Source of the DNA: Phyllobates terribilis
Lineage: Eukaryota
Direction of reading: 5' to 3'
Assembly: GCF_046119375.1 (NCBI RefSeq)
Contig: NW_027362771.1
Span: 590,364,001 to 590,428,000 of the forward strand
Length of the DNA stretch: 64,000 nt
Shown here piece by piece: positions 1 to 64,000 of the stretch. The notes under the pieces are model-generated. The model was not told where the DNA came from. It did no database searches and worked only from the letters and a program-made list of their open reading frames with translations. Each line of letters opens with the position of its first letter. Positions within the stretch are counted from its first letter, which is position 1. The position numbers were made by a program, and so were the translations under genes.

Positions 1-3000
1 TGGGCTCTGTATGGGGGTGATGTGTGGGCTCTGTATGGGGGTGATGTGTGGGGGGCGCTGTATGGGGGTGATGTGTGGGGGGCGCTATATGGGGGTGATG
101 TGTGGGGGCGCTGTATGGGGGTGATGTGTAGGGGCGCTGTATGGAGGTGATGTGTGGGCTCTGTATGGGGGTGATGTGTGGGCGCTGTTTTGGGGGTGAT
201 GTGTGGGCTCTGTATGGGGGTGATGTGTGGGCGCTGTATGGGGGTGATGTGTGGGCGCTGTTTTGGGGGTGATGTATGGGCTCTGTATGGGGGTGATGTG
301 TGGGCACTGTATGGGGGTGATGTGTGGGCTCTGTATGGGGGTGATGTGTGTTCTCTGTATGGGGGTGATGTGTGGGCTCTGTATGGGGGTGATGTGTGGG
401 CGCTGTATGGGGGTGATGTGTGTGGGCGCTGTATGGGGGTGATGTGTGGGGGCGCTGTATGGGGGTGATGTGTGGGGGCGCTGTATGGGGGTGATGTGTG
501 GGGGCGCTGTATGGGGGTGATGTGTGGGGGCTCTGTATGGGGGTGATGTGTGGGCTCTGTATGGGGGTGATGTGTGGGCGCTGTTTTGGGGGTGATGTGT
601 GGGCTCTGTATGGGGGTGATGTGTGGGTGCTGTATGGGGGTGATGTGTGTGGGTGCTGTATGGGGGTGATGTGTGGGGGTGCTGTATGGGGGTGATGTGT
701 GGGGGCGCTGCATGGGGATGGTGTGTGGGGGAGCTGTATGGGGGTGATGTGTGGGCTCCGTATGGGGGTGATGTGTGGGCGCTGTTTTGGGGGTGATGTG
801 TGGGCGCTGTTTTGGGGGTGATGTGTGGGCTCTGTATGGGGGTGATGTGTGGGCTCTGTATGGGGGTGATGTGTGGGCTCTGTATGGGGGTGATGTGTGG
901 GGGCGCTGTATGGAGGTGATGTGTGGGCTCTGTATGGGGGTGATGTGTGGGCTCTGTATGGGGGTGATGTGTGGGCTCTGTATGGGGGTGATGTGTGGGC
1001 TCTGTATGGGGGTGATGTGTGGGCTCTGTATGGGGGTGATGTGTGGGGGGCGCTATATGGGGGTGATGTGTGGGCGCTGTTTTGGGGTGATGTGTGGGCG
1101 CTGTTTTGGGGGTGATGTGTGGGCTCTGTATGGGGGTGATGTGTGGGCTCTGTATGGGGGTGATGTGTGGGGGCGCTGTATGGAGGTGATGTGTGGGCTC
1201 TGTATGGGGGTGATGTGTGGGCTCTGTATGGGGGTGATGTGTGGGCTCTGTATGGGGGTGATGTGTGGGCGCTGTTTTGGGGGTGATGTGTGGGCGCTGT
1301 TTTGGGGGTGATGTGTGGGCTCTGTATGGGGGTGATGTGTGGGCGCTGTTTTGGGGGTGATGTGTGGGCTCTGTATGGGGGTGATGTGTGGGCGCTGTTT
1401 TGGGGGTGATGTATGGGCTCTGTATGGGGGTGATGTGTGGGCTCTGTATGGGGGTGATGTGTGGGCTCTGTATGGGGGTGATGTGTGGGCGCTGTTTTGG
1501 GGGTGATGTGTGGGCACTGTATGGGGGTGATGTGTGGGCACTGTATGGGGGTGATGTGTGGGCTCTGTATGGGGGTGATGTGTGGGCTCTGTATGGGGGT
1601 GATGTGTGGGCTCTGTATGGGGGTGATGTGTGGGCTCTGTATGGGGGTGATGTGTGGGGGCGCTGTATGGGGGTGATGTGTGGGGTCGCTGTATGGGGGT
1701 GACGTGTGGGCTCTGTATGGGGGTGACGTGTGGGCGCTGTTTTGGGGGTGACGTGTGGGCGCTGTTTTGGGGGTGATGTGTGGGCTCTGTATGGGGGTGA
1801 TGTGTGGGCTCTGTATGGGGGGTGATGTGTGGGTGCTGTTTTGGGGGTGATGTGTGGGCTCTGTATGGGGGTGATGTGTGGGCGCTGTATGGGGGTGATG
1901 TGTGGGCGCTGTATGGGGGTGATGTGCGGGCGCTGTATGGGGGTGATGTGTGGGGGCGCTGTATGGGGGTGATGTGTGGGGGCGCTGTATGGGGGTGATG
2001 TGTGGGGGCGCTGTATGGGGGTGATGTGTGGGGGCGCTGTATGGGGGTGATGTGTGGGGGCGCTGTTTTGGGGGTGACGTGTGGGCTCTGTATGGGGGTG
2101 ATGTGTGGGCTCTGTATGGGGGGTGATGTGTGGGTGCTGTTTTGGGGGTCATGTGTGGGTGCTGTTTTGGGGGTCATGTGGGGGCTCTGTATGGGGGTGA
2201 TGTGTGGGGGCGCTGTATGGGGGTGATGTGTGGGGGCGCTGTATGGGGGTGACGTGTGGGCTCTGTATGGGGGTGACGTGGGGGCGCTGTTTTGGGGGTG
2301 ACGTGGGGGCGCTGTTTTGGGGGTGACGTGGGGGCTCTGTATGGGGGGTGACGTGTGGGCTCTGTATGGGGGTGATGTGTGGGTGCTGTTTTGGGGGTGA
2401 TGTGTGGGCGCTGTATGGGGGTGATGTGCGGGCGCTGTATGGGGGTGATGTGCGGGCTCTGTATGGGGGTGACGTGTGGGCGCTGTTTTGGGGGTGACGT
2501 GTGGGCTCTGTATGGGGGTGATGTGTGGGCTCTGTATGGGGGTGATGTGTGGGCTCTGTATGGGGGGTGATGTGTGGGTGCTGTTTTGGGGGTGATGTGT
2601 GGGTGCTGTTTTGGGGGTGATGTGTGGGCTCTGTATGGGGGTGATGTGTGGGCGCTGTATGGGGGTGATGTGTGGGCGCTGTATGGGGGTGATATGTGGG
2701 GGCGCTGTATGGGGGTGATGTGTGGGGGCGCTATATGGGGGTGATGTGTGTGGGCTCTGTATGGGGGTGACGTGTGGGCTCTGTATGGGGGTGACGTGTG
2801 GGCCCTGTTTTGGGGGTGATGTGTGGGCTCTGTATGGGGGTGATGTGTGGGCTCTGTATGGGGGTGATGTGTGGGTGCTGTTTTGGGGGTGATGTGTGGG
2901 TGCTGTTTTGGGGGTGATGTGTGGGTGCTGTTTTGGGGGTGATGTGTGGGCTCTGTATGGGGGTGATGTGTGGGCTCTGTATGGGGGTGATGTGTGGGCT

Positions 3001-3211
3001 CTGTATGGGGGTGATGTGTGGGAGCGCTGTATGGGGGTGATGTGTGGGAGCGCTGTATGGGGGTGATGTGCAGGCGCTGTATGGGGGTGATGTGCGGGCT
3101 CTGTATGGGGGTGATGTGTGGGAGCGCTGTATGGGGGTGATGTGCGGGCGCTGTATGGGGGTGATGTGTGGGCTCTGTATGGGGGTGATGTGCGGGCGCT
3201 GTATGGGGGTG
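1..3211. repeat. G-rich minisatellite, 24-bp unit (TGGGCTCTGTATGGGGGTGATGTG) with 26-bp variants; runs off the window start
   Basis: Period 24 read directly (tgggct at 1 and 25). ORF track shows 8-aa repeats (GGDVWALY). Confidence 0.97.
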
Positions 3212-4332
3212 AGGATGAGCCTTTCTTCTGCCTCTCAGCCGCCATCACACACTGATGAGATGTTTTCCTCCTTATTGAGGGGAAAGTGATGTAGGAGCTG
3301 CAACGCCCCCCTGTGCTGTATTATTACGGGGGGGCTCTGTGCACTTAGTGGGGGGGCGTCTCCTGATGGGAGAATAACTTGTATCCAGACGCCGCGCAGA
3401 GTTGTTCTTGGCTTCCAGAAGGACTCGGTCGTCCATCCAGGATAAATGTTATTTCTCCCACATCCATCCTCCAGGGCTGGCAGCCGCTTCTCAGCTGCTC
3501 CTCTCTTGAAATACTCTGTGCTGCTGGGACCTCTGCTCCATCATAGTCCGTTCTTCATCCCCTCCTTCATCACCCATGACACATACCCAGCGTCACTGTC
3601 ATGCACAGGACCATCTCATTTTTTTTCTCCTGAAATACTCTGTGCTGCTGTAAAACCTGTCTTCTTCTAAAGCCGACTCTCCGTCCCTCCCTCCAGTTAT
3701 GACACTGCCCCTGCCACAAGCAGACCTGCCGTTCCTTACAAATGCATTACATGGGTGAACAGCTCACTTGCCCCCAAGCTTCTGTTCACCCCTCTCCTGA
3801 AATACTCTGCACCGCTGAGAACCCCGCTTCTCTGCCATATTATAGGGGCATCTGGAACCGATGCTGACTCTGGCTCTGGGGACATTGGAAGGGCAACCGC
3901 AACACTTATGGGGCAATTATTGCTGGGAAACACCACTGTCGCCCTGTGGGTTCGTTGGCACAGCTTGGAGATGACGCATCGAGCAGATAAGATCCGAACC
4001 GTGCAGAGAAAGTTCATGTCTGGGCAACTTCTGCCATAACATCACGATGCGAGGAATGTGCCTCCAGAGATGTCAGGTGTAACCCGAAAATAAAAAGAAA
4101 TCTTCCTAAGATCGCCCTGTGCGGCCCCACACGTACCCCCCACAGCCATACTCAGCGTCCCCATCAGAGCTCACTGAATTACTGCCTGGAATATCGGCCA
4201 TTGGATGTGTCCGTGGAAATGTGAGAGATCAAGACAGGAAGTGTTGTCATAGGGAAAAAAAACTGTAAAGAAAAAAAAATCCAGCTCCACGGAAATACAA
4301 ACCTCCTCTTTACTGGTGTGAATAGAGCACCT

Positions 4333-4920
4333 CAGTCGGTGAATTTAAAGTGCCATGGTAGTAGACAATGATTAAGGGCTTTACTACCTGAGACTGGGTG
4401 TTTTGTATTCTGCCATGGCATTTTAAATTCACCAACTGGGAGTATTTTTCAATTAAAGGACTTTTATGTCCTTTAAGTAATGGGGGTGTCTGATAAGACG
4501 CCTCTCTATTACTAACCCCTGGGTTTGATGTCAGCGGACATAAAATAGCTGACATCAACTCCAAAACTATTACCCCACTTGCCAACGCACCAGGACAAGT
4601 GGGAAGAGATGAGGCTAAGAACCAGAATTGGCAAATTTTATGGATGCGCCTTTTCTAGGGCGGCTGAGGGCTAGTGTTCTTAGTCTGGGAAGGGGCCAAT
4701 ATCCATGGCCCCTTCCTAACCTATTAATATTAGCACAGAGCTGTCTGGTTTGCCTTTGCTGGTTAGTACAATTAGTGGCGTCCCCACATAATTTTTTTTG
4801 GGGTCCCCCTTTTTACTAACCAGTAAAGGCTACACAGACAGCTGTGAGCTGTTATTAATAGTCTGGGAACCTTTATGGCTATTGGCCCCTTCCCAGAATA
4901 ATAACAACAGCCGCCATCTG
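4333..4920. repeat. Hairpin-rich interspersed repeat, probably part of a non-autonomous DNA element; family not assigned
   Basis: Series of inverted repeats: 4333-4361 with 4410-4438; ttaaaggac..gtcctttaa; ttgatgtcagc..gctgacatcaa; ccacttg..caagtgg; aaggggcca..tggcccctt; ctggttagta..tactaaccag. Confidence 0.45.
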
Positions 4921-5639
4921 TCGGCTTTCCCTCTACAAGTGTCATCAGTGTCGCCTGGACTCGCTGATCGCACGGAGACCAGTCGACAATGATGAGAGTT
5001 GGATTCAGTGCCTGGGAACAGTGCTAGCTATAGTGCTTTTTCCCAGACGCCGGTACATGTCACACTGATGGTGCACACGAACAGCACATGGATGCCACAT
5101 GAATGTGACACATGGACACACAGACAGCATCAGTACTGTTTTTTCCAGAACTGATAATATCAGGATGTGTAAAAGAGGCCTTAAATGTACACAATGGCAC
5201 TGTTAAGGTGACACCCTGATAGGAGGCTTTGTGATTGGCTATCTATTGACACTTTGGTGGCACTGTTGAGAACGGTCTGATGAACATACCATAGATGTAC
5301 AGATAATTTTATAAGGACTTAACGTCTATAGTCCCACCCACCGGTCACTCGTAGGACAATTCAGGAGACTTCATCCATTTCTTGCATCTTGAAGACATCT
5401 GTTTCTTGCTTGTTACCTCTCATCAGGGTAAAGCCGTATGTTGCGCCATCATAGGGCGATCTAATAACTGATATAAATGGAGGATTAAGAAAGAGCAGTG
5501 GTCGAGAGGATTATCCCAATCATCTCATGCTTTACGAGGAGGATTACGCTGAATGGGTTAGATGATTCCTCCTTCTTATAGCTATATACTGTACGTTCTG
5601 CCATTCTTGTATAGAGGCTATTTTGAGAATACTATATTG

Positions 5640-6320
5640 CTCTCTGTTAACTCCTTACACCTGGTAAGCTGGTTACTGTACGCCATAGATCTGTATGAGC
5701 AGGACAGACCACAAGCATTGATGCAGGTGAATAAACTGGGAGGCACATGGAACAGCAGAGCTGGAGTAGTGTGGAAACGTGGCGCTAGATAAGCAGGATA
5801 GCACCTTGAAATAGCTGAACCATGTATGAAGATTGGTACCTTGGTGCAGCAGACCCAAGAATGTGGACAGCACCTTGGAACAGAAGAGCAGGATATTCAA
5901 GCAAGTGCCTTGTTACAGCAGACACGAGTGTGTAGACAGCACCTTGGAACATCAGAGATAGGTATGCAGACAGGAATCTTGGAACAGTAAGAAGGAGTAC
6001 AGAAGTCCAGCAATGTGATGGCAGCATGGATGACAAATTACTCTCTCCTGTGTGGACATTCTCTACTTTCCAAAAACGTCCCGTGTGGGGCCTCATTCTA
6101 CTCGACTCACAAAAGATTCCAGCTGTGATGTCTTGTGTCCATTGGGAGGTTCAGACATGGACTTCATCTGCGCATAGTGGAGACCTGGAATGTGATACTA
6201 TGGCATTACAGATGTCCTACAAGACATGGGAAGAAGCAGGAGGATGGGCCCATTGGAGGTGTATATTCTGAGAGAGAGACAGTCACCACGTGTTACAGCA
6301 GACATCTCTGGCCGTGATTG
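5640..6320 (+). mobile_element. Very degenerate LTR-retrotransposon-like remnant
   Basis: Repeated gcaccttggaac motif and a weak chromodomain-like patch (LLDSQK..VHW) near 6090-6150. No termini or TSD found. Confidence 0.3.
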
Positions 6321-7285
6321 AAAATCTAGATTCTGTGAAGAACTGGGGCATTGTTTCTGAACCATCTGAAGCTAGAGGAGTAAAAAGGGGGGATCACTAA
6401 TCTGACAGTCCCAGCTTGCAGGGGCTGACCGTTAATTTTTAGCTTGGGGGGTCAAGCACAAAGCACTGGTACATGAGTGGCGCGGCCAATCCTTAGATTT
6501 GGGTCTCATGTAGCACCCGGTGCATGCGACGCGCGTCCAAGGTGCGGCTACTAACAGCTCGTTTCAGAAAACTCTGCGCCTCTTCTGTTGTACCAGAAGA
6601 AATAAATCCTAACTGGATCTCGTGTTATTGGCTGCTCCGCAAATAACAATAAACAATTTGCACTTCATTTGTAATTTCACAGGGGGAAAAACGCGGCAAT
6701 TTGATGCCACACGGCCCAACCACAATCAGGTACCAACTTGCAGTAATAATCCCCCCATAGATCATTCCCGCCAGATTATCATATCATTTTCTCTTGAAGT
6801 GATCACCATAATCAATCACCTGCCACCCCTGACTATAACGTCCCACACTGCGCACACCTGTTGTATGGTAAATACCGTATATACATTTCATCAAAAATCA
6901 ATCATCATACCCCAATGCCAGAAGACCCGGAGCCCTGCTGCACTACTTTGTCACTTTAAATACATAACTAGCTGAGCGATACCACAAGTGTGTAAAAATC
7001 AGATGCACAGAAACTAGTGGTCGAATGACAGCAGCACTCAACACCCTGAATACTACTCTATGAATGATAGTATTGAATGAATAATCTCACCTGGTGACTG
7101 GTGTTACAGCCATGGATAATGTCGTCCTGCAGTTGGTTGCAGGAGATTTCTACCTTTGGCATTACAGACATCTTTTTAGAAGCAGCCTCTAGGACCCAGC
7201 GGCTACCTCCCTCTGGCTAATTAGCTCCCTGGCCTGAGAGTACAAATACCTGGTGTATCTGAGAGGGAGGTGCCGGCGATATTCA

Positions 7286-7440
7286 TTACTACTACAATCT
7301 TGAGGTACATCACTCCTCCCAGCCTCCCTATACACAACGCCATCCTGCAGTACATCACTCCTCTCAGCCCCTCTATACACAACAACATCCTGCAGTACAT
7401 CACTCCTATTAGCCTCTCTATACACAACACCATCCTGCAC
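7286..7440. repeat. Short outlying array of the 41-bp minisatellite
   Basis: About 3-4 copies of gtacatcactcct(c)agcc..tatacac. Confidence 0.8.
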
Positions 7441-7739
7441 ATGCGCCAACCAATCCTGGACTAGGGATCGCAGCGTCATCAAGCCGAGGTCCCATGATCT
7501 CAACTCCGAGACAAATATACAGCAAACCAATAAGATCTCAGCATCATGGAAACAGTGATCACATGACCACGGCCATAATATCTCTATATAACTCTATTAT
7601 AGACATATAAAATCAAATGGCTTAATGTGGAATACAATATACTTGGGTGTCTGTTCTGAATTGTATGGGATGATTATGTCTTGATCACTTTATCATACAG
7701 TGGCTTGTTTTTTACTTTCATTTGTCATTTTATATCACC

Positions 7740-9592
7740 TGTATACTCAGCCCCCTCCTACAGTACATCACTCCTCAGCCCCTGTATACAGCCCCCTCCT
7801 ACAGTGCATCACTCCTCAGCCCCTGTATACAGCCCCCTCCTACAGTACATCACTCCTCAGCCCCTGTATACAGCCCACTCCTACAGTACATCACTCCTCA
7901 GCCCCTGTATACAGCCCCCTCCTGCAGTACATCACTCCTCAGCCCCTGTATACAGACCCCTCCTACAGTACATCACTCCTCAGCCCCTGTATATAGCCCC
8001 CTCCTACATTATATCACTCCTCAGCCTCTGTATACAGCCCCCTCCTGCAGTACATGACTCCTCAGCCTCTGTATACAGCCTCCTCCTGCAGTACATCACT
8101 CCTCAGCCTCTGTATACAGCCTCCTCCTGCAGTACATCACTCCTCAGCCTCTGTATGCAGCCCCCTCCTACATTACATCACTCCTCAGCCCCTGTATACT
8201 GCCCCCTCCTACATTATATCACTCCTCAGCCCCTGTATACAGCCCCCTCCTACAGTGCATCACTCCTCAGCCCCTGTATACAGCCCCCTCCTACAGTACA
8301 TTACTCCTCAGCCCCTGTATACAGCCCACTCCTACAGTACATCACTCCTCAGCCTCTGTATACAGCCCCCTCCTGCAGTACATCACTCCTCAGCCCCTGT
8401 ATACAGCCCCCTCCTACAGTACATCACTCCTCAGCCTCTGTATACAGCCCACTCCTACATTACATCACTCCTCAGCCCCTGCATACAGCCCCCTCCTACA
8501 TTATATCACTCCTCAGCCTCTGTATACAGCCCCCTCCTGCAGTACATGACTCCTCAGCCTCTGTATACAGCCTCCTCCTGCAGTACATGACTCCTCAGCC
8601 TCTGTATACAGCCTCCTCCTGCAGTACATCACTCCTCAGCCTCTGTATACAGCCCCCTCCTACATTACATCACTCCTCAGCCTCTGTATACAGCCCCCTC
8701 CTGCAGTACATGACTCCTCAGCCTCTGTATACAGCCTCCTCCTGCAGTACATCACTCCTCAGCCTCTGTATACAGCCTCCTCCTGCAGTACATCACTCCT
8801 CAGCCTCTGTATACAGCCTCCTCCTGCAGTACATCACTCCTCAGCCTCTGTATGCAGCCTCCTCCTGCAGTACATCACTCCTCAGCCTCTGTATACAGCC
8901 TCCTGCTGCAGTACATGACTCCTCAGCCTCTGTATGCTGCCTCCTCCTGCAGTACATCACTCTTCAGCCTCTGTATACAGCCCCCTCCTACAGTACATCA
9001 CTCCTCAGCCTCTGTATACAGCCCCCTCCTGCAGTACATCACTCCTCAACCTCTGTATACAGCCCCCTCCTGCAGTATATCACTCCTTAGTCTCTGTATA
9101 CAGCCCACTCCTACAGTATATCACTCCTCAGCCTCTGTATACAGCCCCCTCCGACAGCACATCACTCCTCAGCCTCTGTATACAGCCCCCTCCTGCAGTA
9201 TATCACTCCTCAGTCTCTGTATGCAGCCCACTCCTACAGTATATCACTCCTCAGTCTCTGTATACAGCCCACTCCTACAGTATATCACTCCTCAGTCTCT
9301 GTATACAGCCCACTCCTACAGTATATCACTTCTCAGTCTCTGTATACAGCCCCCTCCTGCAGTACATCACTCCTCAGCCTCTGTATACAGACCACTCTTA
9401 CAGTACATCACTCCTCAGCCTCTGCATACAGCCCCCTCCTACAGTCCTTCACTCTTCAGTCTCTGTATACAGCCCCCTCCTGCAATTCTTCACTTCTCAG
9501 CCTCTGTATACAACCCCCTCCTGCAGTTCGTCACACCTCAGCCTCTGTATACAGCCCCCTCCTGCAGTTCTTCACTCCTCAGCCTTTGTATA
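7740..9592. repeat. 41-bp minisatellite (CCTCCTACAGTACATCACTCCTCAGCCCCTGTATACAGCCC), left part
   Basis: Unit counted directly. Each unit contains the palindrome CTGTATACAG. Array is interrupted by the LTR element at 9593. Confidence 0.96.
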
Positions 9593-10664
9593 TGTGGCGC
9601 CACTCAACACTACACCACTCTTGTCCTGTAGGGGGTCTAAATGCACCAGGGTGCTGCCCCGTCCCGGGATAGAGGAGATGGGGGGAACCAAAGATAGGGG
9701 GAACCATGTAGTGGGTGAGGGTGGAGGACACACTTTGAGGAAGCACTTATTGATTCATATTTAATCTACGGCCATCTTGGGTTCAAGGTCTTTTGATTGT
9801 GGTCTTCTGTCAGGGTCCAGCAAGAGTCTGCAGCTGGCTGAAGATACACGGTCCTCGTACTCTGGCCTCGAGATGAGGAGCGGGTCAGAGTTAACCACTG
9901 TCTCTACCCGGTCAAGGTCCTGTTCTAAGAAGGCCTTGGAGGGGAGCAGAGGAGATAGGCTCCACAGGCAAAAGGATCCCAGGGGGATAAGGACGGAGCG
10001 GAGTCGCCACCTGTATTCTTTACTCTGGCTTAGTCAGAGGGATTCCTGCTGCAAAAGGGGTGACCGGCCCCCGATATCTGACTGTGTACTTCACGTCACT
10101 GTTGGAAAGGCCCGGTGGCTTAGTGGATCCCAGGGAGGGACACAAGCGGGAAGAGAAGGAGACGGAGAAGGAGAGGAACACACTGACGGGGTCTTGACAG
10201 GTGCTCCTGATCTGCCTAGGAAGTGCTGAACCCCCTTCCCGGTGGCCGCAGTACGCCATGTGTAGCAGACAGAAGCTTTGCGGCTGAAAGTTCATCTAAA
10301 GTGAGTAAAGACCCGGATGACTTCATTCACCGCCTCCGCTTGTTTATTCCTGCGCGGCACTGCACCCACCATACCTCCACACAGTTTCATTAACTACTGC
10401 CCTGAGGCCTACTCCGCCTGTGGGGAGTAGCACCAACCGAGCTGCCCAAAACACCGGCCTCAGAGGACTGTTGCAGCACTGGTGGCCTTCACCAGAACCC
10501 GCAGGTGGCGTAGTCGAGCAAACCACTCATCCTAAAAGAAGCCCATTATTTTCATGTGACAGCCCTGGGCACGGAACGGGTCTAGGCCACGACTGCATCC
10601 CCGCGACCCCTATACTGACCCGGCTCTGAGTAACCCCATTGCTCAGAGGGGGCGAGGCGTCACA
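9593..10664 (+). repeat. 5' LTR (1072 bp; lacks about 100 bp present at the start of the 3' LTR)
   Basis: Colinear with 15855-17027; 14 differences counted in one ~305-bp stretch (about 4-5%). Confidence 0.9.
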
Positions 10665-10667
10665 ACT

Positions 10668-10685
10668 TGGCATAGTCGGCAGGAT
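10668..10685 (+). promoter_or_regulatory. Primer binding site, tRNA-Ser(AGA/IGA) type
   Basis: TGGCATAGTCGGCAGGAT, 3 nt after the LTR; 17/18 match to the recalled vertebrate Ser PBS TGGCGTAGTCGGCAGGAT. Confidence 0.85.
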
Positions 10686-11018
10686 TGCGAGCCCGCAGCA
10701 ACGGAAAAGGATAATCCCCATTGCCGACGGGTACTGTGCGCCTTTTCACGAAAAAGACTGTCGCTACACACTCAATGTGGCGCCCCCCCAAGAAGAACGG
10801 ATGCCATTATGTGCAAAAACAACAGCAATCTAAGACCTCCCATCGTGGGCCTGGCTCCCTAATGGCGCCAAAAGTGCAGACCGCCCCCTCCAGCGGAGAC
10901 AGTCCGCATAGTAGTGTCCGTCAAGACGGATGGGACGTCCCAAGGAGTGCCCGTTAGCCAGCCGCCCTGGAGCCGCCCCAAAAGAAGGAGGAGAAAGAGA
11001 CCGCACCCAGCAGCAAAG

Positions 11019-11432
11019 ATGGAAGCAGCAAAGGAGATGTCCTCCGTCGCAGGCCCACCAGCTGCTACCCCCCTCACTATGGAGGGACTCTACTTGACCG
11101 CGGAGGAGGCCGATTTCCTCCGCGGTGAAATGCAGGAATTGACCCGGAGGGTTGAAGAGACCCAACGACTGGCCACCACAGAATGGAGTAAGGAGGTGCT
11201 GCAAAAGATCCAGGCCCGCCACCAGGGCCCATCGCGCCTGACCAAAGAGGCCCCAGCCCAGACGGAGGAAGCCCCGGAGGCCCCGTGCAGCCAAGGAACG
11301 GGTAAGCCTGAAGCCCCTATCCCGGGCGCGAGACGCACCAAAGCCCTCCTTGATCTCATGTCGGCACCTCTGTCCCCGGGCGCCGTCGTATGGGAGCAGC
11401 TCCTGGCTCCGGAGGCCGAGACCCGAGCCACT
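11019..11432 (+). CDS. N-terminal part (coiled-coil, low complexity) of the LTR element's single ORF, interrupted by CR1
   Basis: MEAAKEMS..LRGEMQELTRRVEETQRL..ETRAT; the frame continues at 14640 once the CR1 and one TSD copy are removed. Frame is open upstream to 10863. Confidence 0.65.
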
Positions 11433-14400
11433 GGAACAATGAGGTGGAATAAGATTCTACAGGTGAACAACTGGCTACGTCGATGGTGCCGTCAACAAGG
11501 ATTTGGATTTCTGGATCACGGAATGAATTACCTATACGATGGACTACTTGCTAGAGATGGGGTGCACCTTACGAAGACTGGAAAACATGTATTTGGAAGT
11601 CGCCTTGCCACACTCATCAGAAGAGCTTTAAACTAGAACAATGTGGGAAGGGAAGCAAAAGGCCAGAAAAAGCCATACAGCTGACAAATACTATTGAGAT
11701 CTCTGCTACTGGAAGTGGAAAGGAAGAACAAAGACAAAACAATTTAAATAATAAAAATATGGGAGGAAGAGAAACCAATCACAAACTAAAATGTTTTTAT
11801 ACAAATGCACAAAGCATGGGCAACAAACAAGGAGAATTGGAACTACTAACGCAGGAAAGGGAATATGATGTTATTGGAATCACTGAAACTTGGTGGGACG
11901 ATACACATGATTGGAATAAAAGGCTAAAAGGATACAACTTATTTGCAAGAAACAGACTTGATAAACGAGGAGGAGGTGTTGCATTGTATGTTAGAAAAGC
12001 GTATATCTGCACAGAGATTGAAGCTTCAGAGACTGGGAGTTCTGTGGAAACTGTTTGGGTAAGAATACAAGGAGAGAACAACGGAAAGGACACCATTGTA
12101 GGCATTTACTACAGGCCACCTGGGCAAGCTGAAGATATGGATGAACTCTTTATGTATCAAATGACCAAGTTCTCCAAAAAATATGACGTAGTGGTCATGG
12201 GAGATTTCAACTATCCAGACATTTGTTGGGAATCTCTCTCAAGTAAAACTAACAGGTCAAGCAAATTCTTATCCTCTCTTGCTGACAACTTTATCTTCCA
12301 AAAGGTAGGGGAGAAAACAAGGGGATCTGCTACTTTGGATCTAATCCTTATAAACAGGGAGGAAATGGTTGAGGAGGTAAAGGTGGCTGGGACCCTAGGA
12401 GGCAGCGATCATGCTATTATAGAATTTTGGATAACTAGAGGAGGAAGACATGTGAAGACTCAAACTTCAAGGTTAGATTTTAGAAAGGCAGATTTTAAGA
12501 GACTCAGAAAGAGAATAGGAGGGATCCAATGGCTGGATGTCCTTAAGGACAAAAATGTCCAGGAAGGATGGGAAATTTTTAAAAATGAGATTCTCAAAGC
12601 ACAATCGTTAACAATCCCAAAAAGTAGGAAGAATGGGAAGCATTTAAGGAAACCAGGATGGATGAACACAGAACTTAAACACATGCTAAAAAGAAAGAAA
12701 GAAATGTTTATTAAATGGAAAGAGGGAGGCATATCTAAAGAAGATTATAATGCAGTCTGCAGATCCTGCAGGGCACGTATCAGGTTAGCTAAAGCTGACA
12801 ATGAATTAAGGCTTGCAAGAGATGTCAAAAGCAATAAAAAAGGATTTTGGGGGTATGTCAAAAGTAAAAGAAAAGTCAAAGATGCTATAGGATTTTTACA
12901 GGATGAAAATGGAGAAATGGTAAGAGAGGATGTTGAGAAGGCCGAACTTTTTAATTCCTATTTTGCATCTGTTTTCTCTCAGAAAGAAAATGTAACATCA
13001 ACTGATCTTCACTGTCCTTTTAAAGGAATAGAGGAATCCAAGTTATCAGTAAACAGAAAGATTGTGAGGGAATATTTAGCTAACATAAATGAGTTCAAGT
13101 CTCCAGGTCCAGATGAATTACACCCCAGAGTACTGAAGGAGATTGTAGAAGAAATTTTAGAACCACTCTCCATAATCTTTGAAAATTCTTGGAGAACAGG
13201 AGAAGTCCCAGAAGACTGGAGAAGAGCAAATGTTGTTCCTATCTTCAAAAAGGGGAAGAAGGTGGACCCAGGGAACTATAGGCCGGTGAGTCTGACTTCT
13301 ATACCAGGAAAGATCTTTGAACAAATTATTAAACAACATGTATGTAAGTACATGGATAAGAATGAAGTGATTAACCAGAGTCAGCATGGGTTTGTAACTA
13401 ACAGGTCATGTCAGACTAACTTAATTTCCTTCTATGACAGAATCACTGACTGGGTGGATCAGGGAAATGCTGTAGATATAGTATATCTTGACTTCAGCAA
13501 AGCATTTGACAAAGTATCTCACATCATCCTTATTGAAAAAATGACCAAGTATGCAATGGACCAGGCAACTGTTAGGTGGATTCATAACTGGCTTAGTGAT
13601 CGGACTCAAAGGGTGGTTGTAAATGGCTTCACATCCAGCTGGATGAATGTCTCAAGTGGGGTACCACAGGGCTCCGTCCTGGGACCTGTATTGTTCAACA
13701 TCTTTATCAATGATTTAGATGAAGGAATTGAGGGTAAACTGATTAAATTTGCTGATGACACAAAGCTAGGAGGGATAGCTAATACTAGAGAAGAGAGAGA
13801 GAGGATTCAAAAAGACCTAAATAAACTGGAGCAGTGGGCAGCAACCAACAGAATGGTTTTTAACAGGGAAAAATGCAAAGTACTACATCTGGGCAATAAA
13901 AATGAAAAAAGCATATACAGAATGGGAGGAATAGCGCTAAGCAACAGTACATGTGAAAAAGACTTAGGTATACTAATAGATCATAGACTGAACATGAGTC
14001 AACAGTGTGATGCAGCAGCAAAAAAGGCAAATACAATTCTGGGATGTATTAACAGAAGCATACAGTCTAGATCACGTGAAGTCATTATCGGTCTTTACTC
14101 CTCTTTGGTCAGACCTCATCTGGAATACTGTGTACAGTTTTGGGCACCACATTTTAAAAAAGACATAGACAAACTGGAGCAAGTTCAGAGAAGAGCGACC
14201 AGAATGGTGACTGGTCTGCAAACCATGTCCTATGAGGAACGGTTGCAGGATTTGGGAATGTTTAGCTTGCAAAAAAGAAGACTGAGAGGAGACTTAATAG
14301 CTGTCTACAAATATGTCAAGGGCTGTCACATTGTAGAAGGATCATCTTTATTCTCATTTGCACAAGGAAAGACTAGAAGCAATGGGATGAAACTAAATGG

Positions 14401-14630
14401 GAGGAGACACAGATTAGATATTAGAAAAAACTTTTTGACAGTTAGGGTGATTAATGAGTGGAACAGGCTGCCACGAGAGGTGGTGAGTTCCCCTTCAATG
14501 GACGTCTTCAAACAGAGGCTGGACAGACATCTGTCTGAGATGATCTAGTGAATCCTGCTTTGAGCAGGGGGTTGGACCAGATGACCCAGGAGGTCCCTTC
14601 CAACTCTACCATTCTATGATTCTATGATTC
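11432..14630 (+). mobile_element. 5'-truncated CR1 LINE (copy 1)
   Basis: Starts inside the ORF1 esterase C-terminus; full ORF2; 3' tail of ATTCTATG repeats; probable TSD GCCACT(G) at 11427 and 14634. Confidence 0.96.
11759..14548 (+). CDS. CR1 ORF2, AP-endonuclease plus reverse transcriptase, 929 aa, uninterrupted
   Basis: EN motifs YTNAQS, GITETWW, GDFN, SDH; RT motifs GVPQGSVLGP and FADD. Confidence 0.97.
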   Translation: MGGRETNHKLKCFYTNAQSMGNKQGELELLTQEREYDVIGITETWWDDTHDWNKRLKGYNLFARNRLDKRGGGVALYVRKAYICTEIEASETGSSVETVWVRIQGENNGKDTIVGIYYRPPGQAEDMDELFMYQMTKFSKKYDVVVMGDFNYPDICWESLSSKTNRSSKFLSSLADNFIFQKVGEKTRGSATLDLILINREEMVEEVKVAGTLGGSDHAIIEFWITRGGRHVKTQTSRLDFRKADFKRLRKRIGGIQWLDVLKDKNVQEGWEIFKNEILKAQSLTIPKSRKNGKHLRKPGWMNTELKHMLKRKKEMFIKWKEGGISKEDYNAVCRSCRARIRLAKADNELRLARDVKSNKKGFWGYVKSKRKVKDAIGFLQDENGEMVREDVEKAELFNSYFASVFSQKENVTSTDLHCPFKGIEESKLSVNRKIVREYLANINEFKSPGPDELHPRVLKEIVEEILEPLSIIFENSWRTGEVPEDWRRANVVPIFKKGKKVDPGNYRPVSLTSIPGKIFEQIIKQHVCKYMDKNEVINQSQHGFVTNRSCQTNLISFYDRITDWVDQGNAVDIVYLDFSKAFDKVSHIILIEKMTKYAMDQATVRWIHNWLSDRTQRVVVNGFTSSWMNVSSGVPQGSVLGPVLFNIFINDLDEGIEGKLIKFADDTKLGGIANTREERERIQKDLNKLEQWAATNRMVFNREKCKVLHLGNKNEKSIYRMGGIALSNSTCEKDLGILIDHRLNMSQQCDAAAKKANTILGCINRSIQSRSREVIIGLYSSLVRPHLEYCVQFWAPHFKKDIDKLEQVQRRATRMVTGLQTMSYEERLQDLGMFSLQKRRLRGDLIAVYKYVKGCHIVEGSSLFSFAQGKTRSNGMKLNGRRHRLDIRKNFLTVRVINEWNRLPREVVSSPSMDVFKQRLDRHLSEMI

Positions 14631-14639
14631 ACTGCCACT

Positions 14640-15326
14640 GTAGGAGACCTGCTATGCCTCCCGACTCCCGATCCGGGGAACCCTGCGCTTACCTGGGTGA
14701 ACACCTGCCCCAACCCGGACTGGGCTACACCAATAGAGAGCACGCAGCAAACCCCGTTACAGCCACTACCCGCGCCACCGGTCGCTTGCCCGGCGGCAGA
14801 AGAGTTTGCCTGGGATAACCGGGGAGGCGACATGATGGGCTTCCCCTGGGAAACCAAGACCGAAGCACGGAGGTGGGAGGAGACTTGTCGCAAAGAACTC
14901 CTCCAGTTCGAGAAAGAGCGGCGGGAGAAGCGGGTCCGCTGTGAGCGTCTGGAGGTGCGCGCCAAGGCTGCCAAGTTACAGGCCTGTCAGGCGGAGGCCA
15001 CCCGTCCAAGCCCCCGGGAAGAAGGCATTATTGTGCGCTTCCACCAGGTGGCAGGATGGGGCTTTATCCGCAGCCCACAGTTTAACCGGGACGTGTTCGT
15101 CAACTGGCGGGACGTCGACCCGCGGCTGGAGCAGGGCCACCCTGGCCGGAACCTCTATCCGGGCGATCTGGTATCTTACACCCGCCACCACGGGGAGCGT
15201 GGGTGGTATGCCCTGGATGTCCACAGGGTGTTCAAGGAGGATGCCCCCACTCACCTACCTATAGAGGACCGATCAGGTTCCATCGGGAAAGATGAGCCAT
15301 TTCCCCGGTGGGGATTCCACTTTTGA
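14640..15326 (+). CDS. C-terminal part of the LTR element ORF: Pro-rich linker, charged helix, cold-shock (OB-fold) domain at about 15021-15230
   Basis: EGIIVRFHQVAGWGFIRSPQFNRDVFVNWRDV..LYPGDLVSYTRHHGERGWYALDV fits the CSD pattern (RNP1 WGFI, RNP2 DVFV, L..GD.V.Y, G..A..V). Confidence 0.8.
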   Translation, partial: VGDLLCLPTPDPGNPALTWVNTCPNPDWATPIESTQQTPLQPLPAPPVACPAAEEFAWDNRGGDMMGFPWETKTEARRWEETCRKELLQFEKERREKRVRCERLEVRAKAAKLQACQAEATRPSPREEGIIVRFHQVAGWGFIRSPQFNRDVFVNWRDVDPRLEQGHPGRNLYPGDLVSYTRHHGERGWYALDVHRVFKEDAPTHLPIEDRSGSIGKDEPFPRWGFHF

Positions 15327-15854
15327 GCAGTCCCAGGAGATGCATCTCCCTTTTGTTTGAACAGTTATTTGTTTGGCAAGTTTTGCTTTTCCCGGATTTA
15401 GTTGAAAGAGACATTTGTCCCTTCGGACGCTAAGCAGTAGACAGACTGACTTTGTATATAGTTTGCACTTATTTAGGTGCTCCCTATTGGTTTTATGCAA
15501 AACCATTTCTACCTCAGACCTCAGAAGCAAAACTTGTCTGGTCGTGGCTCTACTGGAGGTCCAACTCGGGATCTCCATGCCCTGCAGCCACCCCAGGGCC
15601 TACGTTGAGGGTTTTGGGCAGGTCCCTCATGCTGCTGAACTGACACTTTTCTACAATGTTTTCTACTGATCTGTCTACATGCATAATGTCTCTTTGATGT
15701 TTTCTATATTTATACTATATATATATATCATGCAACATTAAAAGTATCCAAACCTCCCATTATTGTTTACAAAAACATTTAAAAATTTGAATGTCTGTAC
15801 CTATTCTTTACTCTATTGCAGCCCGCGGACGTGCTGTGTTTCACCGGGGGGGAA

Positions 15855-17027
15855 TGTGGCGCCCCTGAGTGTTCAGTCGCCACAGGGGTACTGCACCTCA
15901 GATAGAGGTGTGGTATCTCCTCAGCCAGGTAAGGATGGAGCATCTCACAGGACCCCACTTCACCACTCAACACTACACCACTCCTGTCCTGTAGGGGGTC
16001 TAAATGCACCAGGGTGCTGCCCCGACCCGGGATAGAGGAGATGGGGGGAACCAAAGATAGGGGGAACCATGTAGTGGGTGAGGGTGGAGGACACACTTTG
16101 AGGAAGCACTTATTGATTCATATTTAATCTACGGCCATCTTGGGTTCAAGGTCTTTTGATTGTGGTCTTCTGTCAGGGTCCAGCAAGAGTCTGCAGCTGG
16201 CTGAAGATTCACGGTCCTCGTACTCTGGCCTCGAGATGAGGATCAGGTCTGAGTTAACCAGTGTCTCTGCCCGGTCAGGGTCCCGTTCTAAGAAGGCCTT
16301 GGAGGGGAGCAGAGGAGATAGGCTCCACAGGCAAAAGGATCCCAGGGGGATACGGACGAAGCGGAGTCGCCACCTGTATTCTTTATTCTGGCCTAGTCAG
16401 AGGGATTCCTGCTGCAAGAGGGGTGACCGGCCCCCAATATCTGACTGTGTACTTCACGTCACTGTTGGAAAGGCCCGGCGGCTTAGTGGATCCCAGGGAG
16501 GGACACAAGCGGGAAGAGAAGGAGATGGAGAAGGAGAGGAACACACTGACGGGGTCTTGACAGGTGCTCCTGATCTGCCTGGGAAGTGCTGAACCCCCTT
16601 CCCTGTGGCCGCAGTACGCCGTGTGTAGCAGAGAGAAGATTTGCGGCTGAAAGTTCATCTTAAGTGAGTAAAACCCTGGATGACTTCATTCACCGCCTCC
16701 GCTTGTTTATTCCTGCGCGGCACTGCACCCACCATACCTCCACACAGTTTCATTAACTAATGCCCTGAGGCCTACTCCGCCTGTGGGGAGTAGCACCAAC
16801 CGAGCGGCCCAAAACGCCAGCCTCAGAGGACTGTTGCAGCGCTGGTGGCCTTCACCAGAAACCGCAGGTGGCGTAGTCGAGCAAACCACTCATCCTAAAA
16901 GAAGCCCATTATTTTCATGTGACAGCCCTGGGCACGGAACGGGTCTAGGCCACGACTGCATCCCCGCGACCCCTACACTGACCCGGCTCCGAGTAACCCC
17001 ATTGTTCAGGGAGGGCGAGGCGTCACA
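15855..17027 (+). repeat. 3' LTR (1173 bp)
   Basis: Preceded by PPT; starts TGTGGCGC, ends CGTCACA, followed by TSD TATA. Confidence 0.92.
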
Positions 17028-17570
17028 TATACAGCCCCCTCCTGCAGTTCTTCACTCCTCAGCCTCTGTATACAGCCCCATTCTGCAGTACATCACTCCT
17101 TAGCCTTTGTATACAGCCCCCTCTTGCAGTACATCACTCCTAAGCCTCTGTATGCAGCCTCCTCTTGCAGTACATCACTCCTAAGCCTCTGTATGCAGCC
17201 CCCTCTTGCAGTACATCACTCCTCAGCCCCAGTATACAGCCCCCTCCTACAGTACATCACTCCTTACCCCCTGTATACAGCCCCCTCCTACAGTCCTTCA
17301 CTCTTCAGTCTCTGTATACAGCCCCCTCCTACAGTATATCACTCCTCAGCCTCTGTATACAGCCCCCTCCTGCAGTACATCACTCCTCAGCCTCTGTATA
17401 CAGCCCCCTCCTGCAGTACATCACTCCTCAGCTTCTGTATACAGCCCCCTCCTGTAGTACATTACTTTTCAGACCCTGTAAATAGGCCCCTCATGTAGTA
17501 CATCACTTCGGAGCCTCCTGTATGCAGCCCCCTCTTGCAGTACATCTCTTCTCAGCCCCTGTATACAGCC
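17028..17570. repeat. 41-bp minisatellite, right part
   Basis: Same unit resumes in register after the LTR element. Confidence 0.93.
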
Positions 17571-17854
17571 CCATCATTCCTCTATGTACCACGCTCGTCT
17601 CCGGCAGGTAGCAGGAGTCATGTCTTTATACATGCGCATCATGCTGCTGAAGAAATGTGTATTATAGATTCTGTTAGAACCACAGATATAAATGTTACAG
17701 CACCACTATAACACCAGGTGGCCACACGCAGTTGCTAGCCTACTAACTGTTTAGGCCGCCCAGCCACCGGGTGCATTAGCAGCGCTGTACCTGGCTTTAA
17801 ATCATCTGTTGCTGCATCAGGATCTGCCCCTCTGCCCAATTTACTTGTTAGAAG

Positions 17855-18124
17855 TAGAGATGAGTGAACGTTTGGGGTTCATACCTGACAGTTACTGTCT
17901 GGTGCTAAACTCTGAACACAAACTTCTACCGGAAGTCCGCTGCAATGTCCGGAGTTCTGAGGGAAGTCAAGAGAGAGAGAAAATTTTCCAGCTCAAAAGT
18001 TTGGGTCCCCATTGTTTTCAATGGGGTTCAAGTTTTGGTACAGTTCTGGTACCCGAACCAAACTTTGGAATAAAGTTTGGGTCGGTTACCAGAACCTGAA
18101 CTTCCACGAGTCCGCTCATCCCTA
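17855..18124. mobile_element. hAT (Ac-like) MITE, 270 bp
   Basis: TIRs TAGAGATGAG..CTCATCCCTA; perfect 8-bp TSD GTTAGAAG (17847-54 and 18125-32). Confidence 0.9.
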
Positions 18125-18691
18125 GTTAGAAGGTTTCCTTGACAATAAGTTGATCAGAAAGTGTTTCCCCTGCTGAGATCCCCTGCGATCAGCTGTGATC
18201 AGTAAGGTGCAGAAATGCTCTACAAAATCTGCAACATCAAAAAAATCACCAATTAGGTAAATGATGTTATTTACATTTTTTTACATGTTTTTATCGTGTT
18301 TTTGATGCTGCGGTTTTACTCTTTCTTTGGTTTGTCATTTTTTTAAATACAGCTGCTTTGTTTTTGATACTTCCTTGTATTTGGCTTTGACAACATTTTA
18401 TTGATGCAGTCCTGTACGGATTACGTGTGTTTTTTACCTGCAGATTTTCTGCATCTAATGCAGTTTTATAGGAGAAATCTGCACATAAAACTCAGTGTAG
18501 AAAAAGCCCAGTGGGCGCGAGATGTCTATAATTCCCATACACTTTGCTGGAACTGTAAGATGCTGCTTTTTTGATACAGCGTCAAAAACTCCTCGTGGGC
18601 GGCACACAGCCACCGCTAGACAATTCAGATGGTTTTTCCAATTATGATTAAGAGCCCAGGGACTCAGTATTGAAACCTGTAACAGTCAATA

Positions 18692-20342
18692 CAGTTATAT
18701 GAAAAAGTTTGGGCACCCCTATTAATCTTAAGCTTAATGTTTTATAAAAATTGGTGTTTTTGCAACAGCTATTTCAGTTTGATATATGTAATAACTGTTG
18801 GACACAGTAATGTTTCTGCCTTGAAATCAGGTTTATTGTACTAACAGAAAATGTGCAATCTGCATTCAAACAAAATTTGACAGGTGCATAAGTATGGGCA
18901 CCCTTATCATTTTCTTGTTTTAAATACTCCTACCTACTTTTTACTGACTTACTAAAGCACTTTTTTTGGTTTTGTAACCTCATTGAGCTTTGAACTGCAT
19001 AGCCAGGTGTATGCAATCATGAGAAAAGCTACTTAAAGTGGCCACTTGCAAGTTGTTCTCCTGTTTGAATCTCCTCTGAAGAGTGGCATCATGGGCTCCT
19101 CAAAACAACTGTCAAATGATCTGAAAACAAAAGATTATTCAACATAGTTGTTCAGGGGAAGGATACAAAAAGCTGTCTCAGAGATTTAACCTGTCAGTTT
19201 CCACTGTGAGGAACATAGTAAGGAAATGGAAGAACACAGGGACAGTTCTTGTTAAGGCCAGAAGTGGCAGGCCAAGAAAAACATCAGAAAGGCAGAGAAG
19301 AAGAATGGTGAGATCAGTCAAGGACAATCCTCAGACCACCTCCAGAGAGCTGCAGCATCAACTTGCTGCAGATGGTGTCTCTGTGCATCGGTCAACTATA
19401 CAATGCACTTTGCACAAGGAGAAGCTGTATGGGAGAGTGATTCAAAAGAAGCCGTTTCTGCAAGCACGCCACAAACAGAGTCGGCTGAGGTATGCAAAAG
19501 CACATTTGGAGAAGCCAATTTCTTTTTCGAAGAAGGTCCTGTGGACTGATGAAACCAAGATTGAGTTGTTTGGTCATACAAAAAGGCGTTATGCATGGCG
19601 GCAAAAAAACACAGCATTCCAAGAAAAACACTTGCTACCCACAGTAAAATTTGGTGGAGGTTCCATCATGCTTTGGGGCTGTGTGGCCAATGCCGGCACC
19701 GGGAATCTTGTTAAAGTTGAGGGACGCGTGGATTCCACTCAGTATCAGCAGATTCTTGACAATAATGTTCAAGAATCAGTGATAAAGTTGAAGTTACGCA
19801 GGGGATGGATCTTTCAGCAAGACAATGATCCAAAACAACGCTTCAAATCTACTCAGGCATTCATGCAGAGGAACAATTACAATGTTCTGGAATGGCCATC
19901 CCAGTCCCCAGACCTGAATATCATTGAACATCTGTGGGATCATTTGAAGAGGGCTGTCCATGCTCGGCGACCATCAAACTTAACTGAACTGGAATTGTTT
20001 TGTAAAGAGGAATGGTCAAAAATACCTTCATCCAGGATCCAGGAACTCATTAAAAGCTACAGGAAGCGACTAGAGGCTGTTATTTTTGCAAAAGGAGGAT
20101 CTACTAAATATTAATGTCACTTTTCTGGTGAGGTGCCCATACTTATGCACCTGTCAAATTTTGTTTGAATGCAGATTGCACATTTTCTGTTAGTACAATA
20201 AACCTCATTTCAAGGCAGAAACATTACTGTGTCCAACAGTTATTACATATATCAAACTGAAATAGCTGTTGCAAAAACACCATTTTTTATAAAACATTAA
20301 GATTAAGATTAATAGGGGTGCCCAAACTTTTTCATATGACTG
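18692..20342 (+). mobile_element. Tc1-family DNA transposon, 1651 bp, long (~210 bp) TIRs
   Basis: TA TSD at both ends; TIR CAGT(T/C)ATATGAAAAAGTTTGGGCACCCC; transposase inside. Confidence 0.96.
19091..20114 (+). pseudogene. Tc1 DD34E transposase with one +1 frameshift near codon 14
   Basis: MGSSKQLSNDLKTK, then an extra A in an A-run, then IIQHSCSGEGYKK; GRPRK, WTDETK, QQDNDPK-x34-E all present. Confidence 0.88.
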
Positions 20343-20472
20343 TATATAATGCTCCAAAGTTGGAGATCACATTAGTGTTTGATAAGAATGATCAATATGG
20401 TGTATGTGCCTTTAATGTTATGTACTGTCGCTATGACTCAACACTTATCATATTAGCTAAGCTAATAAATAG

Positions 20473-20752
20473 TTAAAGGAGTTGTCCACTACTTTCACAT
20501 TGATGCCCAATGTCCCGCACCTGGTACCTCCTCCAATCAGCTGTTATCGGTTCCGGCTACCAGCCGGAAGTCCTTACCTGCGGTGCTTGGCCGTCAAGTT
20601 GTAGTGGCCGCCGCTTGTAACTGCACACCCGCCTCCTATTCAATTGAATGGAAGGCTGATGTGTAGTACCCCGCTGCGGCCACTACAACTTGACGGCCAA
20701 GCACCCCAGGTAAGGACTTGTGGCTGGTAGCCGGAACCGATAACAACTGATG
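20473..20752. mobile_element. Partial palindromic TTAA/AGG-ended (T2/Kolobok-like) MITE
   Basis: TTAAAGGAGTTGTCCA start; ~100-bp inverted arms centred on ATTCAATTGAAT (about 20638-49). Confidence 0.65.
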
Positions 20753-21463
20753 CATTTTTTATGCAAGTTTTCAGCTGCGTTTTACAGTACCAGCAAAGTC
20801 TATGAGATTCCAGAAATCTCATGCACACATCATGGTTATTTTTTTGTTCAGTATTTTGTGCTTTGTAGCTTAGTATGTTTTGTTTTTTTTGGCAAAATAT
20901 AGCATGTCACTTCTTTCAGAGTTTTTTCACCCATAGGAAGTAATAGGTGGTGAAAAAAAACACTGAAAAAAATGCACCAAAAACACAGTTGACTTTTTTT
21001 TCAGCGTTTTTGGTGCCAAAATAGAATGAGATTTTTTTTTTTGCTGCAGATTTTCACACAAAAAAAAATGCAGTGGAAAAAATGCAACGTTTACGCTACG
21101 TGGGAACACGGCCTAAACGTCCTACTTAGGACGCACCTGCACCGGCCTACTAGCACACAACTTTGAAGGGTCACTGGTGCAAAACGTACCAGTCTTCCCA
21201 GGGCGCAGCACGCAGATATGTAAATAGATCCATAAAACTCTATGGGTCTTTGTGCCGTCGGTCGTGTGTGAACGCAGCCTTACCACAGTCCCTTCTCGGT
21301 TTCAGTAGTGCAGACCTGGACGGTAAAACCGGTGAAAATCAATACAGGGCTTGTGGTCCAAAATCAGGACTTTATGGCTGATCTGTACCGGGGGAGGATG
21401 TAAAGAGCAGGACGCTCGGATTGACTTCATCATCTTGATCGATGGTCTCTCTTCTCTTCTCAG

Positions 21464-21602
21464 GCTTCTCACAAGGAGACAATAACTGGAAATATTGTCC
21501 GGACTGTAGAAGATTACTCAAGGATGCCAATATGAATGATCGATTTTATCAAAATCTGGTTGAAAATGCCACATATACAGCCTGTCCCCGAAATATCGCC
21601 AG
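21464..21602 (+). CDS. cxcl16: CXCL16-like chemokine copy A, exon encoding the N-terminal half of the chemokine domain (phase 1 to 2)
   Basis: Acceptor ctctcttctcttctcag, donor AG|gtaaga; FSQGDNNWKYCPDCRRLLKDANMNDRFYQNLVENATYTACPRNIA(R). Confidence 0.8.
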
Positions 21603-21758
21603 GTAAGAGATGTCTATGTATACAGGGGCTCCGTCCTCCAGTAGAAAACCTCGGATGTGATGGCCCATCCTATATATCCTGCCAGTGAGCGGTGGACACC
21701 TCTTGTCTCTGCCTCATCCTTGGTTCTATCTCTCGGTCTTCTCATCACTCTTTTTCAG

Positions 21759-21838
21759 ATTTGTGCTACCAGGAGGAATCTTCTGTGGAAAAAGAGGACA
21801 ATCATGGGTGGAAAATGTCATCAGCTGCATTAACCAGG
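21759..21838 (+). CDS. cxcl16: CXCL16-like copy A, next exon (phase 2 to 1)
   Basis: Acceptor ctttttcag, donor G|gtgaga; (R)FVLPGGIFCGKRGQSWVENVISCINQ resembles recalled human CXCL16 RFQLLSWSVCGGNKDPWVQELMSCLD. Confidence 0.82.
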
Positions 21839-22027
21839 GTGAGATTCCCCATCTGCTGCAGCAATAAGACCATGGATGTAGAGAAGGAAATCATCACCGA
21901 TGGGCAAAGATTGTCCCTGAGGAAGTTCTGTCACCTCCGAGGATATAATCACTTGTCCAATCTAGAACTTTATTACTTTCAGTTGTGACTATACAATAAT
22001 GAGAAATACAGAATAGATAATAGGTAG

Positions 22028-22611
22028 TGTAAGGAGGCGGTGTTCACACTGTGCAGTAACTGAGGCAGTGACCCAAGCAAGTCCAACATATGCAGCTTTT
22101 ATTCAGCAGACTCACGGGTAAACAGAAAAGTCCTCGAGTTCGCAGCCCTGTTAACACAAGTCCATAACAACGGTTGCCGTGGGCAATGGCCGCGCCAGGC
22201 CGCTCAGAGCCTGACAGGTGCAGAGCCTTCCCAGGCGGGGGTTCAGCTACTCACAGATCCGCAAAGCTTCCTGCTATGCTCCTAGCAGGTCCCAACACTG
22301 AACAACACTAATCCTTAGTGCAGGGTTTTTAAAGGACCTGTGGCAAGAGCCACTGAAAAACCCGGGTTGGAGGAAGGAGGCCGCCCCACTGCCTTCCTGT
22401 AGCCTCCTCCAAGAAATGAAGGCCCTGCCGGGTTTTACTTAATCTGCCTTAGCCAGATAGCCTGACCAGGTCAATGCACACCTTCATTCCTGCATCACAG
22501 CCGCAGCTGTGTCTGTGACTACAATGCACTCCAATGGATTTAATAGGTCTCTGTACACATTCTGGGGGATATATAACGTCCCTCGTATACGATCCCAGTC
22601 ACTGCCTCACA
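22028..22611 (-). mobile_element. Solo LTR-like element (584 bp) in the intron of copy A
   Basis: TG..CA ends, AATAAA on the minus strand, near-TSD GTAG/ATAG. Confidence 0.6.
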
Positions 22612-22689
22612 ATAGATAATAGATGATAGATAATAGATGATAGATAATAGATGGATAATAGATAATAGATAGATAATAGATAGGTGATA
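22612..22689. repeat. GATA-type compound microsatellite abutting the gap
   Basis: atagataatagatgatagata.. read directly. Confidence 0.9.
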
Positions 22690-23078
22690 NNNNNNNNNNN
22701 NNNNNNNNNNNNNNNNNNNNNNNNNNNNNNNNNNNNNNNNNNNNNNNNNNNNNNNNNNNNNNNNNNNNNNNNNNNNNNNNNNNNNNNNNNNNNNNNNNNN
22801 NNNNNNNNNNNNNNNNNNNNNNNNNNNNNNNNNNNNNNNNNNNNNNNNNNNNNNNNNNNNNNNNNNNNNNNNNNNNNNNNNNNNNNNNNNNNNNNNNNNN
22901 NNNNNNNNNNNNNNNNNNNNNNNNNNNNNNNNNNNNNNNNNNNNNNNNNNNNNNNNNNNNNNNNNNNNNNNNNNNNNNNNNNNNNNNNNNNNNNNNNNNN
23001 NNNNNNNNNNNNNNNNNNNNNNNNNNNNNNNNNNNNNNNNNNNNNNNNNNNNNNNNNNNNNNNNNNNNNNNNNNNNNN
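22690..23078. other. Assembly gap (389 N)
   Basis: Run of N. Confidence 0.99.
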
Positions 23079-23097
23079 CTTGGTCTCCTCTTTGCAG

Positions 23098-23292
23098 GTA
23101 GACTACCTTGTCCAAAAACTTCTGAGAACCAGCAAGATTTCTCCAAAGGCTCCAACAACAAACCGCCCTCAATCACCCAAGAAACCACAACATCTACAAC
23201 CAAAGCAGCTCCATCTCCGGGACAGTCCATACAGACCTTGGAAGGCAGAACACAGAAGGAACCTTCACATCAGAATAATGGCGTACGACAGG
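23098..23292 (+). CDS. cxcl16: CXCL16-like copy A, sixth Cys plus mucin-like stalk exon; 3' end uncertain (candidate donor after 23292, otherwise reads to TGA at 23421-23)
   Basis: Acceptor tctcctctttgcag; phase 1 gives GRLPCPKTSENQQDFSKGSNNKPPSITQETTTSTTKAAPSPGQSIQT. Link to the upstream exons crosses the N gap. Confidence 0.65.
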
Positions 23293-23461
23293 GTACGGAA
23301 GGGCCACATATCATGGGAAGGACTGAGGGTGGGGTGTCATCTTTATGGAGATTAGGCTTCATTCCCAGTCCTAGTTGTGCACGAAGCTTTAAAGGACTAC
23401 TGGTGAACCACGTCACGGTCTGACCACTGCACGCGACAGTCCTACTTTGGGATGAGGGCTG

Positions 23462-23591
23462 GCGTCTCACAAGGAGGCAATCTTTGTCAAGATTGTAAAA
23501 AATTACTCAAGGATTCCGATGTGACGGAACTATTCTATCAGATTCTGATCAAAAATGCAAAATATACATCCTGCTTACACAATATCTCCAG
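23462..23591 (+). pseudogene. cxcl16: CXCL16-like copy B, N-terminal chemokine exon; no splice acceptor
   Basis: VSQGGNLCQDCKKLLKDSDVTELFYQILIKNAKYTSCLHNIS(R); donor AG|gtaaga intact; preceded by gagggctg rather than a pyrimidine tract plus AG. Confidence 0.72.
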
Positions 23592-24298
23592 GTAAGAGAG
23601 ATATATACGTATCCGGCGGTTCTAGATCCTTCCTCCAATTGGGATGGCACATCCTATATATCCTGCCGGTGAGTGACGTGCCCCCTGGGGCCGTGGGGTA
23701 CTCAGAAGCCGGGCCGGTCGGCTCTATTGGGGTAGTCACGGTGGCGTGACCCAGTCCGTGGCCCAGGGCGGTCAATAAACAAAGAAAAGAGGGGAATAAA
23801 GTTTTGGGGGTAAAGTTTCGTCACGCCACCAATGGTATGCGGCTATAGGTGGCCGCCGCTGTTCAGATCCACTGGGGCCGTTGGTGACTGGGGACCGTTT
23901 GCTAGCTGAGTCTTGCAGTCCTCCACTAGTTTGGGGCCGGTCCCCTACTGCGACCTGATCCTTTCACGGTCAGCGTGAACTCGGGCGCACGGGTGGACTC
24001 CGCACTTCCCGTGCCCCTAAGATTCTTTCTCTGTCTATGAAGTCCTTCTCACTGCTCCGGTCTTCTCTCTCCACACCAGGAGGCGGGTCCCCCTGGCTGA
24101 TGGACAAGTCTATTGATATGGCCGTCGTTGCAAAGAGCGGGCATGGCTCTTCGCACCATTCTGTAGCCCGGCCCACGATGGGAGGCTGCTTAACTTCCTT
24201 GGACATACACATGGCGCTTGTTCTTTCTGGTCGGGCGCCACTACTCAGTCTCAAACACAGTCTCTGGGCGCACGAGACCTGGTGTAATGGGTCGGTAC

Positions 24299-24316
24299 AT
24301 CCTGTTCGTGACGCCA
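24299..24316 (-). promoter_or_regulatory. Primer binding site, tRNA-Ser(CGA) type
   Basis: Minus strand TGGCGTCACGAACAGGAT, 4 nt after the LTR end; complementary to the recalled tRNA-Ser(CGA) 3' end ATCCTGTTCGTGACG-CCA. Confidence 0.8.
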
Positions 24317-24970
24317 AGTTTGACGTGCCCCCTGGGGCCGTGGGGTACTCGGAAGCCGGGCTGGTCGGTTCTATTGGGGTAGTCACGGTGCCGTGACCCG
24401 GTACGTGGCCCAGGGCGGTCAATAAATAAAGAAAAGAGGGGAATAAAGTTTTGGGGGTAAAGTTTCGTGAGTCAACCCGTGATATGCAGCTATAGGTGGC
24501 CGCCGCTGCTGTTCAGATCCACTGGGGCCTTGGTGACGCAGCAGAGATAGTTCAGCTCTCCACGGGTAGAGCTAGGCCCCAGGGCAGTAAAATAGGTAGG
24601 CTTTGATGTTGTTGGTGTAGTGCAAGGCAGGTGACGCAGCAATTAAGTCAAGGACACAGCGGGGTGCAGTCTTCAAGTTGTACTCACAGCTTTCACGGTG
24701 CTCCAGGTTACAACTGCTAGCCATGTTATAACAGCCCACCGAGTCCTGTCTCCTCCGGGGAAGTGATCCAGCCAACTCTCAGATAACTTGATTGCACTTG
24801 ATCGGGACCCCCTTCTTGTGCACCTTCCCGGGTCGTCTCTCTGCGCTGGCTCTCGCCCTCCTGCCCTGTGCCTCACAAACAGTGTCCCGAGCCAGTGGCC
24901 CCGGGCCTTGTCGTGCGACGTCCTCTCTGTCCCCTTGGTCCTATATGACCACTTCTTCAGGGAACGTGTG

Positions 24971-26252
24971 TGTAACATCCCTGGCGGCGTGCTGGCATGG
25001 TTTACCACCTCCCACCATGCAAGACCGCCATCTTACCTATCAGTCCAGGCTGCACACTTTGCTCCAGTATGTGCTGTGTGCATGTCTCTTGTCTGATTGC
25101 TTAGGGCGGCGGCGCTGTTACTGCCTGATTCTTAAACTTACAGTGTGTGCAGTCCTAATGCCTCCCCAGCCTATTGCTGTGAGTCACTGGATACTTAAAC
25201 CCCCTCCACCCAGTAGGAGGTGCCTAAGCAACACTTTCTTTCAGTGTGTTCTGTGCAACTGAGTTGCCAGGTCCTGTCCTGTATCTTGTCTGTTCAGCCA
25301 CCCTGGGGGCTGTATACACAGGCCCGTTACCTGTATCTGTGACTTCTAGTCTGTTTCCGCCACCCTGGGGGCTGAGTTCCCAGGCTCGTTCCTGTATCTT
25401 GTTCCTGGTTCAGTTCATGTCTTATCAGTGTCCTAGCCCGTTACTTGTCTGTCTCCATGTTCGTATCTTCCCTTTTCCTGCAGTGTCTGAACCTGCACGT
25501 AACTCCAACTCGTTGTCTCTGTATTTCTGTTTGTGAGTTTAGTGTCCACTCGCTACTTCATTGTAAGTACCTTGTGTGTATCTGCTCTGCTTGTCTACCG
25601 CACCTGCGGTTTTGCTCTTCTCTGCTTGTCTACCGCACCTGCGGGTTTTGCTCTGCTCTGCTTGTCTACCGCACCTGCGGGTTTTACTCTGCTTTGCTTG
25701 TCTACCCCGCCTGCGGGTTTTGCTCTGCTCTGCTTGTCAACCGCATCTGCGAGTTTTGCTCTGCTCTGCTTGTCTACAGCACCTGCGGGTTTTGCTCTGC
25801 TTTGCTCGTCTACCGCGCCTGCGGCTCTGTTCCTGTATCCCAGTCTGTACTGGTTCCTATCCTGCCTGAGTTCCTACCTGCCAGTATCTACCTGCCTGTA
25901 TACCAGCCGTGCGTGCCAATACCCACCTGTCTGCATACCAGCCGTGCCTGCCAATACCCATCTGTCTGCATACCAGATGTGCCTGCCAGTAGCTACCTGT
26001 CAGTATGCCAGCCTAATCGGCCTGTTCCTGCATTCCCCGGTGGGTCAACAGCTGTGACCGGGGTCTGACCTGGAGTAGCACCTGGTCCCTCTGCTCGGTT
26101 CCTCCCTGGTTCACGGAGTCGACTGAGCCGCCGTGCGACCTTGGTCGGACCGAGTTGATACTTAGTCACGCCCCTCCAGGCACTCCTCGGTTCATGGTCC
26201 AGTGTGATCACTAACCACGCTCACGCCAGTCAGTCGGGGCGTGTGCGCAACA
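24971..26252 (+). mobile_element. Solo LTR (1282 bp), related to the LTRs at 31055 and 34671, nested in the previous element
   Basis: TGTAAC..AACA; perfect 5-bp TSD GTGTG; internal 36-bp tandem repeat. Confidence 0.88.
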
Positions 26253-26997
26253 GTGTGTGATTTTTGGCTACGGCACTTAGAGATACCGCAGCCTCCGGTT
26301 TGCTAGCTGAGTCTTGCAGTCCTCCACTAGTCTGGGGCCAGTCCTCTACTGCGACCTGATACTTTCACAGTCGGCGTGAACTCGGGCACATGGGTGGACT
26401 CCGCACTTCCCATGCCCCTAAGTAAGATCCTTTCTCTGTCTCTGGAGCCCTTCTCACTGCTCCGGTCTTCTCTCTTCACTCCCTGTGACGGACTCCTGTC
26501 ACTGACTGCTCTGACTAACTAACTCTTCGACGGTCCACACTCACTGCGCTCTTGCTCCTAGGATCCTTCTAGATTTTTCTACCTTTCCTTTTATACTACC
26601 TGTCACGTGACCCACGTCACCAACTATCACTCTACGTGGTCCCCTCTACCTTCAGTCCTTCCTTTAGTGCTCCCCTAAACTACTTCCTCCACCCACCTCC
26701 TCTACCTAGTTCCCCCCTCCAGACAGAGACAGGGACTGTGCTCTCCCTCAGGAGCAATCTCGCCCTTCCCTACTGGAGTGATGTGGTGTTGGATGTGAGT
26801 GGTTGGGTCCCAGGTAGTGCTCTCTCCTTACCCGAGAGTGAGGTACCACACCTCTGGCTGAGATGGAGTACCTCTGTGGCGATTAGACCTGCAGCGGCGC
26901 CACATGAGCAGAGGACACCTCTTGTCTTTGCTCCATCCTTGGCTCTATCTCTCTGTCTTCTCACCACTTTTTTGTATATTTTTCCTCACATTTTCAG

Positions 26998-27077
26998 ATT
27001 TCAGCTACTGGGAGAAGTCTTCTGTGGCCACATAGCTGAATCATGGGTGGACAAAGTCACCGGGTGCATAATAAAGG
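26998..27077 (+). CDS. cxcl16: CXCL16-like copy B, second chemokine exon (80 bp, phase 2 to 1)
   Basis: Acceptor cattttcag, donor G|gtgaga; (R)FQLLGEVFCGHIAESWVDKVTGCIIK, with RFQLL identical to recalled human CXCL16. Confidence 0.82.
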
Positions 27078-27204
27078 GTGAGATTCTCCATCTGCTTTAG
27101 AAATAAGACTATTTATACAGAGGATGAATATTTCTTGTCAAGAAATACATCACATTACAATAGGTATTTTGTCACTTCTAATAATCTTGGTCTCCTCTTT
27201 GCAG

Positions 27205-27474
27205 GTAGACAACCTTGTCTTCAGTCGCTTTAGTTCCAGCTTTTTCCAAAGGCTTCAACAAGAAGTCGCCCTTAACCAAACAAAAAAATCTCAATTTCTA
27301 CAACCAAAACAGCTCCATCTCTGGGACAGTCCATACAGACCTTGGAAGGAGGAACACAGAAGTCTTCAGCGTCTACTAATAAAAATCCCGGTACCACAAA
27401 GAAATCCATAAAGGCCACCATAGGTCCCACCACCATAGCAGCAGGCCCACATCAGAATAATGACCTACTTGATG
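27205..27474 (+). pseudogene. cxcl16: CXCL16-like copy B stalk exon with early stop (GRQPCLQSL*) and a +1 frameshift
   Basis: Same acceptor as 23098; colinear with the copy A stalk; TAG after 9 codons; extra A in caaaaaaatc; candidate donor G|gtacag after 27474. Confidence 0.7.
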
Positions 27475-27509
27475 GTACAGAGGGGCCATAGACCACGGGG
27501 TGGACCATC

Positions 27510-27745
27510 TATCAGACAAGCTTACCATCTATAAGGCTAGCTTATCGTCTATAAGGCAAGCTTACATCTATAAGGCAAGCTTACAATCTATAAGGCAAGC
27601 TTACATCTATAAGGCAGGTTTTCCATCTATAAGGCAAGCTTACATCTATAAGGCAAGCTTGTCATCTATAAGGCAATCTTACATCTATAAGGCTAGCTTA
27701 TCATATATAAGGCAAGATTACCATCTATAAGGCAAGCTTACAATT
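27510..27745. repeat. 19-20-bp tandem repeat (CATCTATAAGGCAAGCTTA), about 12 copies
   Basis: Read directly. Confidence 0.92.
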
Positions 27746-27781
27746 TTGGGGGTCAGCATGATTAGAACAACACCAAATGTA

Positions 27782-27782
<1 letters not shown>

Positions 27783-27821
<39 letters not shown>
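27783..27821. repeat. (TA)n microsatellite
   Basis: Read directly. Confidence 0.95.
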
Positions 27822-27825
<4 letters not shown>

Positions 27826-28164
27826 ATAGTTTTGCTACTTTTCCAAAATGAAAAAAAACTTTAAAAAATAGTTTGTGTTATATATTCTTGCAATTTATTT
27901 TTCGCTTGATAGAGTTTTTGATAGCGCCATTTTGGAGTAACATGACTATTTGATCACTAAGGTATTCTAGAAAATAAAACCTGTCACAGTGTGATCAATG
28001 CATTGTCACCAGGGGCATTGCTAGTGTTTTAAAAGATCAGGCGCCCAAGCTCCAATGTACAGGGAGAGGGACAAATACAGTGTAATTGTGCCCTTACTGA
28101 AGCCCCTTTATGTTTTCATCCACTGCGATACCTTTGACATGGCCCCCAAAGTGAGACCCCCCCC

Positions 28165-29367
28165 ACAGTATGATGTCCCCCACAGCCCACCTATATACAG
28201 TATGATGCCCCACAGCCCCCTTACATACAGTATGATGTCCCCGCATACAGTAAGATTTTCCCACAGCTCTCTATGTACAGTATGATGTCCCCACCACTCC
28301 CTATATACAATATGAAGTCCCCTCATCTCCCTATATACAATATAATGGTACCCACAGCTCCCTATATACAATATAATGGTACCCACTGCTCTCTATATAC
28401 AGTGTGATGTTCTCACATCTCAAAATTCACAATATCATGAACCACAAATCTTCCTATATAAGTTATGATGCCCCACACAATTCGCTATATGCAATATAAT
28501 ATCCCTTATTTCTCCCTTATATACAGTATGATACTCCACAGCTCCTTACATAAAGTATAATGACCCAGAGCTCTCTATATAGTATGAGGCCCCCTATAAA
28601 CAGAGTGATGGCCTCCACAGCTCCGTATATACAGTATGATAGTCACCACAGCTCGTTATACACAGTATAATGGCCACACAGTGCCCTATATATAGTTTGA
28701 TGCCCAACAGCTCCCTATATTCAGTTTGATGCCTCACAGGTTCCTATATACAGTATGATGCCCCCATAGCTCCGTACATACAGTATGATGCCCCCATAGC
28801 TCCCTACTTACAGTAGGATGCCCCAATAGCTTTCTATTTACAATATGATGCCCCCATAGCTCCCTATGTACAGTATGATGCCCCCATAGCTCCCTACATA
28901 CTGTATGATGCCCCCATATCTCCCTATCTACAGTTTGATCCCCCCATATCTCCCTATGTACAGTATGATGCCCCCATATCTCCCTATGTACAGTATGATG
29001 CCCCCATATCTCCCTATCTACAGTTTGATCCCCCCATATCTCCCTATGTACAGTATGATCCCCCCATATCTCCCTATGTACAGTATGATGCCCCCATATC
29101 TCCCTATGTACAGTATGATGCCCCCATAGCTCCCTACATACTGTATGATGCCCCCATATCTCCCTATCTACAGTTTGATCCCCCCATATCTCCCTATGTA
29201 CAGTATGATGCCCCCATATCTCCCTATGTACAGTATGATGCCCCCATAGCTCCCTACATACTGTATGATGCCCCCATATCTCCCTATCTACAGTTTGATC
29301 CCCCCATATCTCCCTATGTACAGTATGATGCCCCCATATCTCCCTATGTACAGTATGATGCCCCCAT
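28165..29367. repeat. 30-bp minisatellite (TATGATGCCCCCATATCTCCCTATGTACAG), degenerate on the left, homogeneous from about 28850
   Basis: Unit counted; 10-aa repeats WGHHTVHREI in the ORF track. Confidence 0.93.
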
Positions 29368-29539
29368 AGATGGATAAATGGATCAAAGAACAGGAATATC
29401 CCAAACAATTAGAATCATATACTGTACTTACAAGAAGGTTGAAGAAATTTGTGAAACAGATTGTTTAAAAATAAGAATAAATGGTAATGAAAACATCCCA
29501 ACAAACTTCTACAATCTTATTACAACCTGGAACAATTCA

Positions 29540-29850
29540 CAATTTCAAATTCACAGAATATTAGAGAAAAATGTAAACATTTTATTCAGAGACCCTTTTT
29601 TAAAAGACATAATCCCCACTAAGCCATCAATCACTTTCCACCGAGCTCCTTTTATTAAATATATATTAGTGCCAGTAAAATAAAAGAATGCTTCATTAAA
29701 CTCACAAAAGAAACCCAACCGGTTAGATGAAAAGTGTAATACCCCAAGATGCATCCAATGGTTCATATCAATCCATACTAAAGATATATTCAGAATAACA
29801 CAAGGACTGGCATGTCAGTCTAGATATGTACGAGAAATTTACCTTATTAA
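29540..29850 (+). mobile_element. Penelope-like element remnant (linker before GIY-YIG)
   Basis: ILEKNVNILFRDPFLKDIIPTKPSITFHRAPFIKYILVP resembles the PLE IL..DP.L..P..F.RAP.LK..L linker. Confidence 0.55.
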
Positions 29851-31054
29851 TTGCAAATAAACACTTTTATTCTACAACTTCAAAGTTGAAGATTGACATA
29901 AAAACTAATGAACTCCAGCAAATGTTTTCACAAAATGCTTATTATTTTTTTAGATATATTTTAAGTATATTTGAAATTAATATATTTATTATCGTGCTAT
30001 TATTTTTTATGTATATCAATAATTATATTATAAATTGGTTGCATGTTTTTACACATTATCAAGATATTACTCTATCATTTTTGTCATTATTTTTCTCCTT
30101 ATGCACACCTAACAATTGTTCACAAGTTCTGATCAACAATATATTAGAATTTAACGGCGATAAAACATAGAGATTTTTCATTGTAAGTTCCTACATAGTG
30201 TCCTCTCCCACCTAGTTTACTATTAATCCCTGTATAGCATCTTCACCACCCACAATTCATTATAGGTCCCTGTATACAGTGGCATGAAAAAGTTTGGGCA
30301 CCCCTGGTCAAAATTACTGTTATTGAGAACAGTTAAGCAAGTTGAAGATAGAATGATCTCTAAAAGGCCTAAAGTTAAAGATGACACATTTCCTTTGTAT
30401 TTTATTCAAAAAAGTTTGGCTACCCTGTATGGTTAGTACCTAGTAGCGCCCCCTTTTGAAAGTATCACAGCTTGTAAACGCTTTTTGCAGCCAGACAAGA
30501 CTATTCTTGTTTGAGGGATTTTAATCCAATCTTCCTTGGAGAATTTTTCCAGTTCTGTGAGACTCCTGGGTCGTCTTGTATGCTCTGCTATTTTGAGGTC
30601 TAGCCACAGATTTTCATTGATGTTCAGATCAGGGGACTGTGAGGGCCATTGTAAAACCTTCAGCTTGCACCTTTTGAGGTCGTTTATTGTGGATTCTGAT
30701 GTGTGTTTAGGATCATTATCCATTTGTAGAAGCCATCCTCTTTTCAACTTCCGCTTTTTTACAGATGGTGTTATGTTTGCATCAAGAATTTGTTGAAAAA
30801 TCAGTGACTCCATTGTTCCCTCTACCCGTGAAATGTTCCCTGTGCCATTGGCTGCAACACAACCCCAAAACATGATTGATCCACCACCATGCTTAATGGT
30901 TGGCGAGATGTTATTTTTCTGAAATTCTATGCCCTTTTTTCTCCACACATACCTTGATAATTGTGGCCAAAGAGTTAAATTTTTGCCTCATCGGTCCACA
31001 GGCCTTGTTTCCAAAATATATCAGGCTTGTTTAGATGTTCTTTAGAATACTTCT

Positions 31055-32830
31055 TGTAACATACCTGGCGGCGTCCTTGCATAGTGGTCCATCTCCCACT
31101 GTGCAAGAGCGTGCACTTGATCTCCAGTCCAGTCTGCTAGCCTGGCTTCCCTCCATGCTGTCTGCTTGCCTCTGTTTCTGCTGCTTAAGGGTGGCGCCCG
31201 ATCACTTCCTGCTTCTTGTAGCTGCTGCAGGCACACCCCTTGTGCGTCCTCAGCCTATTGCTGTCTGTCACCTGGTATTTAACCCAGCTCCTCCCTGGAA
31301 TCCTTGCCTGAGCATTGTGTTCTGTCAGTTGGCTTCCTGTCATTGATGTGCCAGGTCTTGTCTATGCTTCCTGCCTTGCGGTATCAGTTCCCGTGTCTGC
31401 ACTGTGTCCTGTCTGAACTATCTTCTAGCCTGTTGTCTTCTGCCTATCCTGGAGGCTGTATTTCCAGGCCAGTGTGAACACGCTCCTAGCCTGTTCTTTC
31501 CGCCTTCTAGGGGCCGCATACCTAGACCCGTTCCTGCATCTTGCCTGTTCCTGTCTGAACTCGCTCCTAGCCTTTTTGTTCCGCCTTCTAGGGGACGCAT
31601 ACCTAGACCCACTCCTGTATCTTGCTGCTGTGTCTGTTCTTGTCTGAATACTCTCCTAGCCTGTTACCTGTTTTTCTCTATGTCCGTACCTTCCCTTTTC
31701 CTGCAGAATCTGATCCCGTACCTAACTCCTACTCGTTGTCCCTGTACTCCCGTTTGTGAGTTTAGAGTCCACTCGCTACTTCATTGCAAGTATCCTGTGT
31801 GGACCTGGTTCTGCCTTTCCCTTCCAGTCTGTTCCGTGTGTACAGAGCCCTGTCCCCTCTGCTCTGCCTTGCTCACCGCTCCGGCGGTTCTTGCCTGCTC
31901 TGCCTTGCTCGCTGCTCCGGCAGTCTCGCTCTGCTCTGACCCTTTGCTCGCTGCTGCGGCAGTCTCGCTCTGCTCTGACCCTTTGCTCGCTGCTCCGGCA
32001 GTCTCGCTCTGCTCTGACCCTTTGCTCGCTGCTCCGGCAGTCTCACTCTGCTCTGACCCTTTGCTCGCTGCTCCGGCAGTCTTATTCTGCTCTGACCCTT
32101 TGCTCGCTGCTCCGGCAGTCTCGCTCTGCTCTGACCCTTTGCTTGCTGCTCCGGCAGTCTCGCTCTGCTCTGACCCTTTGCTCGCTGCTCCGGCAGTCTC
32201 GCTCTGCTCTGACCCTTTGCTCGCTGCTCCGGCAGTCTCGCTCTGCTCTGACCCTTTGCTCGCTGCTTCGGCAGTCTCGTCCCGCTCCTCTCTCGCTCAC
32301 CGCTCCAGGCGGCCTTGTCCTGCTCTTCTCTCGCTCACCGCTCCAGGCGGTCTCGTCTTGTTCTGCTCTTGCTCGCCGCTCTGGGCGGCCTCACTCTGCT
32401 GTTTGTCCACCGCATCTGCGGTTCTGTTCCTGAGTCCCAGTCTGTACTGGGTCCTATCCACTCGGTGCTCCAACCTGTCATTCCTGCCAGTACCTCCCTG
32501 CCTGCATACCAGTTGTGCTTACCAGGATCCGCCAGTCTGCATACCAGCCGTGTCTGCCTATACCCAGCAGTCTGTGTGCCAGCCTAACCTGCCTGTTCCT
32601 GTATTCCCCTGTGTGGGTCAACAGCCGTGTCCGGGGTCTGTCCTGGAGTAGCACCTGGTCCCTCTGCTCGGTTCCTCCTTGGTGCACTGGCGTCGTATGC
32701 CGTCGTGCGACCCTGGTCGGATCGGGTGGATACTTAGTTACGCCCCTCCAGGCATTCACTCTCCGGCACGGTCCAGTGGAATCACTACATATACACGCAC
32801 ACGCCACTGAGCCCGGGCGTGTGCATTACA
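31055..32830 (+). repeat. 5' LTR (1776 bp) with nine copies of a 39-bp repeat
   Basis: Unit CTCTGCTCTGACCCTTTGCTCGCTGCTCCGGCAGTCTCG; copies counted from CSDPLL repeats. Confidence 0.9.
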
Positions 32831-32973
32831 GCATGCACAGGCCATGGTTTCTGTTGAGCCCCACGGCCTTCGCTCTCTGAGACCTTTTCCAGCGAATACG
32901 TGCATCTAGAAGAAATTTATTTATTTATTTTTTGCTACTAGCTGAGTTCCAGGCGAATTTCGCACCCGTCCAG

Positions 32974-34914
32974 ATGGAGCTTTCTGCCCCCGTTCCTGCG
33001 GATCCGCCACGGTACTATGGGGATCCAAGACAGAGTCGTGCATTTGTGGAGCAATGCATGCTACACTTCAAGTTCTACCCTCTTTGTTTTCCCACCGATC
33101 GGGCTAAGGTGGGATTCATGATGTCTTACCTAGCGGGTGATGCCTTGAAATGGATCACCCCCCTATGGGACGCACAGGATCCTATTGTCCTGGACATAAT
33201 GGCCTTCTTGGTGGCCTTTCTAATGGTCTTCGATAACCCTAATCCGGAGGCTCCTGCTGAAGCTTCACTTCCCAATAACCCGGAGCAGCCCCATTGGGTA
33301 ATGTGTGTGCGTAGCGCACTAGTCCTCCTGCCCGGAGAGACTACTGCCCACCTAGAATCCACACAGGATGACTACGTTCTCCGGAATACTTCTCCCAACC
33401 TCAAGAGGCAGTCCAGACGTGCTAGGCGTAGAGGCAAGCCGTCACGCCAGGGTCTGTCCTCCCAAAGACCTCCTGACCACAACCTTGAAGTCCCTGCTGA
33501 AGCTTCACTTCCCTGTATCCCGGTGCAGCCCCGACGGGTAATGTGCGTGGGTAGCGCACCAGTTCTCCTGCCCGAAGAGACTTCTGCCCACCTAGAATCC
33601 ACACAGGAGGACTTCCTGCACCCGGTATCTGATGCTTCACCCACTTTAACCGGTGAGCCTGTCCAAGGGTACTCCGAAGCAGTGATTACCTCCGAGTCTG
33701 TGCATCTCTACTACCTGGCGGAGGACCCCCTGTTGCCTCCTGAATAATCCGGGATACCACCTGATGACAAATGGAGAGAGACTTCCCTACACCCGGTACC
33801 CGATACTTCGTCCGCTCCGTCCTGTGAGCCTGACAATGGATACCTCAAAGCGGTAGTTAACCCCGAGTTTCTACACCCCTCCGACCAGGCGGAGGACCTC
33901 CAGTTGTCTCCAGAACCCTTCGGGGTGCTACCTGGTAGCGAATGGACAGAGTCTTCCCTATACTCTGTACCTGATACCTCGCCCGCTTCGTCCAGTGAGT
34001 CTGACCTAGTGTACTCCGAAGCAGAGGTTATCCCCGAGTCTCTACACCCCTCCGACCAGGCGGAGGACCTCCAGTTGTCTCCTGAACCCTTCGGGGTGCT
34101 ACCTGATAGCGAATGGACAGAGACTCTCCTATACTCGGTACCTGATACCTCGGCCGCTTCTTCCAGTGAGTCCGACCTAGTGTACTCCGAAGCAGAGGTT
34201 ATCCCTGAGTCTCTACACCCCTCCGACCAGGCGGAGGACCTCCAGTTGTCTCCTGAACCCTTCGGGGTGCTACCTGATAGCGAAGAGACAGTGACTTTTC
34301 TACACCTTGTACCTGATACCTCGCCCATTTCATCCTGTGAGCTTGACAAGATGTACCCCGAAGCAGAGGTTACCCCCGAGTCTCTGCACCCCTCCAACCC
34401 GGCGGAGGACTTCCAGTTGTCTCCTGAATCCTCTGGGGTGCTACCTGATAATAAGTGGAGAGAGACTTCCTTGTGTGCTGTTCCTGGTACTCCACCCGTT
34501 TCGTCTGTTGCTGAGGATGGCTGGATAGGAGGTAGCATCCTAGCTACTCAGATGAGACCAGTTTTTCCTGTGGACAGTGGAAGTGATCTTGAAGTGAAGG
34601 ATTGGTCCTCGAATTCCCTGCGGAACATTCTGGCAGGCCTGAAGAAGAGGGGGCGTAAGGGGGGGGGTACTGTAACATACCTGGCGGCGTCCTTGCATAG
34701 TGGTCCATCTCCCACTGTGCAAGAGCGCGCACTTGATCTCCAGTCCAGTCTGCTAGCCTGGCTTCCCTCCATACTGTCTGCTTGCCTCTGTTTCTGCTGC
34801 TTAAGGGTGGCGCCCGATCACTTCCTGCTTCTTGCAGCTGCTGCAGGCACACCCCTTGTACGTCCTCAGCCTATTGCTGTCTGTCACCTGGTATTTAACC
34901 CAGCTCCTCCCTGA
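32974..34914 (+). pseudogene. Gag capsid N-terminal domain (PEG10/RTL1/LDOC1-like) fused to acidic 57-aa repeats; one in-frame TAA at 33745-47
   Basis: PPRYYGDPRQSRAFVEQC..FPTDRAKVGFMMSYLAGDALKW..FLMVFDNP; ORFs 32932 and 33904 share a frame; 171-bp repeat starts at 33871, 34042, 34213, 34384. Confidence 0.75.
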
Positions 34915-36172
34915 AATCCATGCCTGAGCATTGTGTTCTGTCAGTTGGCTTCCTGTCACTGATGTGCCAGGTCTTGTCTATGCTTCCTGCCTTGCGGTAT
35001 CAGTTCCCATGTCTGAACTGTGTCCTGTCTGAACTATCTTCTAGCCTGTTGTCTTCTGCCTATCCTGGAGGCTGTATTTCCAGGCCAGTGTGAACACGCT
35101 CCTAGCCTGTTCTTTCCCCCTTCTAGGGGCCGCATACCTAGACCCGTTCCTGTATCTTGCCTGTTCCTGTCTGAACTCGCTCCTAGCCTTTTCGTTCCGC
35201 CTTCTAGGGGCCGCATACCTAGACCCGCTCCTGTGTGTACAGAGCCCTGTCCCCTCTGCTCTGCCTTGCTCACCGCTCCGGCGGTTCTTGCCTGCTCTGC
35301 GTTGCTCGCTGCTCCGGCAGTCTCGCTCTGCTCTGACCCTTTGCTCGCTGCTCCGGCAGTCTCGTTCTGCTCTGACCCTTTGCTCGCTGCTCCGGCAGTC
35401 TCGCTCTGCTCTGACCCTTTGCTCGCTGCTGCGGCAGTCTCGCTCTGCTCTGACCCTTTGCTCGCTGCTCCGGCAGTCTCGCTCTGCTCTGACCCTTTGC
35501 TCGCTGCTCTGGCAGTCACTCTCTGCTCTGACCCTTTGCTCGCTGCTCCGGCAGTCTCGCTCTGCTCTGACCCTTTGCTCGCTGCTCTGGTAGTCTCGCT
35601 CTGCTCTGACCCTTTGCTCGCTGCTTCGGCAGTCTCGTCCCGCTCCTCTCTCGCTCACCGCTCCAGGCGGCCTTGTCCTGCTCTTCTCTTGCTCACCGCT
35701 CCAGGCGGTCTCGTCTTGTTCTGCTCTTGCTCGCCGCTCTGGGGGGCCTCACTCTGCTGTTTGTCCACCGCATCTGCGGTTCTGTTCCTGAGTCCCAGTC
35801 TGTACTGGGTCCTATCCACTCGTACCTGCCAGTAACTCCCTGCCTGCATACCAGTCGTGCTTACCAGCATCCGCCAGTCTGCATACCAGCTGTGTCTGCC
35901 AATACCCAGCAGTCTGTGTGCCAGCCTAACCTGCCTGTTCCTGTATTCCCCTGTGTGGGTCAACAGCCGTGTCCGGGGTCTGTCCTGGAGTAGCACCTGG
36001 TCCCTCTGCTCGGTTCCTCCTTGGTGCACTGGCGTCGTATGCCGTCGTGCGACCCTGGTCGGATTGGGTGGATACTTAGATACGCCCCTCCAGGCATTCA
36101 CTCTTCGGCACGGTCCAGTGGAATCACTACATATACACGCACACGCCACTCAGCCCGGGCGTGTGCATTACA
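34671..36172 (+). repeat. 3' LTR (1502 bp) with eight 39-bp repeats; lacks a ~235-bp segment of the 5' LTR
   Basis: Direct comparison with 31055-32830. Confidence 0.9.
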
Positions 36173-37914
36173 CTTCTGACGCTGAAATTTATAGTGAGGA
36201 CGCAGGAGAGGTTTTCTTCTGATGACTCTTCCATGAAGGCCATATTTGTCTCTGAACAGTAGAACAATGTCCCACAACTCCAGAGTCTGCTAAATTTTTC
36301 TAAAGGTCTTTTTCAGTTAAGCAGGGATATTGATTTGCCTCTCTAGCAATCCTCTGAGCAACTCTCACTGAAATTTTGTTTTGTCTTCCAGACCTTATCT
36401 TGACCTCCACTGTTCCTGGTAACTGCCATTTCTTAATTACATTTCAGACTGAGGAAAGGGCAACTTGAAAACGCTTTGCTATCTTCTTATAGCCTTCTCC
36501 TCCTTTGTGGACCTCCACCATTTTCAGAGTGCTAGGCAGCTGCTTAGAAGACCCCATGGCTGCTGGTTTTTGGCACCAGGTTAGAGGAGGCTGGGTTTTT
36601 ATAAAGCTGTGAAATTTGCATCACCTTGCCTTTCCTAACAATGATAGTCAAGTCATAACCCTAACAGGCTAATTAAGGTCTGAAACCTTCGTCAAAGCTA
36701 TCTGAGCACACAAATCTCCAAGGGTGCCCAAACTTTTGCATAGACCCATTTTCCTTTGTGTAATTTTTAAAATGAAAAAAATGACAATATTTTTTATTTT
36801 TGCCTAAATACAAAGGAAATGTGTCATCTTTAACTTTAGGCCTTTTAGAGATCATTTCATCTACAACTTGCTTAACTGTTCACAATAAAAGTAATTTTAA
36901 CCAGAGGTGCCCAAACTTTTACATGCCACTGTAACTTGTCAGGTCATGCGATATGTGGCTATGTTAATAAAATATTGTGCCATCTGACATGTTAAGAATT
37001 ACCACAGCTGTATTTATGCTAAGGCCATTATTTTTAAAATTAAGGCCTGTAGCATACCAAAGCCTATCCCATGACCACCCCTATGCGATTATCATACATA
37101 TGGTCACTGGCTTCTCTTACGGATTCTCCTAATAAAGTAGGCGCTGTAGTTTTTCACTGAGAATTTAGGAAACCAGGAAGAACAGCCAGCCGGCTCATGA
37201 CTGTAAGTGTGGAAATCAGATATGAGTGGATATATGATGACTAATCATACAGTTTAATCTGAGTATAGGAGGGGGAGCTAAACTAATTTTTACCCCAGGT
37301 GCAGGAAACCCCAGATTTCCCTCTGATCGTTCACATTTTCACAATTGTGATAGTCCACCTCAAGAACAATTTTTCTTTTTTTTTTCACTTTAATGCATGT
37401 ATTTGAGGCTAAAATAATTTTTGCCATTGGGTTTCATTCAAAATTTGGCACTGTTTGCCTTCTAAAGCCTCTGCGGTGCACTGTCTATTGCTCACCGTAG
37501 AATGAGTTAACTAAGATCCATTAGTCTGCCCGCTATGAAGTACCACAGGGAGTCTATAACTCTTTTATCTATCTTTTCCTGAGCTCCTTTGAGCTGATAT
37601 CTGACCACATCCAAGTATAGTGTGCAGGGAAACAAAGAGCTTGTAAAAGCCAACCAGTAAAAAGTATTAATGAAAACCAAATGCTATTTAGACCCAAATA
37701 CATGTATTTAAATAAATTTTAAAAAAAGTCCACAAATGGGGGCAACTGCTCTAAAGGTAAAAAGGTCACCAATAAACACCCCATCAGGAACATTCCCATT
37801 ATAGCAGTGTCTTATCATACATATTATAATTTACAGACACACAGCCAGACATTAAAAACATGGAAACATTAAGTATGACGTGTGTGTATTTTTTGACACT
37901 CATCCAACAATTGT

Positions 37915-39830
37915 GACTTTTATGCCCTACCAAAAGTGCATGAAACTATAACCAATCCACATGGTAAACCAATCATTTCGGTAATGATAATCTCTTAACA
38001 ATTATGGATCAAATATTAAGGCCCTTTGTTACAGCACTCTCTTCATATTTGATTGACATAAAGGACACAGTTTTGAAACTGCAACGTTTTTCAATATCAA
38101 CTGGTACATTTATTGCCAGTCTTGATGTTGAAATGTTAGGTAGCGGTATAACACATGATGATTTGTGAATTCATGTTGTTTATTCATTTCTAAAAAGTAA
38201 TGGTACACATTTTTACATAATGAATTTGTGTTAAAACTTTAAGGATTTATTTTGGAGCACAATTTTTTTCTGTTCAATAGTGAAGTCTTCCACCAGCTTA
38301 GGGGGACCGCAATGGGGACGGTTTGTGCCCCTTCATATGCTGATCTCTTCTTGTACTGGTGGAACTTTTCTGGAAAGTTCTTTCATTTTATACTTTGCAA
38401 ACATCCTCTTCAGATAGGATGAAGACTGGAACTCTAGTGCCACCTATTGGGCATAACATGGAAAAGACAATATGGACTCTTCAATGAGCCTTTCCTAATG
38501 ACTTAGGATATTAGTCACATTTTATTTTGCACATCATAATATTTAGATTGAATCATTTTTTCTGATTTACTTATAAGATTGGTGTTAAACAAATCAATTT
38601 CTTGGATCTAACCATGTGGATTGACAATGATGGCAACATCCAAACTAAAATGTACAGGAAAGATACTAAGAACTAATCTCCTCCATTGCCAATGCTTCCA
38701 TCCTGTTCCACTGAGGCATGGAATATCTATTTCTCAACACTTAAAGGTACATCGCAATTGTTTGAGAGATGAGGATTTTATAAGAGAGAGACAGAAACTG
38801 TATAGATGATTTCATAAAAGAAGCTTTCGTCAGAAACCAATTAAAAAGTCACTGGTTCTACTAAAGTGAAAAATAAGAAAAATTATGTGTTTATCAGATA
38901 TATTGGCACCTATGATGAACATTTGCCGGGTATTAGCCAAATATTGGCGAGTTTTGCTGAAGATTTAAAGACTGGAATTGCTGATTACCCAATTATAATA
39001 AACTGTAGGTCTTGTAATTTGAAGAATATTTTGGTATCAAGCCATTAGAAACAAATTACAGTGCAAACTGATTTGTAACTATAAAACAAAGCACTCAGAT
39101 CCCATAAACGTGGTCAGTGTAAGGCCTGTAAAATAACGCAACTATGAAACAGTTTCAAAATCTCATTGATTTAATTAAGCACTCTCACTAACTTATTTAT
39201 TGATTTAATGTGCATGAATGTGCATGTAGTGTAGTGTGAGTATGCTAATATACTGATCTACTGCTGCTCTCTCCGGTATTCAGCATCGGTCTTCTGCTCT
39301 TCTCAGTGACGTCACCGCAATTCTCACTAGCCTGCTCACTCTGTGCTCTATGTGTGAGCTGGTAGTCTCTTTTATAATGTAAGTCTATGAAGTCTCGCTC
39401 TGACACTCCATAGATTTACATTGTAAAAGTCTCTTCCGGGTCACGCAGAGCACAGCAGAGTGGTGATGTCACTGAGAAGAGGAGAAGAATGGTGCTGGAC
39501 TCCAGAGAGAGCAGTGGTAGGTGAGTATATGAATACACTCACACTACATTACATGCACATACTGTACACACATTTAATCAATAAACAAGTTATTGGGGGT
39601 ACTTTATTTAAAGAATTCTTCCACTGATTCTATTGGTTTGTTACCTGCACTACCTCTGGTGTAATCTACATGGTGATGTGCAATACCACTTATTACCTCG
39701 TAATCCTCCAACATATCAATTTTATCAAAAAACAATTGGATGCACCAGAATCTCATCACATGTGGTTTAACCATCACTCTGATCCGTTTGTCCTTAAAAT
39801 TGTGGAACTATTGAAAAATGGAAAGTGTTA
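37915..39830 (+). mobile_element. Degenerate Penelope-like element (RT plus linker), interrupted by MITEs
   Basis: FYALPKVHETITNPHGKPIIS (~37920); FILEHNFFLFNSEVFHQLRGTAMGTVCAPSYADLF (~38245-38350); IINCRSCNLKNILVSSH and G.CKAC (~39000-39130). Confidence 0.78.
39175..39611. mobile_element. Palindromic TTAA-target MITE inserted in the Penelope-like remnant
   Basis: TTAA at both ends; long imperfect inverted arms; the related PLE copy near 53675 shows the empty site gatttaaggaattctt. Confidence 0.7.
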
Positions 39831-39887
39831 ATGTTTTAATAAAAAAAAATCATGTTTGCTTTAATTTTCAGCGTGTAAACACTAGGG

Positions 39888-40072
39888 CAGTGTTCCCCAA
39901 CTCCAGTCCTCAAGAGCCACCAACAGGTCATGCTTTCAGGATTTCCTTAGTATTGCACAGGTGGTGGAATTATTGCACATGCAGGTGAGAAGATATCACC
40001 TAGGCAATACTAAGGAAATCCTGGAAACATGACCTGTTGGTGGCTCTTGAGGACTGGAGTTGGGGAACAATG
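39888..40072. mobile_element. hAT (Charlie-like) MITE, 185 bp, almost fully palindromic
   Basis: ~45-bp TIRs CAGTGTTCCCCAACTCCAGTCCTCAAGAGCC; 8-bp TSD CACTAGGG/CCCTAGGG. Confidence 0.88.
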
Positions 40073-40099
40073 CCCTAGGGGGGAGCAGTTGCCCATTTA

Positions 40100-40660
40100 A
40101 AAAATGCAAAAAGCCATGTAGGGGACACAGCAAGCATGTCGAAGAAGATGCTCTGGTCAGATGAGACCAAAGTAGATGTTTTTGGGTTAAATGCAAAACG
40201 TTATATGTGGCAGAAAACAAACACTGCTCATCACCCTGAAAACACCATCCCCACCATCATACATGGTGGTGGCAGCATCCTGCTGTGGGGAGGCTTTTCT
40301 TCAGCAGGGGCAGGGAAGCTGGTCAGAGTTGACGGGAAAATGGATGGAGCTAAATACAGAGCAATTCCTGGAAGAAAACCTATTCGAGGCTGCCCTGCCA
40401 AAGACTTGAGAGCAGGACTTAGGTTCACCTTCCAACAGGACAACAACCCTAAACATCCTCCCAGAGCTACAGTGAATGGTTTAGATCACAGCCTAATTTA
40501 TGTGTGTGAATGGACCAGTCACAGTCCACATCAAAATTCCATTGAGAATCTGTGATAAGACTTGAAAATTGCTTTTCACAGACGTCTCCATCCAATCTCA
40601 CTGAGCGAGAGCGAGTGTGCAAAGAAGAATGGGGAAAAATTCTCACACCAGTGTTCCATC
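40100..40660 (+). pseudogene. Tc1 transposase fragment, degenerate, no TIRs found
   Basis: LWSDETK, HGGGSILLWG, FQQDNNPKH motifs. Confidence 0.8.
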
Positions 40661-41029
40661 CTTTGATGGTGACTTTAAGATGGTGAAATATGTTGATTGA
40701 CATTGATTGTGGTTACCTTAATATAGCCGCAGCTTGCTAATAATCACTGCTGGGATGGTTTTTCGAAGTGCCGTCATTACACTTAAGTGAAGCACGTTCT
40801 GTGCAGAGCAAATATCTGATAATACTGGCAGCAATGGGCACATTTAAATATTATCTCCTTTTACAATTGTGATACAGGAGAAAAAAATTGTGAAGTTTTA
40901 AACTTTTAGTAAAGTCTAGGCAATAATGGCTGGTCAGTGAGGGCTGGGTCGGACTGGCCTGCCGGGAAACCAGAGTCTCCCGCGGGAGCCTGGGCAGGTA
41001 AGAAGAATATTTTTTTCTGAGTTGCAGAA

Positions 41030-41400
41030 GAGTGTCAGGATGGGAGACATAGGGGCCAGAATGGGGGACATAAGGGACCGGGAGGGGGGACATTATTACA
41101 TAATGGGACCAGGATGGGGGACATTTTTTACTAAAGAGGCTGAGAATGATTGACATTACAGGAAGGTGGCAGGATGGGGTTATTATTACAGGAAGAGGCC
41201 CAGGATGGAGGATATTATTACAGGAAGGGGCCAGGATGGGAGACATTATTATAGGAAAGGGCCATAATGGGGGGCATTATTACAGGAAGGGGTCCAGGAT
41301 GGAGGACATTACAGAAAGGGCCCAGGATGGGGAACATTATTACAGAAAGGGGCCAGGACAGAGGACATTATTACAGGAAGAGGGCCAGGATGAGTGACAT
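41030..41400. repeat. Degenerate ~31-33-bp tandem repeat (GGGGACATTATTACAGGAAGGGGCCAGGAT)
   Basis: Read directly. Confidence 0.75.
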
Positions 41401-41754
41401 AGTTACATAATTAATGTATGGGAGCCAGAATGAGGGACATAGATTATCAGTTTTTAGTGGCAAGTCGGGGACATATGTACTGTAGGGGCATTGTAGAAGA
41501 CATTATTACTGCTGTAGTATATTTTACTTTTGAGGATACTGTTTTCCATGGGGAAACAAAAGTGAGGTCCTGTTACTGTGCAGGGAGGCACTACGTTGCT
41601 TTTTTCTTCATTTGGCATAGTACAGGAATCAGGGAAAAGTGGGGAATGTGCTCTAGAAGTGATAAGCTATACTTGTCTGTGTGTTACTCTCTGCAGACAA
41701 TTCCTGGCTAGAAGTGACAGTGGTCAGCGTGTCAGATGAAGAATAAAAGCCAAG

Positions 41755-42880
41755 ATGAATTAATTCAAAAAGACACGTCACTGGTAAGTCACTGTATTAC
41801 ATGTACACTTACAACATATACTATGTAAAGAGCTCCTGTGTATAATGTTACTGGTGATCCCTGTATTACCTGTACACTATATACAGAGCTGTGTATAATG
41901 TCACTGGTGATCCCTGTATTACCTGTACACTATACACTATATACAGAGATCCTGTGTATAATGGCACTGGTGATCCCTGTATTACCTGTACACTATACAC
42001 TATATACAGAGCTCCTGTTTATAATGTCACTGGTGATCTCTGTATTACCTGTACACTATACACTATATACAGAGATCCTGTCTATAATGGCACTGGTGAT
42101 CCCTGTATTACCTGTACACTATACACTATATACAGAGATCCTGTGTATAATGGCACTGGTGATCACTGTATTACCTCTACACTGACACTATATACAGATC
42201 TCCTGTTTATAATGTCACTGGTGATCACTGTATTACCTGTACACTGCCACTATATACAGAGATCCTGTGTATAATGGCACTGGTGATTAATTCAACAAGC
42301 CTCGTCATTGGTAAGTCACTGTATTACATGTACACTTACACCATATACTATGTAAAGAGCTCCTGTGTATAATGTCACTGGTGATCCCTGTATTACCTGT
42401 ACACTATACACTATATACAGAGATCCTGTGTATAATGGCACTAGTGATCCCTGTATTACCTGTACACTATACACTATATACAGAGATCCTGTCTATAATG
42501 GCACTGGTGATCCCTGTATTACCTGTACACTGACACTATATACAGAGCTGTGTATAATGTCACTGATGATCCCTGTATTACCTGTACACAATACACTATA
42601 TACAGAGCTCCTGTGTATAATGTCACTGTATTACCTGTACACAATACACTATATACAGAGCTCCTGTGTATAATGTCACTGATGATCCCTGTATTATCTG
42701 TACATTGACACTATATACAAAGCTCCTGTGTATAATGTCACCGGTGAGTCAGTGTATTATCTGTACACTATACACTATATACATAGCTCCTGTGCATAAT
42801 GTCACTGGTGATCACTATATTATCAGTACACTTACACTATACAGAGTTCCTGTGTATAATGTCACTGATGATGATATTAG
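41755..42880. repeat. 63-bp minisatellite with shorter variants and a duplicated lead-in block (41755-41830 repeated at 42288-42362)
   Basis: Unit starts at 41951, 42014, 42077, 42140; 21-aa repeats in the ORF track. Confidence 0.9.
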
Positions 42881-44216
42881 TATTATTAGTATTGTGGTTT
42901 TTATTAATGATCAGTATTTTAGTATTGTGGTAGTAATATCTAGTTAGATTTCTGTGTGGTGTATTTCTCTCTTGTATGTGATGTTATTCGGTCACTATGT
43001 GGTGGTAATATGTTGTCTGGTCATCATGGGCATATTTGTCCCTTGTATATAATATTAATAGGTCACTTTGTGGTCTGGTCATGGTGGGGCATTATTTCTC
43101 CCTTGTATGTGGTATTAGCGGTCTTGGTATAGTGGATTAAGTTGTGTATGGCGGTCACGTGTTCTCTCTGATATCAATAAGGAAATGACTATTTCCATTA
43201 GAGATTAAATACTTGGATGTTTAACCCCTCCCTGCCTGTGACTGTTACAGAGTGGCAAAAGTCCACTTACAGGGGTTCTCGGGTGAAAACAAATTATCAC
43301 CTATCCATAAAATAAGTGATAACTTATTGATTGATGGGGTCCTAGTGTTAGGACCCAGCCGATGGGCAGAATGTGGACCTTTTATCTCCATGTGCGACAC
43401 AACCACTGATCTATTCATTCCCTAAGTGGCTGCTAAACTGCTGCTCTTGGCTTTTTATCTCAGCCCACAGAGGATGAATGACATCCAAGCTGCCTGTCAT
43501 GGCTAAAAGTTCCCCATTCTTACGATCAGTCAATTCCTTCTGTTGGCCTCAGACTCCCCAGTCCAACCCTGAGTCAGAGGCTGATATCTATTTAGGGATT
43601 ATGACCTTTTAGGGTTTATTTGTGCTTCTGTGGCGCTCCTGAGGGTTTAGTCGCCGTTACATCTCACCCAGAGGTGTGGTATCTCACCCTCAGGTAAGGG
43701 AGGAGTCCAGCTCGTGACCCTATCACCGGCATTCACTACACCACATTTCCGGGGGACAGGGCGAGATTGCTCCTACGGAAGAGCACAGTCCCTGGTCCCT
43801 GGCTGGAGTGGGGGGGAACCACCTAGAGAGGGGGAACCATGTAGTGGATGGGGTGGAGGAAGTAGATCCTGGGAACACTTGAAAGGAAGCTGTATAAAAT
43901 AGGGAACCATCTTAGAAAGACAGACTAGTCAGAGGAGGAGAAGTGACAGGAGCAGAGGCTCTGTATGAGCTCTGCTCCAGAGGCGGGCCTAGTTAGGAGG
44001 CCCAAGTCTGAAGAGAAGGAGAAGCAAGGAGGAGAGGGAGCAGGAAAGGCTCCAGGAGTAGAGGAGAAGGGACCCTAGGGGTAGGGGCCGAGCAGAAAGC
44101 CACCAGTACGCCCGCTGCTACCAGGAGGTAGAGGGGTCAGGCCAGATAAGGGGAACCGGTCCCTCAACTAGTGGAGAACTTCAAGGCTCAACTTCACATG
44201 CCAGAAATGCAAGCTT

Positions 44217-45077
44217 GTGTCCCTGTTGGAGGAAAAGTTGCGAAATCTAGAAGAGAGGTTAACTACCTTGAAAATCATTAAGGAAGGTGAAGAGTTCTTA
44301 GACAGAGCAGAATTATCTCTTCATGATTCAGAAAGAGAAGAAATTCGAACTGCACCTGACGAAACAGAGGAATGGAAGCATGTGACCCACAGAAGCAGGA
44401 GGATCGAGAGGCAGTCAGCACCCATACTGCTCAGGAACCAGTACCAGGCTCTCACGCAGGAGAACCATGAAGAAATACAGCAAAATAAGACTTTGCCAGC
44501 AATGAATAACCTTGTAAGCCCTCAGTATCCTCCTGGATGGAGAAAGAAGAATGTTGTGAAGAAAAAACGGAGAGTGGTGGTCATGGGGGATTCCCTGTTA
44601 AGAGGGACAGAGGCCGCTATCTGCAGACCAGACATAACCTCAAGAGAAATGTGCTGTCTTCCAGGAGCAAAAATTAAAGATGTGTCTGACAGGATATCAA
44701 GACTCTTCAGACCTACAGATCACTACCCATTCCTGCTAATACATGTGGGGACAAATGACACCGCAAGAAAGGACCTGGAAACCATCTGCAGTGACTTTGA
44801 AGTCTTAGGCAAGAAAGTGAAAGAATTGGGAGCGCAGGTGGTCTTCTCATCCATCCTCCCAGTGGATGGCCATGGAACAATGAGGTGGAATAAGATTCTA
44901 CAGGTGAACAACTGGCTACGTCGATGGTGCCGTCAACAAGGATTTGGATTTCTGGATCACGGAATGAATTACCTATACGATGGACTACTTGCTAGAGATG
45001 GGGTGCACCTTACGAAGACTGGAAAACATGTATTTGGAAGTCGCCTTGCTACACTCATCAGGAGAGCTTTAAACTAG
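44217..45077 (+). CDS. CR1 ORF1 (N-terminally truncated): leucine zipper plus SGNH esterase-like domain
   Basis: Upstream FTCQKCKLV; LEEKLRNLEERL; GDSLLRG, GTND, DGVHL blocks. Confidence 0.9.
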   Translation: MSLLEEKLRNLEERLTTLKIIKEGEEFLDRAELSLHDSEREEIRTAPDETEEWKHVTHRSRRIERQSAPILLRNQYQALTQENHEEIQQNKTLPAMNNLVSPQYPPGWRKKNVVKKKRRVVVMGDSLLRGTEAAICRPDITSREMCCLPGAKIKDVSDRISRLFRPTDHYPFLLIHVGTNDTARKDLETICSDFEVLGKKVKELGAQVVFSSILPVDGHGTMRWNKILQVNNWLRRWCRQQGFGFLDHGMNYLYDGLLARDGVHLTKTGKHVFGSRLATLIRRALN

Positions 45078-45199
45078 AACAATGTGGGAAGGGAAGCAAA
45101 AGGCCAGAAAAAGCCATACAGCTGACAAATACTATTGAGATCTCTGCTACTGGAAGTGGAAAGGAAGAACAAAGACAAAACAATTTAAATAATAAAAAT

Positions 45200-47989
45200 A
45201 TGGGAGGAAGAGAAACCAATCACAAACTAAAATGTTTTTATACAAATGCACAAAGCATGGGCAACAAACAAGGAGAATTGGAACTACTAACGCAGGAAAA
45301 GGAATATGATGTCATTGGAATCACTGAAACTTGGTGGGACGATACACATGATTGGAATAAAAGGCTAAAAGGATACAACTTATTTGCAAGAAACAGACTT
45401 GATAAACGAGGAGGAGGTGTTGCATTGTATGTTAGAAAAGCGTATATCTGCACAGAGATTGAAGCTTCAGAGACTGGGAGTTCTGTGGAAACTGTTTGGG
45501 TAAGAATACAAGGAGAGAACAACGGAAAGGACACCATTGTAGGCATTTACTACAGGCCACCTGGGCAAGCTGAAGATATGGATGAACTCTTTATGTATCA
45601 AATGACCAAGTTCTCCAAAAAATATGACGTAGTGGTCATGGGAGATTTCAACTATCCAGACATTTGTTGGGAATCTCTCTCAAGTAAAACTAACAGGTCA
45701 AGCAAATTCTTATCCTCTCTTGCTGACAACTTTATCTTCCAAAAGGTAGGGGAGAAAACAAGGGGATCTGCTACTTTGGATCTAATCCTTATAAACAGGG
45801 AGGAAATGGTTGAGGAGGTAAAGGTGGCTGGGACCCTAGGAGGCAGCAATCATGCTATTATAGAATTTTGGATAAATAGAGGAGGAAGACATGTGAAGAC
45901 TCAAACTTCAAGGTTAGATTTTAGAAAGGCAGATTTTAAGAGACTCAGAAAGAGAATAGGAGGGATCCAATGGCTGGATGTCCTTAAGGACAAAAATGTC
46001 CAGGAGGGATGGGAAATTTTTAAAAATGAGATTCTCAAAGCACAATCGTTAACAATCCCGAAAAGTAGGAAGAATGGGAAGCATTTAAGGAAACCAGGAT
46101 GGATGAACACAGAGCTTAAACACATGCTAAAAAGAAAGAAAGAAATGTTTATTAAATGGAAAAAGGGAGGCATATCTAAAGAAGATTATAATGCAGTCTG
46201 CAGATCCTGTAGGGCACGTATCAGGTTAGCTAAAGCTGACAATGAATTAAGGCTTGCAAGAGATGTCAAAAGCAATAAAAAAGGATTTTGGGGGTATGTC
46301 AAAAGTAAAAGAAAAGTCAAAGATGCTATAGGATTTTTACAAGATGAAAATGGAGAAATGGTAAGAGAGGATGTTGAGAAGGCCAAACTTTTTAATTCCT
46401 ATTTTGCATCTGTTTTCTCTCAGAATGAAAATGTAACATCAACTGATCTTCACTGTCCTTTTAAAGGAATAGAGGAATCCAAGTTATCTGTAAACAGAAA
46501 GATTGTGAGGGAATATTTAGCTAACATAAATGAGTTCAAGTCTCCAGGTCCAGATGAATTACACCCCAGAGTACTGAAGGAGATCGTAGAAGAAATTTTA
46601 GAACCACTCTCCATAATCTTTGAAAATTCTTGGAGAACAGGAGAAGTCCCAGAAGACTGGAGAAGAGCAAATGTTGTTCCTATCTTCAAAAAGGGGAAGA
46701 AGGTGGACCCAGGGAACTATAGGCCGGTGAGTCTGACTTCTATACCAGGAAAGATCTTTGAACAAATTATTAAACAACATGTATGTAAGTACATGGATAA
46801 GAATGAAGTGATTAACCAGAGTCAGCATGGGTTTGTAACTAACAAGTCATGTCAGACTAACTTAATTTCCTTCTATGACAGAATCACTGACTGGGTGGAT
46901 CAGGGAAATGCTGTAGATATAGTATATCTTGACTTCAGCAAAGCATTTGACAAAGTATCTCACACCATCCTTATTGAAAAAATGACCAAGTATGCAATGG
47001 ACCAGGCAACTGTTAGGTGGATTCATAACTGGCTTAGTGATCGGACTCAAAGGGTGGTTGTAAATGGCTTCACATCCAGCTGGATGAATGTCTCAAGTGG
47101 GGTACCACAGGGCTCCGTCCTGGGACCTGTATTGTTCAACATCTTTATCAATGATTTAGATGAAGGAATTGAGGGTAAACTGATTAAATTTGCTGATGAC
47201 ACAAAGCTAGGAGGGATAGCTAATACTAGAGAAGAGAGAGAGAGGATTCAAAAAGACCTAAATAAACTGGAGCAGTGGGCAGCAACCAACAGAATGGTTT
47301 TTAACAGGGAAAAATGCAAAGTACTACATCTGGGCAATAAAAATGAAAAAAGCATATACAGAATGGGAGGAATAGAGCTAAGCAACAGTACATGTGAAAA
47401 AGACTTAGGTATACTAATAGATCATAGACTGAACATGAGTCAACAGTGTGATGCAGCAGCAAAAAAGGCAAATACAATTCTGGGATGTATTAACAGAAGC
47501 ATACAGTCTAGATCACGTGAAGTCATTATCGGTCTTTACTCCTCTTTGGTCAGACCTCATCTGGAATACTGTGTACAGTTTTGGGCACCACATTTTAAAA
47601 AAGACATAGACAAACTGGAGCAAGTTCAGAGAAGAGCGACCAGAATGGTGACTGGTCTGCAAACCATGTCCTATGAGGAACGGTTGCAGGATTTGGGAAT
47701 GTTTAGCTTGCAAAAAAGAAGACTGAGAGGAGACTTAATAGCTGTCTACAAATATGTCAAGGGCTGTCACATTGTAGAAGGATCATCTTTATTCTCATTT
47801 GCACAAGGAAAGACTAGAAGCAACGGGATGAAACTAAATGGGAGGAGACACAGATTAGATATTAGAAAAAACTTTTTGACAGTTAGGGTGATTAATAAGT
47901 GGAACAGGCTGCCACGAGAGGTGGTGAGTTCCCCTTCAATGGACGTCTTCAAACAGAGGCTGGACAGACATCTGTCTGAGATGATCTAG
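45200..47989 (+). CDS. CR1 ORF2, 929 aa, open, with the endonuclease SDH motif changed to SNH
   Basis: Same motifs as 11759-14548; GGSNHA here versus GGSDHA in copy 1. Confidence 0.97.
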   Translation: MGGRETNHKLKCFYTNAQSMGNKQGELELLTQEKEYDVIGITETWWDDTHDWNKRLKGYNLFARNRLDKRGGGVALYVRKAYICTEIEASETGSSVETVWVRIQGENNGKDTIVGIYYRPPGQAEDMDELFMYQMTKFSKKYDVVVMGDFNYPDICWESLSSKTNRSSKFLSSLADNFIFQKVGEKTRGSATLDLILINREEMVEEVKVAGTLGGSNHAIIEFWINRGGRHVKTQTSRLDFRKADFKRLRKRIGGIQWLDVLKDKNVQEGWEIFKNEILKAQSLTIPKSRKNGKHLRKPGWMNTELKHMLKRKKEMFIKWKKGGISKEDYNAVCRSCRARIRLAKADNELRLARDVKSNKKGFWGYVKSKRKVKDAIGFLQDENGEMVREDVEKAKLFNSYFASVFSQNENVTSTDLHCPFKGIEESKLSVNRKIVREYLANINEFKSPGPDELHPRVLKEIVEEILEPLSIIFENSWRTGEVPEDWRRANVVPIFKKGKKVDPGNYRPVSLTSIPGKIFEQIIKQHVCKYMDKNEVINQSQHGFVTNKSCQTNLISFYDRITDWVDQGNAVDIVYLDFSKAFDKVSHTILIEKMTKYAMDQATVRWIHNWLSDRTQRVVVNGFTSSWMNVSSGVPQGSVLGPVLFNIFINDLDEGIEGKLIKFADDTKLGGIANTREERERIQKDLNKLEQWAATNRMVFNREKCKVLHLGNKNEKSIYRMGGIELSNSTCEKDLGILIDHRLNMSQQCDAAAKKANTILGCINRSIQSRSREVIIGLYSSLVRPHLEYCVQFWAPHFKKDIDKLEQVQRRATRMVTGLQTMSYEERLQDLGMFSLQKRRLRGDLIAVYKYVKGCHIVEGSSLFSFAQGKTRSNGMKLNGRRHRLDIRKNFLTVRVINKWNRLPREVVSSPSMDVFKQRLDRHLSEMI

Positions 47990-49399
47990 TGAATCCTGCT
48001 TTGAGCAGAGGGTTGGACCAGATGACCTAGGAGGTCCCTTCCAACTCTACCATTCTATGATTCTATGATTCTATGAGAAACCGGAGGCTGCAGCACTTTA
48101 TGTACCGTTAGCCAAAAGTCCACACCAGTCTCACTAAGAAGGTAGCCACATAGGACCCAGGGGACTGAACATACGTCGCCCGCCAAGGCCCGCGGGTACC
48201 GGATTGGAGTCACTAGGTGTGAGGTCCAGGGAAGAGACTAGTGAAAGGACACACTGAAGGGGGTCCTGCTAAGTACTCCGGAGCTACCTGGGGGTGGACT
48301 GAGCCCCTCACTGAGTAAACACAGGACGACGTGGGAAGTTGTAATCTGCAGCGATGACTTGGAATGAAACAACTGTGAGTAAAGTACCTGAAACTGCATC
48401 CCATTGACTCCGTGTTTATTACTGACTCCCTGCACAATCACCACCATCATCCACACACACTGCCCTGAAGCTACACTCTTCCTGTGGGGAGTTATACCAC
48501 CCTTGCTGCCAAACCATCAGCTTCAGAGGACTGTTCCGCAGCGGCGACCTCCATTAGCCGCACTCCACAGGTGGCGTAGTCGGACATTATAAAACCCATA
48601 TATACAAATTCCCCTTGGATTGACCGCCCTGGGTCACGTACCGGGTCACCGCCACAGTGACTACAACCCCAGGGGGCGCGTCACTTCCAACTCAACGAGT
48701 TTCTGGAATTTGTCCAAAAAAAAAACGAAGGATTGAGATTATAGGGGATATAGAAAAAAAGACATTTGAGTTTCAAAGGATGAAGTGGGGGGTTAAATGT
48801 ACATACTTCATCCTTATGACCCTCTAATGAGGGTCCTGTCAGCTCCAGGAAAAGAGACAATATGAACCAGCCTATAGATTGTCGTTATCATCTGTCATCC
48901 TATTATTCACATCATGCACTGATATATTACTCTCTTGCAATGAGTCTGAAATGTCACATTCCAGACTGCGCTTCGTCTCTGTCAGGTTTCACTTCTATAA
49001 TTGTCCTGTTAAGATCACAAAGGCATGTCGGAGCAAAGGACAAAACACAAGCCCATAGTGATCATTGCTCAGAATGTAATGTTTTGGCAGATTTTTTTAC
49101 GATGGAGCCCCTTTGGGGCAAATGTGTCTAAGACAATCATCCAAACATTTTTACAGTTAAGGAATTTTAATCTCAAGTTGGAAAATTAACCTGATCTATG
49201 TCATAAACTGAACAAGTGGAGGTGGTGTGCCCCTTAAATATATATAGGATACAGTGGTCCTTCCTTGGTGGGAGAGTGGAGAAGAAAATTCCTGAACAGT
49301 TTTACTAACCTGGGACAAGCTACACTTACAGCAGGACGGGCTGGAGATTTCTGCCTTGCAACTCCGTGTGTCTCAATTTAGCCCCAGTTTAGCACATTA

Positions 49400-50050
49400 T
49401 ACTACTCAACCCCATATTGTGCTACTCACACCCACTACTAGCTAGCTATAATACACCAACTTTCTCTGTTGGGCACCAAAGATCTCCACCTTTTTTGCCC
49501 AGCTGCTCCACTACTCACTGACCCCCACTACTAGCTAGCTATAATAAAACAACTTTCTCTATTTGATACCACAGATCACCACCTTTTTGCCCAGCTGCTC
49601 CACTACTCACTCACCCCTACTACTAGCTAGCTAGAATAAAACAACTTTCTCTATTTGATACCACAGATCACCACCTTTTTGCCCAGCTGCTCCACTACTC
49701 ACTCACCCCCACTACTAGCTAGCTAGAATAAAACAACTTTCTCTGCTGAGCACCACAGATCTCCAACTTTTTTGTCCGGTTGCTCCACTACTCACCCCCA
49801 GTACTAGCTAGCTATAATACACCAACTTTCTCTATTGAGTACCACAGATCTCTAACTTTTTTTCCCGGCTGCTCCACTACTGACCCCTACTACTAGCTAG
49901 CTATAATACCCCAATTCTCTCTGCTGTACAGCATCGATTTCAACCTTTTTGCCCAGCTGCTCCACTACTCATCCCCACTATTAACTAGCTATAATGCAGC
50001 AATGTTATCTGCTGGGTACTATGGTTCTCCAACTTTCTGCCCAGCTGCTC
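49400..50050. repeat. ~92-bp tandem repeat, about 7 copies
   Basis: gcccagctgctcc at 49497, 49589, 49681. Confidence 0.88.
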
Positions 50051-50190
50051 CACCTGTGTGTCTGACATCTACCTGTTGGAAACCGAAACTTATATGGTCT
50101 CTGTGATACTTGGGTGATCTTATGGCACTGACTCCATGCTGCTTGCAGACTTTACCATATCATCAGCAACACAAAGAGTGCATTTACTCT

Positions 50191-50361
50191 TTAAAGGGGT
50201 TGTCCAGGTTTGTGATGAATGTTTGCAAATCACATATTTGCGCTCCCATGACAGCCCAACCTTGCCACCGGGACCAGGGCATCCTACCAGCGTGTGGTGA
50301 AGATTTAAAAGTCTGCAGTCATAGCAGACTTTCATTACAAAGCCTGGACAACCTATTTTAA
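50191..50361. mobile_element. TTAA-flanked T2/Kolobok-like MITE
   Basis: TTAAAGGGGTTGTCCAGG..CCTGGACAACCTATTTTAA. Confidence 0.75.
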
Positions 50362-51968
50362 GTACGCAAGAAAACCCTCGTTCCTCATATATGGCACTTT
50401 AGACACTATACATATCACTGTTGCCCATTACTCGGTCTCTCAGCTCTGTGTCCCTGCTGTGTTGCACATGTAATAGGATTTGCAAATTCTACTGTACTGT
50501 CCCTTTAAAACAAACACCACCAGTACAACAGAGAGAGAGAGGAATAAACTAGTAATGTTTGGGGGGTCAAGGAGGTGATGAGTGGGCACAATCTGTGAAT
50601 CTGTTCTATTCAGTCTTTTCTAATGGGGGGTTTCCTATTTTGGGAAGTTCCTGTCCCCAGTCCGCAGTTTGTTTTTAAAAAAACAACAACTTTACTTTAT
50701 TCCCCCTCCCCAGGTCCAGCACTGCCCCTAGTGTCTGTTATCGTCTGCAACTCTGATATCACATCAACAGCGCTGCAGACAATCAGTGATCTCAGCAGCT
50801 CCGAGCGGATCGTGCTGATAACTTAGACAGAGCCACTGAGCTCAGTGACTGGCTGCAGCGCTGTCAATGTGATGTCAGCGCTGCAGACAATAACAGACAC
50901 TGAGAGAAGTGGCAGAGACTGTCTGGAGTGTTCCTTTAACAAGAAGAATTCCCCAATGATCTAGAGACTTGTGATTTTTCTCCTTATCATTTCTTAAGGA
51001 AGTGAAGACAATGAGAAAAGCTTACTAATCATAGCGACGTTACACTTGTGAGTAACACCATCACGGTTATATCCAGGGTGGAGGAGGAAGAGTGCAATCT
51101 TTGGACATTTCTGTGGGGGCAAAAAGAGAGGAAGAGGAGTTGTTTTTAAAGCATTCACTGTGGGAGGAAACAAATAGAATAAATTAATTATTGGGGTCAT
51201 TATGATTGTGATGAGACCAGATTTATACTGTTTTTGTGTTTTTTTATATATATGTATATATTTTTTGGCTACTTTTTAAAAGTAAAAATCGTAAAAAAAA
51301 AATAAAAATGCCATTTGTGCAATATATCGTGTTCAACTTTATTTTTCGAATGTTGGAGCCGTGTCAGGACTTTTTTTTTTCTATACCATACACACTTTTA
51401 CAGATATGGTATTATTATTTTATTGTATAGATATAAATTTTTATAGATATACAGTTGTGCTCAAAAGTTTACATACCCCGGCGTAGAACCATCACAAGGA
51501 GGAAATGGACAGCATGTGACTTAAATATAAGTGTCTGAGCAAAGGGTCTGAATACTTATGACCATGTGACATTTCAGTTTTTCTTTTTTCCTTTTTGCAA
51601 AAATTTCTACATTTCTGTTTTTTTTTCAGTCAAGATGGGGCAGAGTGTACTTTAATGAGAAAAAAAATGAACTTTTTAGAATTTACCAAATGGCTGCAAT
51701 GAAACAAAGAGTGAAAAATGTAAAGGGGTCTGAATACTTTCCGTACCAACTGTAGATTGGTAAACTTGTTATGGCGTGATCGATTCACTGTGACTCCCCT
51801 GTATGGCGGTGCGCCGTTATTTTCTTACATTCCTGATAGAGGATTATTCTCCCTCGTTGATAGTAGGCATTGACCGGTACAGGATGGAGGATGCTCACAG
51901 ATTGGTTACTGGGAACTTTTCAACATTGTGTCAGTGAATGGAGACTTTCTTGTTTGCAGTTCGTAGTA

Positions 51969-53354
51969 CAGTGCCGGCAAAAAAAATCTTTACAAGTTCA
52001 ATGAAACCACAAAATCTTAATATTCAAGTGGATTCATGTGTTTTATTGTGGATATTTTATTACAATTAGTATTTTGTCATGTCACCCTTACATTTTATCA
52101 CCATCTGCAGTCGTTTTGGCATGGATTCATCAAGGCTGGCTAAGTATGTGGAGTCCATGTTTACCCACAGTGTCTTCAGCACCTCCTTTAGATTGTTGAT
52201 GATGCTGGGTCGTGTCTCTTGAACCTTGTTTTTCATTAAATTCCAGGCATTTTCTACGGGGTTAAGGTCAGGGGAATTACCTGGCCACTCTAAAATCTTA
52301 ATGTTATGGTCACTGAGAAACTTTCTCACGGCCTTGGCTTTGTGGACAGGGGCTCTATCATGCATAAAGTAATCACACTGATGTATGACCCAAAAAGTAA
52401 GCAGGTGTTCTTCCAAAACAGTAATATAATTGCTTGCTTTCATAGTTACAATCTTGGGAAGGAAGTACAAACCTGCCCTGCCCATGCTTCCACTGAATGC
52501 ACCCCACACCATCACACTGTCAGGGTGTTTAACAGTCTTAACTGTATATTTTGGGTCATAACGTGACACTGTACTCGGACGACGCACAACCTTTGAGCCT
52601 CCCCTGACCGGCCTGAAAGTGCTCTCATCACTAAACATCACTTTCTTCCACTCTTCAGATGTCCAATCTTGATATTTCTTACAAAAGGCAAGCCTTTTCT
52701 TCTTCATTGCTGCTGTGAGCAGGGGCTTCTTTGCGGCACGGCAACTTGGTAGACCCAGGTCCTTCTGCAGGCGGTGACGAATTGTCCTAGTTGCGATGTT
52801 CTGGAGGAGCATAGGGTACTTGTTTTTTATTTCAACGGCAGTTATAGAAGGATGTGACATCACATCACGCTCCAGAAGCTTATCAGTCCTTGGTGAAGTC
52901 TTCTTAGGTGCGCCAGAACCTGACTTCCTCTGCGGTACCATCCCAGGAGGCAATGATGCCGCCGACCGCTTCAGTTGATAAATTGCTTCTCTTGACACTC
53001 CCAGATCTCTAGCTACAGCAATCACCGAATCCCCCTTCTCGAGCAGAGTCAAGGCACGGGATTTCTCATCCATTTTAAGCTTCTTTCGACCCATTGTGGG
53101 AGATAATATAAAACTGAGGGAGATAATAAAAGACTGCCTAATAGCAAAACTGGCTGAGCTGCACATAACAACCAATCAGAGTGCAGCTTTCGCTTTACCA
53201 GAGAAGTGAAAACTGAGCGTTGATTGGTTGATATTTGCAACAAAGCCAGCTTTAATATTAGACAGTTTTTTATTATCTCCCCCATTGTGTACACTTTTAA
53301 AAAGTGAAATTATGATGTGGATTTTATATGTAAAGATTTTTTTTGCCGGCACTG
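51969..53354 (-). mobile_element. Tc1-family transposon with short (~26 bp) TIRs, 1386 bp
   Basis: TA TSDs; TIR CAGTGCCGGCAAAAAAAATCTTTACA at both ends. Confidence 0.95.
52066..53094 (-). CDS. Intact DD34E transposase, 342 aa
   Basis: MGRKKLK.., paired-like HTHs, GAPKKT, FSDEST, FMHDRAPVH-x-SPDLNPVE (34 residues from D to E); no stops. Confidence 0.93.
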   Translation of the reverse strand: MGRKKLKMDEKSRALTLLEKGDSVIAVARDLGVSREAIYQLKRSAASLPPGMVPQRKSGSGAPKKTSPRTDKLLERDVMSHPSITAVEIKNKYPMLLQNIATRTIRHRLQKDLGLPSCRAAKKPLLTAAMKKKRLAFCKKYQDWTSEEWKKVMFSDESTFRPVRGGSKVVRRPSTVSRYDPKYTVKTVKHPDSVMVWGAFSGSMGRAGLYFLPKIVTMKASNYITVLEEHLLTFWVIHQCDYFMHDRAPVHKAKAVRKFLSDHNIKILEWPGNSPDLNPVENAWNLMKNKVQETRPSIINNLKEVLKTLWVNMDSTYLASLDESMPKRLQMVIKCKGDMTKY

Positions 53355-53469
53355 TAGCTTGTTACAAAGTATCAGTGCAGGTAAATTATACTAACCTATT
53401 AAACTGGATAGAATTGTGAGCATGCCCGACATGCTGAGGCGTATGAGGGCTATTTGTGTTCTCAATCAG

Positions 53470-53817
53470 TGGAAATGTGAAGGATAGAATTGCTGATTAC
53501 ACAATGATAACAAACTGTAGGTGTCATAATTTGAAGACCATTTTGGTAATGAGCCATGAGAAACAAATTACAGACGATTTGTAGTTACAAAACAAAGCAC
53601 TCGGATCCCGTAAATGTGGGCAGTATAAAGCCTGTAAAATCATGCAACTATGAAACAGCTTCAAAATCTTATTGATTTAAGGAATTCTTCCTCTAAATGG
53701 TTTATCACCAACACGACCTCTGGTGCAATCTTCATAGCGATGTGTAAAACCTCCCACAACCTGCGAGAAGGATCCTCCAACACAATAATTCTATGGAAAA
53801 CCAATTGGATGCAGCAC
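53470..53817 (+). mobile_element. Penelope-like remnant related to 38960-39760
   Basis: Colinear similarity (gaattgctgattac..aaacaaagcactc.gatccc..gcaactatgaaacag; ccaattggatgca). Confidence 0.65.
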
Positions 53818-54931
53818 TGTAACGTGGCGCAGGGCGGTAGTCATGGGCGAGGTACTGTTTTCTTACGCCCCGGCACATGACATGAAGGTGGGGGGTCCGA
53901 CTGGATGTGCGGGCTTGTGCAGTGAGGGAGCTATGCCTGTGCCGACCACATGTAACCGATGTTGCTGGTTGGCCAGGACCAGATGTTTGACAGTTCAATG
54001 AGGGAGACTGCCAGTTTAAAAAGAACTTTTTACTGAACATTACCTTGGGGAGGGTATTATACAGTAGATAGCGGGTACATACAGTTGAAACCAGAAGTTT
54101 ACATCCACTATATAAAAAGACACATCTGCATGTTTTCTCAATATCTGACATGAAATCAGAATAAACCTTTCCCGTTTTAGGTCAATTAGGATTACCATCA
54201 TTTTTAATATTTGCCAAATGCCAGAATAATGAGAGAGAGAGAATGTTTTAAGGCATTTTTATTACTTACTGCAAAGTCAAAAGTTTACATACATTTCATT
54301 ATTATTAGGTACCATTGCCCTTAAACTGAATGACTTGGGTCACACGTTTGGGATCTCCTTCCACAAGCTTCTCACAATAGTTGGTTGGAATTTGGGCCCA
54401 TTCCTCCTGACAGAACTGGTGTAACTGATCCAGATTTGTAGGTCGTCTTGCTCGCACCTGCATTTTCAGCTTCGCCCATAAATTTTCAATAGGATTGAGA
54501 TCAGGGCTTTGTTATGGCCACTCCAAAACATTGACTTTGTTATCCTTAAGCTACTTTGTTACCATTTTGGCAGTATGTTTCGGGTCATTGTCCATTTGGA
54601 AGACTTATTTCCACCCAAGCTTTAACTTCCTGGCTGATGTCTCGAGATGTTGCTTCAGTATTGCCACATAATCTTCTTTTCTCATGACGCCATCTATTTT
54701 GTGAAGTGCACCAGTCCCTCCTACAGCAAAACAACCTCACAACATGATGCTGCCACCCCCATGTTTCACAGCTGGGATGGTGTTCTTAGGCTTCCGAGCT
54801 TCTTCTTTTTTCCTCCAAACGTAACAATAGTCATTATGCCAAAAAAGTTCAATTTTAGTTTCATCAGACCACAGGACATGTCTCCAAAAATTAAGGTCTT
54901 TGTTCCTGTGTGCATTTGCAAACATTAATCT

Positions 54932-55451
54932 TGTCGGGGTAAAAGAGAATATATATTTTTGTAACTTTTATACTTTTGTAACTTTTATAAGTTTTTTTGC
55001 TAATGTACTAACCACCATTTTGTGTCTTATAACAATAAGCTTTCCTTGCTACGTATTACTCAAATCGAAATTTAAACTAAGACAGTTCCAGTGTTGCCAA
55101 GACTTATTTCAGAGAAACGAAACAAGATTATAAGCTGACGGCTGCAATATCTGCCCAGAGACTGAGATAAGGAGATGTGGACCAATCAGGAGTGGCCAGA
55201 CACTGGACTTTCATGGCTTACCCCGCCCCGGACAACCCCTTTCCCCTCCCCATTATGTAGTGTATTTAGGTTTGTGTATGTAGGAATAAACACAGAACAT
55301 TGCTGAGAACGTTGTCTGTAGTAGTCTTTTGAGCGTGCTCTGAGTTTGAACCAGCTTGTTGTCTGACTCATTCTTTGAATGGTTGACCCATGCTCATAGT
55401 TTGAATTTGGAGTGACTGGAGGACGAGTGGAATGTCATCACGACCCTCACA
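54932..55451 (+). repeat. ERV 5' LTR
   Basis: TGTCGG..CTCACA; CCAAT 55182-86, GC box 55221-29, AATAAA 55285-90. Confidence 0.96.
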
Positions 55452-55453
55452 AA

Positions 55454-55471
55454 TGGCGCCCAACGTGGGGC
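55454..55471 (+). promoter_or_regulatory. Primer binding site, tRNA-Lys1,2 (CUU)
   Basis: TGGCGCCCAACGTGGGGC, the canonical Lys1,2 PBS, 2 nt after the LTR. Confidence 0.95.
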
Positions 55472-55871
55472 GTGGCTAGCGGTACGCCGCTTTCCCGGAC
55501 CCATATCGCTGATTTCCCTGGTGGTGACCGCGGTGGCTGAATTTGAGGCCTGATCAACCTCCATCGAACACGGTAAGTTGAGATGTATTTTATATGTCTC
55601 ACTTGCCTGTGTGTGTCAGCCGCAGTGGTTCCTGTTGGGTTGTCAGGTTGGATCTGTGTGGGTGATCGGTCGAGTGGTGAGACCTCAGGCGTCCCGCACC
55701 ACGTCCTGAACCAGCAAGTGTTAAAACGAGTGACGTCGCATGCCTGCGCGTGCTCGTGTGAACACCATCTCCTCCTCCTCCGGTCACTGAACTCTCTTTA
55801 GATAGCTGCCTCCCGTAACTGATAGTCGAGGTTTCAAAGCATTCCTGAATTGTAGTGTAAGGGAGAAAGAA

Positions 55872-56197
55872 TCTGTGACGAATTGAGGTGTACTCTTCGT
55901 CTTATACAGAGAAACCTCATAAGGAGGTGTTGTGCTGTCAGAATCTGTGACGAATTGAGGAGTGCTCTTCGTCTAACACAGAGACTGCTGTAAAGTCAAG
56001 GTTAGGAAACAGTGTATTGAGGTGTCTCTACACTGTCGGGTGGTGCCGTGGTAGGAAAGGAGATAGATTGAGGTGTCTCTCTATCTCATCAGTGTATTGA
56101 GGTGTCTCTACACTGTCGGGTGGTGCCGTGGTAGGAAAGGAGATAGATTGAGGTGTCTCTCTATCTCATCAGTGTATTGAGGTGTGCTCTACACTGA
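55872..56197 (+). promoter_or_regulatory. Array of seven bulged RNA hairpins (stem-A-UU-GAG-loop-CUC-U-stem) in the ERV leader
   Basis: Each pairing checked by eye; three different lower stems keep pairing. Confidence 0.75.
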
Positions 56198-56514
56198 GGA
56201 GTGGCGACCTGTGGACTGCACCAGTGATCTGAGTCGCGACAGATCATTGCATTCTATAAGAAAATGTTGCGTATATTCAAATTTGAAAGATCTCGTAAGT
56301 TGCGGAATGCTGCTGTGGGAGTTAAGCCAATTAGTGGAGTTACGGGAAGGCAAGAAGGCAAGAAGAATGTTAGGAATTTGTATAACATGATAAGCTTATC
56401 CAGTACAGGCAGGCTTTAGTTTTCAGTGTAGAAAGAATGTGTTACACAGAAATTGGGAAAGCTGGGTGAGGACTTCTGCACCAGGCTCAAGCACATCTTA
56501 GAGTAGCGAGTGAT

Positions 56515-58244
56515 TTGAAGTCTGAAGGCTGGAAAGAAGTAGATGGTGTGGGGGGGACAGAGAATGCCGAGCCTTTGTTCGGATACATGAAAGCTGCAGA
56601 CTGTGATTTGTTATGTGCCCCCAAAATGGCCGTTGCACCTTTGATGCCTGTCACTACACCGAGCCCTCAGCCACCGCCCTATAATGGTACCAACAACAAA
56701 TCACCGGAGGGGTGGACGTGTCGGGTGTGTGGAGATCAAAACCCACCCTGGGCGGAGTTCTGCTGTGTCTGTGGGGCGGGCCGCCCATGGCACGATGCCC
56801 AGCCTGTCTCCAAGAACAATCCCACTTCCACTCCACCTCCTCCCTCCAACGGCCATCTTACTACACCTTTTCCTGCCTCCAAGAACAATCCCACTTCCAC
56901 TCTAACTCCTCCCTCCCATGGCCATCTTGCTACACCTCTTACTTGTTGTGAAAAGCCCCAATCCGGCCTATATCCACTACTAGATCCGTCCGGTGCATAT
57001 TACCAGCCACCAGCACAGGTGGAAAAGCCCGCAGTCCCAGAGCACCCATCTGAAACTAATGTGACAACGCTTCCCCTGTTTCCTATGGGAGTCACCCACA
57101 ACCCTGGGGATATCCTCCTCAACTCCCCAGAATTTCAGGCCAGACTGCTCTCCCACCGCCAACATACTGTTACTCAAGACGATACGGAGCCAGATGAGGG
57201 ATGGGCTCAAGATACTCCAGCCCCCCCCCCTCCTTTACCCCATACGTCTCCTATGGCATCCTTCACCCCACATCCATTACCCGTACTCCGGCCCTTGCTC
57301 CAAGCAACTGCTGAAAGAGCACCACCCCCCAGCCCCTCAGAAGTCTGGGATCCCTGCCGCTCCCGGAATCTAGTAGACCCATCAGGACGACCTGTCACTC
57401 TGTCAATAGGCTATGGTGACATCCTTACACATCTGGTGGGGGCCATAATCAACCCTGCAAACACCCGTATGAGCCATGCTGGAGGATTGGCTCGTAAAAT
57501 TGCCCTTGCTGCTGGTTCCACTCTGGCTGCAGAATGCCAGGCTCACTTAGCCGAAAACGGAGAGCTTTCAAAAGGCCATGGATTCCACAAAAGCAGGATC
57601 CCTTAGTACGTATGAATCCGGCCTAGAATACATGAAACAGTTAAAGGCCTGGGCTCGGGATCGCTTGTCAGATCAAGCTGGGTCTGTACAAGATGTTCAA
57701 CAAGACCCTGATGACTCTGTGGAAAGATATGCTGCAAGACTCAGCATGCATTTTGTTGGTTCAGGCCCTAGTAGATGGCCTACAAGACGCTCTCAGAGAT
57801 GAAGTCCTGAGAGTACGGCCCGAGATTCGTTCTTCTTCTTTCAACGACGCGGTGGACATCGTTCAAGCTTTCCAAAAATCAATGCTAAAAATGGAAAAGG
57901 ATACTAAGCCAAAGAAGAAAACCGCTCCTGCCATGGTATATCAAGCTCATGAAAGCTACCCACCCCCTGGCAACCAACATGGAATCAAGTGGGTAATGGT
58001 TAAAGGCACAGGTGATGATACTCCTCCCACATATAGAAAACAAGACAGAAGAGATGACAAGGGACCATCTAGAAACAGAAGACAATCTCGTGATTCTGAA
58101 GGACGAATGTTGTGTTGGGAGTGTGGTAGCCTTGACCACATCCTCAGAGACTGTCCAACCCGCAGACAGTACCATGACCGGTCGTTCCGTGACGGTCCAC
58201 ACAACCATGGACCTTCCCGTGAACCATCTCATCCACGCCAATGA
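56515..58244 (+). pseudogene. gag: ERV gag: PPPY (56671-82), RanBP2-type zinc finger (56710-87), YPLL, macro-domain half (57394-57604), CA C-terminal part, CCHC knuckle; two frameshifts and an internal deletion
   Basis: WTCRVCGDQNPPWAEFCCVC; GDILTHLVGAIINPANTRMSHAGGLARKI; VQQDPDDSVERYAARL; CWECGSLDHILRDC. Confidence 0.88.
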
Positions 58245-61200
58245 CGGCTCGGTCAACCAGTGTCCACTTTCCCGGCTACGCATCTCACGGCCGCCTGTGG
58301 GACTGTCACTTTACAGGTGGACCATCAACCACTGGAGTTCCTGGTGGACACTGGGGCGGCCACATCTGTCATTTCCTCTGCACAGCTCCCTCCTTCTGTA
58401 TCCCTATCACCGGATACCCTCACCTGTGTTGGGGTGGAAGGCCAACATATTTCCTCTCCACTCACAGTCCCTGTGTCTGCAGGACCGTTCACCGGAGTAC
58501 TCACAAGATTCTTGGTCTGTGAAACTTGCCCTGTCAATCTGTTGGGAGCCGATCTCTTAGAGCGGATGAAGGCAACAATTAGCTTCGGAAACCATGGTAT
58601 GGAGCTTCTTTTGCGGGACCCTCATTCCGAACAAGGGACTGAAGACCGCTGTTTTCTTAAAGCCTTCCCTCTCATGATGATGACCATACAACCTCACACT
58701 CTTCTTGATATCTCACAGTTCCCTCACTCTCTGTGGTCCAGTGGGCCAGAGGACGTCGGCCTCCTGCAGGTTCCCCCGGTCCGAGTACACCTCAAGCCTG
58801 GACACAGGTACCCACGGTTGCCACAATACCCCCTCAAGGCTGCACAAGAACAAAGCTTGGGTACCCAAATCGCTTCCCTCCTGGAATCAGGAGTCCTTGT
58901 CAGATGTGTATCCCCATGCAATACACCCCTCTTTCCTGTAAAAAAAGAAAACCGTTCCGGGAGAGTCTCCAAGATACCAGTTGATTCAGGATCTCAGAGC
59001 CGTCAATGCAGCTACCATTTTAGAAACTCCAGTGGTACCTAACCCAAACACCCTCTTGTCTCAGCTGCCTCCAACGGCCACCTTGTTTACGGTGTTAGAT
59101 CTGGCCAACGCCTTCTTCAGTATACCCTTACATGAAGATTCGTGGTTTCTTTCTGCCTTCACCTTCCAAGGAGCACAGCTTACATGGACCAGGACTCCGC
59201 AAAGAGCCCAGAACTCTCCTAACCAATTCACTCATTCTATGAAGTCTATTCTGGAGCCATGGGTTCAAGAGAACCCTCAGGTCACCCTTCTACAGTATGT
59301 GGATGATCTTTTACTCTGTGACACTGAAGAAAATTTGCCAGAGATGTCAGTATCCCTTCTCTGGTTTCTTCACTCGGCTAACTGTAAAGTCTCGAAAGGC
59401 GAAGTCCAATGGTGTCTGCCCAAGGTCATTTTCCTCGAACATTGTATATCACAAGGTGCTAGACATCTGACTGAAGAAAGAAAACAAGCCATCATGGATA
59501 TCACCTTCCCAACCACCTACTCCGCTATGCAGACTTTCCTTGGCCTCATCATTTACTGCAGGCAATGGATCCCTGATGCCTCAAAGCTCATGCAACCTCT
59601 GTACGACTATCTCAAGGATGAAGGCTCAGTTTGGCTTCATACTGAAGATCCACGTGTTTCTCATCAACACAGACTATGTTTTGACCGCCTTAAACAGGCT
59701 GTTGTCTCTGCCCCGGCCTTGGGCTTACCAGACTATACTCAGCCATTTCACCTCTTTGTCTCGGAATCGGAAGGTCATGCCTCTGGAGTTCTAGCACAAC
59801 GCTATGATCATAAGTATCGGCCTTTGGGCTACTACTCAGCCCGCCTGGACCCTGTCGCCCGAACTGCCCCTACGTGCCTTAAGGCGGTCCACGCTGCTCA
59901 CATCCTCCTTGACAAGTCAGCTGATATCGTCCTTGGACATGATCTAGTTATACAGGCTGGCCATGATCTCTCGGCTGTTCTGCAACAAACATCTCCGAAA
60001 CATCTAACCAACCAAAGACACCTGCGGCTGCAGTGTTCCCTATTGTTGCCCTCCAATATAACATTTACCAGATGTCTGACTATCAATCCTGCCACTTTGC
60101 TTCCACCTTCTAGGGGGGAAGGTGAAGAGGGTGAAGGTCCATTGGTGGAACCTCATGATTGTATAAAAATTTTACAGGAAGAGACTTCTGCTCCAGAGAA
60201 TATGGTGGCACATCCGCTCGCAGACCCTGCCTTGCACCTATGGACTGATGGATCCCGGCTCGCAGACCCTCAAGGGAAGTTCCACACGGGATATGCTGTC
60301 ACAACGGACCTAACAGTCCTCAAGGCTGAAGCTCTACCACCATACATGTCTGCACAAGAAGCTGAACTTGTGGCTCTCACAGAGGCCTGCCACCTGGCAG
60401 CAGGAACAAAGGCGAATATATATATACCGATTCCAGGTATGGACATGGAATTTGCAATGATTCTGGACTCTTGTGGAAGTCTAGAGGATTCATCACAGCT
60501 GCAGGTACACCAGTGAAACATGTCTCATGGATTAAGGCCCTAATGAAGGCCCTGGAACTACCCATTCAGGTTGCTGTTATCAAGGTCAAGGCTCATGGAA
60601 GACTAGAATCCAGAGAAGCCAGGGGCAACCACCTAGCTGACCAAGCAGCCAAGACTGCAGCAGTGGAGAATGTGTCATCAAAGTGGCAGGAAAAGGAAGA
60701 AGAGATGGGGGAAACCCTGCAAACCGTAGCTGTGGCGCTCACTAGAGCAAGAGCCAAAGAACAGCCGGCGGAAGACCATACAAGTCCAGCGGAGACACGA
60801 GTGGAATCCAGGGGGGTCAGGATGCCTGAAGAAAAATTGTGTGAGGAACAAAGGAAGACCCCCCCACTGAAGAAGTCAAGCAATGGAAAGCGGCAGGAGC
60901 TGTGCTGGCAGGTCGCAAAGATTCAAAGGTCAACTCGACTCTTTACCAAGTGGATGGGAAGCCTTGCTTGCCTAGACGCATATACTCAGCTGTGGCAGCA
61001 TGGGCTCACGGGCCTACACACAGAGGAAAGAATCAAGCCTTGGCATGTATCAAGAAACTGTATTTTGCACCCGGAATCTCTTCCACTGTGACTGCATACT
61101 CAAAATCCTGCTCTGTCTGCGCTACCTGCAACCCAACGTGTACGGCACGGGTCCCTCTCCAACACCTGGCTAAACCAGACTACCCTTGGCAGAGAATACA

Positions 61201-61969
61201 AGTCGACCATATCCAAATGCCTAAAGCAGGAAAATAGGAGTACGTTTTGGTAGCCGTGGATATGTTCTCAGCCTGGCCCGAGGCCTACCCGGTTGTCAAC
61301 ATGACTGCTAAAGTCACAGCCAAGAAACTGATCACCGAAATTGCCTACAGATTTGGAGTTCCCCAAGTCATAGAATCGGATCAAGGACCAGCTTTCACAG
61401 CAAATATCTACGAAGAACTCTGGAACATGTTGGGAACAGATTTGGGCCTCCACACTCCATACCATTCTGCCAGTTCAGGCAAAGTGGAGAGAATGAATTC
61501 CACACTCAAGACCCAGCTCTTGAAAATGACCTAAGATCATCCCCTCCCCTGGCCCGACCTACTCCCCATAGTATTGTATCATATCAGACACACTCCTCAG
61601 GCCAAATATGGGCTGACTCCCTATAAAATTTTGTTTGGGACCCCACCCAAGATAGGAGAGATTAGGCCCCAAGAGTTGTCTGAAACACATGATAGAGTGG
61701 TAAAATTTGTGATTGCTTTGTCTAGAGAATTGACTAACACCCGCTCTCCAGTATCTGCTTCTCTCCCAGAATCTACAGGTGATGCAGTACATGATTTCAT
61801 CCCAGGCGATCTAGTGTATGTGAAGAAGTTTGTCCGGAAAGACTGCCTCCAGCCGCGGTTCGAGGGACCGTACACTGTGCTTCTCACCACCCCGACGGCC
61901 CTGAAGCTTGAGGGCAAGAGCACCTGGATTCACGCCTCCCACTGCAAGAGAGACAGAACGAGTCTATAA
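58245..61969 (+). pseudogene. pol: ERV pro-pol (PR, RT, RNaseH, IN) with three frameshifts and two in-frame stops (61235-37, 61532-34)
   Basis: LVDTGA; LPQYPL; QYVDDLL; WTDGS..SAQEAEL; HGPTH..CSVC; QVDH, SDQG, GKVERMN; [13 protein letters not shown]. Confidence 0.93.
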
Positions 61970-61972
61970 AAG

Positions 61973-62250
61973 ATGACTACCTTCTTCTATATCCTTTCCA
62001 TATGCTTACTGTCTGTCCCAGGGTGGACAGCTACCACACAGGGGTAGATATCTCCTTCTTTTCAGGTTGGTTGGGAGGGCTCAAGGGATTCCTCCAACAA
62101 GTTTGTCTAGTAATGGGAGGTCTATTAGTATTGGGCCTGGTGGTCCTGTGCTGCATAGTCCCCTTATACAGGAAAGCTATAACCAATGCTGTCCCAACCT
62201 CCGGGACCTTTCTGAATCAAGAGAAGATATGGAGAAATACACTCCTTTGA
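61973..62250 (+). pseudogene. env: env remnant: signal peptide joined out of frame to membrane anchor and tail
   Basis: MTTFFYILSICLLSVPGWTA..*; then GWLGGLKGFLQQVCLVMGGLLVLGLVVLCCIVPLYRK in another frame. Confidence 0.75.
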
Positions 62251-62468
62251 ACAAGCCTGACCAGCCCCCCCATGACAAAGTTCAATTGAGAGATTTAGTT
62301 TAGGGACAGTTGGGAGAACTCCATGTGTCACCCAGGATAGGGCTCGATTGTCTGGGGGCGTCCCATAAGGGGGCAGCTTCTAAGATGATTGGGTGAAGAA
62401 ATCCACCTCCCCTCTCCCCACACATGGACAGTCTCAAAGGCCCCGAAGAAAGGGAAAGCTTAGTGTTT

Positions 62469-62477
62469 AGGGGGGAA
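62469..62477 (+). promoter_or_regulatory. Polypurine tract
   Basis: AGGGGGGAA directly before the 3' LTR. Confidence 0.85.
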
Positions 62478-62997
62478 TGTCGGGGTAAAAGAGAATATAT
62501 ATTTTTGTAACTTTTATACTTTTGTAACTTTTATACGTTTTTTTGCTAATGTACTAACCACCATTTTGTGTCTTATAACAATAAGCTTTCCTTGCTACGT
62601 ATTACTCAAATCGAAATTTAAACTAAGACAGTTCCAGTGTTGCCAAGACTTATTTCAGAGAAACGAAACAAGATTATAAGCTGACGGCTGCAATATCTGC
62701 CCAGAGACTGAGATAAGGAGATGTGGACCAATCAGGAGTGGCCAGACACTGGACTTTCATGGCTTACCCCGCCCTGGACAACCCCTTTCCCCTCCCCATT
62801 ATGTAGTGTATTTAGGTTTGTGTATGTAGGAATAAACACAGAACATTGCTGAGAACGTTGTCTGTAGTAGTCTTTTGAGCGTGCTCTGAGTTTGAACCAG
62901 CTTGTTGTCTGACTCATTCTTTGAATGGTTGACCCATGCTCATAGTTTGAATTTGGAGTGACTGGAGGACGAGTGGAATGTCATCACGACCCTCACA
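62478..62997 (+). repeat. ERV 3' LTR
   Basis: 520 bp; only two differences from the 5' LTR found by eye. Confidence 0.96.
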
Positions 62998-64000
62998 ATC
63001 TGGCTTTTTTATGTTTCTTTTGGAGTAATGGCTTCTTACTGGCAGAGTGGCCTTTCAGCCCATGTTGATACAGTACTCGCTTCACTGTGGTTATTGACAT
63101 AAACTTACCAGCTTCCGCCATCATCTTCACAAGGTCTTTTGCTTTTGTCCTTGGTTGATATGCACATGTCGGACCAAAGCACGTTCATTTCTGGGACACA
63201 GACCCGTCTCTTTCCTGAGTGGTATGATGGCTGGACATTTCCATCTTGTTTGTACTTGCGTATAATTGTTTGTACAGATGAACGAGGCACCTTCAGGTAT
63301 CTTGAAATTGTACCCAAGAATGAGCCAGACATAAGAAAGTCCACAATTCTCTTGCTGATATCTTGGTTGATTTCTTTAGACTTTCCCATGATGCTACACA
63401 AAGAAGCAGTGTGTTTCAGGTGTGCATTAAAATACATCCACAGGTGTGTCTCTAATTAACTCAGATGTTGCCAAAAACCAGAAGCTTCCAAACACATGAC
63501 ATCATCATATGGGCAGTCCAGAATTATTTAAAGGCATAGTAATCTTAATGTATATAAACGTTTGACTTTGCTGTAAGTAATAAAAATGCCTTAAAACATT
63601 CTCTCTCTCTCATTATTCTGGCATTTGGCAAATATTAAAATTGATGGTAATCCTAATTGACCTAAAACGGGAAAGGTTTATTCTGATTTCATGTCAGATA
63701 TTGAGAAAAACATGCAGATGTGTCTTTTTATATAGTGTATGTAAACTTCTGGTTTCAACTGTATCTTCTCAAATGTTTCCTTGCCGATGCGTAACATTTT
63801 CTTTACACAAATTCAATCCCTTTCTTTTCTCTCTCTTTACTTGTCCTCTGTCTTCACTAGTCCTCACTACTCTACCACAACCCAGCTCAACACTACAGTT
63901 GAGCTAGCAAGAGTCCTTTACTCAACTCCCGCCTGGGCACTTTCTTTGTCTCACATACTACGTCCTGTCTAGGCCCGTTACCTTCCAGGCATCCTCTCCC

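What the first reader, a model, noticed from the sequence alone, without database searches (positions are those of the whole stretch)
9593..17027. Pol-less LTR retroelement whose only protein is a coiled-coil plus cold-shock-domain protein
Seen: removing the CR1 and one GCCACT copy joins 11019-11432 to 14640-15326 in frame (..ETRAT-VGDLLCLP..), giving a stop-free 366-aa ORF ending in a CSD. The element keeps LTRs, PBS, PPT and TSD, and a relative with a homologous 5' internal region lies at 23674-26904. Established: CSDs are ssRNA/ssDNA-binding chaperones (Y-box, Lin28, CspA); retroelement Gag normally uses CCHC knuckles for this. Inference: a non-autonomous family that carries its own OB-fold RNA chaperone, either as a nucleocapsid substitute or as a decoy for host CSD proteins. 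I know of no described vertebrate LTR family like this, but could not search.
Basis: partly seen in the sequence, partly recalled or inferred. Interest (0 to 1): 0.8.

Follow-up and report, generated by a model that had tools for sequence, protein, structure and literature searches.

The report
Hitch-hiking retrotransposon with cold-shock domain
A very abundant jumping gene that lacks its own copying enzymes, and probably borrows them from a related element, keeps a single conserved protein ending in a cold-shock-type nucleic-acid-binding domain most like those of the host's Y-box proteins, a cargo I did not find described for retrotransposons.

Summary
The family is real; the window copy is a broken member. 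Element 9593-17027 has LTRs (96.5% alike), a tRNA-Ser PBS, a PPT and a 4-bp TSD. Uninterrupted copies in G000 read LTR-PBS-one ORF (about 438 aa)-PPT-LTR, with no gag or pol. The C-terminal cold-shock domain is confirmed by Pfam and by a predicted fold. Across family members its best solved matches are YBX1/YBX2, though two of four base-stacking residues are replaced.

A diagnostic 3' motif occurs 22,706 times; 15 of 20 unselected sites carry a stop-free domain. pN/pS over the domain is 0.14-0.28, against a neutral 0.75-0.88. LTR pairs reach 100% identity. A gag(CCHC)-pol Ty3/Gypsy family without the domain shares PBS, leader and LTR ends, and forms chimeras with one subfamily, so it is the likely helper. 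Homologues are labelled from four poison-frog species.

A nucleocapsid substitute is unlikely. Best guess: a captured Y-box domain that favours its own RNA. Expression and binding are not shown; Dfam and Repbase were not checked.

The parts
9589..9592 (.). Left 4-bp target-site duplication (TATA), inside a 41-bp satellite array
9593..10664 (+). 5' LTR (TGT...ACA), about 100 nt shorter than the 3' LTR near its start
   Evidence: 96.5% to the 3' LTR
10668..10685 (+). Primer-binding site; one base off the family form, which is complementary to the 3' end of a tRNA-Ser(TGA) gene in G000
   Evidence: tRNA at L230
10686..10808 (+). Leader; shares blocks with the leader of the gag-pol family (candidate packaging signal, inferred)
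10809..11432 (+). 5' part of the single ORF: basic patch and first predicted helical segment; broken by an in-frame stop at 10860-10862
11433..14630 (+). Young, 5'-truncated CR1 LINE insertion (ORF2 11555-14548, endonuclease + RT); not part of the family
14631..15326 (+). 3' part of the ORF: Pro-rich linker, conserved W-D..G..MGF motif, long helix, cold-shock domain, short tail
14856..15002 (+). Predicted 49-residue charged helix (coiled coil inferred, not shown)
   Evidence: H20-68, pLDDT 83-96 over most of it
15021..15227 (+). Cold-shock domain (five-stranded OB fold)
   Evidence: PF00313, E 9.7e-7; (family profile ranks YBX1/2 first)
15327..15845 (+). Non-coding 3' internal region; its last 80 nt are conserved between subfamilies
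15846..15854 (+). Polypurine tract
15855..17027 (+). 3' LTR
17028..17031 (.). Right 4-bp target-site duplication (TATA)
23674..26904 (-). Distant LTR relative with another Ser-type PBS, about 200 nt of internal sequence, a nested insertion and no cold-shock domain

Best explanation
The element is a broken copy of a large, recently active family of non-autonomous Ty3/Gypsy-type LTR retrotransposons. SHOWN: structure LTR-PBS(Ser)-one ORF-PPT-LTR with 4-bp TSDs; no gag or pol; a C-terminal cold-shock domain under purifying selection; many thousands of copies; a gag(PNMA-like, CCHC)-PR-RT-RH-IN family in the same genome that shares PBS, leader, PPT and LTR ends and lacks the domain. INFERRED (about 0.85): the family is packaged, reverse-transcribed and integrated in trans by such a helper. 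INFERRED (about 0.7): the domain was captured from a host Y-box gene. INFERRED (about 0.45): the protein acts mainly on the RNA that encodes it, as a private Y-box-like mRNP protein that coats, stabilises or escorts that RNA to the helper's particles, so that the element out-competes the helper's own RNA. The helix would multimerise the domain or contact a partner. The protein is an advantage, not a requirement.
For: Structure: (internal region 2.0-2.55 kb; 4-bp TSD in 15 of 15 loci printed, of 19 given, one of them a helper copy). Domain. Y-box likeness: the family profile scores YBX1/2 at 44-47 bits, bacterial Csp up to 38, Lin28 up to 20, CSDE1 14. Family C and the Anomaloglossus protein also rank YBX first (E 5e-7 and 3e-7). 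Selection on copies picked without regard to the protein: pN/pS over the domain 0.28 overall and 0.17 (0.08-0.33) for shared variants in 22 of 29 loci, against a neutral 0.75-0.88; 0.14 (0.07-0.22) in 15 of 20 unselected sites. Helper. Two chimeric elements join subfamily-B LTR and 3' end to 270-330 nt of helper leader at 83-89%, as template switching in a shared particle would give. Motif counts: 22,706 non-autonomous against 5,267 helper-type. Selection on an ORF in a non-autonomous element implies a benefit weighted to the encoding copy (inference). Host YB-1 supports HIV and MLV particle production, probably by stabilising genomic RNA (PMC6040738, passages).
Against: No evidence of transcription, translation or nucleic-acid binding was obtained. 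The positions of YB-1 W65 and H87, two of four stacking residues (PMC7498358, passages), are replaced in all 7 aligned element sequences, so binding may be weaker or different. The window's own subfamily alone ranks bacterial CspA first, weakly (E 0.04; Foldseek E 3e-4 against 1e-3 for YBX), and part of the YBX score comes from a shared loop length. 5 of 20 unselected sites lack the domain, and two of them are 82% alike over 1.5 kb, so domain-less derivatives can apparently spread. The helper shares only 67-72% over 120-200 nt of LTR with subfamily A; chimeras were seen for subfamily B only. Private variants also give 0.51 (0.38-0.73), below neutral, probably because some are inherited from unsampled lineages. 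Codon bootstraps ignore the relatedness of copies.
Confidence: 0.5

Rival explanations
1. Counter-defence or decoy: the protein antagonises host germline control, for example by displacing host Y-box proteins that mask mRNA in oocytes (recalled) or by sequestering silencing factors, and so benefits the whole clade.
For: Y-box likeness with altered stacking residues. Domain-less derivatives and chimeras persist, as free-riders on a shared good would. Gypsy elements are highly expressed in Oophaga ova (PMC6278860, passages).
Against: A freely diffusible benefit should let defective copies spread equally well, yet shared variants show pN/pS 0.17 and 15 of 20 unselected sites keep an intact domain.
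Confidence: 0.22
2. DNA-level regulator: the domain binds single-stranded or unwound DNA in the LTR or cDNA and acts as a transactivator, nuclear-import aid or integration tether.
For: Cold-shock domains bind ssDNA (PMC7498358). A basic patch near residues 55-65 resembles a nuclear localisation signal (motif recalled). Subfamily B has an acidic tail.
Against: LTRs of subfamilies A and B have diverged almost beyond alignment while the domain stays about 50% identical. A transactivator works in trans, which fits the per-copy selection less well.
Confidence: 0.15
3. Nucleocapsid substitute: the protein replaces a CCHC nucleocapsid inside the particle.
For: Cold-shock domains are nucleic-acid chaperones (established knowledge); C-terminal position after helical segments loosely parallels Gag.
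Against: No capsid, PNMA or Gag match (E 0.8 against helper Gag). The helper Gag has its own CCHC. Helper copies with 97-99% LTR pairs carry no cold-shock domain (0 of 7 loci).
Confidence: 0.08
4. Neutral passenger: a captured gene fragment that is copied along and has no function.
For: Only 4 of 22 subfamily-A copies are free of stops and frameshifts; domain-less derivatives exist.
Against: pN/pS is far below the neutral expectation. The domain is the best-conserved part across subfamilies and four species.
Confidence: 0.04

Closest known systems
Xenopus laevis pol-less LTR elements 1a11, xretpos(L) and lambda-olt 2-1 (PMC4585706, passages)
   Same: Frog LTR elements with an ORF and no homology to pol.
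   Different: 1a11 encodes a Gag-like protein. Copy numbers are tens to hundreds, and the authors think the elements immobile. The passages seen mention no cold-shock domain. The family here has many thousands of copies and identical LTR pairs. Sequence homology was not tested.
Ty3/Gypsy elements with captured accessory ORFs or domains: bdelloid ORF3 GDSL/DEDDy (PMC5408684, passages); orchid AlkB demethylase (PMC9289625, listing and abstract start only)
   Same: A host-type RNA-acting domain is fixed in an LTR retrotransposon.
   Different: Those sit in gag-pol elements. Here the captured domain is the only recognisable cargo of a non-autonomous element, and the helper lacks it.
CERV of C. elegans Cer1 (PMC10309623, abstract and outline)
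   Same: A non-Gag, non-Pol retrotransposon protein that handles the element's genomic RNA; a model for how this protein could work.
   Different: CERV comes from a spliced mRNA of a gag-encoding element; no homology was tested or claimed.
Host Y-box proteins YBX1/YBX2 (PDB 1h95, 6ktc, 7f3l)
   Same: Best solved matches of the family profile; same long loop between strands 3 and 4; RNP1 and RNP2 phenylalanines kept.
   Different: Only 20-25% identical to the window's domain; W65 and H87 positions replaced; domain lies at the C-terminus behind a long helix.
PNMA-like-gag Ty3/Gypsy family of G000 (L183-L189)
   Same: PBS, PPT, LTR termini, U5 end, leader blocks, 4-bp TSD.
   Different: About 5.9 kb internal with gag(CCHC)-PR-RT-RH-IN and no cold-shock domain; most of the LTR is not alignable to subfamily A.

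Membership tests
LTR retrotransposon (Ty3/Gypsy type), non-autonomous | Paired TG..CA LTRs with short TSD | tested here: met
   Window; 4-bp TSD in 15 of 15 loci printed, of 19 given
LTR retrotransposon (Ty3/Gypsy type), non-autonomous | tRNA primer-binding site and polypurine tract | tested here: met
   tRNA-Ser(TGA) gene with the matching 3' end at L230, 1 of 6 places examined
LTR retrotransposon (Ty3/Gypsy type), non-autonomous | No pol; autonomous relative sharing cis signals | tested here: met
   Internal region 2.0-2.55 kb; no integrase before the PPT at 20 of 20 unselected sites; helper family with PR-RT-RH-IN order
LTR retrotransposon (Ty3/Gypsy type), non-autonomous | Mobilisation in trans by that helper | not testable with these tools
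   Indirect only: chimeras L155 and L182; subfamily A not tied to a specific helper
Autonomous Ty3/Gypsy or endogenous retrovirus | gag, pol (and env) genes | tested here: not met
   the RT in the window belongs to the inserted CR1
Gag / nucleocapsid | Capsid (PNMA/Retrotrans_gag) domain and CCHC knuckle | tested here: not met
   Pfam finds only CSD above noise in 6 of 6 natural subfamily-A ORFs; no similarity to helper Gag
Cold-shock domain (PF00313) | Profile match over the domain | tested here: met
   29 bits against cut-off 27 for the window domain alone; 19.8-27.8 bits in six full A ORFs, 1 of 6 over cut-off; 4 of 7 relatives over cut-off
Cold-shock domain (PF00313) | Five-stranded OB fold | tested here: met
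   Predicted, not solved: five strands; Foldseek top hits CspA, CRHSP-24, CspB, YBX1/2
Cold-shock domain (PF00313) | RNP1/RNP2 aromatic binding surface (YB-1 W65, F74, F85, H87) | tested here: inconclusive
   F74 position kept in 7 of 7 and F85 in 6 of 7; W65 and H87 positions replaced in 7 of 7; a Tyr near the last strand is invariant
Cold-shock domain (PF00313) | Binds ssRNA/ssDNA | not testable with these tools
   needs a binding assay
Y-box protein family | Highly conserved N-terminal CSD followed by a charged C-terminal domain | tested here: not met
   20-25% identity, C-terminal domain position; a derivative at most
Already curated repeat family (Dfam/Repbase) | Existing entry annotated as CSD-bearing | not testable with these tools
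   No such library is offered

The most novel reading that the evidence does not exclude
A non-autonomous retrotransposon lineage captured the cold-shock domain of a host germline Y-box protein before poison frogs diversified, possibly twice (family C has other LTRs and a long branch), and retooled it into a cis-acting RNA factor or an antagonist of oocyte mRNA masking. This lets the element outnumber its helper about four to one and contributes to the very large genomes of these frogs.
Probability: 0.3. Interest if true: 0.85.

Novelty: new variant of a known kind. Interest (0 to 1): 0.68.

Why it matters
Non-autonomous LTR elements usually keep only cis signals or a Gag remnant. This family keeps a non-Gag protein under clear purifying selection, with a domain most like a host factor that retroviruses borrow for RNA stability and particle production. 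It offers a testable case of a parasite of a parasite carrying its own copy of a host cofactor, in a still-active family (roughly 17,000 copies by a crude extrapolation) in frogs known for recent Ty3-driven genome growth. It also warns that 'CSD domain-containing' and chimeric gene models in these frogs can be transposon-derived, and that cold-shock gene counts there are inflated.

Tried and rejected
1. dN/dS on the first loci (CSD 0.10-0.26) was set aside, because those copies were ranked by protein similarity over the same region. replace it.
2. The top-scoring PNMA family is not the helper: different PBS, and no match to A or B sequence in 30 of 30 loci.
3. Expression: no RNA holder listed. 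Three 'RNA?' contig sets from one study with small shares were laid and cover parts of the ORF with 80-100% matches; this is not evidence either way.
4. Complex prediction on two copies of the helix + domain: no verdict.
5. ESM Atlas: only generic CSD clusters, all under 0.9.
6. Word-based protein searches were nearly blind (1, 4 and 0 hits), so the limit to poison frogs is not established.
7. The tree held no Y-box rows and is mostly unresolved; it does not test origin or monophyly.
8. Snail and tunicate cold-shock papers (PMC11417965, PMC7540406; passages) concern host Csde1 and bacterial transfers, not transposons.
9. The relative at 23674-26904 adds nothing on the domain.
10. Three look-ups of earlier scan findings returned nothing.
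Full report
OBSERVATION. The element runs 9593-17027 inside a 41-bp satellite, flanked by TATA on both sides. Its LTRs (9593-10664 and 15855-17027) are 96.5% alike; the 5' one lacks about 100 nt near its start. A PBS begins at 10668 and a PPT lies at 15846-15854. The family form of the PBS is the complement of the 3' end of a tRNA-Ser(TGA) gene in G000 (L230, 1 of 6 places examined). A 5'-truncated CR1 occupies 11433-14630; its ORF2 is open and it is 99.3% identical to another CR1 in the window. Pfam finds PF00313 at 15021-15227 (E 9.7e-7, 29 bits, cut-off 27). AlphaFold2 gives a 49-residue helix followed by five strands (mean pLDDT 74, pTM 0.45), and Foldseek returns cold-shock domains.

CORRECTIONS. 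No reconstruction is needed, because other copies are uninterrupted. They open at the Met matching 10809 and run 438-445 aa. The window copy has a stop at 10860-10862 in addition to the CR1, so it is broken twice. The relative at 23674-26904 shares only 131 nt of LTR and 39 nt of internal sequence and has no domain.

THE FAMILY. A search of G000 (10.6 Gb) with the helix + domain gave 38,054 first-look candidates; the 150 scored were 85-100% identical. These are not copy numbers. Twenty 10-kb loci, most chosen for long open frames, show the ORF with LTR sequence beside it and no gag or pol. Ten complete subfamily-A copies have LTR pairs of 93-98%. A second subfamily (B), 47% identical over helix + domain, has open frames of 634-816 codons and LTR pairs of 97.8-100% in 14 loci, 88% in one, and no pair found in one, so part of the family is very young. 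A third, distant family (C) has different LTR ends and a diverged domain. An exact 30-nt motif before the PPT occurs 22,706 times (control 0). Of the first 20 such sites on contig C1, taken without regard to the protein, 15 carry a full stop-free domain, 5 none, and none carries integrase. That suggests roughly 17,000 copies, a crude extrapolation from one chromosome end. Outside G000, single-domain matches are labelled Phyllobates terribilis, Ranitomeya variabilis, R. imitator and Anomaloglossus baeobatrachus, as 'uncharacterized' or 'CSD domain-containing' (5 of the 150 listed). Most other rows have several matched stretches; the two I looked up are from a protist transcriptome set. I did not see the DNA around the non-G000 proteins, so their element origin is inferred. 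Absence from other frogs is not shown.

SELECTION. The first estimate was biased by how loci were picked and is set aside. In 22 of 29 subfamily-A loci picked by non-coding 3' DNA, pN/pS over the domain is 0.28 (0.18-0.42), 0.17 (0.08-0.33) for variants shared between copies and 0.51 for private ones. The N-terminal part gives 0.57 and the helix region 0.41. The neutral expectation from the same copies' non-coding changes is 0.75-0.88 for the domain. The 15 unselected B-type domains give 0.14 (0.07-0.22); no separate neutral baseline was computed for them. Only 4 of the 22 A copies are free of stops and frameshifts, as expected when selection acts during copying and decay follows insertion. 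The intervals resample codons and ignore relatedness.

THE HELPER. A PBS search that excluded the known subfamilies (6,729 matches) gave 30 loci, among them nine of a gag-pol family. Seven longer regions show gag with a CCHC knuckle, PR-RT-RH-IN order, LTR pairs of 97-99% in the five where a pair was seen, and no cold-shock domain in 7 of 7. This family shares the PBS, PPT, LTR termini, U5 end and leader blocks with A and B. Two loci are mosaics: B-type LTR and 3' end joined to 270-330 nt of helper leader at 83-89%, which template switching in a shared particle would explain. The helper-type 3' motif occurs 5,267 times. Against this reading, subfamily A shares only 67-72% over short LTR stretches with this helper, so A may use an unsampled relative.

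ORIGIN OF THE DOMAIN. A profile of 7 element domains ranks YBX1/YBX2 first (44-47 bits), then bacterial Csp (up to 38), Lin28 (up to 20) and CSDE1 (14). Family C and one Anomaloglossus protein do the same as single queries. The window's own domain is more derived and weakly prefers CspA. Of the four YB-1 stacking residues (PMC7498358, passages), the two phenylalanine positions are kept (7 and 6 of 7) and W65 and H87 are replaced in all. No tree with Y-box rows could be built.

HOW IT MOST LIKELY WORKS. The element supplies RNA with cis signals, and a gag-pol relative supplies particle and enzymes (inferred, strong). The ORF is not Gag, and the helper already has a zinc knuckle and spreads without the domain, so a nucleocapsid substitute is unlikely. 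Purifying selection on an ORF of a non-autonomous element means that copies with an intact protein are copied more often than their neighbours, which points to action weighted to the encoding RNA (inference). Host YB-1 supports HIV and MLV production, probably by stabilising genomic RNA (PMC6040738, passages). I therefore favour a private Y-box-like factor that coats or escorts its own RNA (about 0.45-0.5). The rivals are an anti-silencing or decoy role (0.22), a DNA-level regulator (0.15), a nucleocapsid substitute (0.08) and a neutral passenger (0.04). Domain-less derivatives (5 of 20 sites; two of them 82% alike) show that the protein is not strictly needed in cis and keep the decoy reading alive. 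Transcription, translation, binding and oligomerisation are not shown.

COMPARISON AND NOVELTY. Pol-less frog LTR elements are known (1a11, xretpos; PMC4585706, passages), and so are Ty3/Gypsy elements with captured domains (PMC5408684, passages; PMC9289625, listing only) or RNA-handling accessory proteins (CERV; PMC10309623, abstract). Six full-text searches, read as listings, showed no paper on a cold-shock domain carried by a retrotransposon. 'Cold shock' occurs 0 times in the main text of three frog repeat papers (PMC11152451, PMC6278860, PMC12822217), an accessory-domain review (PMC6338049) and PMC5408684. The library lacks most subscription papers. Dfam, Repbase and supplementary repeat libraries were not seen and may hold the family, probably without the domain noted. 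Oocyte mRNA masking by frog Y-box proteins is recalled, not read here.

VERDICT. A real, large, selected and recently active non-autonomous LTR family with an unusual cargo; the window holds a doubly broken copy. New variant of a known kind; interest 0.68.

Noticed in passing
L165, L166, L171-L173, L192 (G000:C1): Third cold-shock-bearing LTR family (C) with different LTR ends and the most YBX-like domain; its PBS context resembles a second gag-pol family (L163, L170, L179, L190, L191). It may be a separate capture; its full structure was not resolved.
   Followed up: partly
L155/L214 and L182: Chimeras of helper leader and subfamily-B LTR/3' end that keep only the last strand of the domain.
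   Followed up: yes
L207, L212, L034:8755-9999: Derivatives with the N-terminal ORF open but helix and domain deleted.
   Followed up: partly
L193-L198 (G000:C1, about 734.44 Mb); L199-L200 (C2, about 702.8 Mb): Intronless CSDE1/UNR-like retrocopy next to LINE sequence, and what look like the parent gene's exons (2 of 8 loci read; gene name recalled from the sequence).
   Followed up: partly
P0001, P0003, P0004: Public gene models fuse this element's helix + domain to PF13843, to PF04827/PF13359 and to R3HCC1 sequence; probably annotation artefacts, exonisation not excluded.
   Followed up: no
window 43631-48582: Longer CR1 (ORF1 piece 44172-45077, open 997-aa ORF2 44996-47989), 99.3% identical to the one in the finding, flanked by sequence related to this family's LTR.
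   Followed up: partly
window 56470-61091: Broken retrovirus-like gag-pro-pol in several frames.
   Followed up: no
window 31347-35835: Two blocks with 39-bp arrays about 3.4 kb apart, around a gag-like fragment at 32881-33747; probably another LTR element.
   Followed up: no
window 18678-20356, 30275-36933, 52066-53175, 54079-63764: Tc1/mariner-like transposase frames and terminal inverted repeats, some enclosing nested elements.
   Followed up: no
L042, L089 and many small contigs: Identical copies recur on many unplaced contigs, so they sit in a larger repeated unit or duplicated assembly; this inflates counts somewhat.
   Followed up: no

Follow-up and report, generated by a model that had tools for sequence, protein, structure and literature searches.

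The window examined here, a 64 kb stretch of Phyllobates terribilis DNA, contains two copies of a chemokine-like coding sequence in which the first two cysteines are separated by two residues. Chemokine classes are named by this spacing (C, CC, CXC and CX3C), and the N-terminal region is the receptor-activating part of the molecule. A sequence-only reading had taken the copies as two paralogues of an anuran CX2C lineage derived from CXCL16, and the question is what the two copies represent. The locus is probably a CXCL16-like locus of a dendrobatid type, built from tandem CX2C modules of exons 2 to 4, of which module A is intact and module B is most likely dead or dying. The features are collected in the table.

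Table. Features of the CXCL16-like locus, in positions of the window.
Feature	Positions	Strand	Remarks
Module A exon 2	21464..21602	+	Open frame; acceptor ctcag|GC, donor AG|gtaaga
Module A exon 3	21759..21838	+	Canonical ag/gt sites
Assembly gap in module A intron 3	22690..23078	.	N run
Module A exon 4	23098..23292	+	Open frame; acceptor ttgcag|GT, donor G|gtacgg
Inter-module spacer	23293..23461	+	169 nt; A/B homology (blastn) begins only at 21463/23461
Module B exon 2	23462..23591	+	C-QD-C (Cys codons 23485-23487, 23494-23496) and third Cys; ctg, not ag, before the exon
Insertion in module B intron 2	23674..26904	.	About 3.2 kb; A/B homology stops at 23673 and restarts at 26905
Module B exon 3	26998..27077	+	Canonical sites; fourth and fifth Cys, S-W-V motif
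Module B exon 4	27205..27474	+	Sixth Cys at 27216-27218, stops, indels, long stalk remnant

Exon 2 of module A encodes the mature N-terminus, the C-PD-C motif and the third cysteine, and its boundary is also the start of homology to frog cDNA contigs. Exon 3 encodes the beta strands and the helix, with the fourth and fifth cysteines and an S-W-V motif, and exon 4 encodes the sixth cysteine and a short mucin-like stalk of 60 residues (38% Ser/Thr/Pro) that ends ...HQNNGVRQ|G. The cysteine codons start at 21496, 21505, 21583, 21784, 21826 and 23109. The spacing C-x2-C-x25-C-x14-C-x13-C-x7-C that the earlier reading gave for both copies (CPDC and CQDC) is confirmed by splicing at canonical sites: module A reads C-PD-C-x25-C-x14-C-x13-C-x7-C with S-W-V after the fourth cysteine, and module B has the same spacing with C-QD-C. 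The junctions placed at 21602/21759 and 21838/23098 are likewise correct in exon frame and splice sites. The exon 2/3 junction splits an Arg codon, with Phe next, and the exon 3/4 junction splits a Gly codon; the W-V after the fourth cysteine, the R|F exon split and the S/T/P-rich stalk noted previously are all seen in module A.

The N run lies wholly within intron 3 of module A, so the reading frame depends on the splice phases and is unaffected by how long the gap is. To the left of the run is a GATA-type simple repeat, and to its right are the 19 nt that lead up to the exon 4 acceptor. What remains of this intron resembles the uninterrupted 127-nt intron 3 of module B, with a 78% match at the 5' end, over 50 nt, and a match of 18/18 nt at the 3' end, and the exon 3/4 join reads CINQ-G-RLPC, as it does in the proteins of relatives. 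Exon 4 is nonetheless tied to exons 2 and 3 by scaffolding alone, a continuity across the N run that is not provable from the window.

That the peptides of modules A and B belong to the CXCL16 family is supported by a Pfam profile in close relatives and by fold searches on one relative in which CXCL16 models rank on top, in agreement with the relationship originally proposed. A profile search with exon 2 leads to full-length frog proteins that have the same domain and a stalk, together with a signal peptide and a transmembrane (TM) helix; the TM helix and a tail are present in relatives P0021, P0043, P0004 and P0007. Against Pfam PF20902 (CXCL16; curated cut-off, 27 bits), P0028 scores 65.9 bits in three stretches, P0007 37.7 and P0021 31.8, and P0043, the closest relative, scores 19.1. 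Exon 3 alone is sub-threshold for both module A (15.7 bits, E 0.018) and module B (14.4 bits, E 0.046), with matches to profile positions 48-72 of 93. Because the window exons were run singly, PF20902 membership rests on the relatives.

The chemokine fold was predicted on a relative, P0043:22-108, which is 84% identical to module A and stands in for the spliced peptide of the window. The AlphaFold model (pLDDT 80) has three strands and a C-terminal helix. In VIA-align its best 50 entries are all chemokines (Z 5.4-6.3), and among Swiss-Prot predicted structures CXCL16 accounts for five of the best seven, all seven with probability 1.00. The nearest predicted structures are mammalian CXCL16, at just 16-20% sequence identity in the structural alignments. 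The family sequence profile also matches CCL7 (E 5e-4), with the second cysteine of CX2C aligned to the second cysteine of CC. CX3CL1 was considered as the parent family and was ruled out by cysteine count, Pfam and structure ranking. Six cysteines are present in A and in B. Pairing of C1 with C3 and of C2 with C4 is common to every chemokine, and from the sequences we infer these two bridges together with a CXCL16-type third bridge, C5-C6. Cysteines are lost pairwise among the relatives, C1 with C3 in P0002, and C5 with C6 in P0004, P0016 and P0017, which favours this pairing.

Neither copy has the single residue between the first two cysteines that defines the CXC class, the intervening residues being PD in A and QD in B. 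Exactly two residues occupy this interval in 23/23 aligned family sequences, which cover 11 named hyloid genera and 2 ranoid genera; the spacing is therefore not a matter of chance and, as had been argued, not a sequencing error. Most relatives read C-x-[D/E]-C, and whole CX2C coding sequences occur on intron-free contigs in RNA-type assemblies of other frogs, which points to expression in those species. Judged by these alignments, C-x2-C is a real, conserved trait common to all neobatrachian frogs sampled; Neobatrachia hold most frog species. The proposed anuran CX2C lineage thus holds as a conserved frog trait, but the sampling stands for Neobatrachia, with hyloids plus two ranoids, and Xenopus Cxcl16 is CC, with no residue between the cysteines (PMC8811506, PMC3568907). 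The claim of novelty also stands in part: no paper describing CX2C in these frog proteins was found in the literature searched, but public RefSeq records named C-X-C motif chemokine 16 or 16-like, from Engystomops, Hyla and Dendropsophus, already have it.

Module B (23462-27474) is most likely dead or dying, although its chemokine domain itself is complete. Its exon 2 has no usable acceptor, for in an AG scan every in-frame AG is upstream of a stop. The sequence before this exon, searched for a remnant of exon 1, has no homology to the 5' ends of frog cDNAs. Exon 4 includes two in-frame stops, a TAG at 27231-27233, five codons past the sixth cysteine, and a TAA at 27273-27275, and the stalk exon carries a -4/+1 indel pair relative to A, which produces frameshifts. 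The first stop is at the codon position where Ranitomeya variabilis isoform X1 terminates. As estimated from 78 codons, omega is about 0.8-1.0 on the branch of B versus 0.5-0.6 on that of A. Two further observations concern this module: an in-frame ATG-AGG-GCT lies upstream of exon 2, and the insertion in intron 2 contains internal direct repeats, visible in the sequence as repeated blocks.

The unit of duplication, as delimited by blastn of A against B, begins at the exon 2 boundary and ends about 30 nt beyond the exon 4 donor, and the spacer has no homology to the sequence upstream of A. The modules are about 50% identical in protein (dS about 0.44) and differ by 20-30% in DNA, including indels. 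In the three-module models P0024 and P0028 of R. variabilis, ...HQNNGV(Q/R)Q-G is joined to VSQG..., with the same ends as in the window, and the stalk and end of module A are also found in modules 1 and 2 of P0028. Both are computed models with XP_ accessions, and a search with P0024 for other multi-module proteins or transcripts matched only its own two isoforms. A and B are not a pair of paralogous genes but modules of exons 2 to 4 that lie in tandem at one locus, and B is damaged. Such a locus would derive from a tandemly duplicated three-exon block of two chemokine-domain exons and one mucin-like stalk exon. Module A (21464-23292) is intact and encodes a six-cysteine domain of predicted chemokine fold, in which two residues lie between C1 and C2. 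By analogy with mammalian CXCL16, this domain might be secreted or displayed on its stalk and engage frog CXCR6; the earlier reading had suggested that CXCR6 pairing might be altered, or that the function might be that of a scavenger or an antimicrobial. A frog CXCR6 exists and has kept the DRF motif (bioRxiv 10.1101/2024.09.20.614078).

The signal-peptide exon and any 3' exon presumably lie outside the window. Within it, no convincing signal-peptide exon was found by tblastn with six N-termini or by a pattern search in all six frames, and no TM or tail exon by tblastn with the C-termini of five relatives; of the stalk, TM helix and tail typical of the family, the stalk is the part present in module A. 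A TM/tail match at 7539-7586 was rejected as a chance match, with a stop after it. Because the 64 kb contain no signal-peptide, TM or cytoplasmic exon, even module A is not assignable to a complete gene. The multi-module models of R. variabilis likewise have no TM helix. Among the ten largest ORFs of the window, transposon or retroviral domains are all that was identified in six, and the other four have no Pfam match. In mammals the neighbours of CXCL16 are ZMYND15 and MED11, and this synteny is altered outside mammals (bioRxiv 10.1101/2024.09.20.614078).

Other accounts of the locus can be weighed against this arrangement. Separate paralogous genes, each with its own CX2C chemokine, would explain why the copies have diverged so far and why each has six cysteines. 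This is very improbable, because the spacer between the last donor of A and exon 2 of B is too short to fit a promoter together with the exons for signal peptide, TM helix and tail, because none of these exons is found elsewhere in the window, and because the R. variabilis gene model merges such modules into one protein. Least probable of all is that the apparent layout is an assembly artefact, produced by a spurious duplication or by a wrong join across the gap. The gap does end close to exon 4 of A and its length is merely an estimate, but exon 4 of A and exon 2 of B are on one uninterrupted stretch, the intron ends that flank the gap match the contiguous intron of B, and the order of exon 4 followed by exon 2 recurs in the model from another species. 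The extent of divergence between A and B, with indels, also excludes mis-assembled haplotype duplicates and means that the modules are not collapsed haplotypes.

It is also possible to regard the whole locus as a relic, in which A too is a non-functional CXCL16-like remnant stranded among transposons. The window has neither exon 1 nor a 3' exon, and LINE, Tc1 and retroviral sequence fills the rest of it. We consider such a relic quite unlikely, because all three exons of A are open, its six splice sites are canonical and every conserved residue is present, because it shares 84% identity with a Phyllobates protein, and because its branch omega is about 0.5, like the family average. Moreover, genes of relatives span 14-41 kb, so in a genome this rich in repeats exon 1 could plausibly lie more than 21 kb upstream. 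A somewhat better case, though still an unlikely one, can be made for B as a working terminal module. The gene product would then be a secreted protein that has two chemokine domains and stops just past B's sixth cysteine, and the lack of an AG would reflect an assembly base error, an allele or a non-canonical acceptor. The boundary is one base off that of A (ctg versus cag), the frameshifts and drift are confined to the region downstream of the first stop, all six cysteines and all family-invariant residues are retained, and the TAG sits where R. variabilis isoform X1 finishes (RLPC plus four residues); because of these last features, B may be, or may recently have been, such a module. Against this, the boundary lacks a pyrimidine tract as well as the AG and has no alternative in-frame acceptor, branch omega is near 1, the exons (77% and 72.5%) show no higher conservation than the introns beside them (84%, 84% and 78%), and intron 2 has acquired the 3.2 kb insertion.

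A wider and more doubtful proposal is that dendrobatid poison frogs make secreted 'poly-chemokines', single proteins in which two or three CX2C CXCL16-like domains are arranged in series on short mucin linkers, with the window as an older, two-module version. These would have originated by duplication of a phase-compatible exon 2-4 block. No natural chemokine is known to have its domain repeated in tandem, and none with two, multiple or duplicated chemokine domains was found in the literature searched. The exon-block duplication suggests a path to multi-domain chemokines. The CXCL16 lineage, with zero intervening residues in Xenopus, one in mammals and two in neobatrachians, offers a natural test of the part that spacing has in CXCR6 recognition, and it indicates that the class label does not follow ancestry within one orthologous lineage. 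CXCL16 is active at mucosal and skin barriers, which makes the gene relevant to amphibian immunity.

Mammalian CXCL16 (SR-PSOX) is a transmembrane, mucin-stalk CXC chemokine and the ligand of CXCR6, through which it signals; it also acts as a scavenger of oxidised LDL. The frog sequences resemble it in the six-cysteine chemokine domain, including a putative third bridge after the helix, in the motif order R-F-x-L...C-G...W-V...C, and in the mucin-like stalk, followed in frog relatives by a TM helix and a short tail. They differ in having two residues, not one, between the first two cysteines and, in the window copy, in the lack of a TM exon and the tandem repetition of the exon block. The C5-C6 spacing is x7 in the frog modules, against x5 in human CXCL16 according to the earlier reading. 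Xenopus Cxcl16 (XP_002940089.2, and the L and S copies of X. laevis), an orthologue from amphibians, has the same domain order and shares the D-F-S-K-[GD]-S start of the stalk; it has already departed from CXC, in its case to CC, whereas the window and the sampled neobatrachians have C-x-x-C. CX3CL1 (fractalkine) is similar in being membrane-tethered, with a mucin stalk, an unusual spacing of the first cysteines and the same fold (Z 5.7-5.8), but it has three intervening residues and only four cysteines, does not match PF20902 and places lower than CXCL16 in structure searches. The closest architecture is that of R. variabilis LOC143774322 (XP_077117899.1 and XP_077117901.1), uncharacterized RefSeq models with three near-identical modules, in contrast to the two old, diverged modules of the window, the second of which has no acceptor. 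The terminal module of LOC143774322 stops four residues past the sixth cysteine, and its models share with the window the short stalk ...KEPSHQNNGV(Q/R)Q-G, followed directly by the next module, VSQG...C-QD-C.

The CX2C locus carries two tandem modules, A and B, each comprising exons 2 to 4 of a CXCL16-like chemokine gene, with two residues between the first two (C1, C2) of six domain cysteines. Exon coordinates and cysteine spacings proposed in a sequence-only reading were correct: spliced A and B alike read C-x2-C-x25-C-x14-C-x13-C-x7-C, beginning with CPDC in A and CQDC in B. In both, S-W-V follows the fourth cysteine, the exon 2/3 junction splits an Arg codon followed by Phe, and the exon 3/4 junction splits a Gly codon. 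All six splice sites of A are canonical, as are the internal sites of B. A tblastn search of the entire window with the two peptides as queries found these two copies only.

Coordinates of module exons and transposon-type or retroviral-type ORFs in the window
Feature	Position	Strand	Basis
Module A exon 2	21464-21602	+	
Module A exon 3	21759-21838	+	
Module A exon 4	23098-23292	+	
Module B exon 2	23462-23591	+	
Module B exon 3	26998-27077	+	
Module B exon 4	27205-27474	+	
LINE ORF2, 929-aa ORFs (Exo_endo_phos + reverse transcriptase)	11759-14545, 45200-47986		Pfam
Tc1/mariner-type transposase ORF (HTH_Tnp_Tc3_2 + DDE_3)	19206-20111	+	Pfam
Tc1/mariner-type transposase ORF (HTH_Tnp_Tc3_2 + DDE_3)	52069-53175	-	Pfam
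Retroviral-type reverse transcriptase + RNase H ORF	58981-60513		

Single window exons match the Pfam CXCL16 domain (PF20902) weakly, in the part of the profile where a match would be expected. A profile built from the two exon 2 peptides and searched against 1.84 billion representative proteins retrieved full-length proteins of the frogs Ranitomeya, Anomaloglossus, Rhinoderma and Leptodactylus. In these, the shared domain is accompanied by a signal peptide, a stalk rich in Ser and Thr, a transmembrane (TM) helix and a tail. Relatives in Eleutherodactylus, Engystomops, Bufo, Dendrobates, Hyla, Dendropsophus, Phyllobates, Pyxicephalus and Hyperolius came from further searches. Three frog relatives score above the PF20902 threshold of 27 bits (65.9, 37.7 and 31.8 bits), which supports the kinship with CXCL16 that had been proposed.

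A chemokine fold is predicted by AlphaFold for the domain of the closest relative (P0043:22-108; pLDDT 80, three strands and a C-terminal helix), which is 84% identical to module A; the model is that of the relative and not of the window peptide. With this model, the best 28 PDB matches in Foldseek are all chemokines, with weak E-values of at least 0.045, and the 50 entries listed by VIA-align are exclusively chemokines (Z 5.4-6.3). Among predicted Swiss-Prot structures, CXCL16 supplies five of the seven best matches (rat, pig, mouse, cow and human), all with a probability of 1.00. At the sequence level, a family profile likewise matches solved chemokines (CCL7, E 5e-4), placing the second cysteine of CX2C opposite the second cysteine of CC; no solved CXCL16 structure was among the matches of the searches that reached solved chemokines. 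Module A encodes a CXCL16-family chemokine-fold domain with a conserved two-residue spacer and a mucin-like linker.

The spacing is uniform among the frog relatives. Exactly two residues separate the C1 and C2 positions in 23 of 23 aligned sequences; cysteine occupies both positions in 21 rows, and 18 of the 23 have Asp or Glu as the second of the two residues between. The aligned species represent seven hyloid and two ranoid families, a distribution that makes the trait at least as old as early Neobatrachia. Natural cysteine variation supports the expected disulfide pairing: C1 and C3 are both lost in the TM-type paralogue of R. variabilis (P0002), and C5 and C6 are both lost in Anomaloglossus and in both Eleutherodactylus copies. 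The first cysteine of the Ranitomeya TM-type paralogue is replaced by Gly or Phe (P0001 from R. imitator and P0002); P0002, lacking the third cysteine too, would have one canonical disulfide fewer.

The only N run in the window (22690-23078) lies in intron 3 of module A, its right edge 19 nt short of the acceptor of exon 4. Exon 4 of A is contiguous with module B and is linked to exons 2 and 3 of A by scaffolding only. Because the frame across the gap is set by splice phases, it is independent of gap length. The uninterrupted 127-nt intron 3 of B matches the 5' end of the A intron at 78% over 50 nt and its 3' end at 18 of 18 nt, and the A junction reads CINQ-G-RLPC, as in proteins of relatives. 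A GATA-like simple repeat at the left edge is a plausible reason for the gap.

The tandem arrangement is a more unusual lead than the spacing. The duplicated unit starts at the exon 2 boundary and extends about 30 nt beyond the exon 4 donor. Only 169 nt separate the A exon 4 donor from the start of B exon 2, too little to accommodate TM, tail, promoter or signal exons. Two computed gene models of R. variabilis (XP_077117901.1 and XP_077117899.1; locus LOC143774322, assembly GCA_051348905.1) have a signal peptide and three such modules, in which the stalk end ...HQNNGV(Q/R)Q-G runs straight into VSQG... of the module that follows; the final module ends four residues past the sixth cysteine. The stalk of A is shortened internally in the same way and has an identical end, and A is therefore the counterpart of the R. 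variabilis modules; the exon 4-to-exon 2 arrangement is therefore older than the split of the two species. The stalk of B is of the long type seen in TM-type genes. In a domain tree, A falls within the dendrobatid group beside Phyllobates (support 89/92), and B lies outside it on a long branch. The window sequence is probably of dendrobatid origin.

Module B is most likely dead. It retains six cysteines and all family-invariant residues, and its first stop, TAG at 27231-27233 in exon 4, falls where the R. variabilis protein ends, which speaks against decay. A working terminal module is nevertheless unlikely. The exon 2 boundary is ctg/GC, versus cag/GC in A, no pyrimidine tract precedes it, and a scan of upstream AG dinucleotides found no usable acceptor, each in-frame AG having a stop downstream. 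The TAG is followed by a 4-nt deletion, a 1-nt insertion and a TAA at 27273-27275, and intron 2 holds a repeat-bearing insertion of about 3.2 kb (23674-26904). Moreover, exons 2 and 3 (77% and 72.5% identical between A and B) are conserved no better than the flanking introns (84%, 84% and 78%), and branch omega, estimated from only 78 codons with frog cDNAs as third taxon, is about 0.8-1.0 for B and 0.5-0.6 for A. Together, these comparisons suggest weak constraint on B.

Other features lie in and around this probably dead module. Directly before exon 2, 23452-23475 reads ATG AGG GCT G/GC GTC TCA (M-R-A-G-V-S-Q), and several relatives start M-R-A-P-G...P-Q-P-G/V-S-Q-G. The arrangement suggests fusion of a start codon to exon 2, with the signal-peptide hydrophobic core and intron 1 missing, although the resemblance may be due to chance. 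Within the intron 2 insertion, direct repeats pair about 23676-23825 with 24322-24470 and about 23898-24022 with 26299-26425, and units of about 40 nt are repeated in tandem at 25590-25830. Two tandem arrays lie just 3' of exon 4, at 27500-27750 (unit about 20 nt, ctataaggcaagcttacat) and 28100-29370 (unit about 40 nt).

Neither a signal-peptide exon nor a TM or tail exon was found anywhere in the 64-kb window. Genes of relatives span 14-41 kb, so exon 1 may lie before the window start. Six of the ten largest window ORFs are LINE, Tc1/mariner or retroviral, and four have no Pfam match. Inverted ends near 18690 and 20340 bracket the transposase ORF at 19206-20111. Positions 1-4000 form a GC-rich repeat region with strong G skew (GC skew 0.73 and 0.40) and long ORFs without a Pfam match.

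Public sequencing runs of other frogs yield contigs of 1.2-1.5 kb (L001-L004) that lack introns and contain whole CX2C coding sequences, and the family is therefore transcribed and spliced in those species. The encoded proteins can be aligned with spliced A across the inferred junctions with no gap. Chemokines normally need a free N-terminus, which internal modules of a multi-domain product would lack; speculatively, such modules might serve avidity or adhesion, or might require processing. Mammalian CXCL16 has a domain that is displayed or shed and engages CXCR6, and by analogy the A domain would be displayed or shed and engage CXCR6. Frogs keep a CXCR6 with a DRF motif (bioRxiv 10.1101/2024.09.20.614078).

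The literature searched on multiple or tandem chemokine domains describes no protein with more than one chemokine domain. Likewise, no description of CX2C spacing turned up in the literature searched on chemokines with such a motif and on frog CXCL16. The sequences themselves are already public; some carry the name C-X-C motif chemokine 16(-like), and the majority are labelled uncharacterized. The proposal of an anuran CX2C lineage stands for the neobatrachians sampled and fails for Xenopus, a pipid, whose Cxcl16 has CC, unlike theirs. Published Xenopus Cxcl16 sequences read CC (supplementary FASTA, PMC8811506), as is stated explicitly in two papers (PMC8811506 and PMC3568907). Lability of spacing in the CXCL16 gene had already been noted for Xenopus, and neobatrachian CX2C is a further variant.

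Follow-up and report, generated by a model that had tools for sequence, protein, structure and literature searches.

A tandem array of TAR-type bulged hairpins in the leader of a frog endogenous retrovirus and its possible role in the recognition of genomic RNA

The leader of a frog endogenous retrovirus (ERV) contains a row of short bulged hairpins whose core resembles the arginine-binding pocket of HIV TAR, which raises the question of whether this array is a functional RNA element and which protein might read it. The provirus, a young epsilon-like frog ERV, occupies 54932-62997 on the + strand of the window, the 64-kb stretch of DNA analysed here, and its nearest named Pol relatives are frog sequences with 51-94% identity. 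A 4-bp target duplication (ATCT) surrounds the provirus, and the host site is the interior of a Tc1-like transposon. The interrupted element covers 54079-54931 and 62998-63764, with inverted ends at 54079-54295 and 63547-63764, and the minus strand nearby (52066-53175) carries a further Tc1-like transposase frame, 369 codons long. The landmarks of the provirus are listed below.

54932..55451, + strand: 5' LTR, 520 bp, 2 mismatches to the 3' LTR; CCAAT at 55182, AATAAA at 55285
55454..55471, + strand: primer-binding site (PBS), from the sequence
55570..55579, + strand: predicted major splice donor ACG/GTAAG, GT at 55573
56264..58244, + strand: gag, broken here (several frames, shortened), with a RanBP2-type finger, a truncated macro domain, one CCHC knuckle and arginine-rich flanks
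58245..61969, + strand: pro-pol, broken, several frames, with PR, RT, RNase H and IN with an MLV-type C-terminus
61976..62303, + strand: env remnant, approximately 1.5 kb missing relative to env-bearing copies, with the last part of a second, stop-free frame over TM
62478..62997, + strand: 3' LTR, 520 bp

The PBS is presumably of the tRNA-Lys type, and the transcription start was placed from the CCAAT and AATAAA in the LTR. Three upstream AUGs (55583, 55594 and 55740) lie between the donor and gag. Matches to the donor motif in the genome carried GT 822 times and another base at +2 only twice, and the 822 GT-bearing matches also set a lower bound on the copy number of the family. No splice joint from the 55573 donor was present among the joints listed in contigs of four runs presumed to be RNA, and spliced retrocopies sought in the genome by sequence pattern were not found. 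The leader occurs as contigs in runs presumed to be RNA, which shows presence only, as do the pieces of the array in contigs under a second organism label. The families with a macro domain in Gag (56470-57606 in the window), namely A, to which this provirus belongs, B, C and D, form a supported clade (99/98) whose inner order is not resolved; a similar donor is found at the same place in the leaders of B, C and D, and RanBP2-type fingers occur in several families.

The array comprises seven hairpins at 55877-56197, each with a stem ending in A, a UU bulge, GAG, a loop of 4-5 nt, CUC, and a U leading into the returning stem. The lower stems are of 6-8 bp, Watson-Crick throughout, and end in A-U.

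55877..55901, + strand: hairpin 1, stem type I (GACGAA/UUCGUC), loop GUGUA
55949..55973, + strand: hairpin 2, stem type I, loop GAGUG
56009..56036, + strand: hairpin 3, stem type II (CAGUGUA/UACACUG), loop GUGU
56060..56087, + strand: hairpin 4, stem type III (GAGAUAGA/UCUAUCUC), loop GUGU
56090..56115, + strand: hairpin 5, stem type II, from an 80-bp duplication
56140..56167, + strand: hairpin 6, stem type III, from an 80-bp duplication
56169..56197, + strand: hairpin 7, stem type II, loop GUGUG

All seven TAR-like hairpins reported by the initial annotation are present, and each of them folds into the described bulged form when isolated (7/7; z -2.4 to -3.1 for the five non-duplicates). They are the sole matches to the core on both strands of the whole 64 kb, and the core with a 6-bp stem was met in none of 300 simulated 8-kb sequences (Markov control), compared with seven times in the real provirus. 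The 351-nt region overall is no more stable than its shuffles (z -1.19), and ensembles computed for the full leader show partial pairing between the duplicated hairpins, the mean lower-stem probability being 0.02-0.98 depending on the model. The suggested origin of some copies from an 80-bp duplication was borne out by an exact duplication of that length, accompanied by a 72-bp one; the seven hairpins thus represent three stem types rather than seven independent cases. The first hairpin begins approximately 300 nt 3' of the donor, 420 nt after the PBS and approximately 580 nt downstream of the inferred cap; 66 nt separate the last one from the gag AUG (56264), and the LTRs lack the array, in line with the earlier placement 3' of the PBS and outside R. 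Between the type I hairpins, the spacer at 55902-55941 holds another predicted hairpin with CCUC AUAAG GAGG at its top, which is repeated along with the type I hairpins in some subfamilies.

To follow the array beyond one copy, 130 family A loci were sampled, 30 via leader similarity and 100 via Pol or protease matches. The array was delimited in 121 of them, the nine that could not be delimited being left out, and these correspond to 116 independent insertions with 904 hairpins. Each locus carries 3-21 hairpins, and none of the 121 delimited copies has fewer than three. Across nine core positions in three stem types, 0 of 27 positions vary in at least three insertions; by the same threshold, 13 of the 98 positions in the spacers and 79 of the 417 in the upstream leader do. 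Rare core changes amount to three seen in two insertions each and 15 seen once, with U23 and A27 (TAR numbering) constant across the 904 hairpins. The second bulge base varies freely (the three stem types have C there in 10, 5 and 5 insertions, and it is absent in 16), and so do the loops, which take 26 forms, mostly of 4-7 nt, with GU in 901 of 904.

In the lower stems, recurrent changes preserve pairing in seven of nine cases (five G.U, two double), compared with three of 18 one-off changes (Fisher p 0.004, counting events and without phylogenetic correction), and recurrent wobbles comprise five G.U and one A.C. The initial annotation had read its three "unrelated" stems as covariation-like. 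All three do pair, but types III and I are joined by natural intermediates (GAUAGA/UCUAUC, GAUAGA/UCUGUC, GACAGA/UCUGUC, GACGGA/UCUGUC, GACGGA/UUCGUC and GACGAA/UUCGUC), indicating true covariation for that pair and not a separate origin. Other changes break the units: a U.U mismatch at type III pair 5 has spread to 42 insertions, a C.A mismatch at a CpG is found in five, and five hairpins in four insertions (L024, L028, L083 and L084) carry the bulge and loop inverted within a perfect type III stem. Since the inverted hairpins have two different loops, at least two events took place and template switching at hairpins occurs. Taken together, the U.U spread, the C.A mismatch and the inverted units indicate that single hairpins are dispensable.

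A row of repeats with unstable copy number (3-21), in which five inverted hairpins record template switching, might be a neutral palindromic VNTR whose pairing is kept by template-switch correction without any function, the more so as the family is young and shared ancestry explains much of the identity. Correction of that kind would remove the bulge, but U23 shows no change across 904 hairpins; the core is fixed where the spacer and upstream leader vary; the preference for G.U over A.C is specific to the sense strand; and the core survives in family B, all of which makes a neutral origin highly improbable. Some retrotransposon leaders carry arrays of transcription-factor or insulator sites, and tandem repeats downstream of a promoter, with AGGTGT, which we take to resemble a T-box half site, in many units, would suit such a DNA-level role. 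However, the loop bases that form AGGTGT are those that vary most, and compensatory and G.U changes are meaningless for duplex DNA, so that this is the least probable of the explanations considered. Both readings are disfavoured by a bulge that is fixed and asymmetric and by a G.U bias specific to the sense strand. Judged by its pattern of variation, the array is a real, selected RNA element, and its predicted bulged fold is under selection as an RNA structure.

The motif is kept across family A and also in sister family B, the RT of which is 53-58% identical to that of A and the leader of which cannot be aligned with it by blastn. Absence of the motif from related proviruses, which the initial annotation had named as refuting its reading, was therefore not borne out. 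The family B array lies at the same place and typically has four hairpins (2-5 by strict count, 30 loci); 136 hairpin matches were counted, of which approximately 17 with a GGAAG loop were false matches at another site and were left out. Its unit reads CC, a UA or UG bulge, GAGU, a variable loop that is often GAGUG, ACUC and GG. The bulge U and GAG/CUC are common to both families, and the pair beneath is A-U in A and C-G in B. The lower stems of B are shorter and interrupted, one of its four units folds differently, its copies show more CpG decay, and one copy has a simple repeat where the array would be. A 13-residue tandem repeat is found in the Gag of many family B copies. In families C, D, E and F, no core cluster was found in the 20 + 20 loci scanned; the leaders inspected by eye were three of C, two of D, one of E and one of F. 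The few C and D leaders read contain repeats of another kind in the interval from donor to gag, with no likeness to the TAR-type core (L207, L209 and L219, approximately 400-700 nt after the PBS; L221 and L223), which might be family-specific recognition codes.

The arginine sandwich was described as a bulge pyrimidine in a stem triple over any Watson-Crick pair before the bulge (Pham et al., PMC6189040). In TAR, U23 joins A27-U38 over A22 and the arginines lie on G26 and G28, and in 7SK the base below the pocket is G, C or A (PMC6189040). The invariant positions of the array correspond in sequence to A22, U23, G26, A27-U38 and G28, which supports the earlier identification of the core with the bases of the TAR arginine pocket (PMC6189040). 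The sandwich pattern, comprising the bulge pyrimidine, the paired base before it and a purine pair able to form the triple, is fixed in A and B, and as far as the aligned units indicate, the fixed and free positions of both families match the published TAR/7SK rule. The U.A-U triple could probably form in each hairpin, and the likeness to TAR presumably arose by convergence.

Whether the array acts as TAR does is another matter. A true analogue would recruit P-TEFb or compete with 7SK for HEXIM and thereby raise elongation, and it is a point in its favour that the core equals the TAR pocket, with the A22-U40/U23/G26/A27-U38 arrangement common to 7SK ASM3 (PMC6189040). Moreover, the tandem hairpins of HIV-2 TAR have bulges of UU and UA, like those of families A and B, and context can alter its fold and argininamide binding (PMC1474061). 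TAR, however, spans +1 to +59 (PMC10970485), and the array lies approximately 580 nt past the inferred start, beyond the PBS and donor and absent from R. A CUGGGA/G hexaloop for cyclin T1 was sought in the array and was not found among its 26 loop variants, and no Tat-like gene was identified, nor was a separate ORF seen between IN, env and LTR in the 12 copies read. Identity with lentiviral TAR was rejected: the core agrees, but the position outside R, the distance from the inferred cap and the missing TAR loop do not. The transactivation in the TAR sense put forward by the initial annotation is accordingly very improbable.

The reading we prefer, with a probability of approximately 0.5, is that the array may be a multivalent packaging signal that engages several Gag molecules simultaneously. 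Being spliced out of env mRNA, the array would mark full-length RNA. Each unit would form a U.A-U triple over a G-C pair and thus a TAR/7SK-type arginine pocket, in which an arginine beside the single CCHC knuckle would dock while the knuckle would take a loop G; many weak sites would sum to selective capture, and template switching between repeats would alter the number of hairpins. Gag-binding sites placed where splicing removes them, with multiple sites acting additively, have been described (PMC13736810), as have several exposed sites for the single-knuckle NC of MLV (PMC7599994). The packaging reading is favoured by the position of the array between donor and gag AUG, a region from which splicing would remove Gag-binding sites, and by the fact that shortened-gag copies keep it, its loops expose G and the knuckle flanks are arginine-rich. 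Copies lacking parts of gag or env retain the array in cis (median 6 hairpins in the 49 long-gag and likewise in the 39 shortened-gag insertions), at least three hairpins being found in 121 of 121 delimited copies, defective ones included. At 13 positions around the knuckle, arginine is more frequent than any other residue (97 copies). A gain of hairpins in shortened-gag copies was not significant (p = 0.09). The different repeats at the same place in C and D are what family-specific recognition by Gag would lead one to expect.

Several observations weaken this reading. In the relevant passages of two reviews, the sites recognised by NC are UCUG or purines left unpaired, and an arginine pocket at a pyrimidine bulge is not among them (PMC13736810, PMC7599994). 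Families C and D, without the core, likewise have NC flanks rich in arginine, and the flanks of A and B are unlike each other. The spread of the U.U mismatch and a second TM frame restricted to the array-bearing families A and B count against packaging as well. The RanBP2 finger, proposed earlier as a reader, was not found in six family B loci, yet three families that lack the array have it; as it does not track the array across families, it is an unlikely partner.

The interval that holds the array also accommodates a regulator of splicing or translation, in which the hairpins would bind host proteins and restrain the donor or aid ribosomes past the three upstream AUGs. The AUGs themselves, the end of the array 66 nt before that of gag, and GGU-containing loops resembling the targets of splicing-related fingers (PMC6384913) are consistent with it. 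Broken-gag copies nevertheless retain the array equally well, spacing and number vary sevenfold, and what is conserved is the bulge and stem and not the loop sequence, so that regulation of this kind is improbable.

A stronger rival to packaging, though still unlikely, is an export element of the RRE/RxRE or CTE kind. The array, lying in an intron, would then be bound by a host factor, or by a viral accessory protein rich in arginine, that exports unspliced RNA. A place within an intron and multiple sites suit export as well as packaging, and the second frame over env TM could encode such a protein. This frame is stop-free for 111 codons in six of six env-bearing family A copies and open for 90-117 codons in three family B copies, a fourth having an internal stop. 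The synonymous sites that would make stops in it are used 0 of 12-13 times in A, in a window picked after the frame had been seen, and 0 of 7 times in B, which alone is borderline (p approximately 0.05) and becomes 1 of 11 in a wider window, compared with approximately 35% elsewhere in env; families C and D, without the core, use such sites 6 of 15 and 5 of 10-11 times, respectively, which gives an appearance of stop avoidance in A and B. Against this, the frames of A and B are unmatched to each other by tblastn, the frame has neither a Pfam match nor a conserved arginine-rich motif, and no joint into it was present among the joints listed in contigs of four runs. The second frame may be a hidden accessory exon, and its stop-free state in exactly the two array-bearing families makes a Rev-like reader conceivable. 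In the window, its tail lies at 61977-62303, with a strong acceptor-like sequence (pyrimidines, then CAG/G) at approximately 62050-62066.

Rfam covariance models gave two weak matches (E 4.4 and 8.1), neither within the array, and a search of IMG/VR by RT found no relative. A double-core pattern had 13 matches in IMG/VR, mostly without lower stems, which were taken as chance. Contigs L166 and L168 (each at 601-650) show a tandem core pair with 5-bp lower stems, either by chance or as an unrelated viral repeat. In the mainly open-access literature covered, no account of the array was found, nor any packaging or export element described for amphibian epsilon-like retroviruses. The passages available of two amphibian ERV surveys (PMC12690878; bioRxiv 2024.07.05.601823) do not treat leader structure, and their supplements may hold related sequences.

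A broader proposal, offered tentatively and at somewhat less than even odds, is that the members of this frog retrovirus clade may identify their genomic RNA by means of TAR-type arginine sandwiches in an array that can expand, with either Gag or a hidden Rev/Tat-like protein of the second frame as the reader. If so, the TAR fold would be a working viral RNA-protein code far outside the lentiviruses, with valency as an evolvable dial. The natural covariation and the series of 3-21 copies bear directly on the number of weak sites that Gag needs in order to be selective, and if arginine binding were shown, the TAR/7SK pocket would be a solution reused far from HIV for another job.

Among known systems, two frog class I ERVs, ERV-Epsilon-Dti and AnERV9, the latter with RanBP2-type fingers in Gag, are of like build (PMC12690878; bioRxiv 2024.07.05.601823). 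The gammaretroviral Psi, with SL-B, SL-C and SL-D in MLV, likewise combines 5'-leader hairpins, a single-knuckle NC and several sites (PMC7599994). Unlike Psi, the array is a modular VNTR with a conserved pyrimidine-bulge core, and neither GACG tetraloops (a GACG hairpin pair in MLV) nor UCUG linkers form its repeated unit. With HIV-1 TAR and HIV-2 hairpins I and II it has in common the order A-U, bulge U, G-C, A-U, G-C (PMC6189040, PMC7864049, PMC1474061); the second bulge base is free in both, and the tandem UU/UA bulges of HIV-2 resemble families A and B. The array differs from HIV TAR in starting neither at +1 nor in R, in its 3-21 copies, in a 3-bp upper stem with variable loops of 4-7 nt, and in lacking a cyclin T1 loop and an identified Tat-like gene. 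Finally, 7SK SL1 resembles the array in offering several pockets in one RNA, with an interchangeable pair under the bulge in both, whereas the 7SK pockets lie within one helix of a host snRNA and those of the array would stand one per hairpin in a viral leader.
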